DNA from: Chara braunii
Taxonomy: Eukaryota; Plantae; Charophyceae
DNA length: 64,000 nt
Assembly: GCA_003427395.1 (NCBI GenBank)
Contig: BFEA01000005.1
Location: 7,182,825-7,246,824 of the forward strand
Direction: 5' to 3'
The translations under genes and the position numbers were made by a program. Below the pieces are notes generated by a model. The model saw nothing but the letters and a program-made list of their open reading frames with translations. It had not been told where the DNA came from and did not search any database. Positions 1 to 64,000 of this stretch are shown piece by piece (positions within the stretch are counted from its first letter, which is position 1; the number at the start of each line of letters is the position of its first letter).

Positions 1-209
1 TTTAGATGTGTTGTTGTGTGTGTGTATGTGTTTTTTTTTTTTTGGCATGGTCCGATGGACCTCGGATCAGATAATAAATTGATCAGAACAGATGGCACCT
101 TATCTATTTTTAGCCAAAAGGGGAAAGGTATCATATGTTTTTGTGTGCGTTCTGTTTTGTCTGCAAATTGCATTTGAAAGCATAGATGCTGCTCTTATGG
201 TCTGACATA

Positions 210-331
210 GGGCCTCGCTCCGCTACTCTCCACATGCACAAAAGACAAAAAAGATGGAAATGTATCTTTCCGTGTTCTGGCGGAGGATTCAGTCTCATCT
301 TGCACATTCGGAGAGTAGTGCAGTGAGGCCC
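210..331. mobile_element. Tourist-like MITE (~122 bp), copy 1
   Basis: Imperfect terminal inverted repeats GGGCCTCGCTCCGCTACTCTCC...GGAGAGTAGTGCAGTGAGGCCC, 3-bp TSD ATA on both sides; related copy in opposite orientation at 56856-56979. Confidence 0.75.
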
Positions 332-601
332 ATAGTCATTCCCTACCTCCCATTACCCATGGTTGCGTCTGTTCCACACCTACGGATGCAAAGTTTTGGC
401 CCTCGTGTGATCAGAGTGTAAGCCAGGTAGCCTCGTAATAGCTCCAGGGTTTGTTCCGCATCTGAATGCCTGATCGTGGAACAGCCGTTGACCGAGGCTG
501 AGGCCGTGGATGCAAGTTTTCTTGCCTATGATGTCATGGCGTAGTCACGTCGCAGAGTAGGTGTTAAGACGCGAGCAGGTATGAGGATTGGACATAACCT
601 T

Positions 602-604
<3 letters not shown>

Positions 605-640
<36 letters not shown>
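605..640. repeat. (CA)n microsatellite
   Basis: Visible dinucleotide run. Confidence 0.95.
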
Positions 641-643
<3 letters not shown>

Positions 644-1046
644 GCGCATACAGGAGGAACTGGGACCAGAGAAGGGAGAACCAAGGAAGAACTTCAGGAC
701 CAATACCAGCGCCAAGAAGGACTTCTTCGAAAACCAGCCCTGCGGGCCACCTAAACAAGCAGGAAACCGGTCCCCTGTAAGGGGCACATTTTTACGCCCC
801 CCCTTTTTTTTCCCTTTTTTCTGATTGTCCCCCTCAGTTCCATTTTTTCCATTTTTGTGTTCGTTTTCCTTTTCCGTTCTTCCCTTTTTTCCTTTTTTCC
901 TTTTTTCCTTTTTTCGTTTTTCGCTTTTTTTCGTTCTCGCTTTTTTCCGTTCTTTCTACTTTTCCTTTTTCCTTTCCATATGCAGACACATCTGTTTCCG
1001 GGCTGAGCTTCAATCCGGTGAGCTGTTGCCTCCAAGAGCAACGCAG

Positions 1047-1433
1047 TCAGGGGAATATCCAGGGGCCTAACTCGAGGAGGCCGCCGGACGCGCATAAGCA
1101 TCATGAGCACTCGAATTGAAATGGCGCCCTCTGTTCTAAATTTTTCAAAAAGAGGAGGGGGAGGTTTTCTCGGAAAGTGTCGAGGGTAGCTTCGAATAAC
1201 AGAATAGAGGGCTCTATTTAGTTTGAGAGCCGCCGGGCCCTCGCAGGCGCAAGACCAGGGGAATATCCAGGGGCTTAGCTCGAGGAACCCACCGGGCCCG
1301 CACAGGCGTTGTGGACGCTCGAAGTAAACTGGCGCCCTCTGATTCTAATTTTGTTTGATTCGAAAGTGGCGGGAGAAGTTTTCTCGGAAAGTATCGAGGG
1401 TAGCTTCAAATAGAGGGTAGAGGGCATTATTTA
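1047..1433 (+). repeat. Diverged ~210-bp tandem duplication
   Basis: CAGGGGAATATCCAGGGGC...TGGCGCCCTCTG...TTTTCTCGGAAAGT...TATTTAG occurs at ~1047-1221 and ~1256-1433. Confidence 0.8.
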
Positions 1434-3744
1434 GTAGGAACGTCAGATGAGGCCAAACATCATTCTCGAAGGAATTGCGGAGATCAACCGGCGTTTTCGG
1501 AGGAACGGCTTTGTCAGAGCAATCTTCGGGTGAAGCATCGCAGCAAGCAACAACCAGCAGCAGTAAACCATGGACTTCCCGTTGGACTTGGACGCGATCG
1601 CAGCCCGGAGGGAGGCGCATGACCAAGAAACGGTAGTGTTCTAAGGACCAACGACGGGAAGCATGGAGTGTCCAGCGCCACGAACTACGCCTGATTCCCA
1701 GCTTCCTCTTCCTGCACCTCTTCCTCCTCCTCCCTCTTATCTCCCCGCAGCTCTCCGTCCCTGCGCAGTTGCTCTCTGCATAATAGCCCTTACTGCAGTT
1801 TTTTGCCTCGCGCTTCTCCCCAACCTACTCATCATCTACGTGCTAATCAGATGGTGCCGATCGTCGGAGGTGATTTTAGCACCCGCCCGAAAGCAGGCGG
1901 TCTTCCTTGGCATGCTCGTACGAGTAACGGGCTTGGTGGCGGCAGCTGCAATTTCTTACGCATCAGCAATAGGCCTGATCATTACCACGCTTGCGGCAGA
2001 GGAGGTGTAAGCAGCGACGAGGAGAGCGAGATGGAGCAGCAGAGCGGCAGAGCAGCAGATGCGGAGGCGGCAGCATGCAGCCTCGTAGCCTTCCTTGCCT
2101 TTCTCTCGTTTCTCGCTTTCACCTTCTTCATTGCACTATTACCCCAGCCACAGCCAGCAGCGCAACCATGCTGCACAGCGGAGCAAACGGAAGCATGGTG
2201 CCCCTCCCACTGCATCCCCCACCCACCCCCACCCCTTTCCCCACCAGAATCCCAGACCACCACCCCATCCGCACCACAGCACCCCCCACCACGATCTGCA
2301 TCTTTTGGAGGAAAAAGATGCCCCTCTGATGAAGCTGCTGGTGGCACAGCAGAAAGGCCTCAGGGATTTGCCAACCCCTCCCGCGGCTCGGCCATTGGAC
2401 CACGCGCACAGATGCGTAACAATGAAGTCTCGTGAAAGGCTAGATGCAGGTTCCATTTTTTTATTTTCCCTATTTTCTCCCCAACCTTTCCCCATTCCCG
2501 TTGTTTTTACTCCCCAGTCTCGCATGATGGAGTACATGGCTAATGTTGGGAGTTCCAAGTTTTCCATAATAGGACCTTCGATAATAAGTTTTATCTTTGC
2601 AGACTTTCTGTTGTGATGATTCCTTCTCTTGCTTTTTGAAATCGCATGAGACTTTGAGTGGCCCCTTGCGTGGTTGTTTCCCCTGCGAATGATGCATGCT
2701 GTTTCGCAACCTTTGCATGAAATTAATGCTTGTTCTTCAAGTTTTGGCTTTCGATGACCATGTGGAATCACGGATAAATTCATGCTTTCCCTGTCGTTTT
2801 TTTCCCCCTTTTTTCTTCTTCCCCCAGAGCTAGTTGTAGTAGGGAAGCAGTATTGCGCGCGTTGATGATGCAATGGAATATGGATAACCCTCTGTTTATT
2901 GATTGCCCGCACTCCTTGCAGAGCTAGTTGTAGTAGGGAAGTACTGTAGAAATGGTTATTCACTTGCGCAACTACTTGCGCAGTGGAAGGGTACTTGCAT
3001 TTTTTCTAAAAATTCCAGAATATGTATGCCTGGTGGTTTGCATCGAGGTAGAGTCTCCGGACAAGACGTAGGATGTGATCGCTTTTTTTCGATTCCTCTG
3101 TTTTCTGATATCGCAACGAGGCGCACGAAAGGACTTATCGTCAGAAGATAGCCTGATGACGAGTCCCCTGCTGCCGGATTCAATCTGGGATATTTTATCT
3201 TTTTTTGGAAAGAAAAGGGAGATATTTTTCTAACACTTTGTGATATTCCCTACCTACAACCCCTCGTTAGTCTCTCTCTGTCTTTCTTTGGAAAAGGCTC
3301 GCAGCTCTATATTAAAAAGGGATACTTCTCTTGGGAGCTCAATATTTTTAAAAATTGGCTAATAGTTCCCGGAACTGCGTAAATGGAGCCATAGAAGAGC
3401 CCCCCATCCGGGAATAAAAAGGAGATCCACATCGCTTTATAAACGTCTGTTCCTGCCAGAGTTCCGTAATGTGCGGGCTGAATTAATGCCGGAGCTCGGC
3501 CTAACACGTAATTACGTGTCCTGGCGTGCGTATGAGCACACACCCACAACACGCTCACACACACACACACACACACACAAACAGTAAAACTGCATCGACT
3601 CAAGTTTGCTTCATTGTCTGCTAGAGATAAAGCTGCTTTGATTTTAGCTCTACTCATCTGGGTGGAACAGGGGCAGTTGCGGTGAAAATCTGGAACACAC
3701 ATGCGCATGCGCAAACACCCCCCAATGAACAGATGCATCCTGAA

Positions 3745-3781
3745 AAGACTGTTGGGGTTTCAACCTCCCGACTGATGAGTC
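3745..3781 (+). repeat. Degenerate 5' half of the type III hammerhead repeat
   Basis: AGACTGTTGGGGTTTCAACCTCCCGACTGATGAGTC resembles AGACTGTTGAGGGTTCAGCCTCCTGATGAGTC at 8396; stem II and GAAA are missing. Confidence 0.4.
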
Positions 3782-4468
3782 TTCTCCCCATTGCTTCAAC
3801 AACTTTAAACCACCACTACCTCCAAGCCTGTTTTTGCCGACCCTGATTTTCACTCTGCACCAGGTTTTGCCGAGCCAGGGTTCCGTTTTGTTTCTTTTCT
3901 GATACTCTGATGAAAAAAAAAAAAGAAAAAGCACGGCCAGACTTTCAAGAAGCGACGCGCTCGCAGCACAAAAAAATAAAAGAAAAAAAAAACAAACAAC
4001 CCTCGGGATGCGATACCAGGTAGATACCTGCCCAAAGTTGTTATGTGAGTATGCCCTCAGTGAGGGCGTTACAGAAAGGGTGTCAGGTCCACGGAAGAAT
4101 GAAAAGGGCAAAAAAAAAAGAAAATGAACTTAGGGCGGGAAAGCAGGTTCATACATTCTACGAAGTAATAGTGCGGGCATGCTCTCCTCCACAAAGTGTA
4201 AGCAGCCTGTGGACTGCACCGTGCCTCTCTGGCGGGGCACCAAAACTGAAAAAAGAAGGAAAACAAGAAACAAAAGCAATGAAAACCTGAAACTGGCCAA
4301 TATAGCGGTTAGATACTAACGTGCGAGTTTTGGTGTGAGCACAACTTGGCGCACTGCCTTCCCCGACATGGTCTTTTGTTTTTCGAAGGGGCCCTCAAGG
4401 CCCAATCCAACCCCCGAAAACTTCGGAAAAAGTGGGAAAACGGCCACTTTTCCGATTTTTCCCAACAC

Positions 4469-5460
4469 TGCAATCAGACTTGCTTTCGTTCACACTTCCA
4501 TGCATGTAAACAGGTTGCGCATCAAACTGGCGACAAGCGTCCCCTCAAAACTCAGAGATATGGTAACCAGAAACACAGTTCAGATACAACCTCACTTTAG
4601 ATGGCTATGGCGCATCAGCGCCTATACAAATCTCTGTTCATCACTCACACAACATTGCTGTTCACACACCGGACCACCCTGGATACCCCACACGCATCTA
4701 CACACATCACTCTGCACACTCTCACACACCCGCACACGCCTACAGCTATGGCGGCTATGGCCGCTGCTACTCTATCGCTATGGCTAACCTCCTTCTCGCC
4801 CACTTCGTGCTCGGGCTCACTGCAGACCACCTCGCACAAGTCGCTATGGCAGCGCTTCTGCATGGCTTACACAGGAATCAATGAATGGCTGGGCGCTGCC
4901 TCTTGATTTATACTTCTGTAGCTCGTTGGTCTGGCCCATTCCCATGCCCGTGGTGCACACAGTCCCATATGGTACTTGCTTGACTGGACTAGGACTCACT
5001 GGGACTGGCACCGCTGACTGCATGGGTTTGCACTGCCAACTCGATGCAGTTGCACCGCCGACGTACTGCAGTTGGGCTCCACTTGCCCACTTGCCTCAGC
5101 CTAAATGTGAGCAACTTCGAAAGGCCACTACTAGGACCTTCCGGAAGTCTGGGTCCTGGCCTTTCGAAGACTGTAGCAGCTACGACCTTGACCCTTCAGG
5201 ACTGTAGCAGCTACGACCTTGACCTTTCAGAAGTTCTACAGCTACGACTTCTAGAACTCCCTAAGACTTCTACACGACAGGTCTACAGATCGAACCCCCG
5301 CTACCTACGGACCCTACGACAGTTTGCCAACTGTAACAAATACACAGGTCACGGGTTCAACTCTCAGGGTCAACACAGATACTGTACGCAGGTAAGCTGA
5401 GAACTAGGGATCGAGCCCTGGGATCTGCATTCGCTACTGCTAAAGGTGAAAACCGTTTCA
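4469..5460 (-). mobile_element. Solo LTR of a Ty3/gypsy family (same family as 51279-52241)
   Basis: Reverse complement starts TGAAACGGTTTTCACC, ends GATTGCA and matches the LTR at 51279-52241 along its length; flanked by ACAC/ACAC (4-bp TSD). Confidence 0.8.
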
Positions 5461-7372
5461 ACACTGCTGGAGGTAGTGGTGGTTTGATGCTTGCCGGTGG
5501 TAAGCAGCCGGACTGCTGGGTCCCCAGAGTAGATGGGCCTATGTTTTTTTTTGTTGTTCCCCCCCCCCCCCCAGTTGGTGGAAGGCGGACGGAACAGTCT
5601 GGAAGCAAACATAGCACCTACATCCAAGCATGAGAACACACCTTTCAACAAGCTGTATGGAGGATCCACTTAGTTAACACTCTGAGGGACCCCGCTCTCG
5701 AAAAGCAAACTCACGTGCCACCATCGCTCCACATCCCCAAGAACCACCGCACCTGACGTCAAACATAGTCGCGTCGGCATCTAGTCGTATGACTGGGTGC
5801 AAGCGTTACAGTTTTACGAATCGATATGCCAAGCGACTGAGTCTGACTCAATGCCAGGATTTGATCCCTCTCGCGCTGTCTTCGGCGGTCTGTCCTGCTG
5901 CTGCAATCATCGCGTACGTGAACCCGCGCAAGCACAATAGCTGATCTCGCAGTGGGGCAGTCGTTCCTCTCGCCTGATTTTGACGAAGTGGCCCTGCCCA
6001 CCCTCAATATTCCTGCGGCCCATCATCAGCGGACTCCCTTTTACCTATTTTATCCCACCTGTGCACCAAGCACCGAACGAACTGGGGCAGTGCTCGTTTT
6101 TTCCTTTTTGGCATGGGCGGCCCTCTTCCTCTCCCCCCCCCTCCTCCCCCCCCCTTTTTTTGGCACCACCAGCCAGGAGAGTTGACTGCGAGAATGCACT
6201 GCTGGTCAACTTGGTCCCAAAGGTGTGCCAGGAGAGATAGTAGTGGTTCAAAAAAGCGAAAAAAAAGCAACAGGATGTTTTGTTTTGTCCAGCAAAAAAA
6301 GGGCTGGGGGGAAAGAAAAGGATTCGAGCTTCATCTCATCGTCAACTTCCCTGCCAACTAGGTCCTATCCAGCTACATCCCCGCTCACATTTGTAAACAA
6401 TGCAGCTTACCACCTAGGTACCTACTACCAAACCTGGTCTTCATCCATTGTCTAAATAACGTCCCTCCCTATCCTTCTGATTGACTGCCTTGCAATGAAC
6501 TTGGCAATTTCAAACAAACTCGAATATGCAAGGTGAGAGCATTCACAGGAAGTTCACACCGCACCAGAGAGATGACACATGAACAAGCACCGGATATGTT
6601 CCCACTCAAAATATGAGAAGTTTACAACTGGAGAGTTCTAGTAACCAGCTGCAGTTGCCGCAACTCAACACTGCAATCCTGACTCAGGTATGTACTCAAC
6701 TCCTCCCCCCTTGATGTCTGGCTTTCCTCTCTCTCTCTCTCCCTGTCTCTTCTCTCTTCTCTCGCTCAAGTCTTCGCCTCTTGACCTCACTGCGCTCAAG
6801 GTCACCCTTTCTCTCTCTCCCTCTAGGATCTGCCCTGAATACAACTGTGGTGTATTCCCCAAACCTCCACGGCTATGGTCGTCTCCTTCCTTCTCCCTAG
6901 CTGTGGTAACCAGATGTCTCCTTCCTCGCTGGGCACTTGCTCCTCTCCTGGTGCCCCCTCCCATCCACGGTGCACTGTTGCACAAGTAACCCGCAGTACT
7001 TCTGCAATTCGCACATGAATAGTTGATCCCTCCTGCTGATGCTGCTGGGTTTTTATACTTGCTGATCCGCCTTCCAGACGTCTTCTGTTGGTTATGGGTT
7101 GGCCCTCTTGTCTTTGTTTCCTGCTTCTGGAAACTCATGGATTCTTCTTGGGTTTGGCTGCTTGCGTGGATCAACTGACACCTAGCCTAACGGCCTTGGT
7201 AAGAGTTGTGATGACTTTTCAACCCATAACTGTCATCTCCGAAGGACTTCCTACCACGATCTACTTAACTGGCTCACCTAGGCCTCTGCAATCATGGTAC
7301 AAATGAAAGCTACTCTTCTAGAGTTTTCGTGCATATTGTACAAGTGGCTGGAACCACTAATGGAACACGGAA

Positions 7373-7492
7373 TGGGACTCGGGATTAGAACCTGGGACTT
7401 AGGAATGGGACTTGGGACTCGGGACTGGGACCTAGGACTCGGGACTGGGACCTGGGACTTGGGATTCGGGACTTGGGACTGGGACTTGGGAT
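7373..7492 (+). repeat. GGGACT(T/C) short tandem repeat array
   Basis: Many GGGACTTGGGACTC-like units. Confidence 0.9.
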
Positions 7493-7521
7493 TGTGGCAC
7501 AGCGTGAAATCCTTTCAGCCA

Positions 7522-7671
7522 ATCCTTCTGACTTGATGTCTGACTTTCACTTCTGTTTACGAACTTAGCCTACGTTGCGGACCACAGAAACTCGAGATCC
7601 TTCTGACTTGATGTCTGACTTTCACTTCTGTTTACGAACTTAGCCTACGTTGCGGACCACAGAAACTCGAG
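7522..7671 (+). repeat. Exact ~75-bp tandem duplication
   Basis: ATCCTTCTGACTTGATGTC...CACAGAAACTCGAG twice in a row. Confidence 0.9.
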
Positions 7672-8179
7672 CCTACTACCTTCGACTGAATCTGGGCCGT
7701 ACAGTTCTACACTTGAACTTGATCAGGGCGTGATATATCGAAACCTCGCAGAACCTAACAACTGGAAGGCCGCAGATGGCACTGGACCAAGAAAAAACAG
7801 GTCGTGGGATTGAATCCCCCTATCGGCCAAATATATGAGTACCCAGATCCTCAGAACAGTCTGGTACAAGTTATTCTGTGGAGTTGTATTTAGCAAACAA
7901 GTGAACTCAAAAACAAACACACAAACAAAGAAAAAAAGAAAAACGAATAAAGGAAAAAACAAACAGACACACACTTTTTAATAGTTTTATTCTTCTTCTT
8001 CTTCTTCTCCTCATCCTTATCAGATTGTTTTGTTAAATTGTTTTGGTTGTTTTCAGAGGGGGGAGGAGAGAGGGGGGTGGGGCGCAAACTTCTCTCTTCT
8101 AAGAATAAAGAAAAGATGACCTCCGAGGAGAGCCGGAACGGCCCGAAGCTTGAGACTGCTGCTGAAGGAACAAGACGTC

Positions 8180-8292
8180 GATGGTAAACAGTGCAGAAAT
8201 TGTCAGTGGATGGTAAACAGTGCAGAAACTGTCAGTGGATGGTAAACAGTGCAGAAACTGTCAGTGGATGGTAAACAGTGCAGAAAGTGTCA
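8180..8292 (+). repeat. ~28-bp minisatellite x4
   Basis: GATGGTAAACAGTGCAGAAACTGTCAGTG repeated. Confidence 0.9.
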
Positions 8293-8393
8293 AATATATA
8301 TATATATATTCATCTGGTGCGGGTGAGTGATAGTCTACTTTGATTTTGGTTAAGGTAGATTATCATTTACAGTGTAATCAGTGAGGGGATTCT

Positions 8394-8453
8394 GCAGACT
8401 GTTGAGGGTTCAGCCTCCTGATGAGTCGGTGAAACTCCGACGAAACAGTTTGT
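8394..8453 (+). ncRNA. Type III hammerhead ribozyme (complete)
   Basis: Stem III GCAGACTG/CAGTTTGT; GUU cleavage triplet (cut after 8403); stem I GAGG-GTTCAG-CCTC; core CTGATGA; stem II GTCGG-TGAAACT-CCGAC; GAAA. Confidence 0.9.
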
Positions 8454-8466
8454 CACAGCCCCTCGT

Positions 8467-9276
8467 NNNNNNNNNNNNNNNNNNNNNNNNNNNNNNNNNN
8501 NNNNNNNNNNNNNNNNNNNNNNNNNNNNNNNNNNNNNNNNNNNNNNNNNNNNNNNNNNNNNNNNNNNNNNNNNNNNNNNNNNNNNNNNNNNNNNNNNNNN
8601 NNNNNNNNNNNNNNNNNNNNNNNNNNNNNNNNNNNNNNNNNNNNNNNNNNNNNNNNNNNNNNNNNNNNNNNNNNNNNNNNNNNNNNNNNNNNNNNNNNNN
8701 NNNNNNNNNNNNNNNNNNNNNNNNNNNNNNNNNNNNNNNNNNNNNNNNNNNNNNNNNNNNNNNNNNNNNNNNNNNNNNNNNNNNNNNNNNNNNNNNNNNN
8801 NNNNNNNNNNNNNNNNNNNNNNNNNNNNNNNNNNNNNNNNNNNNNNNNNNNNNNNNNNNNNNNNNNNNNNNNNNNNNNNNNNNNNNNNNNNNNNNNNNNN
8901 NNNNNNNNNNNNNNNNNNNNNNNNNNNNNNNNNNNNNNNNNNNNNNNNNNNNNNNNNNNNNNNNNNNNNNNNNNNNNNNNNNNNNNNNNNNNNNNNNNNN
9001 NNNNNNNNNNNNNNNNNNNNNNNNNNNNNNNNNNNNNNNNNNNNNNNNNNNNNNNNNNNNNNNNNNNNNNNNNNNNNNNNNNNNNNNNNNNNNNNNNNNN
9101 NNNNNNNNNNNNNNNNNNNNNNNNNNNNNNNNNNNNNNNNNNNNNNNNNNNNNNNNNNNNNNNNNNNNNNNNNNNNNNNNNNNNNNNNNNNNNNNNNNNN
9201 NNNNNNNNNNNNNNNNNNNNNNNNNNNNNNNNNNNNNNNNNNNNNNNNNNNNNNNNNNNNNNNNNNNNNNNNNNNN
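8467..9276. other. Assembly gap (N run)
   Basis: ~810 Ns; hammerhead-repeat sequence on both sides. Confidence 1.
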
Positions 9277-9378
9277 TGAAACTCCGACGAAACAGTTTGT
9301 CACAGCCCCTCGTTTGTTGTCCTCTTCTCTCTCTCTGCCTACGGTTTACCGGGCAGTTCTATTTGTGACGATATATAT
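9277..9378 (+). repeat. Hammerhead-repeat 3' part (cut by the gap)
   Basis: TGAAACTCCGACGAAACAGTTTGTCACAGCCCCTCG...GGCAGTTCT...ATATAT, matches 39320-39415. Confidence 0.85.
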
Positions 9379-9430
9379 TAAAGGTAAGCAAATAAAATAA
9401 AAATTAAATTGTCACAAGCAACTGCGGTAT

Positions 9431-9525
9431 ATGAGTCGGTGAACCTCCAACGGAAGAGTCTCTACCACAGCCACCGTTTCTTCGTCCTTTTCTCCCTTTC
9501 CCTTAACCGTTTCAATCGGCAGTTT
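9431..9525 (+). repeat. Diverged, 5'-truncated hammerhead-repeat copy
   Basis: ATGAGTCGGTGAACCTCCAACGGAA...CACAGCC...TTCTCCCT...GGCAGTT, directly after TATAT. Confidence 0.6.
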
Positions 9526-10192
9526 TTAGTTTTTAAGTTTTTTAACCTTTCTTAGTATTTTTAGTATTATGTATTTATTCCGTAGTGAGGAAAGGATTCA
9601 CGAATCTCAGTACCGCGATTCAGTCCCAAGTCCCGGTCTCGAGTCCCAGTCCTTGTTCCATTGGTGGCCCTAGCCACGTGGACAATATTCACAAATGCCT
9701 AAGAGGGGTAGGTTGATTTGTACAATGATTACAGATGCCTAGGTCAGTTAGTTTAGACTTTTAAGTAGGCAGTAGGATGTCCCTGGTTAATAACACTTTT
9801 CTTTTCTTGTTTTTCTCTCCTTTCTTTTTTTTCCTATTCCTTTCCCCAATCCCATAACCCCTCGATTGAAGCTGAGCAGTGTGTTCATCAATGGGTACTG
9901 GGGTGAAAAAGTCTATTTCCAGGTACTAGGCACAACACAAGCTTTGGCAAAGATAGCAGAAGTCGTTAGGCCAAGTATCAGTCACATCATTGACTGCTGA
10001 AGGTAGTTGTCATATGTCTAGCATCCAACCTCTACAACAACCTGCAGTGGGCTTTAGAAAAGAAAAGAAAAAAAGAAGCAAGAAAAAAAGGAAGAAAGGC
10101 CAAGTATCAGTCAATCTAGTCAAGCAGCCAAAGTCAAGGAAAATCGACAAATTCCAAAAGCAACAAACAAAGGCAAAGGGCAGTATGCATGT

Positions 10193-10890
10193 CGCGCTTA
10201 TACAACAAAGACACAATAATGATGGTCGTAATCTTACTCCTCAAATGCAAAACAGAACCGAAGATCCTCAAATGCAGAATATAACCGAAGATCCTCAAAT
10301 GCACAACAAAACCGAAGAAAAGGGTAGCAGAAGAGGACGAAGAAGAAGGAGAAGAAGACGACGAAGAAGAAGAAGGAAGAAGAAGAAGGCGAGGAAGAAG
10401 AAGATAAGAAGACAAGAAGCACACCATAGAAGTCCCGAATGCGACTTAGTTACGAAAAAATAATCATGAAGCACTCTTGTTGGAAACAAAAAGCTCCTGA
10501 TGGGCGTTACGACCCGACCGGTTTCGCCTGGCCGCCTACCAGGAGTCTTTAGGGGTCTAAAGTCACTTGATGGACACTAGCCTATGGAGACTTTATCCTT
10601 GAGAAGACCACCTGTAGAAAGACCGTCGACACAACACTCCAATCGGTTGGCAGACTCGGCACTGAATCAGCTGCGAACCAATTCTTTAAATCCCAACCAC
10701 AACTCGAATCCCTCGTAAAAAAACACTATTCAAAAACAGGAGAAACTACAGATCAACACACCAGCAGTCAACCGGTACCGCGTTCAAGTCCTCAATCACC
10801 AACTTTTCACATCATACCAGCCTTAAGGGAACAATCAACTCAAACACTTAGAAAAACGAGACACACCCATCCAAAGAAACCCCCTAAACA
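10193..10890 (-). repeat. PLE 3' pseudo-LTR
   Basis: High similarity to 15425-16018, with a (GAA)n tract. Confidence 0.85.
10511..10557 (-). ncRNA. Minimal type I hammerhead ribozyme in pLTR (core mutated, CTAAAGA)
   Basis: Minus strand GACCC-CTAAAGA-CTCCTGG TAGGCGG CCAGGC-GAAACCGGTC-GGGTC; palindromic ACCGGT at stem III; stem I GACCC/GGGTC. Confidence 0.7.
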
Positions 10891-10941
10891 CAGGGAAACA
10901 ATGAGACATATCTCAAGAAAGGCCACCTGAGGACAAGTATC

Positions 10942-12275
10942 CTAAAATAACCTGACTTCCCTCAACATGCGACCCCACCCAGTCAAGAACGGCAACCAAT
11001 CTCCCCACAATTCCCCGAATTTCCTCGAGAAAGTAGTAACCGCTAACTCGAAAAACACATCCGGATACCCCCTCCACAACTCGCACTTAAATGAAAGGAG
11101 GAAGGGAAACACCATTCCGTCGACTGACGAATATGCTTTAGCACAGTGAAGAAAGGAGTTAATTACCGCCAATTTTTGCTGACAGCTCGTGAATGACACA
11201 TAGTCTTGAATGCACTGGAACCTCTGATTTTTCATTAGCACACCCTTCCTACCCTCAAACACCTTGAGAACACACCCAAGAAAATCCCACCAATTCCGTT
11301 CGTTGGTTTGCTCCAAGACCAAGTTGTCATCATAGCAATGCTTGAACAAATTGATAAGGTGTAACCCTTTCTTGTAAGGACACCTATCATACTTCCTACA
11401 AATAGCAAAAATTGAAACATCATCAACTAACGTAAATCCACAAAACAATCTTTGATCCACCCCCAAGCTGGTCAAGAACACAAACTCATTATAGGCATAT
11501 AGTAGACAAGCTAGCGCCAGGCTCGATGACTTACCCATCGGAATACCAACCCTTTGATGCAACAGTCGACCCGCAGCACGCACATAAGTATCTCCAAGCT
11601 AAAAGGAAATGAAATTGAACATGGTCTGCAACAGAATACTCTTCCACCCCATCTTAGCTTTCCATGTCAGCAACTTTGCACCTTTCCCTTGTGTACAAAC
11701 CCCAACCGCAACAACACTTTTCTCCCGCCAAAAGTCCACCACCCACGATGGCGCCTTTAAGATGGAGTCATGAGGTAAATTGGAGAACATCTCCTATGTC
11801 AAAGGAGGCACCCAAAATTGCATCTTCATTAGTCAACCCAAAATTGACTGCCTTAATATGAGCCAGCATTGACTGCACAGGACACAATTTTTCCACCTCC
11901 TGTTGAACACTCCGGATGGGATGGACAGATTGGCCTCCATCTTAAAACATCTTTGTGCTTAGGTGAACAATACCTCTTCCTGAGCTTACCCTTCTTCCAT
12001 TGCCCGACATGCTGCAATCCATTCCGAACATACGTCTTCTCACATTTCTTAAGTAACTGACACTCGTCATCTTCACAAAGCTGGAAGGTCGGGGTCCCAA
12101 AAAACGACTTCTGCATGCCCTTCTCGTATAAAAGAGGGCAACAGACATAGTTATCACCCATATTATGGTCGATAGGACTGCATACCATACCTAGAAGCAG
12201 CAAACGAAAAGGAGCAACGTCATCCTCACAGATTACCCTCTCGGAAAACTTGCCTCCTTCGCGTTTGAATCCCAT
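10942..12275 (-). pseudogene. PLE reverse transcriptase (frameshifted)
   Basis: ORF pieces 11853-12275 and 10942-11583 with PKHK, RPI, GIPMG, DD and DFLG motifs. Confidence 0.85.
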
Positions 12276-13448
12276 GCATTGGAACCGAAGGATGCATTAC
12301 ATGCGCTTCGCGGATGATTTTCTAGTAACAATCTCTAGTCCACGATCAAAAGCAGTGAAACTGAGATCTGAATTTGAATCGTTCCTTCACCATCATTGAC
12401 TAAACAACCCTTCATCATATCCAAAGACAAAGAATCAAAGCTAGGAGTGGGTAACAAGGGGTTAGAGTCAAAGGCACACAAAATTTGCGTATGCAAATCA
12501 GGCAACGATCGAATTCTGGACAAACGTACCAAGTTCTTCGAATTACAAAACCACGACGGGAACAAAGACGGCACCTCATTAATTCGACATGACACATAAT
12601 CTTTGAGTCGTGGGAGAGACTCGTGCGCGGTTGCACACGAGCAAACAGGCACGCTAGACTTTGCAAAGAGCCGAAAATTCTGAATCAAACATGCTTTTGT
12701 TTCGACACCACACGATACGTATGCGGCACACCAGCATCCCTTTCCAACTATGCTGAATATTCAAACCAGCCACAACTTTGGCACACAATCTCCACACATT
12801 CGATTTACAAATTCGATGGTCATAGACCAAACGTACTACCAACCGCTTCCTCAAATGCACGCCGAACCTTGACAAAAAATAATGAGACAACAAACATCTC
12901 AATCGGAACCTTGTCCTCTTTTCGCTGAAAGTACACCGTATAGGCAGCGATCAGAACATCGAAGTCCCACAATTTTAACTCCCCACGTATAGAAGGATTA
13001 CTTGAGAAGGAAGCTAGCGGGCCTTTTAGAGCGAAGGATCGACTTAAGAAGGGAACAATAGGATCAACCACACACATAACACCTCCTTTCAACCAGCCCC
13101 GAGCATACCTCAGTTCTTTTTTTCCAAAGCAACAATCTACCAAACTCCCTCCATAAAGTGTCTTCAATACCTTCCACTGATCCACCAACCGTTTGCCACC
13201 ACCACAACTCACCATTACATGATGCACCCCTTTGTTTTTACACTTCTCAAGAATCTTCAACAAACTAACTGAGACCGTACCATCCGGCGTGTGAAACAGA
13301 CACAAGGACCCACGATTAACGTCAGTATTCGAGCAATCCACAACTCCATCATCGTGCACTCTTTCTCAAGCCCACTCGACGTTTCCGCGAACGCTTAGAC
13401 TTATCTCAAATGTTAAGTGCTGGCGTCATCAGCTGAATAAAAAACTTC

Positions 13449-13772
13449 TTAGTATCCAACAAGTCCTCGGTCGAACAGCGACAAAAGCGGAATGACGTCA
13501 TGAGTGTGAGCACCACACCTACGCAGCCATTGATATAGTTTCTCGTTTCTTAGTCTTCCTTCTATTACCTTCTTCTGACAAGCCTGATAAACATGCTCCC
13601 TCCAAGGGGAGTGCATATCTCGTTGGGTGCTACCAATATAGGCATGGCAAGCCCACGGAGACACCAAAGCATACACAACCGGACCCTTCCATTCATCAAA
13701 AACACCGCCATCATCAGAGGAGAAACCAATTCGAAGAAAGAATTCACTTAACTTATCACGCCATGGAATCAC
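13449..13772 (-). pseudogene. PLE GIY-YIG endonuclease domain
   Basis: PVVYALVSPWACHAYIGSTQRDMHSPWREH motif. Confidence 0.85.
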
Positions 13773-14020
13773 ATTGAAAAGAGTTGGGCAACAGATAAGT
13801 TAGAAGAAGATTCACCTCTCTACAACATTACCATTCCTCGTAAATCGCACGAATTCTACAACATATCCTTACCACTTGCCGCATAAAAGTCGCGTCTGGG
13901 CATGACCCTAAGAAGTAGCGGAGTCACGCCCGTTGCTCTTTTATGAGGTATCCTCCCCTTCATCAGTCACTTCCACAACCGAGTCATTCTTAACTTGATC
14001 TTACCCCCATCATCTTCATC

Positions 14021-15396
14021 CTACTCTGCTATGTCGGTCGGCGGCTGCGCAATTACCTCCTTTGTCGGATCCAACTTAGTATATTCGATTCCCTCCTTCT
14101 CACAGATAGAGATAACATCCTTTTTCCTCAGGTTCTGAAGTTGTTTACGTGCCTCCCGGACAAACACATCCCTCTGGCTGGCTTGCCCAGTTGGAGAGGC
14201 TGGCCTCTTATCCTTGTCCTTCCCGGAAGACGGTCCTGCCACGTCATCCAAGTTCGCCTTCAAGGGGGTTCCCTTCGATCGCTTCCTCGTCCCTAGTCCC
14301 ACCATGGCTTCCTTTAATCGCTCAACCTCATCCTCCGATTCTTTCTGAGCATCGACTTCCGGTAAACACATTTCCTTCAGTAGATCAACCTCACGTTGAT
14401 GCTTCTCCACTAGTCCTTTCAGCTGCAAGTTCACTCTTTTCGTAGCGCTGGGTGAAGCAGCCAGAGTAACCTTAGGCCGAACGCGTGCTTCACTGGTCGG
14501 CGTATACCCGATTGTGACACTACTTCGTTTGTTACCAGGGCGTAAGGCCTCATTCCTCCAAACCTCCGCGTTAGATTCAGCTACTTCACACAGCTTCTTC
14601 AGAGTGAAAATTACTTCCCCCAATGTTGCCAGCCGCTTATCAGTAGACGCCTTGGTCTCTGCTTGCTCACGCCTAAGACGAGCCAATTCCTCCGCTTCAC
14701 TGGCAGACCTGGTCATCGTAGCAGATGTACTAGTTCCGTCGCTTCCTTGCTTCACTGTTCCACCTGTGCCCGCAGCCTTAGAAACTCGTCAATTTCACCA
14801 GTCTTGCCCACATTACACTGTCGGCTCATAGACTCCACTAGTGCCTTCAACTTCTTGATCTCATCCGACTCCCCCGTCTTCTTTCCACTCAGAGCTTCAC
14901 ATACTTTATCAAGTTTAGTCGACATCTCCTTATGCATCTATTTCTGGAATTCTTCACGTTCCTGTTTCTCTTTTTGTCGATGCTCCTCGTCTTCCTTCTC
15001 ACACTTCTTTCTCTCCTCGTCTTTGTGTTGCTCCCGTACTCTCGCCTCGTCGGCGTCATGCTTACTATTGATCTTCCTGACAATCTTAGAGTTTTCTAAT
15101 GAGCTAACCCTTCTCCCCAACCCACTACTGCCTCCCCCTCTATTATACTGCCCAGATTAGTACAGAACAACAGTTCCTACATTTGACGTAGACGACATAG
15201 TCAACAAGGGTTGTGCAGACACAATAGCATTAGATGGTTGCACCCCATTCAATCTACGATCCGGAAGAGGACAGAACCTGGAAATATGGCCAGGCTTACC
15301 ACAATTGTAATAGTAGCGACCTCCCGTCACATTAGGAATACTGTTTGACGCCATCACTTGGAAGTCGAAGCCACTCGTCGGTAGTATCACTCCCAC
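14021..15396 (-). pseudogene. PLE upstream ORF: CCHC zinc knuckle plus coiled coil (gag-like), fragmented
   Basis: YYNCGKPGHISRFC (first Cys mutated), E/K/R-rich coiled segments, possible SAP-like end LQNLRKKDVISICEKEGIEY. Confidence 0.6.
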
Positions 15397-15424
15397 CTCG
15401 GTTACTCCGTGAACAAAAGTACGC

Positions 15425-16018
15425 CGCGCTTATATAGCAAGGACACAATAATGATGGTCGTAATCTTTCTCCTCAAATACACAACAAAACCGAAGAAAAG
15501 GGTATCAGAAGAGGAGGACGGCGACAACGACGAAGAAGACGAAGAAGAAGAAGAAAAAGAGAAGAAGAAGAAGAAGAAGAAGAAGAAGAGGAAGAGGAAA
15601 AATAAGGCAAGAAGCACACCATAGAAGTAGACAGGTGTCCCGAACGCGACTGAGTTACGAAAAAATAATCATGAAGCACTCTTGTCAGAAACAAAAAGCT
15701 TCGGATCGGCGTTACGACCTGATCGGTTTCGCCTGGCCGCCTACGAGAACTCTTCAGGGATCTAAAGTCACTTGATGGACACTAGCCTAGGAAGACTTTA
15801 TACTGAATCAGCCTTAAATCCCAACCACAGCTCGAATCCCTCACAAAAAAACACTATACAAAAACAACAGAAACTACCGATCAACAAACCATCAGTCAAC
15901 CGGTACCGCATTCAAATCCTCGATCACCAACTTTTCAAATCATACCAACCTTAAGGGAACAGTCAACTCAAACACTCAGAAAAACGAGACACACACATCA
16001 AAGGAAACCCCCTAAACA
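15425..16018 (-). repeat. PLE 5' pseudo-LTR
   Basis: Direct repeat of 10193-10890. Confidence 0.85.
15716..15762 (-). ncRNA. Minimal type I hammerhead ribozyme in pLTR (stems mutated)
   Basis: Minus strand GATCC-CTGAAGA-GTTCTCGTAGGCGGCCAGGC-GAAACCGATC-AGGTC; intact CUGANGA and GAAA. Confidence 0.7.
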
Positions 16019-16379
16019 AGGGGCAGGCCCACAAGGACCTGTTGTGTGGAAAAAAAAAAAAAAAAAAAAAAAACAAAGGCAAGGGAACCAGCCCATAAGT
16101 AACATGATCAGTGAGTACAAAGTCGAGGCGGATCAGCTAGGACGAAAGTCGGGCAGCACTAGGACGTCAACTCATGACGCTTCGCAGCCAATGAAGAAGT
16201 GTGCTGCTGCGGTCTTGTGACGGGTCTGACGATTGAGCAAGTGAGAGTGAACGTCGGGCACTGTAGCCAACGGCGCTGGGCGCCATAACCGTAGCTGTAG
16301 TATGAGAGATCTACAGGGAGCAAGATATTCTGAGAGACGAGCGAGGACTCAAAGAGTGAGAGTAGCCTGGGGGGGAGAG

Positions 16380-16382
<3 letters not shown>

Positions 16383-16467
<85 letters not shown>

Positions 16468-16468
16468 N

Positions 16469-16555
<87 letters not shown>
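16383..16555. repeat. (GA)n microsatellite
   Basis: ~170-nt dinucleotide run. Confidence 0.98.
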
Positions 16556-16557
<2 letters not shown>

Positions 16558-16773
16558 GAGAGAAGAAGAAGAGAGAGAGATTTACCTGCATGTTGAGCTG
16601 GGCGGCGCTGGGCGGCCATAGACGCTGGCGACGAAGACAAGAACTGAGTTAATGTGTTGGCTATTGAGACTCTTATGGACTCGACATTTCCTGTGTGTTT
16701 CATGTGAGTGTGATGTGATGCAAGACTTGTGTCCGAGTGTTCCGTGCATGGTGGTTTCGTTCCAGTAGGCAGA

Positions 16774-18017
16774 TGCAATGACTTGCTGGTTTCAGTGGCC
16801 TGTAGCCTCTCTCGTCGAGGTTGTACCATAGGTAGGATAGATTCGTAATTTTGTTTGGCTGAGGGCTAACCGAGAGATCTACCTGTAGGAAAATTCTTGA
16901 GGGACATATCTGTAAAATTCGAGAAAATACAAGCCCGCGCAAACTAAAATTACCTACAGCTACCCTAATTGCGAATAGCAGGCCCGGGCTACCCCTAGGA
17001 CAGACAGGCCCTAACGGTCTATGCTGATAGACGGTCCTATAGCCTATAGCCTAGGAGGTAGAGGCGGAGAGGCCGAAATGGAAACGGTACCGGTAGGTCC
17101 AGTCAGTCTGTCGTGTCTAGGCTAGTGTAGGTTATAGATAAAAGGAGGACATCGGTTGAAGGCTTTTGGCAGTTGGTACCGTGTACATCGCTGCTACTGT
17201 ACAACACGTGAACTGGAAGTGGTGACAGTTTCTGCGTTGAGGAGGACAGTCATAGCTGGACCTTCGGAGTGTCTGCCACAGCTGGGACCGACGCTGTACT
17301 TTGACAACACGCGGGGCTGTTCAGAGGTCTAGGCTATTCGAAGTCTGTTGGAGGCGAGAGAAGTTGGTGCCCTGCTGGACCCTCCTCAAGAGTAGGGTGG
17401 CGCTGCAGCCATAGCTGCAACTTTCGTCCTCAGAGAGTATCTTTGTTAGGAGAGGTGGCGCTGCTGCAGACCTCCACCCGGGAAGTCATCTGGCACTTCA
17501 TCATCATCAGACACTGTGGCGCTAGTCTTCTTCTTCATCCTCTGAGTGGCGCTTTGCCTCAGAGGCCTGTTTCAGGGTGGCACTTCCCTCTGGAGGCAGT
17601 ATCTGGGTGGTGCTTGATGTTTCAGGAACTCAGGGGTAGTTTTAGAGGTTACTTAGGGTTGGAGGGTGAAGCGCTGCTCATTTCTGAGCAGCTCACCATG
17701 GTTCTGGGTTCTTCTGGCAGTTTGAGACTCTGAGTTTAATAAACAGTGTGTATACTATGTGTGGACTATCATTGCTTCATTCCTGGATGTGATCTACTTG
17801 AGTTTCCTTTGTGATTGGTTGTGAGGACTCTGTGGAGCGAAGTGCACTTTCAGTGTTCTCTGTCATATCGCATGGTCAAGTCTTCCACTGTGTTTATCTC
17901 TCTCTGTGCGGTGTGATACTCCCATCCTCTCCCCTTCCTTCTGTGTGTGTATGGGCACACTTGGAAGTGTATGTGTGAGTGTTGGTCATCTGACAACAAA
18001 CTACCAGGTTCATAACA
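16774..18017 (+). repeat. Element A 5' LTR
   Basis: TGCAATGAC...TTCATAACA; matches 24640-25903. Confidence 0.9.
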
Positions 18018-19837
18018 ATTGGTATTAAAGCGATTGGATCCAGGCACTGAAGTGATTGATGAGTTGGAGCAACCATCATCATCTGGTGAGATTTTGGAGT
18101 TGAAGTTCATGGCAATTTGTCATCTTCAGGGCTGGCGACAGTAAGGGTGGTGGTGGTGAGTGTGTGGCGAGAAGTATTGGATAGAGGGTGACACACTCCT
18201 GCTTAGGGTTGTGCAGGAGTGAGTGGAGATTGATGCTCAGAGGCCTTGGAGGCTCTGAGGAGGCTATTTTTAGACTTGCGATTCATCTGGAACTGGCGAT
18301 TGGTAGGGAAGTGACCTTAGGGTGTTGTGATTTTGGAATTGGGTCAGGATCCCCAATTTCCAAGCAGCGCAGCGCAGATTGGAGCAACGATGCACTGAGT
18401 ATCTCAGTTTTTGGCATCTGGGGGTCCAGATACACCGAGTCTGTCAGTTGGGGTTGAAGCGCCACAGGGGGGTCTGCAATATCACCAAGTTTCAAAGAGT
18501 TTGATACATGGGAACACTGGGAACAAACAGGAGATGAAACTAGCGAGATGGGTCTGAGCAGACAACCATAGGCCCAAAGTTATTCTTGAAGTAAGTGTGT
18601 TTCATACTCTACTCTGTATGGCTACCCTAGGGCTATTTTTAGAATAGCGAAATTTGGTCTATTAGGAAGTAGACAGTTGAAAATTGAAATTCAGACTGTG
18701 GGACAACCATATCCAACTTCCCCTACCTATCTTCTTCGACTTCTACTAACACTGTTTGACCCTCTTTCTGACTCAACTTCCATCTGTGACTGCTTTACAA
18801 TGTTGCGATTCATCCTGTACTGTGAAATGGATTGTTCAGGGCCCTGTTGCCAGTAATATTGGAAATTTGAATTCTGCACTGCCATAGCTGAAGCTTGGCT
18901 AGACTAGGGTCAGTCATAACTTTGGTTCTGTCCGTCCGAATTCAATTATGTCAGTCTTTGGTAAATCGCAATTCAGCATACAGTCAGTGTTTGAAATCGC
19001 ACAATCAGATTTTATGTTTCGAGTCAATTACAGGGTAATCTGTACTTGGGTATGACATACAGGGTCATCCAATGTTGACGTCAGTAGGGTTAGGTCTAAA
19101 AATAGGTTACCCAGTAAATCGCTTCATCGTGGTCAACAACAGATACCTTTTTATCCCTAATTCATCACTTTGTCTAATTGCTAATCACTACTAATCAGTC
19201 CAGGACTGCATCCTGCAATGAATTAATACAGGATTTGTAGTAATTGCATGCAATTGTTGTGTCAGGGCAGTGAATGGAGAATCGTGAAATTGATTTTTGC
19301 TGAGCTATCTCTAAACTGACCCTGACCCTCGAGCGGTCTGCAGAGACTGAGCACTCACTTGCTCATACTAACCAATTTCTCTCTCCAGTCAGGTGACAAG
19401 AATTGGGCGAGTATTGTAGAGAAAACCCAATTCCTGTTACTTCCATCTCTGTCTTCTGTTTAATTTTATTTTTATTTTATTCTCTGAATTGTGGGAAATT
19501 TCAAGATGTTTGGTGCAGAGAAGGGTGAAGCTTCGGAGGAGAAGCCTCAACTTCCTCTTGACCCTTTAGAGGCTGAACAACGTGCTGAGGAGGAAAAACT
19601 TTGCAAACAGGCAGAAACAGTTCAGACTCTAAAGGCAAAGCTGAAGCGTAAGATGGAAGCTGCGAAGAAGGAGACTAGGAGGCGGGAACTAGTAACAGAT
19701 GTGGATAAGATAAGGGTGAGTGGCAGCTCCGGTCAGTACAATAAGGATATAGTTGAGTTCGTCCTCTTGCAGGATGACATTCATTAGTCCTATTTTACTG
19801 GCTAGGATTTGTCAGGATCACCAGTCTGGAGGACAGC

Positions 19838-21009
19838 ATGGCAGAGCACACTCAACAGTTGAAAGACATCTCCTTCGAACTTGATCGTCTCTTTGTTCAT
19901 CTGCATATCCCACCTACCCTAATTGTTCCTCCATCTCCTGGGGCCCCTCCAGTGGGACCCCAACAAACCCCACAATCCGGACCTACATCCCCTCTCTCTA
20001 CACCCAAGTCAGCAGCACCTTCACATCCCTCGGGTCCATTTGATATGCAACGGCCCAAGCTGACCCCTCCGCCTATGTTCTCTGGCGAGGACCCAAACGT
20101 GGATGTTGCAGATTGGGTCACTGCACAGAGAACCTACCTTAGTGGGTTCAAATGTGATGGGGACGTGAAGGTGAGTGTCATCCTTGTTCGCCTAGAGAGG
20201 ACTGCACTGAAATGGTGCACCTCCGCCTCCAGCAAGCAAGGGATGGTGATGTCTGATTGGGCGCAGAGGCGGGGGTGGTTGGATCTGCAGGCACCGCAAG
20301 ACAGGTTTGCAGACAAGGAGCAGGCCAGGAAAGCTGCAGATAAAATCTTGCGCCTGGGCCAGAAGAAATTTGATGGCTCCTTGTCCAAACTTTATTCCTC
20401 CTTTGAGAGTTTGACATCGACTCCTTGGTTGGAGATAAGTGAGCAGGATTGCTAATTCATTTCCTCAGGGCAACGCCTGAGCAATTCCAGCTTGCTCTTT
20501 TCTCTCAGGGCCACAAGGACAGGCCGTCCTTTCGCAAAGCAGCCCTGGACTTGAAGTCCAAACTCCATGTCCAGGAAACACCTTCTGAAGGAAGGAAGGG
20601 ACCCCTATTTGCTGCAGCCTCAAGTTCAAATGATGATCCAGCATCCCAGGGTGGGACCCCTCCATCTAGAACTGCTTCCTCATCTGCTGCAGATCCAACT
20701 GTTCTTGCTCTGGCTGATGCTTTGATGGGCTTGACAAAGGGCAAAGCCCCGACCCAGAAAGCACCAACCAGTAGCAAGGGGAAAGGTAAGGGACATGCCT
20801 CTTCCCCTGGTGCCCAGAGAGTGCCTTTACCACGTGACGTCCGCTGGCCAACTGACCCCCTTGATCCTTCCACCTTCCCCTGGCATGCACTTAGGATCCA
20901 GGAGGGAGTTTGGAGGAAGGACAGGGGTGTCTGCCTGAGGTGCGAGGGGGACCACTTTTTAAAGGACTGTCCCAGTATGCCTCGCAGGTCCACAGACGGC
21001 TCTAGTTAA
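19838..21009 (+). pseudogene. Element A gag (frameshifted)
   Basis: PPMFSGED..DW capsid-like motif; knuckle CLRCEGDHFLKDC. Confidence 0.85.
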
Positions 21010-21137
21010 AAAAACTAGAGCAGAGAGCACCAATGTTGATTCACCTTCCGATGAAGATGAATCTTCACATTCTCTCACTGGTTCTTTCTCTGGAGTTGCA
21101 TCTTCAGGGTCCTTCGCTTTTAAGGACACTGAACTAG

Positions 21138-24100
21138 ATGAGACGTGGGAGGAGGATGAATCCCAGGGCCTTGCTGATCTCTTCCTGTCCTTGCAGGAAA
21201 GAAAGAAGCACAGGTCATACCTCATTCTACTTCGACCCTCTACCCTGGGAGCCAAGTTCAAAGGGCTCTTACACTATGGGGCTACTCGTAACTTTGTCTC
21301 CCAAGACGGTCAACAGGCTGCACTTGGGCCAGAGGCAGGTGAAGTTGCGACAACCTATTGAGGTTCGCATTGGCGACTCATCTACAGTCAGGATCACTAC
21401 TCCTGTCAAGGGTCTTCCTGTAATCTTTGACAAGCAGAAAGAAATCAGGCATCGCCTGAATTTTTATGTGTTCCCTAATGTTCCCTTTGACCTTGTGTTT
21501 TCTCTGCAGTGGCTTAGTGCCACCAACCCCAGGATCGACTGGCAGATCCCTAGGGTTGAGCTACCTGAACGACATGGGGTTTATCGCCCTTGCATGCTCG
21601 TTGATGAGTACCATCCGACCAGTAGCTGCTATTGTATGTGTGCTCACAATTTCATGCAACTTTCACGCCAGACTGACCACACCTGTCTGTTTGTGGCTTA
21701 TGTCAAACAGACTGATGTGGAGACTGCTTTCTGTCCCTCTCAAATTCAGCATGTGGTTGACCGGTTCTCATACCTTATGCAGGAGCCTACTGGACTTGTC
21801 CACAGACAAACCAAGCATAAGATTGAGCTCCTACCTGACTCAGTCCCTCCCAAGGGTCGGGTCTACAGGATGTCCCTTGCTGAACTTGACGAGCTCATAA
21901 AAAAGTTAGAGACCCTGACCGACATGGGCTGGATCCGGCCCAACACATCTGAATTTGAAGCACCAGTTCTCTTTGTTCCAAAGCGTAATGGTGAGTTCAG
22001 AATCTGTGTGGACTACAAGGTCTCAACAAGATCACGAGGAAGTCTACAGAGCCTCTTCCTCGGATCGATGATCTGTTGGACATGGTGTAGGGCTGCACTA
22101 TTTTCAGCAAGGTCGACCTCAAATATGGTTATCACCAGATTGAGATGGCTGAAGGCGATGTCCACAAGACAACCTTCAAGACCAGGTATGGTACTTATGA
22201 GTACCTGGTCATTCCATTCGGTCTTTGCAATGCCCCTGGCACATTCCATACAGAGATGCATTGCATACTCAGGCCTTACCTGGACAAGGTCGTAGTTGTC
22301 TACTTGGATGATATCCAGGTATTCAGTTGTTCTGTCGAGGAGCATGTGCAGCATCGGGCTCTGGTCCTCCAGGCTCTACAGGACAACCAATATAAGATCA
22401 ACAGAGAGAAGTCCTCTTTTGGAGTGAACTTTGTTGTCTATCGTGGTCATGTCATATTTGGAGAGGGGTGGGCTCCTGAGGCAACTAAAGTTGCTGCTGT
22501 TCAGGACTGGCCGAAGCCTGTGAACATTCGAGATGTTCGGTTTTTCGTGGGTCTTGCATCATACTACAAGAATGAACTTCTCGTCTATTGCACCACCCCT
22601 GACTGACCTCACAAAGAAAGACACTTCCTTTTTCTGGACATCAGAATGTCAGGAGGCTTTTACACGTTTCAAGGAGGCCTTGATTCGTGCCCCTGTTCTG
22701 AAGTTACTTGACCCTACCTTGTCTTTTGTGCTCACCATTGATGCTAGTCAGTATGGTATAGGGGCGGTACTTCAGCAAGATGATGGGAATGGTCTGCAGC
22801 CTGTTGAGTATATGAGCAAGAAGATAAAAACTAAGAAGCTGCAACACTCTACTTATGAGAAAGAGTTGTATGTTGTTGTGTCAACGCTCAAGCATTGGAA
22901 GCACTTCCTCCTGGGCAGGCACTTCAAGATCTTCTCAGATCACTCCACCCTTCAGTGGATGAAGTTCCAAGGAGAATTGAATGACAAGCTTGCTCGTTAT
23001 ATTCAGTTCATTGACTTGTTTGACTTTGAACTGAAGCACAAAAAGGATTGCTACAATTGTGTGGTAGACGACCCGAGGTTTTTTTCCTGATCTCCTTCAC
23101 TCACTCTTTTAGAGAGAAGACTCGTCAGAATGTTGCCCAACTACTGCCTGAGGACCCGATTTTTGGGCCCATTGTGAGGAACCTTCAGGATGATCCTGCC
23201 TCTGAACGAGGTTATACACTGGTTTCAAGACTGCAGTATACGTGCAGCAGAGAAGAGGAACGCCTGTGCATTCCTCTGGATCGCAAGCTGAGAACACTCT
23301 TCATGTGAGAGTGTCATGATGCTCGTGGTCATTTTGGTGCCCTCAAATCGTATGCGGCCTTGTCGTAGCGTTTCTTCTGGAAGGAGATGAGGAGTGATAT
23401 GCTGCATTATGTGGAAACCTGTGAGTTATGCCAAAGGAATAAGATAGTGCGTAGACCTCCCCTTGGCTTACCCAAACCACTACCTATTCTGGAGGCACCT
23501 GCACAATCAGTGTTTATTGATTTCATTGATCTGGGTAGGACCACTCCCCGTGGTATGCGTCAGGTTATGCTATGTGTGGGTTGGTTCTCCAAATATGCAG
23601 AGTTCATCCCCTTACCAGCTGAGGCTCGTATGCCTGCTGTTTAGGCAACTTTTGTTGACAGGTGGGTTACACATCATGGGCCACCCACCTCTAAAGTTAG
23701 TGATTGAAATCCCAAAGTTTGCAGCAATGAATGACAATCCTATTGTAGGGATTACCTTCATTCTCGCTTGGACATGACATCTGGACGTCATCCTGAAGCC
23801 AATGGTCAGTGATGAACCAGATTCTTTTCTAGCTGATGCGTCCTGTGATCAGTCCAGACCAGAAGGACTGGGTTCTTCATTTGAGTCGTGCACAGCTTGT
23901 GCATAACACTTTTGTACACTCCTCTACACGCTTTACACCCTACCGGTTGCACTGGGGTCGTGAGCCTCGACAGCCTCTTGATGATATCATCGACAAGGCT
24001 ACCCCTACGTTGATGCCAGGAACTGCAGAGTTCACCAGATGTTACCGTGTGGACATTGAGCGCACCCGTGCCAACCTGCTCAAAGACCAAAAGGCTATGA

Positions 24101-24564
24101 TTCAACAGACTAACAGGCACAGGCGTCCCTCTATTATTCACACAGGTGACGGGGTGTGGGTACTCGGTTCTGAGCTCTCACTTGAGGAGGACATCTCACC
24201 CAGGTTGTTGCCACGATACATGGGTCCATGGCAAGTTTTAGATACAGTGGGAGCTGATCCCTTTGGACCATCCTATGCTGTGGATGTCCTTCTGCATCTA
24301 CAAACCTACCCTGTCTTTCATGCATCTAAGTTGTTGTCGTTCACATCAGCTGATGCCTTTCCAAACAGACCCCCTCAATTTGATCTCCCGATCCCTGGCA
24401 AGGGATATGAGGTGGAATCAATTGAGGATGAGATAGGTACAAGCCCAAACAAACAGTACCTTGTGAAATTTTGCTACCAGCTGCATACTGAAGACTGTTG
24501 GTTTACTCGCAAGGAACTTCTTAAAACCACTAAGTTTGTTGTCCTCAAATATGAGGCAGCTTAG
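21138..24564 (+). pseudogene. Element A pol: protease, RT, RNase H, integrase, chromodomain (stops/frameshifts)
   Basis: PFGLCNAP, YLDD, IDASQYGIGAVL, CELCQ, YMGPWQV, YEVESI..YLVKF. Confidence 0.92.
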
Positions 24565-24639
24565 AAGGGTCAACCCCTTCGCCGCTCTGCACGCCTACGC
24601 CCCTAGCTCGGAGGTCCTCGCTCTGGGGGAGGGTAGGTC

Positions 24640-25903
24640 TACAATGACTTGGTGGTTCCAGTGGCTTATAGTCTCTCTCGTCGAGGCTGTACCATAGGTA
24701 GGATAGATTCGTAATTTTGTTTGGCTGTGGGCTAATCGAGAGACCTACCTGTAGGAAAATTCTTGAGGGATATATCTGTAAACTTCGGGAAAATACAAGC
24801 CCGCGCTAACTAAAATTACCTACAGCTACCCTAACTGCGAATAGCAAGCCCGAGCTACCCCTAGGACAGACAGGCCCTAACGGCCTATGCTGATAGACGG
24901 TCCTATAGCCTATAGTCGGGAAGGTAGAGGTCAAGAGGCCGAAATGGAAATGGTACCGGTTGGTCCAATCAGTCCGGTCCAGGTCGTGTCCAGGCTAGTG
25001 TAGGTTATACATAGGAGGACATCGGTTCAGGGATTTTGGCAGTTGGTATCGTGTACATTGTTGTTGCTGTACAATGCGTGAACTGGAAGTGGTGACAATT
25101 TTCGCGTTGAGGAGGACAGTCATAGCTGGACCTTCGGAGTGTCGGCCATAGCTGGGACCGGCGCTGTACTCTGATAGCACGTGGGGCTGTTTTGAAGTCT
25201 AGGCTATTCGAAGTCTGCTGGAGGCGAGAGAAGTTGGTGCCCTGCTGGACCCTCCTCAGGAGTAGGGTTTCAGTGTGTTGGCGCTGCAGCCATAGCTGCA
25301 GATTTCTTCCTCAGAGAGTATCTTTGTTAGGAGAGGTGGCGCTGCTGCAGACTTCCACCCGGGAAGTCATTTGGCACTTCATCATCATCAGACACTGTGG
25401 CACTGATCTTCTTCTTCATCCTTTGAGAGGCGCTTGGCCTCAGAGGCCTGTTTCAGGGTGGCGCTTTCCTATGGAGGCAGTATCTGGGTGGTGCTTGATG
25501 TTTCAAGCACTCAGGGGTAGTTTTAGCGGTTACTTAGGGTTGGAGGGTGAAGCGCTGCTCATTTCTGAGCAGCGCACCATGGTTTTGGGGTTCTTCTGGC
25601 ATTTTGGGACTCGAATTTAATAAACAGTGTGTATACTATGTGTGGACTATCATTGCTTCATTGTTTCCTGGATGTGATCTACTTGGCTTTCCTTTGTGAC
25701 TGGTTGTGAGGACCCTGTGGAGCGAAGTGCACTTTTAGTGTTCTCTGTCAGATCGCATGGTCAAGTCTTCCACTGTGTTTCTCTCTCCCTGTGTTGTGTG
25801 ATACTCCCATCCTCTCCCCTTCCTTCTGTGTATGTATGGGGATACCTGGAAGTCTATGTGTGCGAGTGTTGTCATCTGACAACAAACAACCACGTTCATA
25901 ACA
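24640..25903 (+). repeat. Element A 3' LTR
   Basis: TACAATGAC...TTCATAACA after purine tract GGGGGAGGGTAGG. Confidence 0.9.
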
Positions 25904-25965
25904 CAGAAAGCAAGTGGAAACAAGAAGGGGACCAAAACCCTGGACCAATTTATATCTATATATGT

Positions 25966-26155
25966 CAGTTTGTCACAACCCCTCATTTGTTGCCCTCTTC
26001 TCACTCTCTGCCCACGGTTTACAAGGCGGTTCTGTTTGATGATATATGAGTCGGTGAAACTCCGATGAAAACAGTTTGTCACAGCCCCTTGTTTATTGTC
26101 CTCTTCTCCCTCTCTGCCTATGGTTTGCCGAACAGCTCAGTTTGACAATATATAA
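25966..26155 (+). repeat. Two tandem 5'-truncated hammerhead-repeat copies within (AT)n
   Basis: 25966-26045 starts at CAGTTTGTCAC; 26046-26155 starts at ATGAGTCGGTGAAACTCCGATGAAAAC; both end TTTGA..ATAT. Confidence 0.85.
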
Positions 26156-26287
26156 ACATATCTATATATCCTACGCATGTGACGCGTCTCTCTCAGTGGT
26201 TCCGACGCATGCTGCGATGGTCATGCAATTTCTTCTTCGTCCCCACGATGCTCTCGTCTTGCCCCTGCTTGTGTATCTGCTTCTGCC

Positions 26288-26510
26288 GCAGTTTCCACTG
26301 CTGCAGTCTCCACTCCTGCAGTTTCCACAGTTGCAGTGTCCACCGTTGCGGTTTCCACTGTTGCAGTGTCCACTTCTGCAGTTTCCACGGTTTCCGCTGC
26401 TGCAGTGTCCACTCTGTCCGTTGCTGCAGTTTCCATTGGTCCAGTTTCCACTGCTCTAGTTTCCGCTGCTGCAGTTTCTACTGCTGCGGTTTCCACTGCT
26501 GCAGTTTTCA
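26288..26510. repeat. 15-bp minisatellite (GCAGTTTCCACTGCT-like)
   Basis: Translates as AAVST / VETAA repeats. Confidence 0.9.
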
Positions 26511-28974
26511 ATACAACAGTTTCCCTAACTGTAATTCCCCCTACTTTAGTTTTTATTGCTACAGCTTCCTGTCCTGCAGCTCCAATGCAAAGAACATCAC
26601 AATCTCTCTGACACTCACGTCCTTTGCTCCGAAATCTTGCCCAATGCACCCCCCTCTCATCTTTGTCTGTGCTTGGCCATAGACAACTGCATTCCTCCTC
26701 ACCACCCCCATCTCCTCCATGGTCTCGCTTGCAAACAGACTCTCCAGTTTCCATTGTTCCCATTGTTCGACTTGTATTGCTAGGTACAAGTTCAGCTTCT
26801 GTTTGCAAAACACTACTCTTGTTGTGTATCACCGACGACATCCGCGACATCGTCACTTGTTCAGGGATCAACAACCTGTTTCTTTGTCTGCCCCGATTCT
26901 CTTTGTGCCTCCTCCACAAGTTGTTGCGGTTCCTTTGTTTCAAACGGCGATATCTGCTCCTATGCCTCCTGCAGACAGTCCAGCTGCCTGCAGGCCGCCA
27001 CCAGTCCCTACTCAGGATGCAGGCGCTGCCCATAGTACACTCCCGACTCCAGGTACAGTCCCCATTCAGGATGCAACCCTAAACATTGAGGGATTGGAAC
27101 ATGATCTGCCCGGATTGCAGTTGACCCCACAAGGCGTAGACCACATGGGGGATCTGCAAATGGCTGACCAGCATTGTTCGGATGAACCACAATTTTGTGC
27201 TCCGCCATGCGCAGACCACATGTTCGATCTGCAAATGACTAACCAACAAACAACCCAACATAGTTTGGGCTTGCAACACCATCTGGGTGATCTGCAAATT
27301 GTTGGCCAGCATCCAACAAACCAGCTTGAGAACCTCATCAATCTTTGTGGTATGACAACAGCTAATATCTGTCTTCACATTCTCCATCGCCCTTTTTATA
27401 GACCATCAGACTTCCTTGCAATCACCCTTTAGCTTCATGCTGATCTTCCCCAATGACAGCCAGAGGATTGTAATTATACCAGCAAGGAGGCTTTACCATT
27501 GCTGTCCTACAATCAGCAATGAGGGACCGTCAACTTGAACTACGCAATGCTCGAGCAGGTGAGTGGTTTAATCCATCCCACATCTCTGCCTGCATTGTGC
27601 ACGGCTGTAGCGGACCTGTGGTTGGCCTGTGACACCAGCTCCTTGGCCTGTTCTCACAGGCCTGTGTTGTATTCGGGGTAGTCCAGTCCAGGCCGGTACC
27701 TCTGTCGATACCAGCCAGTCCAGTCCAGTCAGTCCGCTGGGGAAGTCCAGTCCAGGCCGCACACGCACGCCGCACACGCACGCGCCACATGCCCACGCTG
27801 CCCGGACCCCAGATTATTTATTATCAAGATCCGGGATGCTGCAGCTGCCAGGGTTTGAACCTGGGCAGCTGCTGGCTATGCGCGTGCGTAGCCACCTCTA
27901 TAACACACTGGCCACAGTGTGTGCATGGCCTGCTAAGGCGACACGCTGGTGTTGAAGACGTGTCGTGCCAACTATTTACACCACCACCCCCCGTCGAGCA
28001 CCGGCCAGCACAACAGCAGCGGGCAGGCAACTATTTCCCCTCCCCCCCCCTCTTCCCCCCCAGCGGCGGTGGGGAGACACCGTGGCTACTGCTGCCTGTG
28101 CCCGTGCCCATCTGCAGTGCCACGTAGCAGCCTGCTGTGCCACGTGGCAGCCTGCTGTGGACTGTGAAGACCCCCTAATCAAGGGCTGCTCTACAGTGGT
28201 GAGGGTCTGCTCACACATCACACCTTGGATCTGCAGTGTTGCTGCTAGGGGCTGATCAAGATCTCAGCCCCCTCCCTTCTCCAGTTGGCTTGCTGCAGTG
28301 AAGGCCAAGACCCTCCTGGTCTTGGTATACCTTGTGCCCTTGGAGATGCCAAGGGCCAGGTATCACCTCTCTCTTCCCTGCCCCCTACTAATCCACTTTC
28401 TCTACCTTTTCTCTCTCTCTTACTCACCCCCTCTACTTCTTCCTCTTCTACCTCACTCACTTCCTTCTAATCACTCTCACTACTCNTACCCCTCTCCCCA
28501 CCCCACCTTTTCTCCCACCACCCACTATTTTACTCTATTTTATTCATTTATTTTCTTTTCTTTCTCCTCTTTTCTCTTTGCTTCTTGATTCCTCTCCACC
28601 TTTCCCATCCCTTTCTCACCCATTCTCTCACCCTCCTCCCCCCCAACTACAACCCCATCACCCCCTCACCTTCCACTTCCATCCTTTTCTCTTTCTTACC
28701 TATGTCTCTTTTCCTTCTTCACTTTTTCATCCCCTTTCTCCCCCAATTTCGAATTTTTTGTGTTTTTCTTATTTTTATCTTTTTTTTGATTTATATTGCC
28801 TCCTTTTTCCAAAAATTCGAATTACCTTATTCCCCCCCTTCTTTTCTTATTTCTGATTCATTTCATTTTATTTTTATTTATTCTGAAAATTTGAATTTCT
28901 TTGCGGCACCCTTAAATCTGATTAGGAGTTAGTCATTCTTGCTTTCGGCACACATTTTGACCCCGAGGGGGTAA

Positions 28975-29072
28975 GGAAGTGCTGTCGAAATTTTCTCATT
29001 TTACTTAGCCTTTCTTCTTGACGGAAGTGCTGTCGAAATTTTCTCATTTTACTTAGCCTTTCTTCTTGACGG
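28975..29072 (+). repeat. ~48-bp tandem duplication
   Basis: GGAAGTGCTGTCGAAATTTTCTC...TTCTTGAC twice. Confidence 0.85.
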
Positions 29073-29456
29073 CACACTTCGGTCCCATGGGGGTAACGAA
29101 ATGTTTTCGAAATTTTTGGAAAATCCAGCACTTAATTTCTCTTCACCTCCTCATCTACTTATTATTTATTTGATTATTTCTTTATTTATTATTTAACATA
29201 AATAAATATTATTTTTCTTTTCACATTTTGTTTCCTTATTTCTTTAATTATTTTTATTTTTCTCTCAAAATTTCATTGTTTTTTTTTTTTTTTTTCGCCT
29301 CCCACCCGTGCTTGCTATTTTATTTTCTTGATTAGGTCATCGGTACCCTAGCCTGATCACTCAAACTCCGGTTAGGGTTTTCTTAGGGTTTTTCTAGGGT
29401 TTAGGGTTCTCCTAACCCCCCTACTTCCCCTTTCCATTCGGGCACCCTGGACTCGA

Positions 29457-29715
29457 TGTCGAGCGCATCGGTCCCGCACGGGGACCCTCCCGGCCGCGTC
29501 ACGCAGGATTTTGCAGGACTTGTCGCGGAGAGCGTTTGCCGCTCCGGCCGAGTGCGCCAGCCGTACCTCTCGCGAGCCCCTACGACAGGACAGGGTCACG
29601 CGAGGCACCGGCTGACGCACTCGGTCGGAGCGGCAAACGCTCTCCGCGACAAGTCCTGCAAAATCCTGCGTGACGCGGCCGGGAGGGTCCCCGTGCGGGA
29701 CCGATGCGCTCGACA
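29457..29715. repeat. Palindromic LTR (foldback, ~90 perfect bp, ~113-bp arms)
   Basis: 29457-29546 is the exact reverse complement of the last 90 nt before 29715. Confidence 0.95.
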
Positions 29716-30054
29716 GGTGGCGCCGTTGCCGGGGATCTTAGCTGCCTACCAGGGTCCTTAAGAGAATGAACCCAGGTTAAGTGCAGGCTGATGATCCAGG
29801 CAAAACGACAAAGGTTATAGGTTGTATGGGCTTATATAAGAGGACCGTATATGAAGTTATAATAAGACTGAGCGATGTATAGTGCGACTAAAGGTTGTAT
29901 CTTGGGCGTGAATAACTAATGGTAGAGCGGTTAGCTAAACTTAGAAGTAGAGTGGTCAAGAATGATGTAGGGCAAGCCCTCTGAAACTTGACGAACTGCT
30001 TACCGGTCTATCCCTTGTTACTCCTGTCAGGTTGGTTAGCAGAAAGAGCTGAAG

Positions 30055-31590
30055 ATGCCGGATGCAGATGGAATCGAGCGGGGCCTGGCAGCTACGCCAG
30101 CAGACTTCGTCAATGCCCTTGAAAAAAGGGAGTTGGCACGGCTACAGGTACCAAAGGTTGACATCTTCCATTTTGAAGGAGAGAGGGTGTCGAAATGGCT
30201 GGAGCTCCTGGAACAGGTTACGGCCGAGGTGCCTGAGGTAGATAAGTTTAAGTTCCTACCTCGATATATCTTGTCGGAAACCCGGCCCGAAGTAATGAAA
30301 GTAGGTGCTGAAGCAGGGGGAGACTGGACAAAGTTTAAGGCTGAGATGCAAAGGCGATTCAAGTTAGGGGATGGCTTGCTGACTAAGACAGATTTGGAGA
30401 TGCTGCAGCGGGATGAATTCTCCATAGTAGGGGCCTTCGCCACAACATTCGAGAAGATGGTAAGGAAAGTCCCAGGGTTGGCGGAGGAGGAACAGTGTGC
30501 CACTTTCCTGGGGCACTTTAAGAATTGGGAGGCCTCGTTGTTAACCAAGAAGGCTGCGTCAGGACAGAAACTGACCTGGGCCGCCATAAAGGAAGGCGTG
30601 ATAGAAGGAGAACTGGACCAAGTAGACATCTTCCAGATGAAACAGGCTAGGAAGAAAAGGAAGGCCTTAGACGCTACGACGAGTGATGGGCGCGACTTCA
30701 AGAAAATGGTGGAGGATGCGGTGGCCCAACTTGATGCAGCGAAGGAGGCAAGAAGAAAAACTATGGCGGCACCACAGACCCAAGGTAAAGCAAAGAAAGC
30801 GGTGGTGCAGGAGGAAGAAGAAGAGGAAGAGGAAGAGGAGCCCGAGCCGCAGAAGCTGACAAAGGCTCAAAGGAAAGCAAGGAATTCGGCTCAAGGGGGG
30901 CAAGGTTTAGGGAGGGGTCAGGTCCCACAAGTTGTAGCCATGTCGCCCCCTGAGTCACCTAGTCAAGCTGCACCAGCACACTATGGGCCGTGGCCAGGTT
31001 GTGGACCTTCAAGCCACTGGCATGGACATTGCTCATACGCCCCATGGCCACAGAGTGGGCCGCATGGGTCATGTGTCGGACCACCGATGAGCATGGCTTC
31101 CTGCGGCTTCCCGGGGCCCCAAGCGCAGCAAGTAAGTCACCCAAACCCACCGCCAAACCAACCGCCAAACCAACCCCAGCAGTCAGCCCCACAAGGGTCA
31201 CAAGGCAATCAAGGCGGTGGACGAGGACAAAATCAAGGGTGGGGCCGAGGACGAGGGAATGGTGGCCGGGGAGGAAACGGCAGAGGGAATGGTGGTGGTA
31301 ACGCTGCAGGCGGGGGAAGCGAGGGCTGGACAGCATCCGGGAGTCAAGGTGGCCAGGAAGGTGGAAGAGGTGCTGGCAGGGGGAGAATAGATTGGAGGAA
31401 CGCCATTTGTAGGCACTGCGGGAAGAAAGGTCACACTATCAAGTTCTGCCATGTCCGGAGAAACGATGAGGACGAAGGCCTAATCAGCACCAACTATGAT
31501 GGGGATATGTACGACAAGTGGGGGTACCACCTTGATCCAAGGGCCCCAGGTGGGACAAGGAAGGAGGCTACGACGAGCCGAGGCAGGTGA
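30055..31590 (+). CDS. Retrotransposon gag (511 aa) with G/R-rich region and CCHC knuckle
   Basis: Open ORF, FEGERVSKWL capsid-like motif, CRHCGKKGHTIKFC. Confidence 0.8.
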   Translation: MPDADGIERGLAATPADFVNALEKRELARLQVPKVDIFHFEGERVSKWLELLEQVTAEVPEVDKFKFLPRYILSETRPEVMKVGAEAGGDWTKFKAEMQRRFKLGDGLLTKTDLEMLQRDEFSIVGAFATTFEKMVRKVPGLAEEEQCATFLGHFKNWEASLLTKKAASGQKLTWAAIKEGVIEGELDQVDIFQMKQARKKRKALDATTSDGRDFKKMVEDAVAQLDAAKEARRKTMAAPQTQGKAKKAVVQEEEEEEEEEEPEPQKLTKAQRKARNSAQGGQGLGRGQVPQVVAMSPPESPSQAAPAHYGPWPGCGPSSHWHGHCSYAPWPQSGPHGSCVGPPMSMASCGFPGPQAQQVSHPNPPPNQPPNQPQQSAPQGSQGNQGGGRGQNQGWGRGRGNGGRGGNGRGNGGGNAAGGGSEGWTASGSQGGQEGGRGAGRGRIDWRNAICRHCGKKGHTIKFCHVRRNDEDEGLISTNYDGDMYDKWGYHLDPRAPGGTRKEATTSRGR

Positions 31591-32333
31591 ACCACCCGCT
31601 ACCCTAGCCATGTTTCAGATATGGCAGGAGAAAGAGGTCCGTAGTGACATCACGGTTGAAGAGGTGGGAGAGAACGAAGAGGTGGAGCAAGAGCGGAAAA
31701 CTGACACTACTAAGGCTGAGCCCATCATAGTAGAGTCGGACGATGAGATTGAAGAAGATTACTGGAACAGGCCGTTGCACGCTGAGACAGGGGAAGACTT
31801 GGAGAACGGCCCGACAGACAATGGAGAGAATGGAGGACCTGATAGACAAAGTCGGGAGATACCAACAGAAGCTGGCTGATATATGCGAAGAAGTCAAGGA
31901 GTGGCAAGGTAAGGAGCCATCGGTATACCTCTACGACCTAGGTCCGGGATCGCAAGGAGGGTCCCCGTGCGGGACCGATGCGCACGACACTGAGCCACCC
32001 TTCCCCCTTTGTGGGCGCCCGCGCTTGACTCACTAGCGCCACCCGTCACTTTCTACCGCGGACGCCCACCTACGCCCTCCCCTCACACGGACCTCCTCTG
32101 GCCCCCTCCAATCCGTCCTGTCACCTCCTTATGGCCGACGGCGTGTCCACGCTCCTAGCGCGACGACCGCCACATGCCAGGCCTTCCCTTACCCTACGGG
32201 CGCACCCACCCAGATTCCGGTCACTACGGCCACGGGACCACAACCCTCTGCCACGGTTTCAACTTTTCCGGGTAGCCCGCTTCTCCCTCCCCTTCGCACG
32301 ACCACAACGCCACCTGACTCTCCCCCTCATGGG

Positions 32334-33765
32334 ATGCCCCGCGCCGCTCGTGCGTCTACTTTCCCCACTCTTCCTCCTACTATTCCTCGCTCGATCTATG
32401 TTCACCGTCTTGAGACTGAGCTTGCCCAGATTCGGGCTGACCTCGCCCTTTTATGCCTTCAACCACCCCTACCATCACAGGTGGCCACACCTTCGGGCGC
32501 ACCCCCTCTTTCTCTACTCTTCCATCCATGCAGGCTTGCTTCCCCCGCCCTGCACCCCCTCCACCCCCATCCTACCTCCTTCCTACTCCCTCACAACCTG
32601 CTGCTGTTGCCCCCGCCGCTCCCCCATGCGGCCTGGGCGTACAGTCAGGTGCGCCCTCTTCTCCAGGACCTGCGCCGACTTACTCGGCCGTAGCGCAGGC
32701 CTCTGCTCCTCGATCTCCTCGCCACCAAAACGGTGGCGCACCACTCGTCCGCTTAACGGACATTGCCTTGTATAACGGTACAGGGATACGCGTGTCTCGG
32801 TGACTACAGTCTGCCACCCGCACGCTTCAGCTCATGGGCGTCCCACCCGACACGTGGGTGGCTCACCTCTCCACGCGCCTGCGCGGCGGTCCTTTGATGC
32901 CTGGGAGGATTTCTACTCTCACTCCTTTCGTGAGGGTTGGACCTCGACCTTCGTGGATTTTCAGGGGTTCCTTGAGGATCGCTTCGGAGCCTGACATGAC
33001 GTGACTAACGCCTTCGAGTGTGTCGTTAGTACACGCCGGTCCGGCTCTGGTGGCGATGCCGGCCTGGACTGCCACATCCAGGTCTTTCAGGACGCCCGCC
33101 TCATTTGTGATGTGGCGTTCCTCCCCGAGGCTGCCCTCATCGATCGTTTCTTGGCCAACCTTCCCCTTGAGCACCGATCTGAGTTATGGCGGTATGACTT
33201 CACATCTGCCTCGCAGGCTTACGAGGCCACCAGGGCCCATCAGCGAATGCGGGCCCGTCGTCAACCCACTTCCTCCTCCCAACCTCAGCGTATTGGTTAC
33301 GCTCCCTCCTCCTCTCACGACACTTTTCAATGTCGTTCCCCTTTCCATGGTCGTCCCTGCCGTTCCGCGCAGCAGGGCCGCCAGTTCTCGCACCGCTTCA
33401 CCACGCTCGAGTATGGTGAGAAGGACATTGTTGCCCCGCTGTTGCCTGAGGGTGACCACAACGACGACCTCGACCTCTGCGAGGTCGTTCACTACCACCT
33501 GGAGGATTCTACTCTCCCTATAGCCGAGCGCCTCCAGCTCGCCCTTTCCACCCTCTCCCGGGCACACAACTGCTCTAGTCATGCTGGTGCGTCACCCCCC
33601 GAGGTCCCTCAGCAGGACCTTCCTCGGGGCTTTGTCCCTCCTCGTGGTGTCCTTTCCGTTGAGGAGCGCACGTCCATTTTGCGCTGGCATGGGTGTTTGC
33701 GCTGCCGCCAGGACGGTCATACCCCCTCGCGGTGCCCTTACACCGCTGCCCTCGACTACGACTAA
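32334..33765 (+). pseudogene. Element C gag (fragmented)
   Basis: Knuckle CLRCRQDGHTPSRC; capsid-like segments. Confidence 0.7.
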
Positions 33766-34082
33766 GTTGAGCTCTCTCGCCCGCGTCGTGCTCAGTTACC
33801 CCCCAGCACCTCGCATCCCCGCGGTGCCTCCTAGCCACGGTGCAATGTACACCTGCGCCCTCCTCAGTAGTCGGCTTCCCGACATCTCCGTCGCGGTTTG
33901 CCCCTCTCGCTATTGGAGTTGAGGTATCGTAGGACCCGACAGAGTGTACTCAGCCCTCTTTCGTAGTATCGTCTGCGCCTCCGCAGACCACCATTTCCCC
34001 TCCTACCCCTCCGCGATTACTGACGCGTCGAGCCATTCGCTCAACCCGTTGCAGCGAGCAGCTTGCGACTCGCGAGGACGTT

Positions 34083-36700
34083 GTGTCCTCTCTTCTGAAC
34101 TTGAGAATGCTCCAGGCTCGTCAGGAGCGACTCACCCTCCATGTCGCTGCACTGTGTCGCCTTCTCACCATCCTCTCTGACCCTGATCGCACTCTCCCGA
34201 TCATTCGAGTACGACTGGGGACCTCCATGAGGGTGTACTCAATGCTGTGTGATTCCGGTTCTCAGGGCGACTTCATTCACCCACGTGTGGTGAAAGAAGC
34301 CTGCTTACCCACGATAGGGTCTCGGACTCCCATCTCGGTCACCCTAGGGGATGACAAAACCCAACGCTTCTTCGATCAGACGGTCACCGACCTCCCTTTC
34401 TTCCTCACTCTCGAGCCGACTGATCGTCCCTCGGTGTCTTGTCGCCACCGCTCCTAAGCACATTTTGATGTGATGGAGACAGGGTACGATTTCATTCTCG
34501 GTACTCCGTGGGCTCGTCAGTTCTGCAGCACCGAGGCCGATTGGGCGACCAACGCTCTCGTTCTAAGAACGAAGTGTGGACAGACGTATTGCGTACCTTT
34601 TATAGGTACCACTGCGACACCACGCCCCGATACTCCTCCCCCGGAGCCTTCCGTGCCCACACCATCTCCTACTATCACCGTCACCTCGCCTCGGTAGTTC
34701 GCCCACTTCATCCGACAGGACGACGTCACCTTCTTTACGGTGAACATTATGGATCTCTTGCACGATGATCCACCCTGTCCAGACGCCGAGCTCCTCTTTC
34801 TGGAGCAAGATCCTCCTCCTATCTCTATGGCTTCCATCTCTACTTCCCTCCCTCTGTCGTACGTCGAGTCCACCCCGTCATTGCGCACCGACGCAGGCGC
34901 TGAGGAACTCGCACACTATACGGCCGACCTGGAGCCCGCAGTTTGTGACCTCATTCGAGAGTACCACGGCGTTTTCCCATTGTCATTCTCGTACGCCGAC
35001 ACCCCACGATGCGCGACGTCGAGCATTCCATCCAGCTTGTGCCTGACTATTGCGTTCACCACCAGGCACCCTACAGACTCTCGATCCCCGAGGCCACCGA
35101 ACTCGAGCGTCAGCTTGAGGAGCTCCTGAGACTGGGTTTCATTAAACCCAACAACTCCCCGTGTGGTGCACCTTTCCTCTTTGCTCGCAAAGCGGATGAA
35201 ACTCTCTGTCTTTGCATCCATTATCGCGGGCTCAACCGCAATATAGTTAAGAACAACTACCCCATGCCTCGATCGGACGAGCTGTTCGACCGCCTAGCAG
35301 GCAACTGCTTCTTTACGGAGATTGATCTTCGTAGCGGTTACCATCAGATCCGCGTCGATGCAGCAGACCAACTGAAGACAACGTTTCGATCACGCTTCGG
35401 CCACAATGAGTTTACGGTGATGCCATTCGGCCAACGCACCCGCTACCTTCCAGAGGGCGATGAACGAGATCTCAGGGACGTCCTGGAGCAGTATGTTCTC
35501 GCAGAGTGTCCCACCTGTCAGGAGGTGAAGAGTGCGAACCACATGCCTTATGGTTTGCTCCAGCCTCTTCCTATCCCTGCGGGTCATTGACAGTCCATCT
35601 CAATGGACTTTATCGGTCCTCTTTGTCCTCCAAACCCCCGCGGTCATGATGCTATCCTGGTCGTCATCGACCGCTTCACTAAGCACACACGCTTTGTTCC
35701 GTGCCGCTATGCCATCAGTGCACGTGAGGTCGCCGACATCGTGTTTGACCAAGTCGTGCGTGACCACGACTTACCTCTGAGCATCATATCTGACCGTGAC
35801 CCGCGCTTTACCAGCCGCTTCAGGCGATGGCTCCACGAGGTTTACGACACCCAGATCCGCTTCTCCTCGTCTTACCATTCCCAGACCGATGGTCAAACGG
35901 AGGTCACGAACAGGACTCTCGATGATATTCTCCGAAAGATTTTTCATGAGGACTAGCAGTGGGATCTCCATCTTGCCCACGCAGAGATAGCCTACAACCA
36001 CACTGTCTCGCCGGGATGTCGCCTTACTATTGCGACCTCGGCTATCACCCTCGTGTTCCCGCGGACTTCCTTCGACCGTCACAGATGCACCCCGACACGA
36101 GTTGTTCCGCGCTGGATGATTGGGTTGCACACATGACGTCGATCATGAAGACCGCGCATGAGCACATAGCCGCTTCCCAGACTCGCATGGCAGCACATGC
36201 GAACCGATCGAGGATGGATCATTTGTTCAAAGTCGGTGATGATGTGCTTATCGACACCCGCCACTTATAGCTCGAAGCGGACACGCTTCGCAAGTTTCGG
36301 CATTGCTTCTTTGGCCCATGCCGCATTCTCCAGGCCGTCGGTTCTGATACGGCTACTAGCCCAGTCAGCTTCCGTGTGAAGCTGCCCGACTACCTACGCC
36401 AGACTCGTGTGCACGATGTCTACCACATCTCGTTACTGCGTCCCTACCGCAGACCGTCGGAGCGTTTCGCTGGACGACCATACGAGCGCCCTCCACCCAT
36501 CATGGTGGAAGACCATGAGGAGTTCCTCGTTTCAGACATCATTGGTCGCCGAGTCACAAACGACAACCCTTCTCATGTCGCGTATCTCGTACGTTGGAAA
36601 GGTTACCCTGATGAGGAGGCTACCTGGGAGCCCCTCGAGCACTTGCAGCACGCTCGCATGTTGGTGCGTGCCTATGACCGTGCTCGTTCTACTGGGTTGA
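34083..36700 (+). pseudogene. Element C pol: protease, partial RT, integrase, chromodomain; RT C-half and RNase H deleted
   Basis: LCDSGSQGDFI; IDLRSGYHQI, VMPFG joined at ~35500 to ECPTCQ; MDFIGPL, SDRDPRF; YLVRWKGYPDEEATWEP. Confidence 0.9.
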
Positions 36701-38115
36701 CTGCTCCTCCTCAGCCCACGGACCCTCCTCCTTTCCCTCGGCTGAGGAGATCGCTGAAGTCGAGCTTGCTCCATCTGAGGCAGACCTTCAGCAGCAGTCG
36801 GATGCTTCTGGGCGTCCACAACGCAGTCGTTGTCGTCCTGCTCGATACGACGATTGACTCTGACTTATCTTCCCACGTCTTTGACTTCTCAATACTCCAT
36901 CCGTTCCAGTTTTGCCACTTCAACTCGTCAACGTTGCGGCTCTTCCTCGACGACATTCCGGACTTCTCATCATGGACATTATCGACAACTTCACGGCCTT
37001 CGTCACGATCAGCTTTGCCTACTTCAGCCATCGTCACTCTCTTACCACCTTACCCTGTACAGTACCCTGGTTGTGTCGCATGATGGTCTCCCTTCGCCAG
37101 GTTCCTCTAAGTTGGGCTCTCGCTTGGTATACGCATAGGCATCAGGACTGTAGCGTTGCCTTGGTTTCCCAGCTTACGGATCTTGCTCCGACTTCCCCCA
37201 CCTTAGGAGTCATTTGCATGATTCCCTTACCCATCACTTTTTCTACCCTCTAACGGCCCTCACACCTTAGTTAGGCAGCCTTGCATGCTTCATCTAGGTG
37301 CGGCCAGTATACCAGGCTCCCTTATTCCCTTGCATGGTCGACCCTCCATAGCGGTCACTCTTGTAGTCGAGCATTATCTGCCCTAATGGTCTATCTGTTA
37401 GGGTCATTGGTTCTGTTCGCTTCCGGTTCCCTACCCTCATTGAGCCTGATGACAAGTGTCTCCTTGTCATTATGTGTGGATGCCCTTAGGAGTTTATGGA
37501 CCCCTAGACTGCATTCGCCACCCTCAGAGACCATCCCACCCTGTGGTTTGCCACACACTTCTCTTGTGACATATGTTTGTCTTGTTGTTGCTTTGTTGCT
37601 CTCAAACTGAGGCTACTGCCTCTAACATTTCTAGGATTTAGTTGTTTCTGCTTTTGCTGTTCTTAGGACTTATACACTAGTCAGCTGTTTCCAGACTGAG
37701 GCTACTGCCTCCAACAGTCTAGAATTTAGTTGTCATTACTTTCTGCTTTCCTAGGACATGTATACTAGTTAGTTGCTTCTGTTTTCACTTAGGCTGTTAG
37801 CTGTGACATTGCTGTTTTTTGTGACACTTTCTGTCCTAGGTTGCATCGCATGGACTCAGCATGGGGCTTGCTCCACATCCTAGACTACTCGTGTTTTCTT
37901 TTTCTTTGGTAGAGTTCCGCTTCTTGGCGGAAGCGTGCTTGTATCTAGGTGATCCATCATAGGCCGAAGATCGTGTGGCGGACCTCTAGTTGGCCTGTGA
38001 GACCAGCCCCTTGGCCTGTTCTCACAGGCCTGTGTTGTATTCGGGGTAGTCCAGTCCAGGCCGGTACCTCTGTCGGTACCAGCCAGTCCAGTCCAGTCCA
38101 TACAGTCCGCTGGGG

Positions 38116-38866
38116 TATACCCCAACCAGAGTTTGTATTTCGGATCATTCTGCATTCACACAGTTTGGAGTACGTGCGTTGGAGTCTCGCGTGGGAGCTG
38201 CACTGTGCCATCTTGCTCCACTCTCATCCTCCATCTCCATCTCTATCCCAGGCGGAGCACCACACCTGGTGGGTCCGCAACAACGGCTCTTGCCATTACA
38301 TGGCCATTGTACATGCCTCTGACCACTGGGAGCTGTGGGACAACGGCGCCATGGTCCATGCCATGATTGATGTCCCTGATTTCTTACAAAATGATGCTGT
38401 TTTCTTGCCACAACAAACCGTCCACAATCTCTTTTATGTTGAAGATCATTCCTCTGGCCCCGTGCTGCAGCAAGACAATGTACCAACACTCTGCGACCTT
38501 CTCCTTTGCACAGCCACAAACACTGTTACACTCGGCTGTAGCTGCCATCGTCTCTGTCACAGTCACTACAATGACATGGTTTCTGCATCCATGTGTGGAG
38601 AGGACTGTCCCACAGTTCCTGACTGCAGGCACCCTCCGCATCCGGACACTATATGTCCATTTTGCGGCCATGGGCGCTATACTGAATGCATGCTCTTTCG
38701 TGGTGACCGTTCTTCTTTCATTTTGGCCTGCAATCGACATGCCATTTGTCGGGGGTGTATGATAAGCATGCTCAATGCCACTCGTCGTGGCAATCTTCCA
38801 TGTGTTCATCCACGTCATCCTTACAATGCATGTCCTCTCTGTCGTCAAGGACAGACTTGTTCTTGA
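38116..38866 (+). CDS. 5'-truncated ORF: USP/peptidase C19-like His box plus two RING-like Cys/His clusters
   Basis: WELHCAILLH...CHYMAIVHASDHWELWDNGAMV...HNLFYV, then C..C..TLGCSCHRLC...CPFC and C...LACNRHAICRGC...CPLC; the tracked ORF start (37949) reads through LTR sequence. Confidence 0.55.
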
Positions 38867-39240
38867 GTCTTTTCTTATCCTCTTTTGCCTTCATCTTCAC
38901 TCCACACTCCATACTTTCCCTTACTTTCCCTTTATCATTCTTTGTTTGTCTGCTCTCCATCTCTCCTCCCTGTGTTTATCCCCTCCCCCTTCACTCTGCC
39001 TCTTTCTTACAGCGTACAAGTGGGCTGTTATTGCACACGGGGATGGGGGCAGCTCACACTCAACTTCATCAACGTGGCGATCCTTGTACGTGAGAGGCAC
39101 GGTGAAAGAGGAGTCAAAAAAAGAATGAGAAAAATGAATGGTTTCACTGTGCCCTCCGTGTTTGTCTTGTTTTTTTAATTTTTAATTTTTGCCGTTTGTT
39201 TCACAAATTACGCTCTTTTAGTTCATAGTTATGTGACAAT

Positions 39241-39415
39241 TAAGGTGGATTATCACTTACAGTGTAATCAGTTAGGGGATTCTGCAGACTGTTGAGGGTT
39301 CAGCCTCCTGATGAGTCGGTGAAACTCCGACGAAACAGTTTGCCACAGCCCTTCGTTTGTTGTCCTCTTCTCCCTCTCTGCCTATGGCTTACCGGGCAGC
39401 TCTGTTTGACTATAT
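39241..39415 (+). repeat. Hammerhead-bearing repeat unit, longest contiguous copy
   Basis: Near-identical to 8351-8466 plus 9277-9378. Confidence 0.9.
39284..39343 (+). ncRNA. Type III hammerhead ribozyme (complete)
   Basis: Same fold as 8394-8453; terminal stem III pair is G-C instead of G-U; cut predicted after 39293. Confidence 0.9.
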
Positions 39416-39946
39416 CTATGTATTTCAAAGAGAAAAATACAAGTCCAAACAAGAATGGAAATTTCAAAAACTGTGCTTGTGCTAACCTTTTGCCCTTTTT
39501 TTTGTGGTTGTGCAGCAGGACTGAGAATCTTGTGCCGGCTCCTTTGCTTTGCTAGGAGAAGGAGATCCCGATCATCCTTGGCGTTATCCAGGCCGTGTTC
39601 CTGATTGTAATCTGCATTGTCCAGGCCAGGATCCCAATTGTTAAATTTGGCACTATGCATGCTGGGATCCCGGGAGGTGGTCTTTCGTTGTAGTCCTTGC
39701 TAGAAGCTACGTCATCATCGTTAACCAGCATGGTGAGATACCAACCGTCTCTATCGATGAATTCATAAGGTGGGGAGTGCGTGGGAAAGGTCTTGTCGAG
39801 GGGAGAGAGAGCTGTCTGCATCGGATTTTGGGTTCAATAATCTTTTTAGTATTCGTTCCCCTTTACTTATCTAATTATTTATTTATTTATTTTCCTTCGA
39901 CATCAACGAGACTCAGAGAATTCCTCAGCAAAATTGAGAGGCCGCA

Positions 39947-42598
39947 ATGGACGAAGGGACACAGCAGAGCGGTGGTATTTGGATGAGGAGAGGGTGCAGG
40001 ACGAGGAGGACTACTGGGGAGCAGCCAGGAGTAGGTTTCTCTTCAGAAAGTAATAACATGGCGAACGGCTTTGACAGCCACAGACAGAGGCAGCAAGCCT
40101 TCTTGTCCATCTCCTCTCCACATCTTGTCCATCATTCTCGCCCTGACACTCCTGCTCTGCAATCCGACGATTTTCAATCTACGACTGCTGTTGAATCGGA
40201 CGACGGCTTTCTGTTCCCTGCCCTTCAAGTGGGCGACAGCTTGGGACTGGATCATCATCACCATCATCACCATCATCATCATGATCATCACGATCATCAT
40301 CAACATCATCATCATCAACATCATCGGCATCATCGGCATCATCATCATCATCATCATGAGCAGCAGCAGCAGCAGCAGCAGCATCATCATGACCGGTCGC
40401 AATCTCGACAGGATCGGTCTGGATCCCAACCAACATCCCACTGGCAAGCTCACGAGCGGAGGAGCGAAGCTGCGAATCAGCAGCAGCGGCAGGATCACCA
40501 GCATCAGATCCCCACTTCCATTGGCACCACCGCTATCACTGCCACCATCCTCACGAACACTGAAGCTCGATCTCGACTGGATCAGTCTGGAACATCCCAG
40601 TGGCAAGCACACGAGCGCATAAGTGAAGTTGGCAACCATCGGCAACAGCAGCATCTCCCTATCCCGAATGCCATCACCGCCGCAGCTGCCGCCTCCGCGT
40701 TTGCCAGTACCGTGACCTCCCTGTCCATCATCATGAACAGCGACGCTACCACTCCATGTCCCACTAATCACCCACACCACCAGTCAACAGGAACAATTAG
40801 GCAGAATGAGCACACACCCGCCACGACCACCACGCACACCACCCCCACCCGCATCACCCCACACCCCACCACTACCACCAGCAGCAATAACAACAGCAGC
40901 AACAGCAGCACCAACAGTGTCCAGAGCCCTGCCACGGAGAGAAGATCAAACACAGCCGGGTTCGAGTGCGTAGTCTGCTATGAAATGGCACACCATCCTA
41001 TTCTATCCCGATGCGGCCATCTGTACTGCGACGGGTGTCTGGACACATGGCTTTCTCGAAAGCAATTTGCAAACTGCGTCCTTTGCCGAGATAATTCTCT
41101 TTGTGATGGGGCTATGGCTGCTGACGGGTGCGACGATGACGAGCCACCAGCACTGATCCGGCTGCGAAGCGATTACTATCCGTCGAGCCCGCAGCTTGAG
41201 TATTATTCCTGCCACGTGTGCATGCTCCCTGCACGTCGGCCAGTTGCAACCCGGTGTGGACATGTATACTGCTACCCTTGTGTACGAATTGTTGATTACA
41301 CGCAGGCAGCTACTGCTACTGACACGTGTACTTCTCTTCTGCGTGACTACCGGTGTACGGGTTGTCGAGAGAGCGTCCGAAGGGGATGGCGGGCATTTGT
41401 GCCCATGTTCTCGTGCGGCGCGGTGCGCAGCAATTCTCAGGGCAATAATGGTGGTGGGGATGAGGAAGAACGACCTTTCCCGCCAGAAATGATGCCACGT
41501 AGACGGGCTGCTCCTCCTCCTCCTCCTCCTCCTCCTCCTCTTCTCAATCCCCATCATCATCATCATAATCACACAGGAGTGGTGGTGGTAGATGGCGACG
41601 TGGTGGCCATGGACGGTCAGATCGATTTTGCGATTACTGATGACGCCTTTGACATCAGCACTCTGGAGGAGAGCCGAGCTATGCGACAGGCGCGACAAGA
41701 GGCATTCCAGCGCCTGCGCGAGACTGCAATGGTTGGACTCGCGGAGCTGATAGTTCCTCAAGATCCCAATGAGCCTCTGCCGGACGACGAGATCCCTTTT
41801 GTTATAACCTCCCACATGGAAAACTGTCTGCGCAGTATTGGCCGCCACGACCTCCTTGAACCCCCTCCTGTTGCCGCCAATCATTACAATAATTCCTCAA
41901 TTCGTCTCCCAACTCCCCCTCTTCCTCCTTCTCTTCCTTCTCCTGCCTCTCTTCCCTCTCCTCCCTCGCCTCCCTCTCCTCCCTCTCCTCCCTCCCCTCC
42001 GTCTCCTCCCTCTCCTCCCTCTATTCTCTTTCTCTCCCTTTCTTCTTCTCCTCCTCGTCTATCTCCTTCTCCTTCTCGTCTGTCTCTGGATACGTCTCAG
42101 GATGTGGTTTGGGAGGAGAGTCTGGATGCAGCTCGGAGGGACTGGAGGGATGCATCGTGGCCGGATGCGGCTCGGGAGGACGTTTGGGAGCACGGTCGGG
42201 AAGAGGTTCGGGATGGGGCTTCGGGGGACAATTGGAATCACGGTTGGAATGAGAGCACACATGCTGGGATGGCATTGAGGAGGGCGGCACTGGGTGCAGC
42301 GAGGAGAGGGGTTGCTCTGACAATAGTTGCAGGGTCTGAGGTGGAGGCTGACGTGGCGAGGGGTCCATCGTTAGCAGCTCCAGAGCTTGGAGAGGAGGGA
42401 AGGAATACGCGAGATCGAGAAGCGACACGTGTCCTGCACACAGAGGAGGTGGTGGAGACTCCTCCACGGCAGCAGGAGAGTGCACCTGGTACTAGGCGCG
42501 CGCGCATGCGACGACCTCACAGCTCCTCCCTCCTTGGAGCACTCTCCGATATGGGGGATCATGAACCTCTGGCCAAACGCCAAAATCGCGACGGTTAA
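39947..42598 (+). CDS. Intronless 883-aa protein with two C3HC4 RING fingers (RMA/RNF5-like RING), poly-His/Gln and Pro/Ser tracts; putative E3 ubiquitin ligase
   Basis: CVVC..CGHLYCDGC..CVLC and CHVC..CGHVYCYPC..CTGC in a 2.65-kb uninterrupted ORF. Confidence 0.8.
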   Translation: MDEGTQQSGGIWMRRGCRTRRTTGEQPGVGFSSESNNMANGFDSHRQRQQAFLSISSPHLVHHSRPDTPALQSDDFQSTTAVESDDGFLFPALQVGDSLGLDHHHHHHHHHHDHHDHHQHHHHQHHRHHRHHHHHHHEQQQQQQQHHHDRSQSRQDRSGSQPTSHWQAHERRSEAANQQQRQDHQHQIPTSIGTTAITATILTNTEARSRLDQSGTSQWQAHERISEVGNHRQQQHLPIPNAITAAAAASAFASTVTSLSIIMNSDATTPCPTNHPHHQSTGTIRQNEHTPATTTTHTTPTRITPHPTTTTSSNNNSSNSSTNSVQSPATERRSNTAGFECVVCYEMAHHPILSRCGHLYCDGCLDTWLSRKQFANCVLCRDNSLCDGAMAADGCDDDEPPALIRLRSDYYPSSPQLEYYSCHVCMLPARRPVATRCGHVYCYPCVRIVDYTQAATATDTCTSLLRDYRCTGCRESVRRGWRAFVPMFSCGAVRSNSQGNNGGGDEEERPFPPEMMPRRRAAPPPPPPPPPLLNPHHHHHNHTGVVVVDGDVVAMDGQIDFAITDDAFDISTLEESRAMRQARQEAFQRLRETAMVGLAELIVPQDPNEPLPDDEIPFVITSHMENCLRSIGRHDLLEPPPVAANHYNNSSIRLPTPPLPPSLPSPASLPSPPSPPSPPSPPSPPSPPSPPSILFLSLSSSPPRLSPSPSRLSLDTSQDVVWEESLDAARRDWRDASWPDAAREDVWEHGREEVRDGASGDNWNHGWNESTHAGMALRRAALGAARRGVALTIVAGSEVEADVARGPSLAAPELGEEGRNTRDREATRVLHTEEVVETPPRQQESAPGTRRARMRRPHSSSLLGALSDMGDHEPLAKRQNRDG

Positions 42599-42789
42599 CT
42601 GTATCTGCGGCAATCGACCCACCAGTTCACAAAGGTATGAGACTGCTCCTCCAAGAAACGATGTTAAAAAAAAAAAAAGCAAAAAAGCATTGCTCCGCTC
42701 CTTCGGCCTTGGGACCATTTATTTATTTATTATTATTATTATTTTTTTAATGCGACATCCTGTGTAGTCCTGCAGCCTGGTGCTGGTGA

Positions 42790-43835
42790 GAGAACCAGCC
42801 AGGTCGAGGCTTTACTGATGGACGACTCCTTTCCATTGGTGGGAAGCTGCACCTGCTGGGATAACAAAACAATATTACAGCTCAATACAAATCATAGCAG
42901 ATAGAGTGACTGGGAGAATTACCCAGCTTGCCAATGCCAATCAGGCATGACTACAGGACCTCTCGGCCCCCATGGCCTGCCTGAAACTAGTGCTAAACTG
43001 ATCCTGCTTATTGAAGCAGAGGTTGCCTCTTAGTCCTCTATTATGCCAACCTGCTGGGGAGGTAACTCCGTCACCTCGTCCCACAGGTGCTTGGAGACTG
43101 CCAGATCGCCTTGCTCTGAGAATGTTACCCACTTGAAAGGTGAAGTCCACCCGCTCAACATTTTACCTCTGGCTATTTCGCGCATTAACTGGCAAATTAT
43201 AAATAAAGTATTTGAATTTGTTGCGAACGGCCGAGGGAGGCCAGGAATTACCTTTAAACCTTCTGTCTCCCTTTGCTATCCAGAGGACCCAGAACCCCAA
43301 TACTCTAAAACCTTTTGGCAATGCTGGCTAGTTGTCCTTGATCCTTACTGCCCAACATAATAAATTGTTTCGACCATCTCTGTTCTGGGCCGTAAGCGTA
43401 TTGCCATAAACTACTGACCCAATCCCAGAATCCTCTTGCCTCAAGGCATTCCCACCACAGATGACTGGAGTCTTCTAGAGACTCATGGGGGCACACTTCG
43501 CAGTTTGGTGAGATTACCATACCCTTGCTTGCACGCCATTCAGCGGTAGGAGCACTTGAGTGGAGATGAAGCCACTATAGACCTGCTACTGTGGCCTCCA
43601 TTACCTGCAACAACATTGTGATGAAACACTTCACCCAGGAAGTCTTAAAGGAAGTCCAATTAGACACATCATTCTTCATTCTCCAGCTGTACCAGGCGTT
43701 AGCCTGGAGAGTTGAGGCTCTGGAGCGAAGGGAATATCCACACTTGGATGAGTACTCCGAAATCAGAGTCTTGGACGAGGATGCTGATTCGTTCGTCAGG
43801 ACCCAGCCTGTTCTTGGATGGTAAATTTTCAAATC
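42790..43835 (-). mobile_element. LINE (L1/Tx1-like) ORF2 3' fragment
   Basis: zf-RVT-like CEVCPHESLEDSSHLWWECLEARGFW; decayed, boundaries approximate. Confidence 0.7.
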
Positions 43836-44481
43836 TGTACTTTGTGTGACGGGGCTGAGGCAGAGCAGCGAGGTCGGGGAATAGAGAGGGAGGGAGGGAG
43901 AGCACACACACACACTCGCTCAACTCGACACGGACTCAACACGACTCGACGGACACGGACACAAAGTGGCAAAGTGGCAAAGTGGCAAAGTGGCAAAGTC
44001 GCAATCTTGGTTCCGTACACAATGTCGCAGCAAGTCACACTGAAGCACAAGCACTGAGGCCGAAAACTGCGTCCCCAAACTCAGCTTGAGTCCAGTCTAA
44101 GTACCGGACTCGAGTTGAGTCCGCGGGCAAAAGTGCAATTTGCCTCGGGGCTGAACTGAAAATCGAAGGTCTGAGCCTGGGCGCCAGAATGCCGGATGGA
44201 GCCAAGTACGAAATCCGAAAGTGGCAGAGGCGGGATTGTAGAACGGGCGCCAACTGCAGAGGGCGCTAACAGTCAGGAATCGGAGATCAGAAACTCCAAA
44301 AAAATAGAATAGCAGCCTGGCAGGTGGTACCCCGCGGACCAGGGATCGAGCCCTGGCTGGGTCCATAACACTATCCTCTCCCTCTGGAAGGCAACGTCCC
44401 GACTGCCAAAGACCCAATGAACAATTGTGAAGGATGGGACGGGGCCGATCACTGGTCAGAAAAGGAAAGGGGGAGTAATGC

Positions 44482-44705
44482 AAGTAGCAGGGTAATCCTA
44501 TGGGGGTCCTACAGGGATAAGGGAATCAATGTTCAAGTAGCAGGATAATCCTATTGAGGTTCTACAGGAATGAGGGAATCAATGTTCAACTAGCAGGGTA
44601 ATCCTATTGAGGTTCTACATGGATGAGGGAATCAATGTTCAAGTAACAGGGTAATCCTAGTGAGGTTCTACAAGTAACAGGGAGGTCCTATTGGTGTTCT
44701 ACAAG
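44482..44705. repeat. ~52-bp tandem repeat x4 in element D 3' region
   Basis: CAAGTAGCAGGGTAATCCTATTGAGGTTCTACA...GGGAATCAATGTT units. Confidence 0.85.
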
Positions 44706-45396
44706 GTTGTAGGTTGTCGGGTTTGAGAAAGAAATTAAAAAAAAAACTGTTTGTTCAATGCTCAAGTTCTGGGGTGTCTGAGGGGTCTGGGAAAACAGCA
44801 TCTCAGGTCTGTAACAAAGTGTGAAAAGCAAAGAAATGTCTTGAGGAAGGTCTTGGAGGGTGTCGCAGAAGTGGCGGTGAGGAAACAGTCTTCAGCAGTT
44901 CCGTGATGCAGATGGCGAGGACTTCAGCTTGATTGTCGCAGTAGCAGGTTGCGTCCGGTACATCTGATGATGAGGTCTGATCCGGATAGCAGGTCGCAGA
45001 CTGATCTTGATGTCCATGCCAGAGGTGCTGCTCCAGAAGTCTGCGAGTCCAAGGTGCCGGCCAAAGGGAACAGCATGGTGGCCAACCAGCTGTCTTATCT
45101 CCTCGTACTGAGCTGCAGCATGCCATCGTCCTCGTGCGCTTGCCATTAGATCCATTATCGCCGGCGATGCGCAGGGGCCACAAAGAGAATTTGGACAAGA
45201 GAGACAAGGATGCGGCGGAGGACAGATGGGAGAACGGGGCAAGGCGGAGGCAAGGGCGGATGAGATAGTAGGGGGGGGGGGTCAAGAGGCAAGGGCTGCG
45301 CTGGGTACAGGGGTGTGTGTAGAGCAGGAATGCGGGGTTTTGCGGGGTCAAGGCGGGGTTTATGAAAGGGTTTAGGGTTTGAGTTATATTATGTAT

Positions 45397-48300
45397 CTAG
45401 GATATACGGTGAGCACGGTCGTAGGCGCAAACAAGTTTCATAGCATTCTTAAGGTTAGGAAGAGGTTCCCATGTGGATTCTTCGTGAGGGTATCCTGTCC
45501 ATTTAACTTTGTATTTCGTGATTGGTTCCGGATGGTCTGATACTTGTGTGGTTCGTCGACCTATGATGGATTCGACTACGAATTTTGGGTCTGTGGGAAG
45601 CATGATCGGTAGTCTGGGGTAAGGGTGGTCAGCGAATTAGGGTGGGGATTCATGATATTCTTTCAAGTATTCTACGTGGAAGACAGGGTGGGCACGACTC
45701 AATGCCAGGGGGGAGTTGGAGCTTGTAATTGACGGGGGAGGTTTGTTCAATGATGGGGAAGGGACCAAGCCATTTGTTCGAGAGTTTCTTGGACAAGCCG
45801 TGTTCGGGTTCAAAGCGTTTGGTGGAGAACCAAACTTTGTCCCCTATTTTGAATGATACGTCACGTCTATGTTTGTTAGTCTTGTTGGCTTGTTGTTCTT
45901 GTGTTCTTTCAAGGGCTTCGGTATCTTCTCTGAGGAGTCTGTTTATTGTTGCTACGCATTCATTGAGAGAAGGGCAGGGGGTGGAGGGGTTGAGTTGCGA
46001 GGGGAGCACGAAGTCGGAGGGCAAGTGCGGATGATAGCGAAGGCCGAGGTAGAATGGAGACATGCCAGTGGAAGGACAGACAACATTGTTGTAGGCGATC
46101 TCGGCGGCGGTGAGCAACTGATCCCAATCGTGTTGATGTGGATGACAATACTTTCGCAGGATTCTTTGGAGAGTATCGTTCATCTTCTCAGTTTGTCCAT
46201 CGGTCTGTGGGTGGAATGCAATGCTATACTTGAGCGTGGTTCCGTAGGCTTTAAAGAGGTGTTTCCAGAATTGCGAAAGGAAGCGAGGGTCACGGTCACT
46301 GATGATGTTCTCGGGGAGACCGTGGTGACGTGGGACATGGTCGAAGAAGAGAATGGCGAAGTCCTTGGCGTTGTGCGATGTGGTGCAAGGGGTGAAGTGG
46401 GCACGTTTAGTCAAGCGACAAACAATGACATAGATGCAATCATGTCCGCAGTCGGTCTTGGGGAGACCGCAAACGAAGTCCATGGAAATGGACTGCCACC
46501 GGTGGGTGGGGATCGACAATGATTGTAGTTTGCCGGGCTTGGCGCGGTTTGAGGAGTTGACGGCTTGACATGTGAGGTGTCCGCAGTCTTGGCGTCGTGA
46601 TGCTCGGCCAAGAGCTGGGTACGGAGGCCACGTGCATCGAGGATGCAAAGTCGGCGAGTGCCTTTGGTGTCAATGTAAAGAAGTTTGTCGTGAAGGGAGT
46701 ATTCGGGGACCGAGTCGAGATCACGAAGTTTGTTGTAGATTGTTGAGAAATTCGGGCAAGAGAGGTAGCCTTGGGTGTAACGGTGGTGGAGCGATGGTAG
46801 GAGTTGGATATGAGTCATGGCGGCATAAACTTTCTCGGAGGGCCTGTGGTCGGGGCGTCGAGAGAGGGCGCCGGCAACGCGGTTGCTTTTGTCGGGGGTG
46901 TGGCAAATGGTGAATGTGAATTGGGCAAGAAAGTCTAACCAACGAGCTTGGCGGGGCGTGATGTGTTTTTTGGTGAGGATGGAGGAGATGATGGTGTTGT
47001 CTGTGCGGATGGTGAAATATTGCTCGTTGAGGTACGGGCGCTAAACTTTGAGGGCGTGGATCACGGCGAGGAGTTCCTTCTCGTTGGAGGGGTAGTTCAT
47101 CTCCGCGGGAAGGAGCTTCTTGCTAGCGAAGGCGATGGGGTACTCGTCGGGTGGAGCCTCGGGGTGGGTGGGGGAATCTTTGATGGAGGGGGTTTTAGAG
47201 GTGTCGCGAGGGAAGTGTTGGGATAGGACGGTTCCAAGGGTGAATTCGGATGCGTCAATGGTAACATAGAAATGTCGAGAGAGGTCGACGATCTTGAGGA
47301 CGGGGGCCGTGGTGATGGTTTGTTTGAGGAGGTCGAAGGCGTTTTGGCGGCGGTCGTTCCAAGTGAAGGGTTCGTCCTTGCGGGTGAGTTCGTGGAGGGG
47401 GTATGAGATGTTAGAGAAGTTACGGATAAAGGGGCGGTAGTAGTTGGCAGGACCCAGAAATGAGCGAAGTTGGAGTAGGTCTTGGGTGGTGGATACTCGA
47501 TGAGGGCGGTGACCTTCGAGGGGTCCATGCCTATACCTTCAGCGGAGACGATGTGGCCAAGGTATTCAATGCTTGAAGCGGCAAAGGTGCATTTGTTGAG
47601 CTTGGCGTGTAGTTTTTGCTCTCTGAGGATAGAGAGAACTTGGCGGAGATGTTGAAGGTGGGACTTGGATTGATGAATCCTTTTTCAAGGAGTTCATTGA
47701 GTTGCCACTTTATTTCTTCGGCTTTCGGAACGGAGAGTTGGTACGGAGGGCGGCAAGGTGGAGAGTGACCGGGCTCCAAATCGATGGTGTGGGATACGCC
47801 ACGATCCGGAGGTAATCTGGCGGGCAAGGACTCGGGGAAGACGTCCTTGAACTCGTTGAGGATGGAGGTGAGGGCGGGGTCGGAGGGGGGGGCTTGGTCG
47901 GGTTTGTTCGTTGGGAGCAAGTCCTTCGGATGGTCGCGATCAAGGACAAGGTAATAGTAGGTGGAGTCAGGGTACGTACAGCCATGTGAAGGAATTGGTG
48001 CGTGGTAATGGAGCTTGGGGAGGGGGGATAGGAAATTAGGGAATGTCGTTAGTTGTGTTAGGGGGGTTGGTAAGGCCGGATGAAGTTGGGGTGGAACGAG
48101 TATGGCATGTAGTGGTCCAGCCACGGTGTTCCTAAAACGATGTCCCACATTAAGTGCATGACATCAAATGAGACATGACTGCGGAGGGTTCCGACAGTCA
48201 TGGTGGTTTCGGGAACCGTGCGGTCTACACCAAGGGTGGCGGCGATGAATTTGAGGTGAAAGCGTGATGAGTTGGCGGTGGAGATAATGGTGTTGAGGCG

Positions 48301-48430
48301 GCGTTGTTCATTGCCTAATCGGACAAGCCTATCGAGTCGGGCTTGTTCCTCAACAACATCAGAGAAGGTGACAAAGGATGGGTTTGGAAGGAGGGTTGCG
48401 GAACATGTGGCGGTGAGGGGGGGCGTCAAG
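45397..48430 (-). pseudogene. Element D pol (protease, deleted RT, RNase H, integrase, chromodomain)
   Basis: ORF pieces 45397-45603, 45650-46648, 47531-48148; RT core lost near 47660. Confidence 0.85.
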
Positions 48431-48599
48431 CGACGATGGTTGCGACGCTTAGGGGTCGCCCGGTGGGATGTGCGGCACCGGAGAGGGGTAAGGCAGACGT
48501 ATTGTCGATGCCAACTGGGTCACTGGTGGGGTGGGGATCGTCACCGATGGGATGGCGAGCAGACTAGTCGTTGATGCCGGGGCTGGTTCGTGGTGATCC

Positions 48600-50557
48600 T
48601 GGGGACTCTGTTCAAGTGGAGGAGGGACCGGCAGTGGTGGATGTGGAAGAGGCGTTTCGGGGGGCCGCGGACCTAGGTGTCTGATGAGTGAACTGTCTGG
48701 CATGTGGACAGTTTGTTTGTTGATGTCCTAGTTGTCGGCACCGGAAACAACCACCCTTTGCTTGGAGGTAGGTTCGCTCCTCCGACGTGAGTTTCGTGAG
48801 ACGGATTGGGTGGGTGTTTATGGGAGGACGGCTGGTGCGTTCTCTCTTTTCCATCTGCATAAGGTGGATGGCAGAGAGTTCGTCAGAGGAGAGCGAAGTG
48901 GTGTCGAGTGGGTCGCAGAGGGTGTCAGGGTCGGGGGTGGAGAACTCGTTCGAGGAGGCAGAGAGAGAGGTTTCGTCGGTGATGTTATGAAGAATCGTGG
49001 GCGGGGTGGGGCGGATGTGAGTCCGTCCTTGTACGGGGTGAGGAATTTGTCTCGGTGGATGGCGCGGTTGAAGAGGTTAAAGAGGGACATTGGGGGGTCG
49101 TGGATAAGGGAGGCGGCGAGGTCCTTGCGGCGTCCCCGTTTGAGGTGGGAGATGAATGCGGCATCGCTGACGTAGTCAAGGGGGATATGTTGCCACAACG
49201 CACGGACGTATTGGACAAAACGGTCGGTTGGGCCGTTCTGTCGAAGGCGTCAGAGTTTCTCAAAGTAGTCACCGACCGTCTTATGTGGTCAGAATGTGCA
49301 AGTGATGAGTTTGGCCCACTGAAGGAAGGAATGGGGTTGATTGGCTCCATGGTGTTCTCCGGGACATGCACGGAACTGTCTCTTATACACATCTCCGGGA
49401 CATGCACGGAATGCTTATGGCCGTCGGGTTTTCGGCCTCGCTTCTTCTGCTGGATGCAGTTTTTTTCGGGGCCGACACAAATTGAAATGACGATTTGGTC
49501 AAGTCATCCTTGACTTTTCTTTCCCCCCTTCTCTTTCTGGAGTGCGTGTCCGGTCATGTTCGCCAACACATAACCCCACAACGGATGCACGATTCTGCCA
49601 GACGTCCCGTAAACTTTTCACTCCCACACCGCGGCGTGATCTGAGTCGCTAGGCACAGAAGCTGCTTGGCCTTTTCTCTGTTTGTTTTGCCCCTTTTTGT
49701 TTTCTTTCTTTTTTTTTTTTACGGTTAGCTCGTTCGGTGTACCACCAACGAGCAGCGCCTTCCTGTAGCCTTGTGCTGGCAATAGGGAGCCAGTGTGTGA
49801 CAGGGACGTTGTGGAGGGAGAAGGCATCGTATAGATTGCTGAGAAAGACCAAGACGTCCTTGTGGGGAAGGCCGGTGAAGGGGGGGATATCTGTTGACCG
49901 GAAGGATGGGGGAATGTTACCTGTTAAGGGTGTTGTGGTGGTGAGGGTGTTGAAATCAAGTTTGGGTGAGGAGGACGGTACCCGGGTGAAGTCGGTAGTG
50001 GGACTGGTTGGGAGGAGTGTGGACGGAGGAGGTATTGGGATAACGGGGAGCAAGGCGTGGGGGTGATCTGGGTATGGGTAGAAGTGATAGTGGATGAAGT
50101 CATGAGGGGTTTTGATTGGGAATGGTTGATGACTGTGTGACGGCAGGGGTTGTCGTCTTGGTGACAAAGGTGGAGGTAGTGGTGGATGAAGGCGGAGGTG
50201 TTGATGACGTGCTAGCGGAGAGGGGGGTGAATGTGGCGACGGGGTGATTGGTGTCGATGTGGAGGCGGAGGATGGGGAAATGGTGGTGGCACCTAAGGTG
50301 GGGGCGGGGGATGTGGTGGTGACGACTTGGATGGCGGGGGTGTGACTTTCAATGGTGGTCATGCGAGCAGAGATGGTGGAGACGGATGTTTTGATGTCGT
50401 TCATGGATGACTGGAGAGATGTCATCATGCGGCAAAGAGCCGCGAGGTCGATGGCGACATTGGGTGCTGGTGTTTGCTCGCCTGCGAGGTTGCGGGCGAT
50501 GCTGTCGACGGAGTCGGAGCGGATGTCAGACATATCAATGCTGGATGATTGGGCCAT
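48600..50557 (-). pseudogene. Element D gag (fragmented)
   Basis: IPPFTG..LQEGAARWW, zinc knuckle. Confidence 0.8.
49376..49394 (+). other. Tn5 mosaic end / Nextera adapter (assembly artefact)
   Basis: Exact CTGTCTCTTATACACATCT between two copies of CCGGGACATGCACGGAA. Confidence 0.95.
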
Positions 50558-50582
50558 GGTGGGCCAGTGCGTACAACAATAG

Positions 50583-52241
50583 CGTGCACTTAGCCACCTG
50601 TCGTACTCCCAATGAGTTGCACAAGTCCTTTAGACCATGCAGACCATTTGAGGGACTTAACCGGGATCAGATTCATAGGCTACCGCTCGATATTAGGAGT
50701 TTGCGATACAGCACGAAAAGGAGTTAGCTACCGTCGTTGAGAACCTCACGAAGGCCCAGCACCGAATGATAGAGCAAGCTAACAAGCACCGCCGACCGTC
50801 GTAGTTTCAAGTAGGCGACCTAGTCTGGGTCAAGTCCAAAGAGTTTGCTCCTGAGGAAAACATTTCCCAGAAGTTACTGCCAGCATACAGGGGACCGTGG
50901 CCAGTTTTAGAAGTTTAGGGCGGAGAGGATGGTCCGTCCTACACAATAGAGATCCCAGCACACCTCCACACCTACCCCGTGTTCCATGCATCAAAGTTGT
51001 TGCCGTGTGTCACAAGCCAACAGTTTCCATCAAGATATGACATTGAGTGCATTGTAGGTGAAGACGTATTCAGAACAAGAGGTAGAGGTCGTCCCCAGAA
51101 ACAGTACAAGGGTTTGATTTGTTTATCAGGAACCCGAGAACGATCGCTGGTTTACTAGGACAGAACTTCTAGAAACTGCTCCCGACGTAGTTAGGGCCTA
51201 CGAGAGGGAAAAGAAAGGTAAAAATCCGATCTTGGACTGAAGTATTTTCGGAGGACCTCAAATTTAGGCCGGAGGGAGTGAAATGGTATCCACCTGTTAG
51301 CAGTAGTGAACGCAGATCCCAGGGCTCGATCCCTAGTTCTCACCTTACCTGTGTACAGTACCTGTGTCGACCCCGAGAGTTGAACCCGTGACCTGTGTGT
51401 TCGCAGCAGTTGGTAGGCTGTTGTAGGTCCGTAGGTCGTAGGGGTTCGATCTGTAGACCTGTCAAGTAGGAGTCTTAGTGAGTTCTAGAAGTCGTAGCTG
51501 TAGGAGTTCTGAAGGGTCAAGGTCGTAGCTGCGACAGTCCTGAAAGGTCAAGGTCGTAGCTGCTACAGTGTCGAAGGGCCAAGTCCACAAACTTCCGGAA
51601 GGTCCGGAAGTGGCCCTTCAAACGTTGCTCACAGCAGTCCAGAGGCAAGTGGGCAAGTGGTGGAGTCCACCTGTGCTGAGTCGGCGGTACCCAGTCCCAG
51701 TCTCACTAAGTCCAGTCTGCAAGTACCATGTGGGAATGTGTGCACTCAGGGCCTGGTGGACAGAGGCAGACCAACAAGTCACAGAAATATAAATCAAGAG
51801 GCAGCGCCCAGCCATTCATTCATTGCTGCGTAAGCCATGCGGAAACGCTGCTTGAGTGACTTGTGCGAGGTGGTCTGCAGAGCGCCCGAAGACAAAGTGG
51901 GCAGAGTAGAGGTTGAGTAGCCATAGCCAGCAGGGTTGAGCGGCCATAGACACCGTATGTGGTAGGCGAGTGTAGTCTGTGCGTGTGTGTGATACAGTGT
52001 GTCGCGTGTGGGATATCCAGGGTGATCCTATGTCGAGTGTGCGTGAACAGGGGAGTTGAGCACAGTGCCGAACAGAGAGTTGCACAGACACTGATGGGCC
52101 ATAGCCTATTGAAGCGAGCATGTATCTGGACTGTGTTTCCGGTTTCCATCTCTCTGAGCTTTGAGTGGGCGCTGAGCGCCAGTGTGACTTGTTATCTGTT
52201 TGCATGAGTACGAAGTGGAAAAGAAAGCGAGTCTGATTGCA
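50583..52241 (+). mobile_element. Gypsy chromovirus 3' fragment (element E): integrase end, chromodomain, PPT, LTR 51279-52241
   Basis: ANKHRR..GDLVWV, YRGPW, YPVFHASKL homologous to element A; PPT AGGCCGGAGGGAG then TGAAATGG. Confidence 0.85.
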
Positions 52242-52896
52242 ATTTTAAGAAAAAATGCAAAAATGAATGTGAAAATAGTGAAATATACAAGAAAAAGAAT
52301 TACTTAAAATTATTTTTGAATTTCGAAAAAGAAATATAAAACAGGGATTTGATTAATTTGAACGTATTTTCAAAATTGTCGAAAAAGAATGAAGCAAAAG
52401 CAGTTGCGAATTTTGAAAAAGAAACGTTGAGAAAGAATTAATTAATCCGAACGAAAAGAATTTAGTTAATTCTAAAATATTTTCGAATTACAAAAATTTT
52501 GAAAAACAACTAATTAAAATTATTTTTGTAATTTTCCAAAAACAAATCGAAAAAGAATTAATTAGAAATATTTTCGAAAAAGAAATGTCAAAAAAAAAGA
52601 ATTTAAATATTTTTCAATTACAAAATTTTCAAAAAGGAATTAATTAAAATCATTTTTGGAATTTAAAAGAAGAAATGCCGAGAAGGAATGATTAATCCTA
52701 CGTATTTTCGGAAAAGAAAATATTTTTGAAAATGAAATATCGAGAAAGATAGTTAATTCAGTATTTTCGAATTTACAAGAAGTTCAAATGGATTAAAAAA
52801 AAAAAAAAAAAGATAAAGGAATAAATGAGTTTTGATGTAAATCGAGGGCGGAATGATCTTATCTACTATTTGATTGGGTGGTAGGGTAGTAGGTAG

Positions 52897-53320
52897 TGAA
52901 ACGGTTTTCACCTTTTTGCAATCAGAGATGCGGGTCCTAGAGTTCGATCCCCAGACCTCACCTTACCCATGTACAATATCGAGTTGACCCCGAGTGTTTG
53001 AACCCGTGACCTGTGTTTCGGTAGTTGGTTGTTGTCTGTCGTAGGTCTGTGTAGATGTAGGGGTTCGATCTGTAGGTCTGTCAAGCAGGGGTCACAACTC
53101 TGTAGAGGTCGTAGCTGTAGGTGTTCTGAGAGATCAAGGTCGTAGCTGCTGCAGTCCTGAAAGGTCAAGGTCGTAGCTGCTACAGTACTCGAAAGGCCAA
53201 GTCCACAGGCTTCCGGAAGGTCCGGAAGTGGCCTTTCGAAAGTGTCTCACGTTTAGGCAAAGGCAAGTGGGCAAGTGGTGGAGTCCAACTTCGATGAGTC
53301 AGCGGTTCGGTCCAGAGTAG
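52897..53320 (+). mobile_element. Truncated LTR of the element E family
   Basis: Starts TGAAACGGTTTTCACC and matches 51279-51690. Confidence 0.8.
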
Positions 53321-56300
53321 CAGTATTTCCTGCCCTGCCGCCTGACCGTCCAGATTTAAACCCAACATTTTGAGTTTTCCTTCACTGCCCTGGTCCCCCC
53401 GTCTCGCCTTTCCCCTTTAGGAGTCTACTCCTCCGTTCCTCGTCATCACTATCACTCGCCCGTCCTACCGTTTCACTCCCCAGGACCGGGGGTGTCGGCT
53501 AAGCCCAGAATTTCACCTTTCCTCTCGTTGCCATCCTCCCAAACCACACCCCGGGGTCAATTCCACTCTAGAAGTCACTGCTCCTGTCTACTTGCCAGCT
53601 GCTCCGTCTCGCCCACTGTGTCTCCTACCACACCTGTCTTTACTCTCTCAATCACTGAATTAAATTTGTCAACTTCCGCCTCGACTTCAAGTTAGTTCGC
53701 TCCACTCCATTATTACCTCTCACCCTGATACATCTCTCTACGGCCCTCTCCAGAATAAAGGTAAAGACTGAGACTCCACTTTTACCATTTCTGCCCTCCC
53801 TACAACGCCATAATTTTGTAAGTAGTAAAGCACAAGTTTCCCTCTTCCCCGAAAAAGGAGAGCAATACAAAGGCGGGTTCATTCTAAATACAGAAAACAT
53901 AATTACTACCTACGGACAGTTAGAGACTCAAGGCGATGCCCACCCTGGAAGGCATGCGAGAACACTGTAGCTAGGTTGGTAGAGCGACGGAGCAACAAAC
54001 TTCAAACGAATGTAGTCCTGGGGGGTGGGGAGAGGGGCGTGATTCGATACCTGACTTGGGAAAACGTAGGCCATGTAGAGGACAAGGCACTGTCGCCCTT
54101 ATTCTCTGAAGCCGGTGGGTGGTGGAACTTCTCGCGGCTGTGTAATGCTGTAGGGGAAAGCCTTGCTCAGGCGCTACACTGTTACCACTGGGCGAAACTT
54201 GGCAAAGCTCATTGTACGGAGATTGTCGGTGTGGCCCGCGAGCTGTTTGGGAACCGGCCTCCACACATGGTGTCCGCCCGGCGGTAGAGTTCACACCAGG
54301 TAAACGATGGATATCCACGTTTCCCCTTCCGTCGTCCGTGATGGATGGGGAGGATGTCTATGGCGCTAGGGTTAGCGTGGTAATTCCGAAGCCGCACGAC
54401 GGCACAGGCCAGAGCGCAGCAGCGCTTGGAGGCAGGAGCGCACACCGGCTCCTTGGGACCATTTTGGGAAAAGGACAGGAATTAGCCCAGTTTTATAGTG
54501 TTTTCAAACAAAATGCATCTGGACAATCTGGTGGTCAGATGCATGACCTGTGTATGAACGTTGTCTCGTGGAGGTGCATTTCGGCAGGGTCAAGTTTCCG
54601 GATTCAGAAACACTACGTAGCTGCCGGTCACGTGGAACCGAGTTCATCCCCCCCCTCCCCCTCCCCACCCCTAACCCCCTTTTCAAAGAGGGAAAGAGCA
54701 AGTCCTGTGGTGTGACTCTGGTTTCCCTCTGTGAGCGTGCACTTATGCCCTTCCCAGCCCCGTCAGAAAGCATGAATGTGGCCGTAATAGTGGTCGAGCT
54801 CCTACTTTCCTAGCTTCAGCCTTCGATCTGCCATAGGCAACCAGGGCAGTCCAACAAACTAGTGAGGTCAGAGCCTGTACAGAAAAGAAGGATCCTATGC
54901 AAAGCAGACCACGGAGCCAGGGCCAAAGTTCTACTAGCTAAGAGGATTGGCTTTGATGCCTGAATCGTGACGAATTTGTGGATATGTACAGAAAAGAGCA
55001 TCAATCCTAGTTTACAGTAAAGCAGATCAATCGTGGTTTTCTGTACCTTTCCACAAACATGTCCACATTCGGTCGTTGAATACATCCTCTGTGCTCGTGG
55101 GATCTCCCCCCGAGTCCTAGTTTCTGGCCACACAGAAGGGGGGGGGGGGGGGCACTAGCAACGAGGATTGGATTCCATGCCAGAATGTGGATATGTTTGT
55201 GGACAGGTGCAGGAAAGAAAATTGGGAATGATCGGCTTTTCTGCATCTCTCCATGGGAACAGATCCAGATTCAGGTCCTCAATCCAATCCTCCCCTTTGC
55301 TACGTCGTCCCCCGAATAAAACGTACTCGTTATGCCTGTATTAGGCGCAACTTTCAGTCCAGATGCAGCGAGAATGACAGTATGTTCTATTTGGGTGAAG
55401 TTGGCAGTGGGACCTCGCCGTGGGTGACAGCAGGTGCTGATGGAACCCCTGCCGCTGATTTTGGGCCTCCACTCACCACATGCACAAATGACAAGAATAA
55501 GAATTATCGCCGTGTATCTTTCCTTGCTCTAGTGGAAGATTCGTTCTCGTTTTTCACATCTGGTGAGTGGTGGAGAGAGGCCTTGAGATAGTGGCGCAGG
55601 GTTGATGGGTATAGTTGAAGAGCAAAACATAAGGATAATAGGTCCAAAAAAATCGGAAAAAAGTTGAGAAACAGATTTGAGGCCTTTGATTGACCACTGA
55701 GGATGCGGTCCCCACATAGGATAGTAGTTTGTTTTTCCTTTGTTCTTTTTCTCAACTTGGACCATTTCTCGATATGTGCATGTCATCCTTAGAAACGCAG
55801 TGGCCGTGCTTCTTCTTTTTTTTTCCGTCTGCTGGCTTTATTATGGGGGGTGATCTGAGTATCCCCCTGTGGTAGCTGCCTGCAGAAGGGTCCAGTCTGT
55901 TGGTGGGGAGCTGCACCTGCTGGAAACCAGGTCCAGCATCCCATCCTATACAAGATAAAGCATGTACCCTTGGAAGCCTGCAGATGGGTCCAGTCTAGAT
56001 ACAGCAATAGTGACCATGCGTTCTATTCAGGTGAAGACAGCAGTCCTGGACCGTGAGGGTGGTACACTCGGCCTAGCGACTCCTTCCTCCTCTACGCAGG
56101 AACATCACCCATACCTGGTCCTAATCCTGACTGCATACATACCAGCATGGCAGTACCACCATCACTGCACCTGCTAGCCTACCAGCCCTCCAGGCCTACC
56201 TGTGTCACTGGAACGTTCCTACCACGGGGCCCTAACGAATTCTACTTTTGTCCCTGGCCGTTCTACAATTTTCCCAAGTCTGGCTTTTGTCCAATCTCAG

Positions 56301-56855
56301 TCCTACCCCTGTAGCTACACCAATGTCTGTTCTCCCCGCGCTCGCGACACAGAAACACAGCCTGGGAACAGAGTTAGCACTCAGATACAGACTCAGGCTC
56401 AGCAAGGATAAATCTTCCCAAGCCCGTCCTTCGTCCAAATTGCATTCCTGCCCCTGTAGCTACGCCTATTTCTGTTCTGCACCTCCCTGGGTCAGAGAAA
56501 CACAGCCTGGGAACAGAGTTAGCACTCAGATACAGACTCCGGCTCTTCAAGCATCAGTGGACCTGCAGACAACAGGGCAAAACAGACTGAGACTCGGAAA
56601 TCGCAGCAAATCAGACCGATTTCTCAGAAATTCGAATAGAGAGAACAGAGACCATTTTCTCAGAAAGATGCAGAAATGTCAGACTGCAAACTGTGTAGGT
56701 CCTTGCCACATTACTTTCACAAAAAAAAAATTTAACTCAGGGCACATAACACAGCTGCAGATACGTTACGTTTGAACTTTCAAATGTTTCGGCAGTCGAG
56801 TGTGGGGAACTATTTACTTCGTCTGTCGGCGGAAGTCAACTGGCAGGTAGGTATG

Positions 56856-56979
56856 GGGCCTCGCTCCGCTACTCACCAAATGTGCAAAATGAGAATGAAT
56901 CTTCCACTAGAACATGGAAAAATACACCGCCATACTTTTTTTGTCCTTTGTGCATGTGGTGAGTACTGGAGCGAGGCCC
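56856..56979. mobile_element. Tourist-like MITE, copy 2
   Basis: TIR GGGCCTCGCTCC...GGAGCGAGGCCC, TSD ATG/ATG, reverse-complement similarity to 210-331. Confidence 0.78.
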
Positions 56980-57283
56980 ATGGTCTGAAAGAGCGTGTGG
57001 GGACGTTCTGACGCACCCATTCTGTCAAGATTACCTGTCGCAAAGATCTGACAATGCATAAGAAACACCCAAAGTCTGTGTTGAAGGCGTTGGTTCTGTT
57101 CAGAAAAGGAAAAAGAAGAGGGAATCTTCGCCTAGGTACAGTCTGGCATAGAGAATGCGGGTACTTTCTGACGCATACCTCCTGTCCAGTTACATATCAC
57201 AAGATTGTGAAAAAAAAAAAAAAGGTTGGCAATCAATTAGAAAGTAATATAATAGAAAGTTAGAAGCCCACAAACTACCAACT

Positions 57284-57358
57284 GGCCTAGCTCAGTTGGT
57301 AGTACACCCCTGAACTGTTGAAATACAGACCTCCTGAGTTTGAACTCCACTGGACGCA
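57284..57358 (+). pseudogene. tRNA-derived sequence (SINE head or tRNA pseudogene)
   Basis: A box TAGCTCAGTTGGTAG and B-box-like GAGTTTGAACTCC at tRNA-like spacing; no clean cloverleaf. Confidence 0.5.
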
Positions 57359-57758
57359 GATGCGTAAAAATTATAAAATACTGCAATTCTGTACTGCAAT
57401 TCTGAATTACCTACCTAGGGCTGGTCAGTTCAAATGATCAAATCTCAAGATTGTCGCACTTTCTTTTTCTTAAAAAAAAAAAAAAGAAGAAACCCACAAA
57501 GTATGTGCTGAAGGTTTGGGGTTCTGCTCAAAAAGAGGAAAACCAAAAGGCAATCCTCTCTGTTGTTCGATGTTTGGTGGATGAATGGAGTTGTATGCAC
57601 AGATGTCCACATAGTTTCAAGTTCCTACTCACTCAAACCAAAGATTGGAAGATTAAGGAGGACCATATGAGTTATACTTCATCACAGATGTCCATATGAG
57701 TGTACCACATATGTTTGGTGAGTTATACTTCATCTCAGAGTCCGGGCCACTCAGGTAA

Positions 57759-60700
57759 GGGGCTCGTTCGACACTCCTCGGGCGCGTAAATCCCCCGAGG
57801 AAATCATCGTTCCACTTATCCTCGGGGAAGAAATTGAAGAAAAAAAAGCGAAAACATTTCCTCGGGGATTCATCGGGGATTCCTTGGGCTACAGCCATTT
57901 CAACGCGTTCCCCAAGGGACCTCCCGAGGTCCCTTGGAGGTCGAGCATCCGGAAGAATCGGGGCGTCAACGGAAGCTCTCTCGACGACAATTTTTGACGC
58001 GGCTGGTCCATTGCTGTTCCTGGCGGCCTGTGGACGGACATCTTCGGTCGGCAACGGTCGACGTCATGGAATTGTCCGCCAACGGTCCCCTTTGGCAGTC
58101 TGCCGGCCTCCGTGACGTCGAAAATGGGCTGCCTTGCGTCGCTGCCCTTGGCCCCGAATGGGAAGGCGCCCAACGGTCGGCAGATTCGAATACTTCAGCC
58201 GGTCCCCACTCTCCCGATTGCGTAGTGTCTTCCGCGATGGAATACGTTACCCTGCTTTTGTCGATAACGGTCGTTTGCACCACTGTTCCTCGCCGTTTCC
58301 TAGACGTCCACTGTTGTCTTCTAGCTGCTGCCGTTGTCCACGTGCCTTTCATGGCCGACGTCTTTCGGAGGCTGCCGCTGCTGGTGCTGGTCGTCCTCTT
58401 GCTCCTCCTCTTAGTTGTCTTCCACGTGTGCATCCTTGGCAACGTTCCGCGATGTGCCCGCAAAAGACAGTCTTTGAAGAAGGACGTCAGGATGGAGGGG
58501 CGCCAAGCGATCTGCAGTTCTGCAGGGGAGCAGGGTGGTGGCCAGCGGGCTGGGCAGAGCCCGTCGAGGAGTTCAAGGTCGTCGGAGCGGTTTGGGTACG
58601 CGCACCTGCCACCACACTTGCAACCTCTGCCGGACATGTCCACGAGGAGGCGGATGACAGACGGTCACGGACCGTGCCGCTGGGAAGCGGGTCCACCCAG
58701 GAGTGGGAGGCTACAGAGCTGTGTGGAAGCCGAGACGACGGTTATGGCCAGTCCTACACCGAACTCCTCCAGCAGGGGCTCAGCGGCGACGAAGGTGATG
58801 GCGGCGTGAATTTGCCGTTCGGGCTGTGTAGCGGGAGGTCGTTGGCCGCCTCGCGAACGATCATCGTTACCCTCCATCCCGACGACGACGGCGGGCGAGT
58901 GACGACTGTTGCACGATCATCGAAGTCTCCAACGTTGGGCTTGGAGGCGTCGGGGAACAACAGGGATCCTCCAAGGCAGCAATTTTGATCGCCGTTTGTG
59001 TTGAGGGGTGCCTCCGCTCGGCCCTAGTGGATGCAGTCTTCGTCTCCCCTGTCTGCCGGTTCAAGTGCAGCCCGCCGCCGTGGCGAATGCGGAGAGACGG
59101 GAGGGAGGTGTGGGCAGAACATCGACGGGGGGGAGGTGTGGGCAGAACACCGACGGGGGGCTGCGGTCGGGGAGGGAGGAATCCATAACTCGGGGGGTGC
59201 AGCGACTGCGTGTGGGGGAGCAGGAAAAGGACAACGACGCACACCGTCCGGCCCGGCCTCCCACAATAGATCGTCGTCGAAGGGGATCCCCGCGTCGACG
59301 AGTATGTTGTGCAGAATGGAGATGGCGACGAACTGTTGCGGCAACGGCTCCATGTTCGTCTTGTGGGAGTGAAGGAACAACATCCACATCCCCTTCAGTC
59401 TGCCGAAATCCCTCTCAACTGCTCCCCTCGCCGTCTTCTGCTTGTTGTCGAAGCGCAACTCCGACGGGTGTTGTGAGAGACCGCTATAGGGGACAACTAC
59501 CCATTCGGAGAAGGGATAACCGTTGTCGCCCAGCAGATACCCGTTCGTCTGCACACCGAAAGGCAGCATGATAGGTGGCCCAGTGAAAAACTCCCCTGCC
59601 TCCGCGCGCGCCCATAAACTCGATAGGTGGACGATCCTCACGTCATGCCAACTTCCCGGATATCCGACGGACACATCCAGCACGCGCAAGTTCAGATCGA
59701 CGACGACCTGCGCTTGGACGGAGAAACGGCGTTTTCTATCGTAGTAGTTCTCCCCGGGGCAATTCACTGGCTTGTCGATGAAGATGTGCGTGCAGTCGAT
59801 GCACCCATGGCAGTTAGGGAAACCCTTGTCAGCGAAAGCGTGCAAGACGACCGCCTTTTGCAGCCCCGTCGGCCACGATATCTTGTCGGGGTACGCACTC
59901 AGCAACGCTGCAGTTACATCCTGCACAGCTTGCAACCCGAAGATCTGCCAATGTCGAAGCTGCATGTCTCGCTCTCGTACGTCTCCCCCGACGCCCACCT
60001 GTACAAAGCGTACGCGACAATGTGGTCAGGCTGGAGGGGCTCCCTATAGAAAGTGGCACGCCGTTGAAGGAAGGGAGACATAGCTTTCGCGATCTCTCGG
60101 AACACACGTGGCGACATGCGCAGCTTGTCCTTGAAGTAGTCGGCCGCCACGTCGTCGCCTTGCCGCAGATCCTCCCACGTCCCCCCTCTCCGTCGCTTCA
60201 TCCACCACCTGGGCGTTGCTTTGGGAAATGGTGTGGCCTCTCCGTCGCTTCATCCACCACGTGGGCGTCGCTTTGGGAAATGCTCCACACCCCATGGCGT
60301 AGCACACCTGCAGCACGGCGTCGCAAATGGCACCAGTGTCCTCTACGTCCACATTCATGGACTTCAGCGTCCTCTTCCGCCGTGCGCGAATGGCCGTTCT
60401 CATCCTCCCCTCGCTCCTCTGCAGTTGACACTGGAAGAAGATGGCGTTCATGACCGCTGCCACCGCTGTCCTCTCCGCCTTGCTCAGTGTGTCACGGCCC
60501 GCCTCCCCGTTCGGTCCATCGCCGAAATTGGTACTGTCGACGTGGGCGTCGCCAAGTACAGAAGACTCCACGTATGCCGGGGCGCACAACAGCGATGCTG
60601 CGAGTGACGACCGGAGTGCATGGCGTACACGTCAACAACGAAGGTGCGCCTGCGAAGACGACAACGATGGCGATCGTGTGACGGCATGTCTGCTGCTTCG

Positions 60701-61127
60701 GACATGTACATGTACGTTCGGCGTGCCCGCCGACACGCAGCCGCCACCCCGTTCCCAAACGCTTCCGTCGAGGAACGTCGCTGCCGTCAGCCGCAAGGGA
60801 TGCCCACGCCGCCGTCATTCGCTTGCAGAAATTCGAATTTCGAATTTCGAATCCGGGACTGCGCGCCTTTTACGTGGCCATTTTTTTCTTTTCGCCGCCA
60901 ACTTTCGAATTCGCGACGCCCACCCGAGCTGGACCAACGACGTCGGCATGGACACTCCTTGCTGGACCAACATCGCCCCCCCCCCCGCGTCCGCTTGTCG
61001 ATATATGAAACTGGCCGCGGAAGGCCCCGAGGAATCGTCCTTGGGGAACAATTCCGAGGATGAGTGGAACGATGGCGTGAATTTCCTCGGGCCGCGAGGA
61101 CTGCCCGAGGAGTGTCGAACGAGCCCC
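57759..61127 (-). mobile_element. PIF/Harbinger DNA transposon
   Basis: 25-bp perfect TIR GGGGCTCGTTCGACACTCCTCGGGC, TAA TSD on both sides, transposase inside. Confidence 0.95.
59200..60589 (-). pseudogene. Harbinger (DDE_Tnp_4 / HARBI1-like) transposase, frameshifted
   Basis: GCIDCTHI, YPGSWHD, LLGDNGYP, AVERDFGRLKGMW, ILHN; N-terminus split over several frames. Confidence 0.9.
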
Positions 61128-61139
61128 TAAGTGCCGAAA

Positions 61140-61140
<1 letters not shown>

Positions 61141-61210
<70 letters not shown>
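61141..61210. repeat. Poly(A) run, 70 nt
   Basis: Visible homopolymer. Confidence 0.95.
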
Positions 61211-61212
<2 letters not shown>

Positions 61213-61589
61213 AATCATGACAACTCGACAACTCACAGAGAAGAGCAACCCAGCCCCTGAAAGTGAATGGAATATATACTATATAGACTTCGTTTTTTTT
61301 TGCAACCCATCAATAGAGTCGATAGACCGCCACAGTCTGTCCAGACTGTACTTTACCCAGACTTGACTGTAGCGGACTCTGTTCTTGACCCAGACTGGCA
61401 GCAGTATAGGAGCAGAAGAGCCTTAAAAAAAAGAGAAAACCAGGGTAGCCGGCGATCGGCCAGGGCCGAAGGGTCGAACACGAACGTCCGAACGTTTGCC
61501 CCCCTCCCCCACGGACGTTTTGCCGAACGCCAGTTTTTCAGGGTTTTTTTTTTCTCTTTCAGCAGATGGTTTGCGGAGGAGGCGTTCTT

Positions 61590-63650
61590 TTTTTTTTTCT
61601 TTTTTTCTTTTTCTTAACACACGCCCCTTCTATTCCGGGGGGCAACAGTCCGGTTACTTATTCCCGGCAAGCATGTTTGTACAAAGACAGTGGGGGAGAA
61701 AAGAACATAGAAGAAGGGTCAGCCTAGCCCTTGTGGCACTAGCCGTCCGGACCAAGGGGGACCAGCTTCTGTGCAACCCCACCCCACCCCCTCAAACCTT
61801 TGCCCCTCCACGCTGGATTGCCCTACTGGCCGGGAGGCTTACTAGCAGCACCCAGACACGAAGTAGGGTAATCCCTGGGGGGGCTCGGAGCGAGGGGGGG
61901 GCGTTCAGGGCAGTCCCTGAGGCCGCTTGCCATTCATCAACTGTTTGCATATCAATCCAGCCTTGCCTAGTATCTGCCTACGGCAATCCTGCAGAAGTCT
62001 ACCTCACACATAAAGCCTACCCTATTCCTATGTGAGCCTTTCACAACCTTCACCATCCCTAAGACCCCATCCAATTGTCTGTACCCTTTGCCTAGTTATT
62101 GTCCTACTGACAAGAAACTCGTTTCTAATTTTAGTGGCCCCAGCGTGTTCCTGTTTCTGTTCCTCCATGCCTCCCATCCCCTGTTCCTGTCTCCAACAGC
62201 TTCCTGTATTTTTTGCATTTTAAATTTTTAATACAAAAAAAAAACTTCCCTTCCCCTCCCCCCAGGCTATGACGTCTTTTACGGTATATACCTACCTACC
62301 TATTGTACATCTACCTTTCTCACAATCGCTCTCCTTTCCATTCTACCTAACCCAAAAAACGTGGCTATATTACACACCGGCTGCTTTCATGATGATCTGT
62401 CCCCCTCTTCCTACTCATCACCTGCTTCCCCTTCTCGGTCGGTCCCAGGCATTTGATGCAGCGATGCTGGGCCCAGCTGCATTAGGCCCGTCTGGGGGTG
62501 GCGGGTGAGCAGCTGCAGGTACGGCTCCCATCTTCTCGAAAATCCTCTCTTTCTGTTCACCCCTATGCGTGGATTGTAGATCTGCCGAGAGGGCAATTCT
62601 GATGTTCTCCAGCGCCCTTTCTTGATACGTCTGCGGTGGCGGTGCAGTTCCCTGTCTACGCCGCTCATTCCTCAAAGTCCGTAGAGTCCACAGCACCGCC
62701 GCCCGGATAATCTCTGAAGCCATCAGGTTCTTCGGCTGTGATCTATCCACCTTCATCATAACGCCAACGAGGATAGCTGCATCATCTGCCTCTGTGACTC
62801 CTAGAGGGGTTTTGTCCGCCATCTCTTGCGCCCACCATTCCCTGAAGGCATGGACTACTGGACATCTGACAAATAGATGAGGGGCATTCTCCACCTGCCC
62901 TCACCACGCAGCATAAGACTGATCCTTATGCTGACTTCTTGTTGCTAGCCATTATGCTGTTGGGATTGCCAGTTGGTACAGCTTCCACAGCAGGCACACG
63001 TTCTTCTGGTCTGGAAGGGCAGCCAAGATGGCGCTTTGCTCATTCCTTCTGCGGTGAGTCCATCTGCCGACATAGGCATCCGGGATCCAGTTCCCCTTGG
63101 CCCATCCGCTTTTCAATTCTCCGCATATGTCCACAGGGTCCTCCACTAAAGAGTTGTATATGTTTTTCATGGTAACAGCTGCCACAGCAGGCACACGTTC
63201 TTCTGGTCTGGAAGTGCAGCCAAGATGGCGCTTTGCTCATTCCTTCTGCGGCGAGTCCATCTGCTGACATAGGCATCCGGGATCCAGTTCCCCTTGGCCC
63301 ATCCACTTTTCAATTCTCCGCATATGTCCACAGGGTCCACTAAAGAGTTGTATATGTTTTTCATGGTAAGGCACTGGAGCTGCAGCGCCTTTCTCTGCAT
63401 CCTTTGAGCCGGCCACTACCACTCCACGGGGTCCCAGACCAGGTCCTGTCTTCGAGCCGCAATTCGGAACGGCAGGTACTGTCCTTTCCCCTTCGGACCC
63501 CCTTCACACACCGCCACTGTTTGCATCATGCACCTATCTATCATTTTTTGGGGGTTCTCCTCTTGCTCAGCACATTCTTGCAGTCCTTCATAGTTCGAGT
63601 TCACCTGCCATCCCGTCACTTCCAGGTTACCGTCTGCGGAGAAGGCATTC
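61590..63650 (-). mobile_element. LINE 3' fragment with internal ~195-bp tandem duplication
   Basis: zf-RVT-like ENAPHLFVRCP, AVLWTLRTLRNER; 62985-63175 repeated at 63183-63370; A-rich end on minus strand near 61590. Confidence 0.7.
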
Positions 63651-63656
63651 TACATA

Positions 63657-63760
63657 AGTCGGTCAAACTCCGACGGATCGTCACAGCCCCTTGTTTGTTG
63701 TCCTCTTCTCCGTCTCTGCCTATGGTTTACCGGCCAGTTCTGTTTGACGACATATACATG
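63657..63760 (+). repeat. 5'-truncated hammerhead-repeat copy
   Basis: AGTCGGTCAAACTCCGACG..GTCACAGCCCCTTG...GTTTGACGACATATA. Confidence 0.8.
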
Positions 63761-63774
63761 TTAAAAATATATTC

Positions 63775-64000
63775 ATCCCTTTCTGTGCTTGGCCGCAGAC
63801 GGCTGCGTTCCTCCTCGCCACCCCCATCTCCTCCACGGTCTCGTTTGAGAACCGATTCTCCGGTTTCTATTCTTCCCATTGTTCCGCCTTCATTGCCAGT
63901 GACATCTTCTGTTAGAAACATCGCCACTCCTCTTATTGTGTATCATCGTCGACGACATGCACAACATCGCCACTTGGACAGGGATCAGCGGCCTGCTTCT
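63775..64000 (+). repeat. Second copy of the sequence at ~26657-26885
   Basis: TCTGTGCTTGGCC..AGAC..CACCCCCATCTCCTCCA.GGTCTCG...CAGGGATCA shared. Confidence 0.8.

Follow-up and report, generated by a model that had tools for sequence, protein, structure and literature searches.

The 64,000-nucleotide stretch of Chara braunii DNA analysed here (the window) contains a locus in which hammerhead ribozyme repeats lie on both sides of coding sequence. This raises the question as to whether these parts form a single retroelement released by ribozyme cleavage, or whether they were brought together by separate insertions. A first-pass annotation had favoured the former, proposing a new, hammerhead-bounded retroelement that carries ubiquitin-editing cargo and has its reverse transcriptase (RT) either deleted or supplied in trans. 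Our analysis suggests that the locus is probably not a single hammerhead-bounded element but several retroelement insertions stacked in a single TA-rich target, with the coding part being a dead, 5'-truncated Penelope-like element (PLE) copy of the Chlamys-1_cBra type. The retroelement is real, but it is not of a new kind, the type having already been published in 2021. Unless stated otherwise, the element and repeat features described below are on the plus strand.

We think it likely that the coding element consists of 26170-27605 plus 38283-39239 and belongs to a very high-copy family of C. braunii. Its first part is a 5'-truncated ORF remnant, delimited by tandem repeat analysis (TRF), reading frames and alignment to L002/P0002 and to L003 (10016-10589). 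It starts at 26170, directly after a 13-nt target copy, and not at 26165 as previously given. A linker of low complexity, containing a 15-nt tandem repeat (26283-26524, TRF), is followed on its 3' side by the N-terminal half of a Josephin-like domain (Cys codon at 27346-27348), and decay is visible as a TAG (27430-27432), a TGA (27454-27456) and the loss of 1 nt near 27481. The remnant is then interrupted by a chromovirus-type Ty3/Gypsy LTR retrotransposon block with decayed ORFs (27606-38282), which begins with TG and finishes with CA, contains an LTR match (27606-27742 vs. 37974-38115, 92%) and Pfam matches to RVT_1 (3.4e-08) and Chromo (5.2e-13), and is flanked by a 5-bp target-site duplication, ACGGC (27601-27605 and 38283-38287). 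The final 167 bp of the block are unmatched at the 5' LTR; the Gypsy element was initially thought to end at 38115, but 38116-38282 belongs to the insertion and not, as first counted, to the ORF.

Two related copies, L002 (from a metagenome) and L003 (C. braunii, BFEA01000037.1), continue without a break from the equivalent of 27605 into that of 38288 and do not contain the block. In L002, the equivalents of 27329-27604 and 38283-38866 are contiguous, followed by 38974-39234, and in L003 the body likewise runs directly into the protease/finger segment. At the locus itself, the reading frame is continuous after removal of the block and one ACGGC copy. Since the two segments are joined directly in both L002 and L003, the two flanks are parts of one ORF. 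The earlier claim that both flanks belong to one element therefore stands: body and protease/finger segment, far from never co-occurring, are linked in the same order in both copies. Two further relatives of the ORF, P0003 and P0004, are located in the C. braunii assembly GCA_003427395.1. Splicing from a GTGAGT at 27559 to a CAG at 38249-38251 would be in frame, which could suggest that a host gene encoding a Josephin-RING protein is spliced here, the Gypsy element lying in an intron. We give this possibility practically no weight, as it is refuted by the uninterrupted copies: L002, L003 and P0002 read through the putative donor as coding sequence (GEWFNPPSHISACIVHG) and lack 38116-38282, and the sequence is repeated at very high copy number.

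What does the ORF encode? Comparison with P0001/P0002, Pfam and Foldseek indicates that 38283-38866 specifies the C-terminal half of the Josephin-like domain (His codon at 38294-38296), followed by two Cys/His fingers and a stop codon (38864-38866). The product is 77% identical to P0001. P0002 matches Pfam Josephin with 25.2 bits (E 1.6e-05), and the seven best Foldseek matches are all Josephin, for a model of low confidence (pLDDT 47). From these matches, the predicted protease is a Josephin-like cysteine protease and not a USP-like deubiquitinase, as it had been called. Every Cys and His is conserved, and dN/dS between copies is 0.28-0.38. As for the RING-RING part of the earlier description, two RING-like Cys/His fingers are indeed present, but the RING matches of finger 2, and with them RING membership of the fingers, are sub-threshold.

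The same C-terminal architecture has been published for C. braunii: the protein of the PLE Chlamys-1_cBra carries at its C-terminus a Josephin-like motif and then a conserved motif of Cys and His, and high copy numbers are described for this species (Craig et al. 2021, PMC8557442). Our assignment to Chlamys-1_cBra is by match to this published description, and we infer the linkage of the ORF to a Penelope-like RT from the literature. Three element copies have different 5' truncation points (26170 and the equivalents of 26657 and about 27087), each preceded by TA-rich DNA. All three are 5'-truncated and an RT could be shown upstream of none of them, and protein searches did not find long relatives of the ORF. 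The RT is absent from the locus because the copy is 5'-truncated and decayed; the locus has no sign of a non-autonomous design. A cysteine protease related to Josephin is also known from the Dualen elements of green algae (mentioned in PMC8557442) and is drawn as a Dualen domain in Chlamydomonas; 5' truncation, a microsatellite target and the lack of a visible RT fit either class. An origin of the ORF from a Dualen-like non-LTR retrotransposon nevertheless seems quite unlikely, as the published Chara element with Josephin and Cys/His motifs is a PLE, and the element here and the hammerhead module have their 3'-terminal motif in common, hammerheads being tied to Chara PLEs (PMC8557442).

The ORF ends at 38866 and is followed by a T-rich 3' region, as had been noted. 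This 3' UTR (38867-39239), defined by L002/L003 comparison and RNA reads, ends with GTGACAA. Its first ~100 nt form a variant stretch that is missing in L002, L003 and many transcripts, and RNA reads carry the joint 38867>38967. DNA word depth is 1e4-2.6e5 across 38283-39234 vs. ~5 in the flank, and the RNA reads of two oligo-dT runs are 5-10 fold sense-biased over the element. A second 5'-truncated copy with an open frame (63773-64000; 76% identity to 26657-26883 by blastn) is cut by the window end. The recurrence of the repeat-then-body arrangement at 63654-64000 is therefore upheld, with the body entered ~490 nt further in (26657 vs. a start at 26170).

The second component of the locus is a ~180-nt hammerhead repeat, present in seven plus-strand copies in the 64-kb window (blastn and alignment). 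Three of these lie within 8350-9500 (blastn, Rfam): 8350-8466, which has a whole ribozyme and is preceded by (TA)8 and 40 nt of different upstream context, 9277-9378, on the other side of an assembly gap (8467-9276), and 9431-9500. The others are two adjacent tails (25966-26045 and 26046-26146), a complete module (39240-39410) and the tail before the second element copy (63654-63756). Whole type III hammerheads are found in only two window copies, at 39286-39341 and 8396-8451, each with 45.8 bits on Rfam RF00008 (gathering score 48.5) and an E of 7.8e-07 for the whole window. The downstream repeat, described as complete by the first-pass annotation, is so by Rfam, fold, depth and a sharp 5' edge. 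Its hammerhead folds as a three-way junction (-24.4 kcal/mol, z -2.9), and the 29-nt core is beyond chance expectation. Cleavage is predicted after U39293 (GUU followed by G), and the ribozyme may self-cleave in vivo; there is no read-start pile-up at 39294 among the read starts listed.

The repeats preceding the body are truncated at their 5' ends, as had been reported. Tail 1 (81% to 39336-39415 by blastn) begins at the position equivalent to 39336 and contains no ribozyme core, while tail 2 (88% to 39311-39418) starts with ATGAGTCGG inside the CUGAUGA box and gives no Rfam hammerhead match. Stem I, the cleavage site and the 5' stem III strand are missing from both. Since the upstream repeats have no cleavage site, a read-through transcript could be cut only once, after U39293, by the downstream ribozyme, which alone is whole. 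These observations largely refute the proposed ribozyme-released unit with its RT in trans, which we now consider very improbable. The body and protease/finger segments do always occur together, beside hammerhead repeats, and the family is transcribed. However, the 5' truncation points are variable with no fixed 5' end, one copy has no 3' hammerhead, and an RT-encoding element with this very protein architecture at its C-terminus has been published (PMC8557442).

How, then, are module and element related? The data point to the hammerhead module as a separate and more abundant entity, with good but not complete confidence. Module DNA depth is 0.4-1.55e6, about ten times that of the ORF, and drops from about 4e5 to about 5 beyond 39438. 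A closer tie, such as a Josephin subfamily owning the module, is possible. In that case a Josephin-type Chlamys subfamily would have the module as its 3' terminus and the locus would be a canonical Penelope-like partial tandem, a reading we regard as rather unlikely; equally doubtful is its corollary that the upstream repeats are 5'-truncated copies cut down to tails (a pseudo-LTR), followed by the main copy. Consistent with such ownership, the 3' UTR abuts the complete module without a TA spacer, and hammerhead tails in the same orientation directly precede all three element 5' ends (they are downstream in 2/3). Against it, the module begins abruptly at 39240, before which reads show loose ends, and has other, commoner upstream contexts, at least two of them conserved (one being window positions 8321-8349), besides its roughly ten-fold higher depth. 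L003 ends with GTGACAAT, followed by ATATATAT ((TA)4) and unique flank, and has no module, so that uninterrupted copies link body and finger segment but, in L003, not the hammerhead. In L002 and two DNA contigs, the 3' UTR is followed by ATATAT, i.e. (TA)3, and a truncated tail. Canonical hammerheads are reported for two other Chara PLE subclades and none for the Josephin type (PMC8557442).

The target copies provide a further constraint. T1 (TATATCTATATAT, 25951-25963) lies in the upstream flank of the stack, T2 (CATATCTATATAT, 26157-26169) between tails and body, and T3 (TATATCTATGTAT, 39411-39423) borders single-copy DNA; ATATCTAT is found in the window only at 25952, 26158 and 39412, all at junctions. 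The 13-nt motif brackets two separate insertion units, namely the two tails and the body-to-module stretch. While the bracketing of body and module together would suit module ownership, the copy between tails and body points to separate events.

For the favoured stack of insertions, we propose the following history. Full-length copies would encode endonuclease (EN) and RT upstream, lost here through 5' truncation in target-primed reverse transcription, and the long family ORF would end with the Josephin-like protease and the two RING-like fingers. Module and Josephin element share the terminal motif TGTGAC(A/G)AT(AT)n, which makes it probable that one RT, or two related ones, copies both. A single complete module would have co-inserted right behind the Josephin copy, most likely by the RT switching templates, on reaching the 5' end of a module RNA, to the 3' end of the element RNA. 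The two truncated tails would have been added upstream in a second event, and the chromovirus-type element would later have inserted within the Josephin domain.

Among known systems, Chlamys-1_cBra, a PLE of the Naiad/Chlamys clade, resembles the element in its C. braunii host, very high copy number, weak C-terminal Josephin-like motif followed by conserved Cys and His residues, frequent 5' truncation and microsatellite-like insertion sites (PMC8557442). It differs in that the locus copy has no EN or RT left, its class being set by description, in its target ((CA)n and (C)n in the paper, TA-rich here), and in that no hammerhead is reported there, whereas module copies adjoin the element here (PMC8557442). 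Chlamys-2_cBra and the EN-lacking PLE subclade of Chara and Selaginella have a canonical type III hammerhead near the retroelement 3' end (PMC8557442), and the module here behaves, like theirs, as a 3' tail copied alone or with upstream sequence. Unlike these, it could not be linked to an autonomous owner; no 3' hammerhead was detected in a gag-plus-PLE copy in the window (about 10193-16018, minus strand). Plant retrozymes are likewise dispersed, transcribed repeats with type III hammerheads, but are non-coding, with two hammerhead-bearing LTR-like flanks and mobilisation by Gypsy RT via circular RNA (Cervera, Urbina and de la Pena 2016, PMC4918200). In contrast, a single intact ribozyme is present at the locus, together with a coding remnant, 5'-truncated copies and targets rich in TA, and the tandem junctions seen in RNA are also present as DNA. 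Finally, the putative protease shares with Josephin/MJD deubiquitinases (ataxin-3, Josephin-2) and the Dualen protease the papain-like Cys...His order and a length of ~150-170 residues, with a near-threshold Pfam match and Josephin structures as best fold matches; it differs by an identity of only about 20% and by its fusion to two Cys/His fingers.

The ORF remnant of the Josephin element lies in the window as two pieces, a body at 26170-27605 and a downstream part at 38283-38866, followed by a 3' UTR to 39239. When the downstream ORF was searched exhaustively against protein representatives, just three clusters matched: P0001, P0002 and a HEAT protein of the host whose tail is chimeric. P0001 is encoded on a metagenome contig of 1161 nt (L002), which aligns to window 27329-27604, passes directly to 38283-38866 and ends with 38974-39234. 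A word-index search with the body ORF matched the Chara braunii gene model CBR_g37361 (P0004), and its locus (L003; BFEA01000037.1, GCA_003427395.1) shows the same direct continuity. Since both copies run on without interruption, the inserted block comprises 27606-38282, and it is missing in its entirety from both loci. The first-pass annotation was therefore right to place the two flanks of its Gypsy element in one element and to see an insertion there, but the end it gave, 38115, has to be moved to 38282. Its terminal dinucleotides are TG and CA, ACGGC brackets it at 27601-27605 and 38283-38287, and remnants of RVT_1 and a chromodomain lie within; these ends, the LTRs, the short target duplication, the RT and the chromodomain together make it a Ty3/Gypsy chromovirus. 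Only 137-142 bp at the start of the 3' LTR are matched by the 5' LTR, which offers no counterpart to the last 167 bp of the block, so the block has been rearranged. A reading in which the Gypsy element sits inside an intron, with donor GTGAGT at 27559 and a CAG ending at 38251, is ruled out by L002, L003 and P0002; the supposed donor is translated as GEWFNPPSHISACIVHG in the other copies, where 38116-38282 is absent.

Besides the LTR insertion, the window copy carries a TAG at 27430, a TGA at 27454 and a 1-nt deletion near 27481, and it is dead. The repeat, body and ORF pieces first described are real, with two corrections, and the repeat-then-body junction does recur at 63654-64000, entering the body ~490 nt deeper (76% identity). 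Right after the stop codon, a CT-rich stretch of ~100 nt (38868-38966) is missing in L002, L003 and many transcripts; a transcript joint 38867>38967 with CTTT has 87 reads in X22, one of the RNA-seq runs. Because other DNA copies have the CT-rich stretch, we regard it as a 3' UTR subfamily indel.

The protein had been described as a USP-like protease with a double RING. The intact relative P0002 instead matches Pfam Josephin (25.2 bits, E 1.6e-05; cut-off 26), and the seven best PDB matches of its predicted structure in Foldseek are Josephin domains, from ataxin-3 and Josephin-2, with USP-like proteases ranking below them; as model confidence is low (pLDDT 47), the fold matches lend weak support only. 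The Cys-to-His distance of ~90-100 residues fits Josephin and not USP, for which we applied the criterion of a Cys box and a His box in a fold of at least 300 residues. Pfam UCH matched neither the ORF nor the relatives searched, and the USP signal in a PDB-sequence profile search was USP12 alone, marginal (E 0.62) and over the His box. The absence of a Pfam UCH match, the Cys-His spacing and the higher rank of Josephin structures lead us to reject a USP (peptidase C19) identity for a Josephin-like one. C-terminal to this protease there are indeed two Cys/His fingers, as the double-RING description implied, but their assignment to RING stays below threshold: finger 2 has C3HC4 spacing and sub-threshold matches to RING_XB3-XBAT31 (18.1 bits, cutoff 50) and zf-RING_5 (15.4, cutoff 27.9), and finger 1 has no RING profile match. 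Language-model neighbours of the fingers are RING families only, all <0.9 and thus below the level that counts. The Cys and His residues are invariant across three copies and dN/dS is 0.28-0.38, so the module was a working protein in active lineages of the family. The protease-plus-finger module is under purifying selection, and would be an interesting case of a retrotransposon with predicted ubiquitin-pathway domains.

Two further ORFs deserve mention. P0003, from Chara braunii (GCA_003427395.1), is a Maestro/HEAT-repeat gene model spanning 305 kb whose last 55 residues are Josephin-element ORF; these residues probably reflect mis-annotation of a repeat copy as the terminal exon. At 39947-42598 (+), beginning 520 nt downstream of the insertion stack, an 883-aa ORF combines His/Gln-rich and Pro/Ser-rich low-complexity sequence with two Pfam-significant RING fingers (zf-C3HC4, 2.9e-10), between which and the element's fingers similarity is not detectable. 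DNA depth is that of single-copy sequence in the adjoining upstream flank (39439-39914), and neither DNA contigs nor raw RNA-seq reads cover 39915-40300, which includes the ORF start.

The ~180-nt hammerhead repeat is present in seven copies, all on the + strand by blastn and alignment: 8350-8466, 9277-9378, 9431-9500, 25966-26045, 26046-26146, 39240-39410 and 63654-63756. Two of the seven hold a complete type III hammerhead (39286-39341 and 8396-8451), each scoring 45.8 bits on Rfam RF00008 (E 7.8e-07 over the whole window), slightly under the gathering score of 48.5. Both show the CUGAUGA and GAAA core boxes, a cleavage triplet and three helices, of which stem III is open; chance occurrence of the 29-nt core is not expected, and the MFE fold of the RNA is a three-helix junction (-24.4 kcal/mol, z -2.9). 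In 39286-39341 the triplet is GUU, with the predicted cut after U39293. At 25966-26146 both copies lack their 5' part, one beginning in the stem III 3' strand and the second inside the CUGAUGA box; the cleavage site is absent from both, and an Rfam hammerhead search there gave no match. The element is thus not the hammerhead-bounded unit proposed in the first-pass annotation, as the upstream copies are without a cleavage site and the L003 copy ends without the module.

Several observations concern the surroundings of the module. An assembly gap (N run 8467-9276) falls within a module copy and is probably a collapsed tandem array of the module. The copy at 8350 is preceded by (TA)8 and ~40 nt of a different upstream context, the commonest module context among RNA reads. 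The window has only two (TA)4+ tracts, each at most ~40 nt from a module copy, and both of its Josephin-element copies lie on the + strand, like all seven module copies. A minus-strand PLE at ~10193-16018 has RT motifs in ORF 10942-11583, and none of its ORFs matches Pfam; a search of its 3' side detected no hammerhead even under lax filters, and a word-index protein search with its RT found no relatives. The sole find of a metagenome scan with the 29-nt core was a phage-like contig (L004 / L005; JGI Ga0114902_1000484, Ga0114903_1000585) with an unrelated type III hammerhead (53.6 bits), identical to the Chara module in stem II and its loop and unrelated in stems I and III; the contig encodes Siphovirus Gp157, a DNA methylase and a DnaC-like ATPase. 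Weak sub-threshold Rfam matches fall at 55751-55827 (-) to U6 (22 bits) and at 47-93 (-) to U2 (27 bits) snRNA.

We mapped contigs from a DNA run, together with raw reads from a pair of oligo-dT RNA-seq runs under the same organism label, onto 38283-40300. DNA word depth is 1e4 to 2.6e5 over the ORF and 3' UTR (38283-39234), 0.4 to 1.55e6 over the hammerhead module and about 5 after 39438. RNA reads over the ORF show a 5-10 fold bias to one direction, sense if the usual stranded protocol was followed, and almost none is identical to the window copy; the unique flank has no RNA read in the two oligo-dT runs. In Chara braunii the Josephin element is a transcribed repeat present in many copies. 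From bin 39235-39302 to bin 39303-39370, depth rises 7.7-fold in X21 and 5.1-fold in X22 (both raw oligo-dT RNA-seq), 42-fold in X5 (contigs, probably RNA) and 1.46-fold in X1 (DNA contigs). This rise past the predicted cut is compatible with self-cleavage and build-up of the 3' product, and also with transcription of the many truncated copies. The first-pass annotation had proposed looking for transcript ends at the GUU site and for circRNA junction reads. No read-start pile-up is listed at the cleavage site, which in poly(A)-selected oligo-dT libraries is weak evidence either way. Go-back joints from 39415 to 39299, 39314 and 39322 occur in DNA contigs as well as RNA, or match tandem tails; being also in DNA, they represent tandem tails and are not proof of circles, and the read joints examined hold no evidence of circular RNA.

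The hammerhead module is most likely not the Josephin element's own end. In the reads the module begins abruptly at 39240, and two other conserved contexts occur upstream of it, one identical to window 8321-8349. The 3' end of the L003 copy runs from GTGACAAT through ATATATAT into unique DNA with no module, and in L002 and two DNA contigs the 3' UTR is followed by ATATAT and a truncated tail. The association of module and element is nevertheless not random: each of the three element 5' ends has a same-strand hammerhead tail upstream of it, module and element have the terminal motif TGTGAC(A/G)AT(AT)n in common, and L003 has a 12-nt mini-copy, GACGATATATAT, between tail and body. We tentatively consider that the module could be a shared 3' handle, or a hammerhead acquired by the Josephin-type Chlamys subfamily, with ribozyme processing tied to template choice, though we hold this to be rather improbable as yet. 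As a shared handle, self-cleaved tail RNA would be abundant, and the Chlamys RT would copy the tail alone or jump between it and autonomous element RNAs, which would yield composite insertions (a Chlamys-1 fragment plus a whole module) and tail stacks. A hammerhead in Josephin-type Chlamys was not reported in the 2021 description (PMC8557442), and under either version, if true, a Penelope-like element of the plant lineage would have its template choice linked to ribozyme processing.

Across the 64 kb, the 8-mer ATATCTAT is found at just three positions (25952, 26158 and 39412), which coincide exactly with the three junctions, and the 13-nt copies TATATCTATATAT, CATATCTATATAT and TATATCTATGTAT bracket first the two tails and then the body through 3' UTR with the whole module. 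In the simplest reading, one TA-rich site received two target-primed insertions, both of which duplicated 13 nt, and in one of them a truncated Chlamys copy and a complete module would have entered together, perhaps by an RT jump that left module RNA at its 5' end and landed on the 3' end of element RNA. The same co-insertion could arise if a subfamily owns the module; we rate the jump above such ownership on the strength of L002, L003 and the sharp edge at 39240. With three 13-nt target copies, a shared terminal motif, same-strand tail stacks and a 5- to 42-fold RNA-depth rise, the locus is a well-resolved example, and these features together suggest how TA-rich DNA comes to receive hammerhead tails copied along with autonomous Chlamys elements.

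Three Chlamys-type Penelope-like elements have been described in C. braunii (Craig et al. 2021, PMC8557442). The Chlamys-1_cBra ORF of ~1,800 aa has a C-terminal extension with a weakly Josephin-like motif and a second conserved Cys/His motif, the other two types have canonical hammerheads, and the paper further gives very high copy numbers for this alga and notes partial tandems, microsatellite targets and common 5' truncation (PMC8557442). The window ORF likewise has a Josephin-like motif followed by a conserved Cys/His motif (P0002 Pfam match, Foldseek, invariant columns); its relatives P0003 and P0004 are from Chara braunii, and its depth of 1e4-2.6e5 compares with ~5 in the flank. Its copies have three different 5' ends, each preceded by TA-rich DNA, (TA)4 follows the L003 3' end, and a 13-nt TA-rich duplication is found at the window locus. 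Each of these features fits the published description of Chlamys-1_cBra, of which the ORF is a probable copy. A Penelope-like element of the Chlamys clade would carry, in the same ORF, a PLE-type RT with an N-terminal GIY-YIG endonuclease and a CxC motif, whereas a Dualen-like non-LTR retrotransposon, a much less likely identity, would have APE and RLE endonucleases and a non-LTR RT ahead of its Josephin-related protease. All three copies (two in the window, and L003) are 5'-truncated downstream of any RT. The idea that an RT is supplied in trans finds no support. Long RT-bearing relatives were not found in the exhaustive representative search, word-index searches gave just P0001 and P0004, and JGI metagenomes held no relative. 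The upstream partial copies here are hammerhead-module tails and not the element's own GTGACAA terminus; they would form a pseudo-LTR, as in Penelope-like partial tandems, if a subfamily owns the module. Retrozymes are non-coding, lie between two direct repeats that each hold an active hammerhead, and form circular RNA; the window locus differs in that its upstream copies are without a cleavage site, an ORF remnant is carried, and the go-back joints are found in DNA too. What was proposed as a new retroelement is most probably a dead member of a retrotransposon family already in the literature and no new kind of element, and the neighbouring ribozyme repeat is of a kind that earlier work on this alga had connected with Penelope-like elements.
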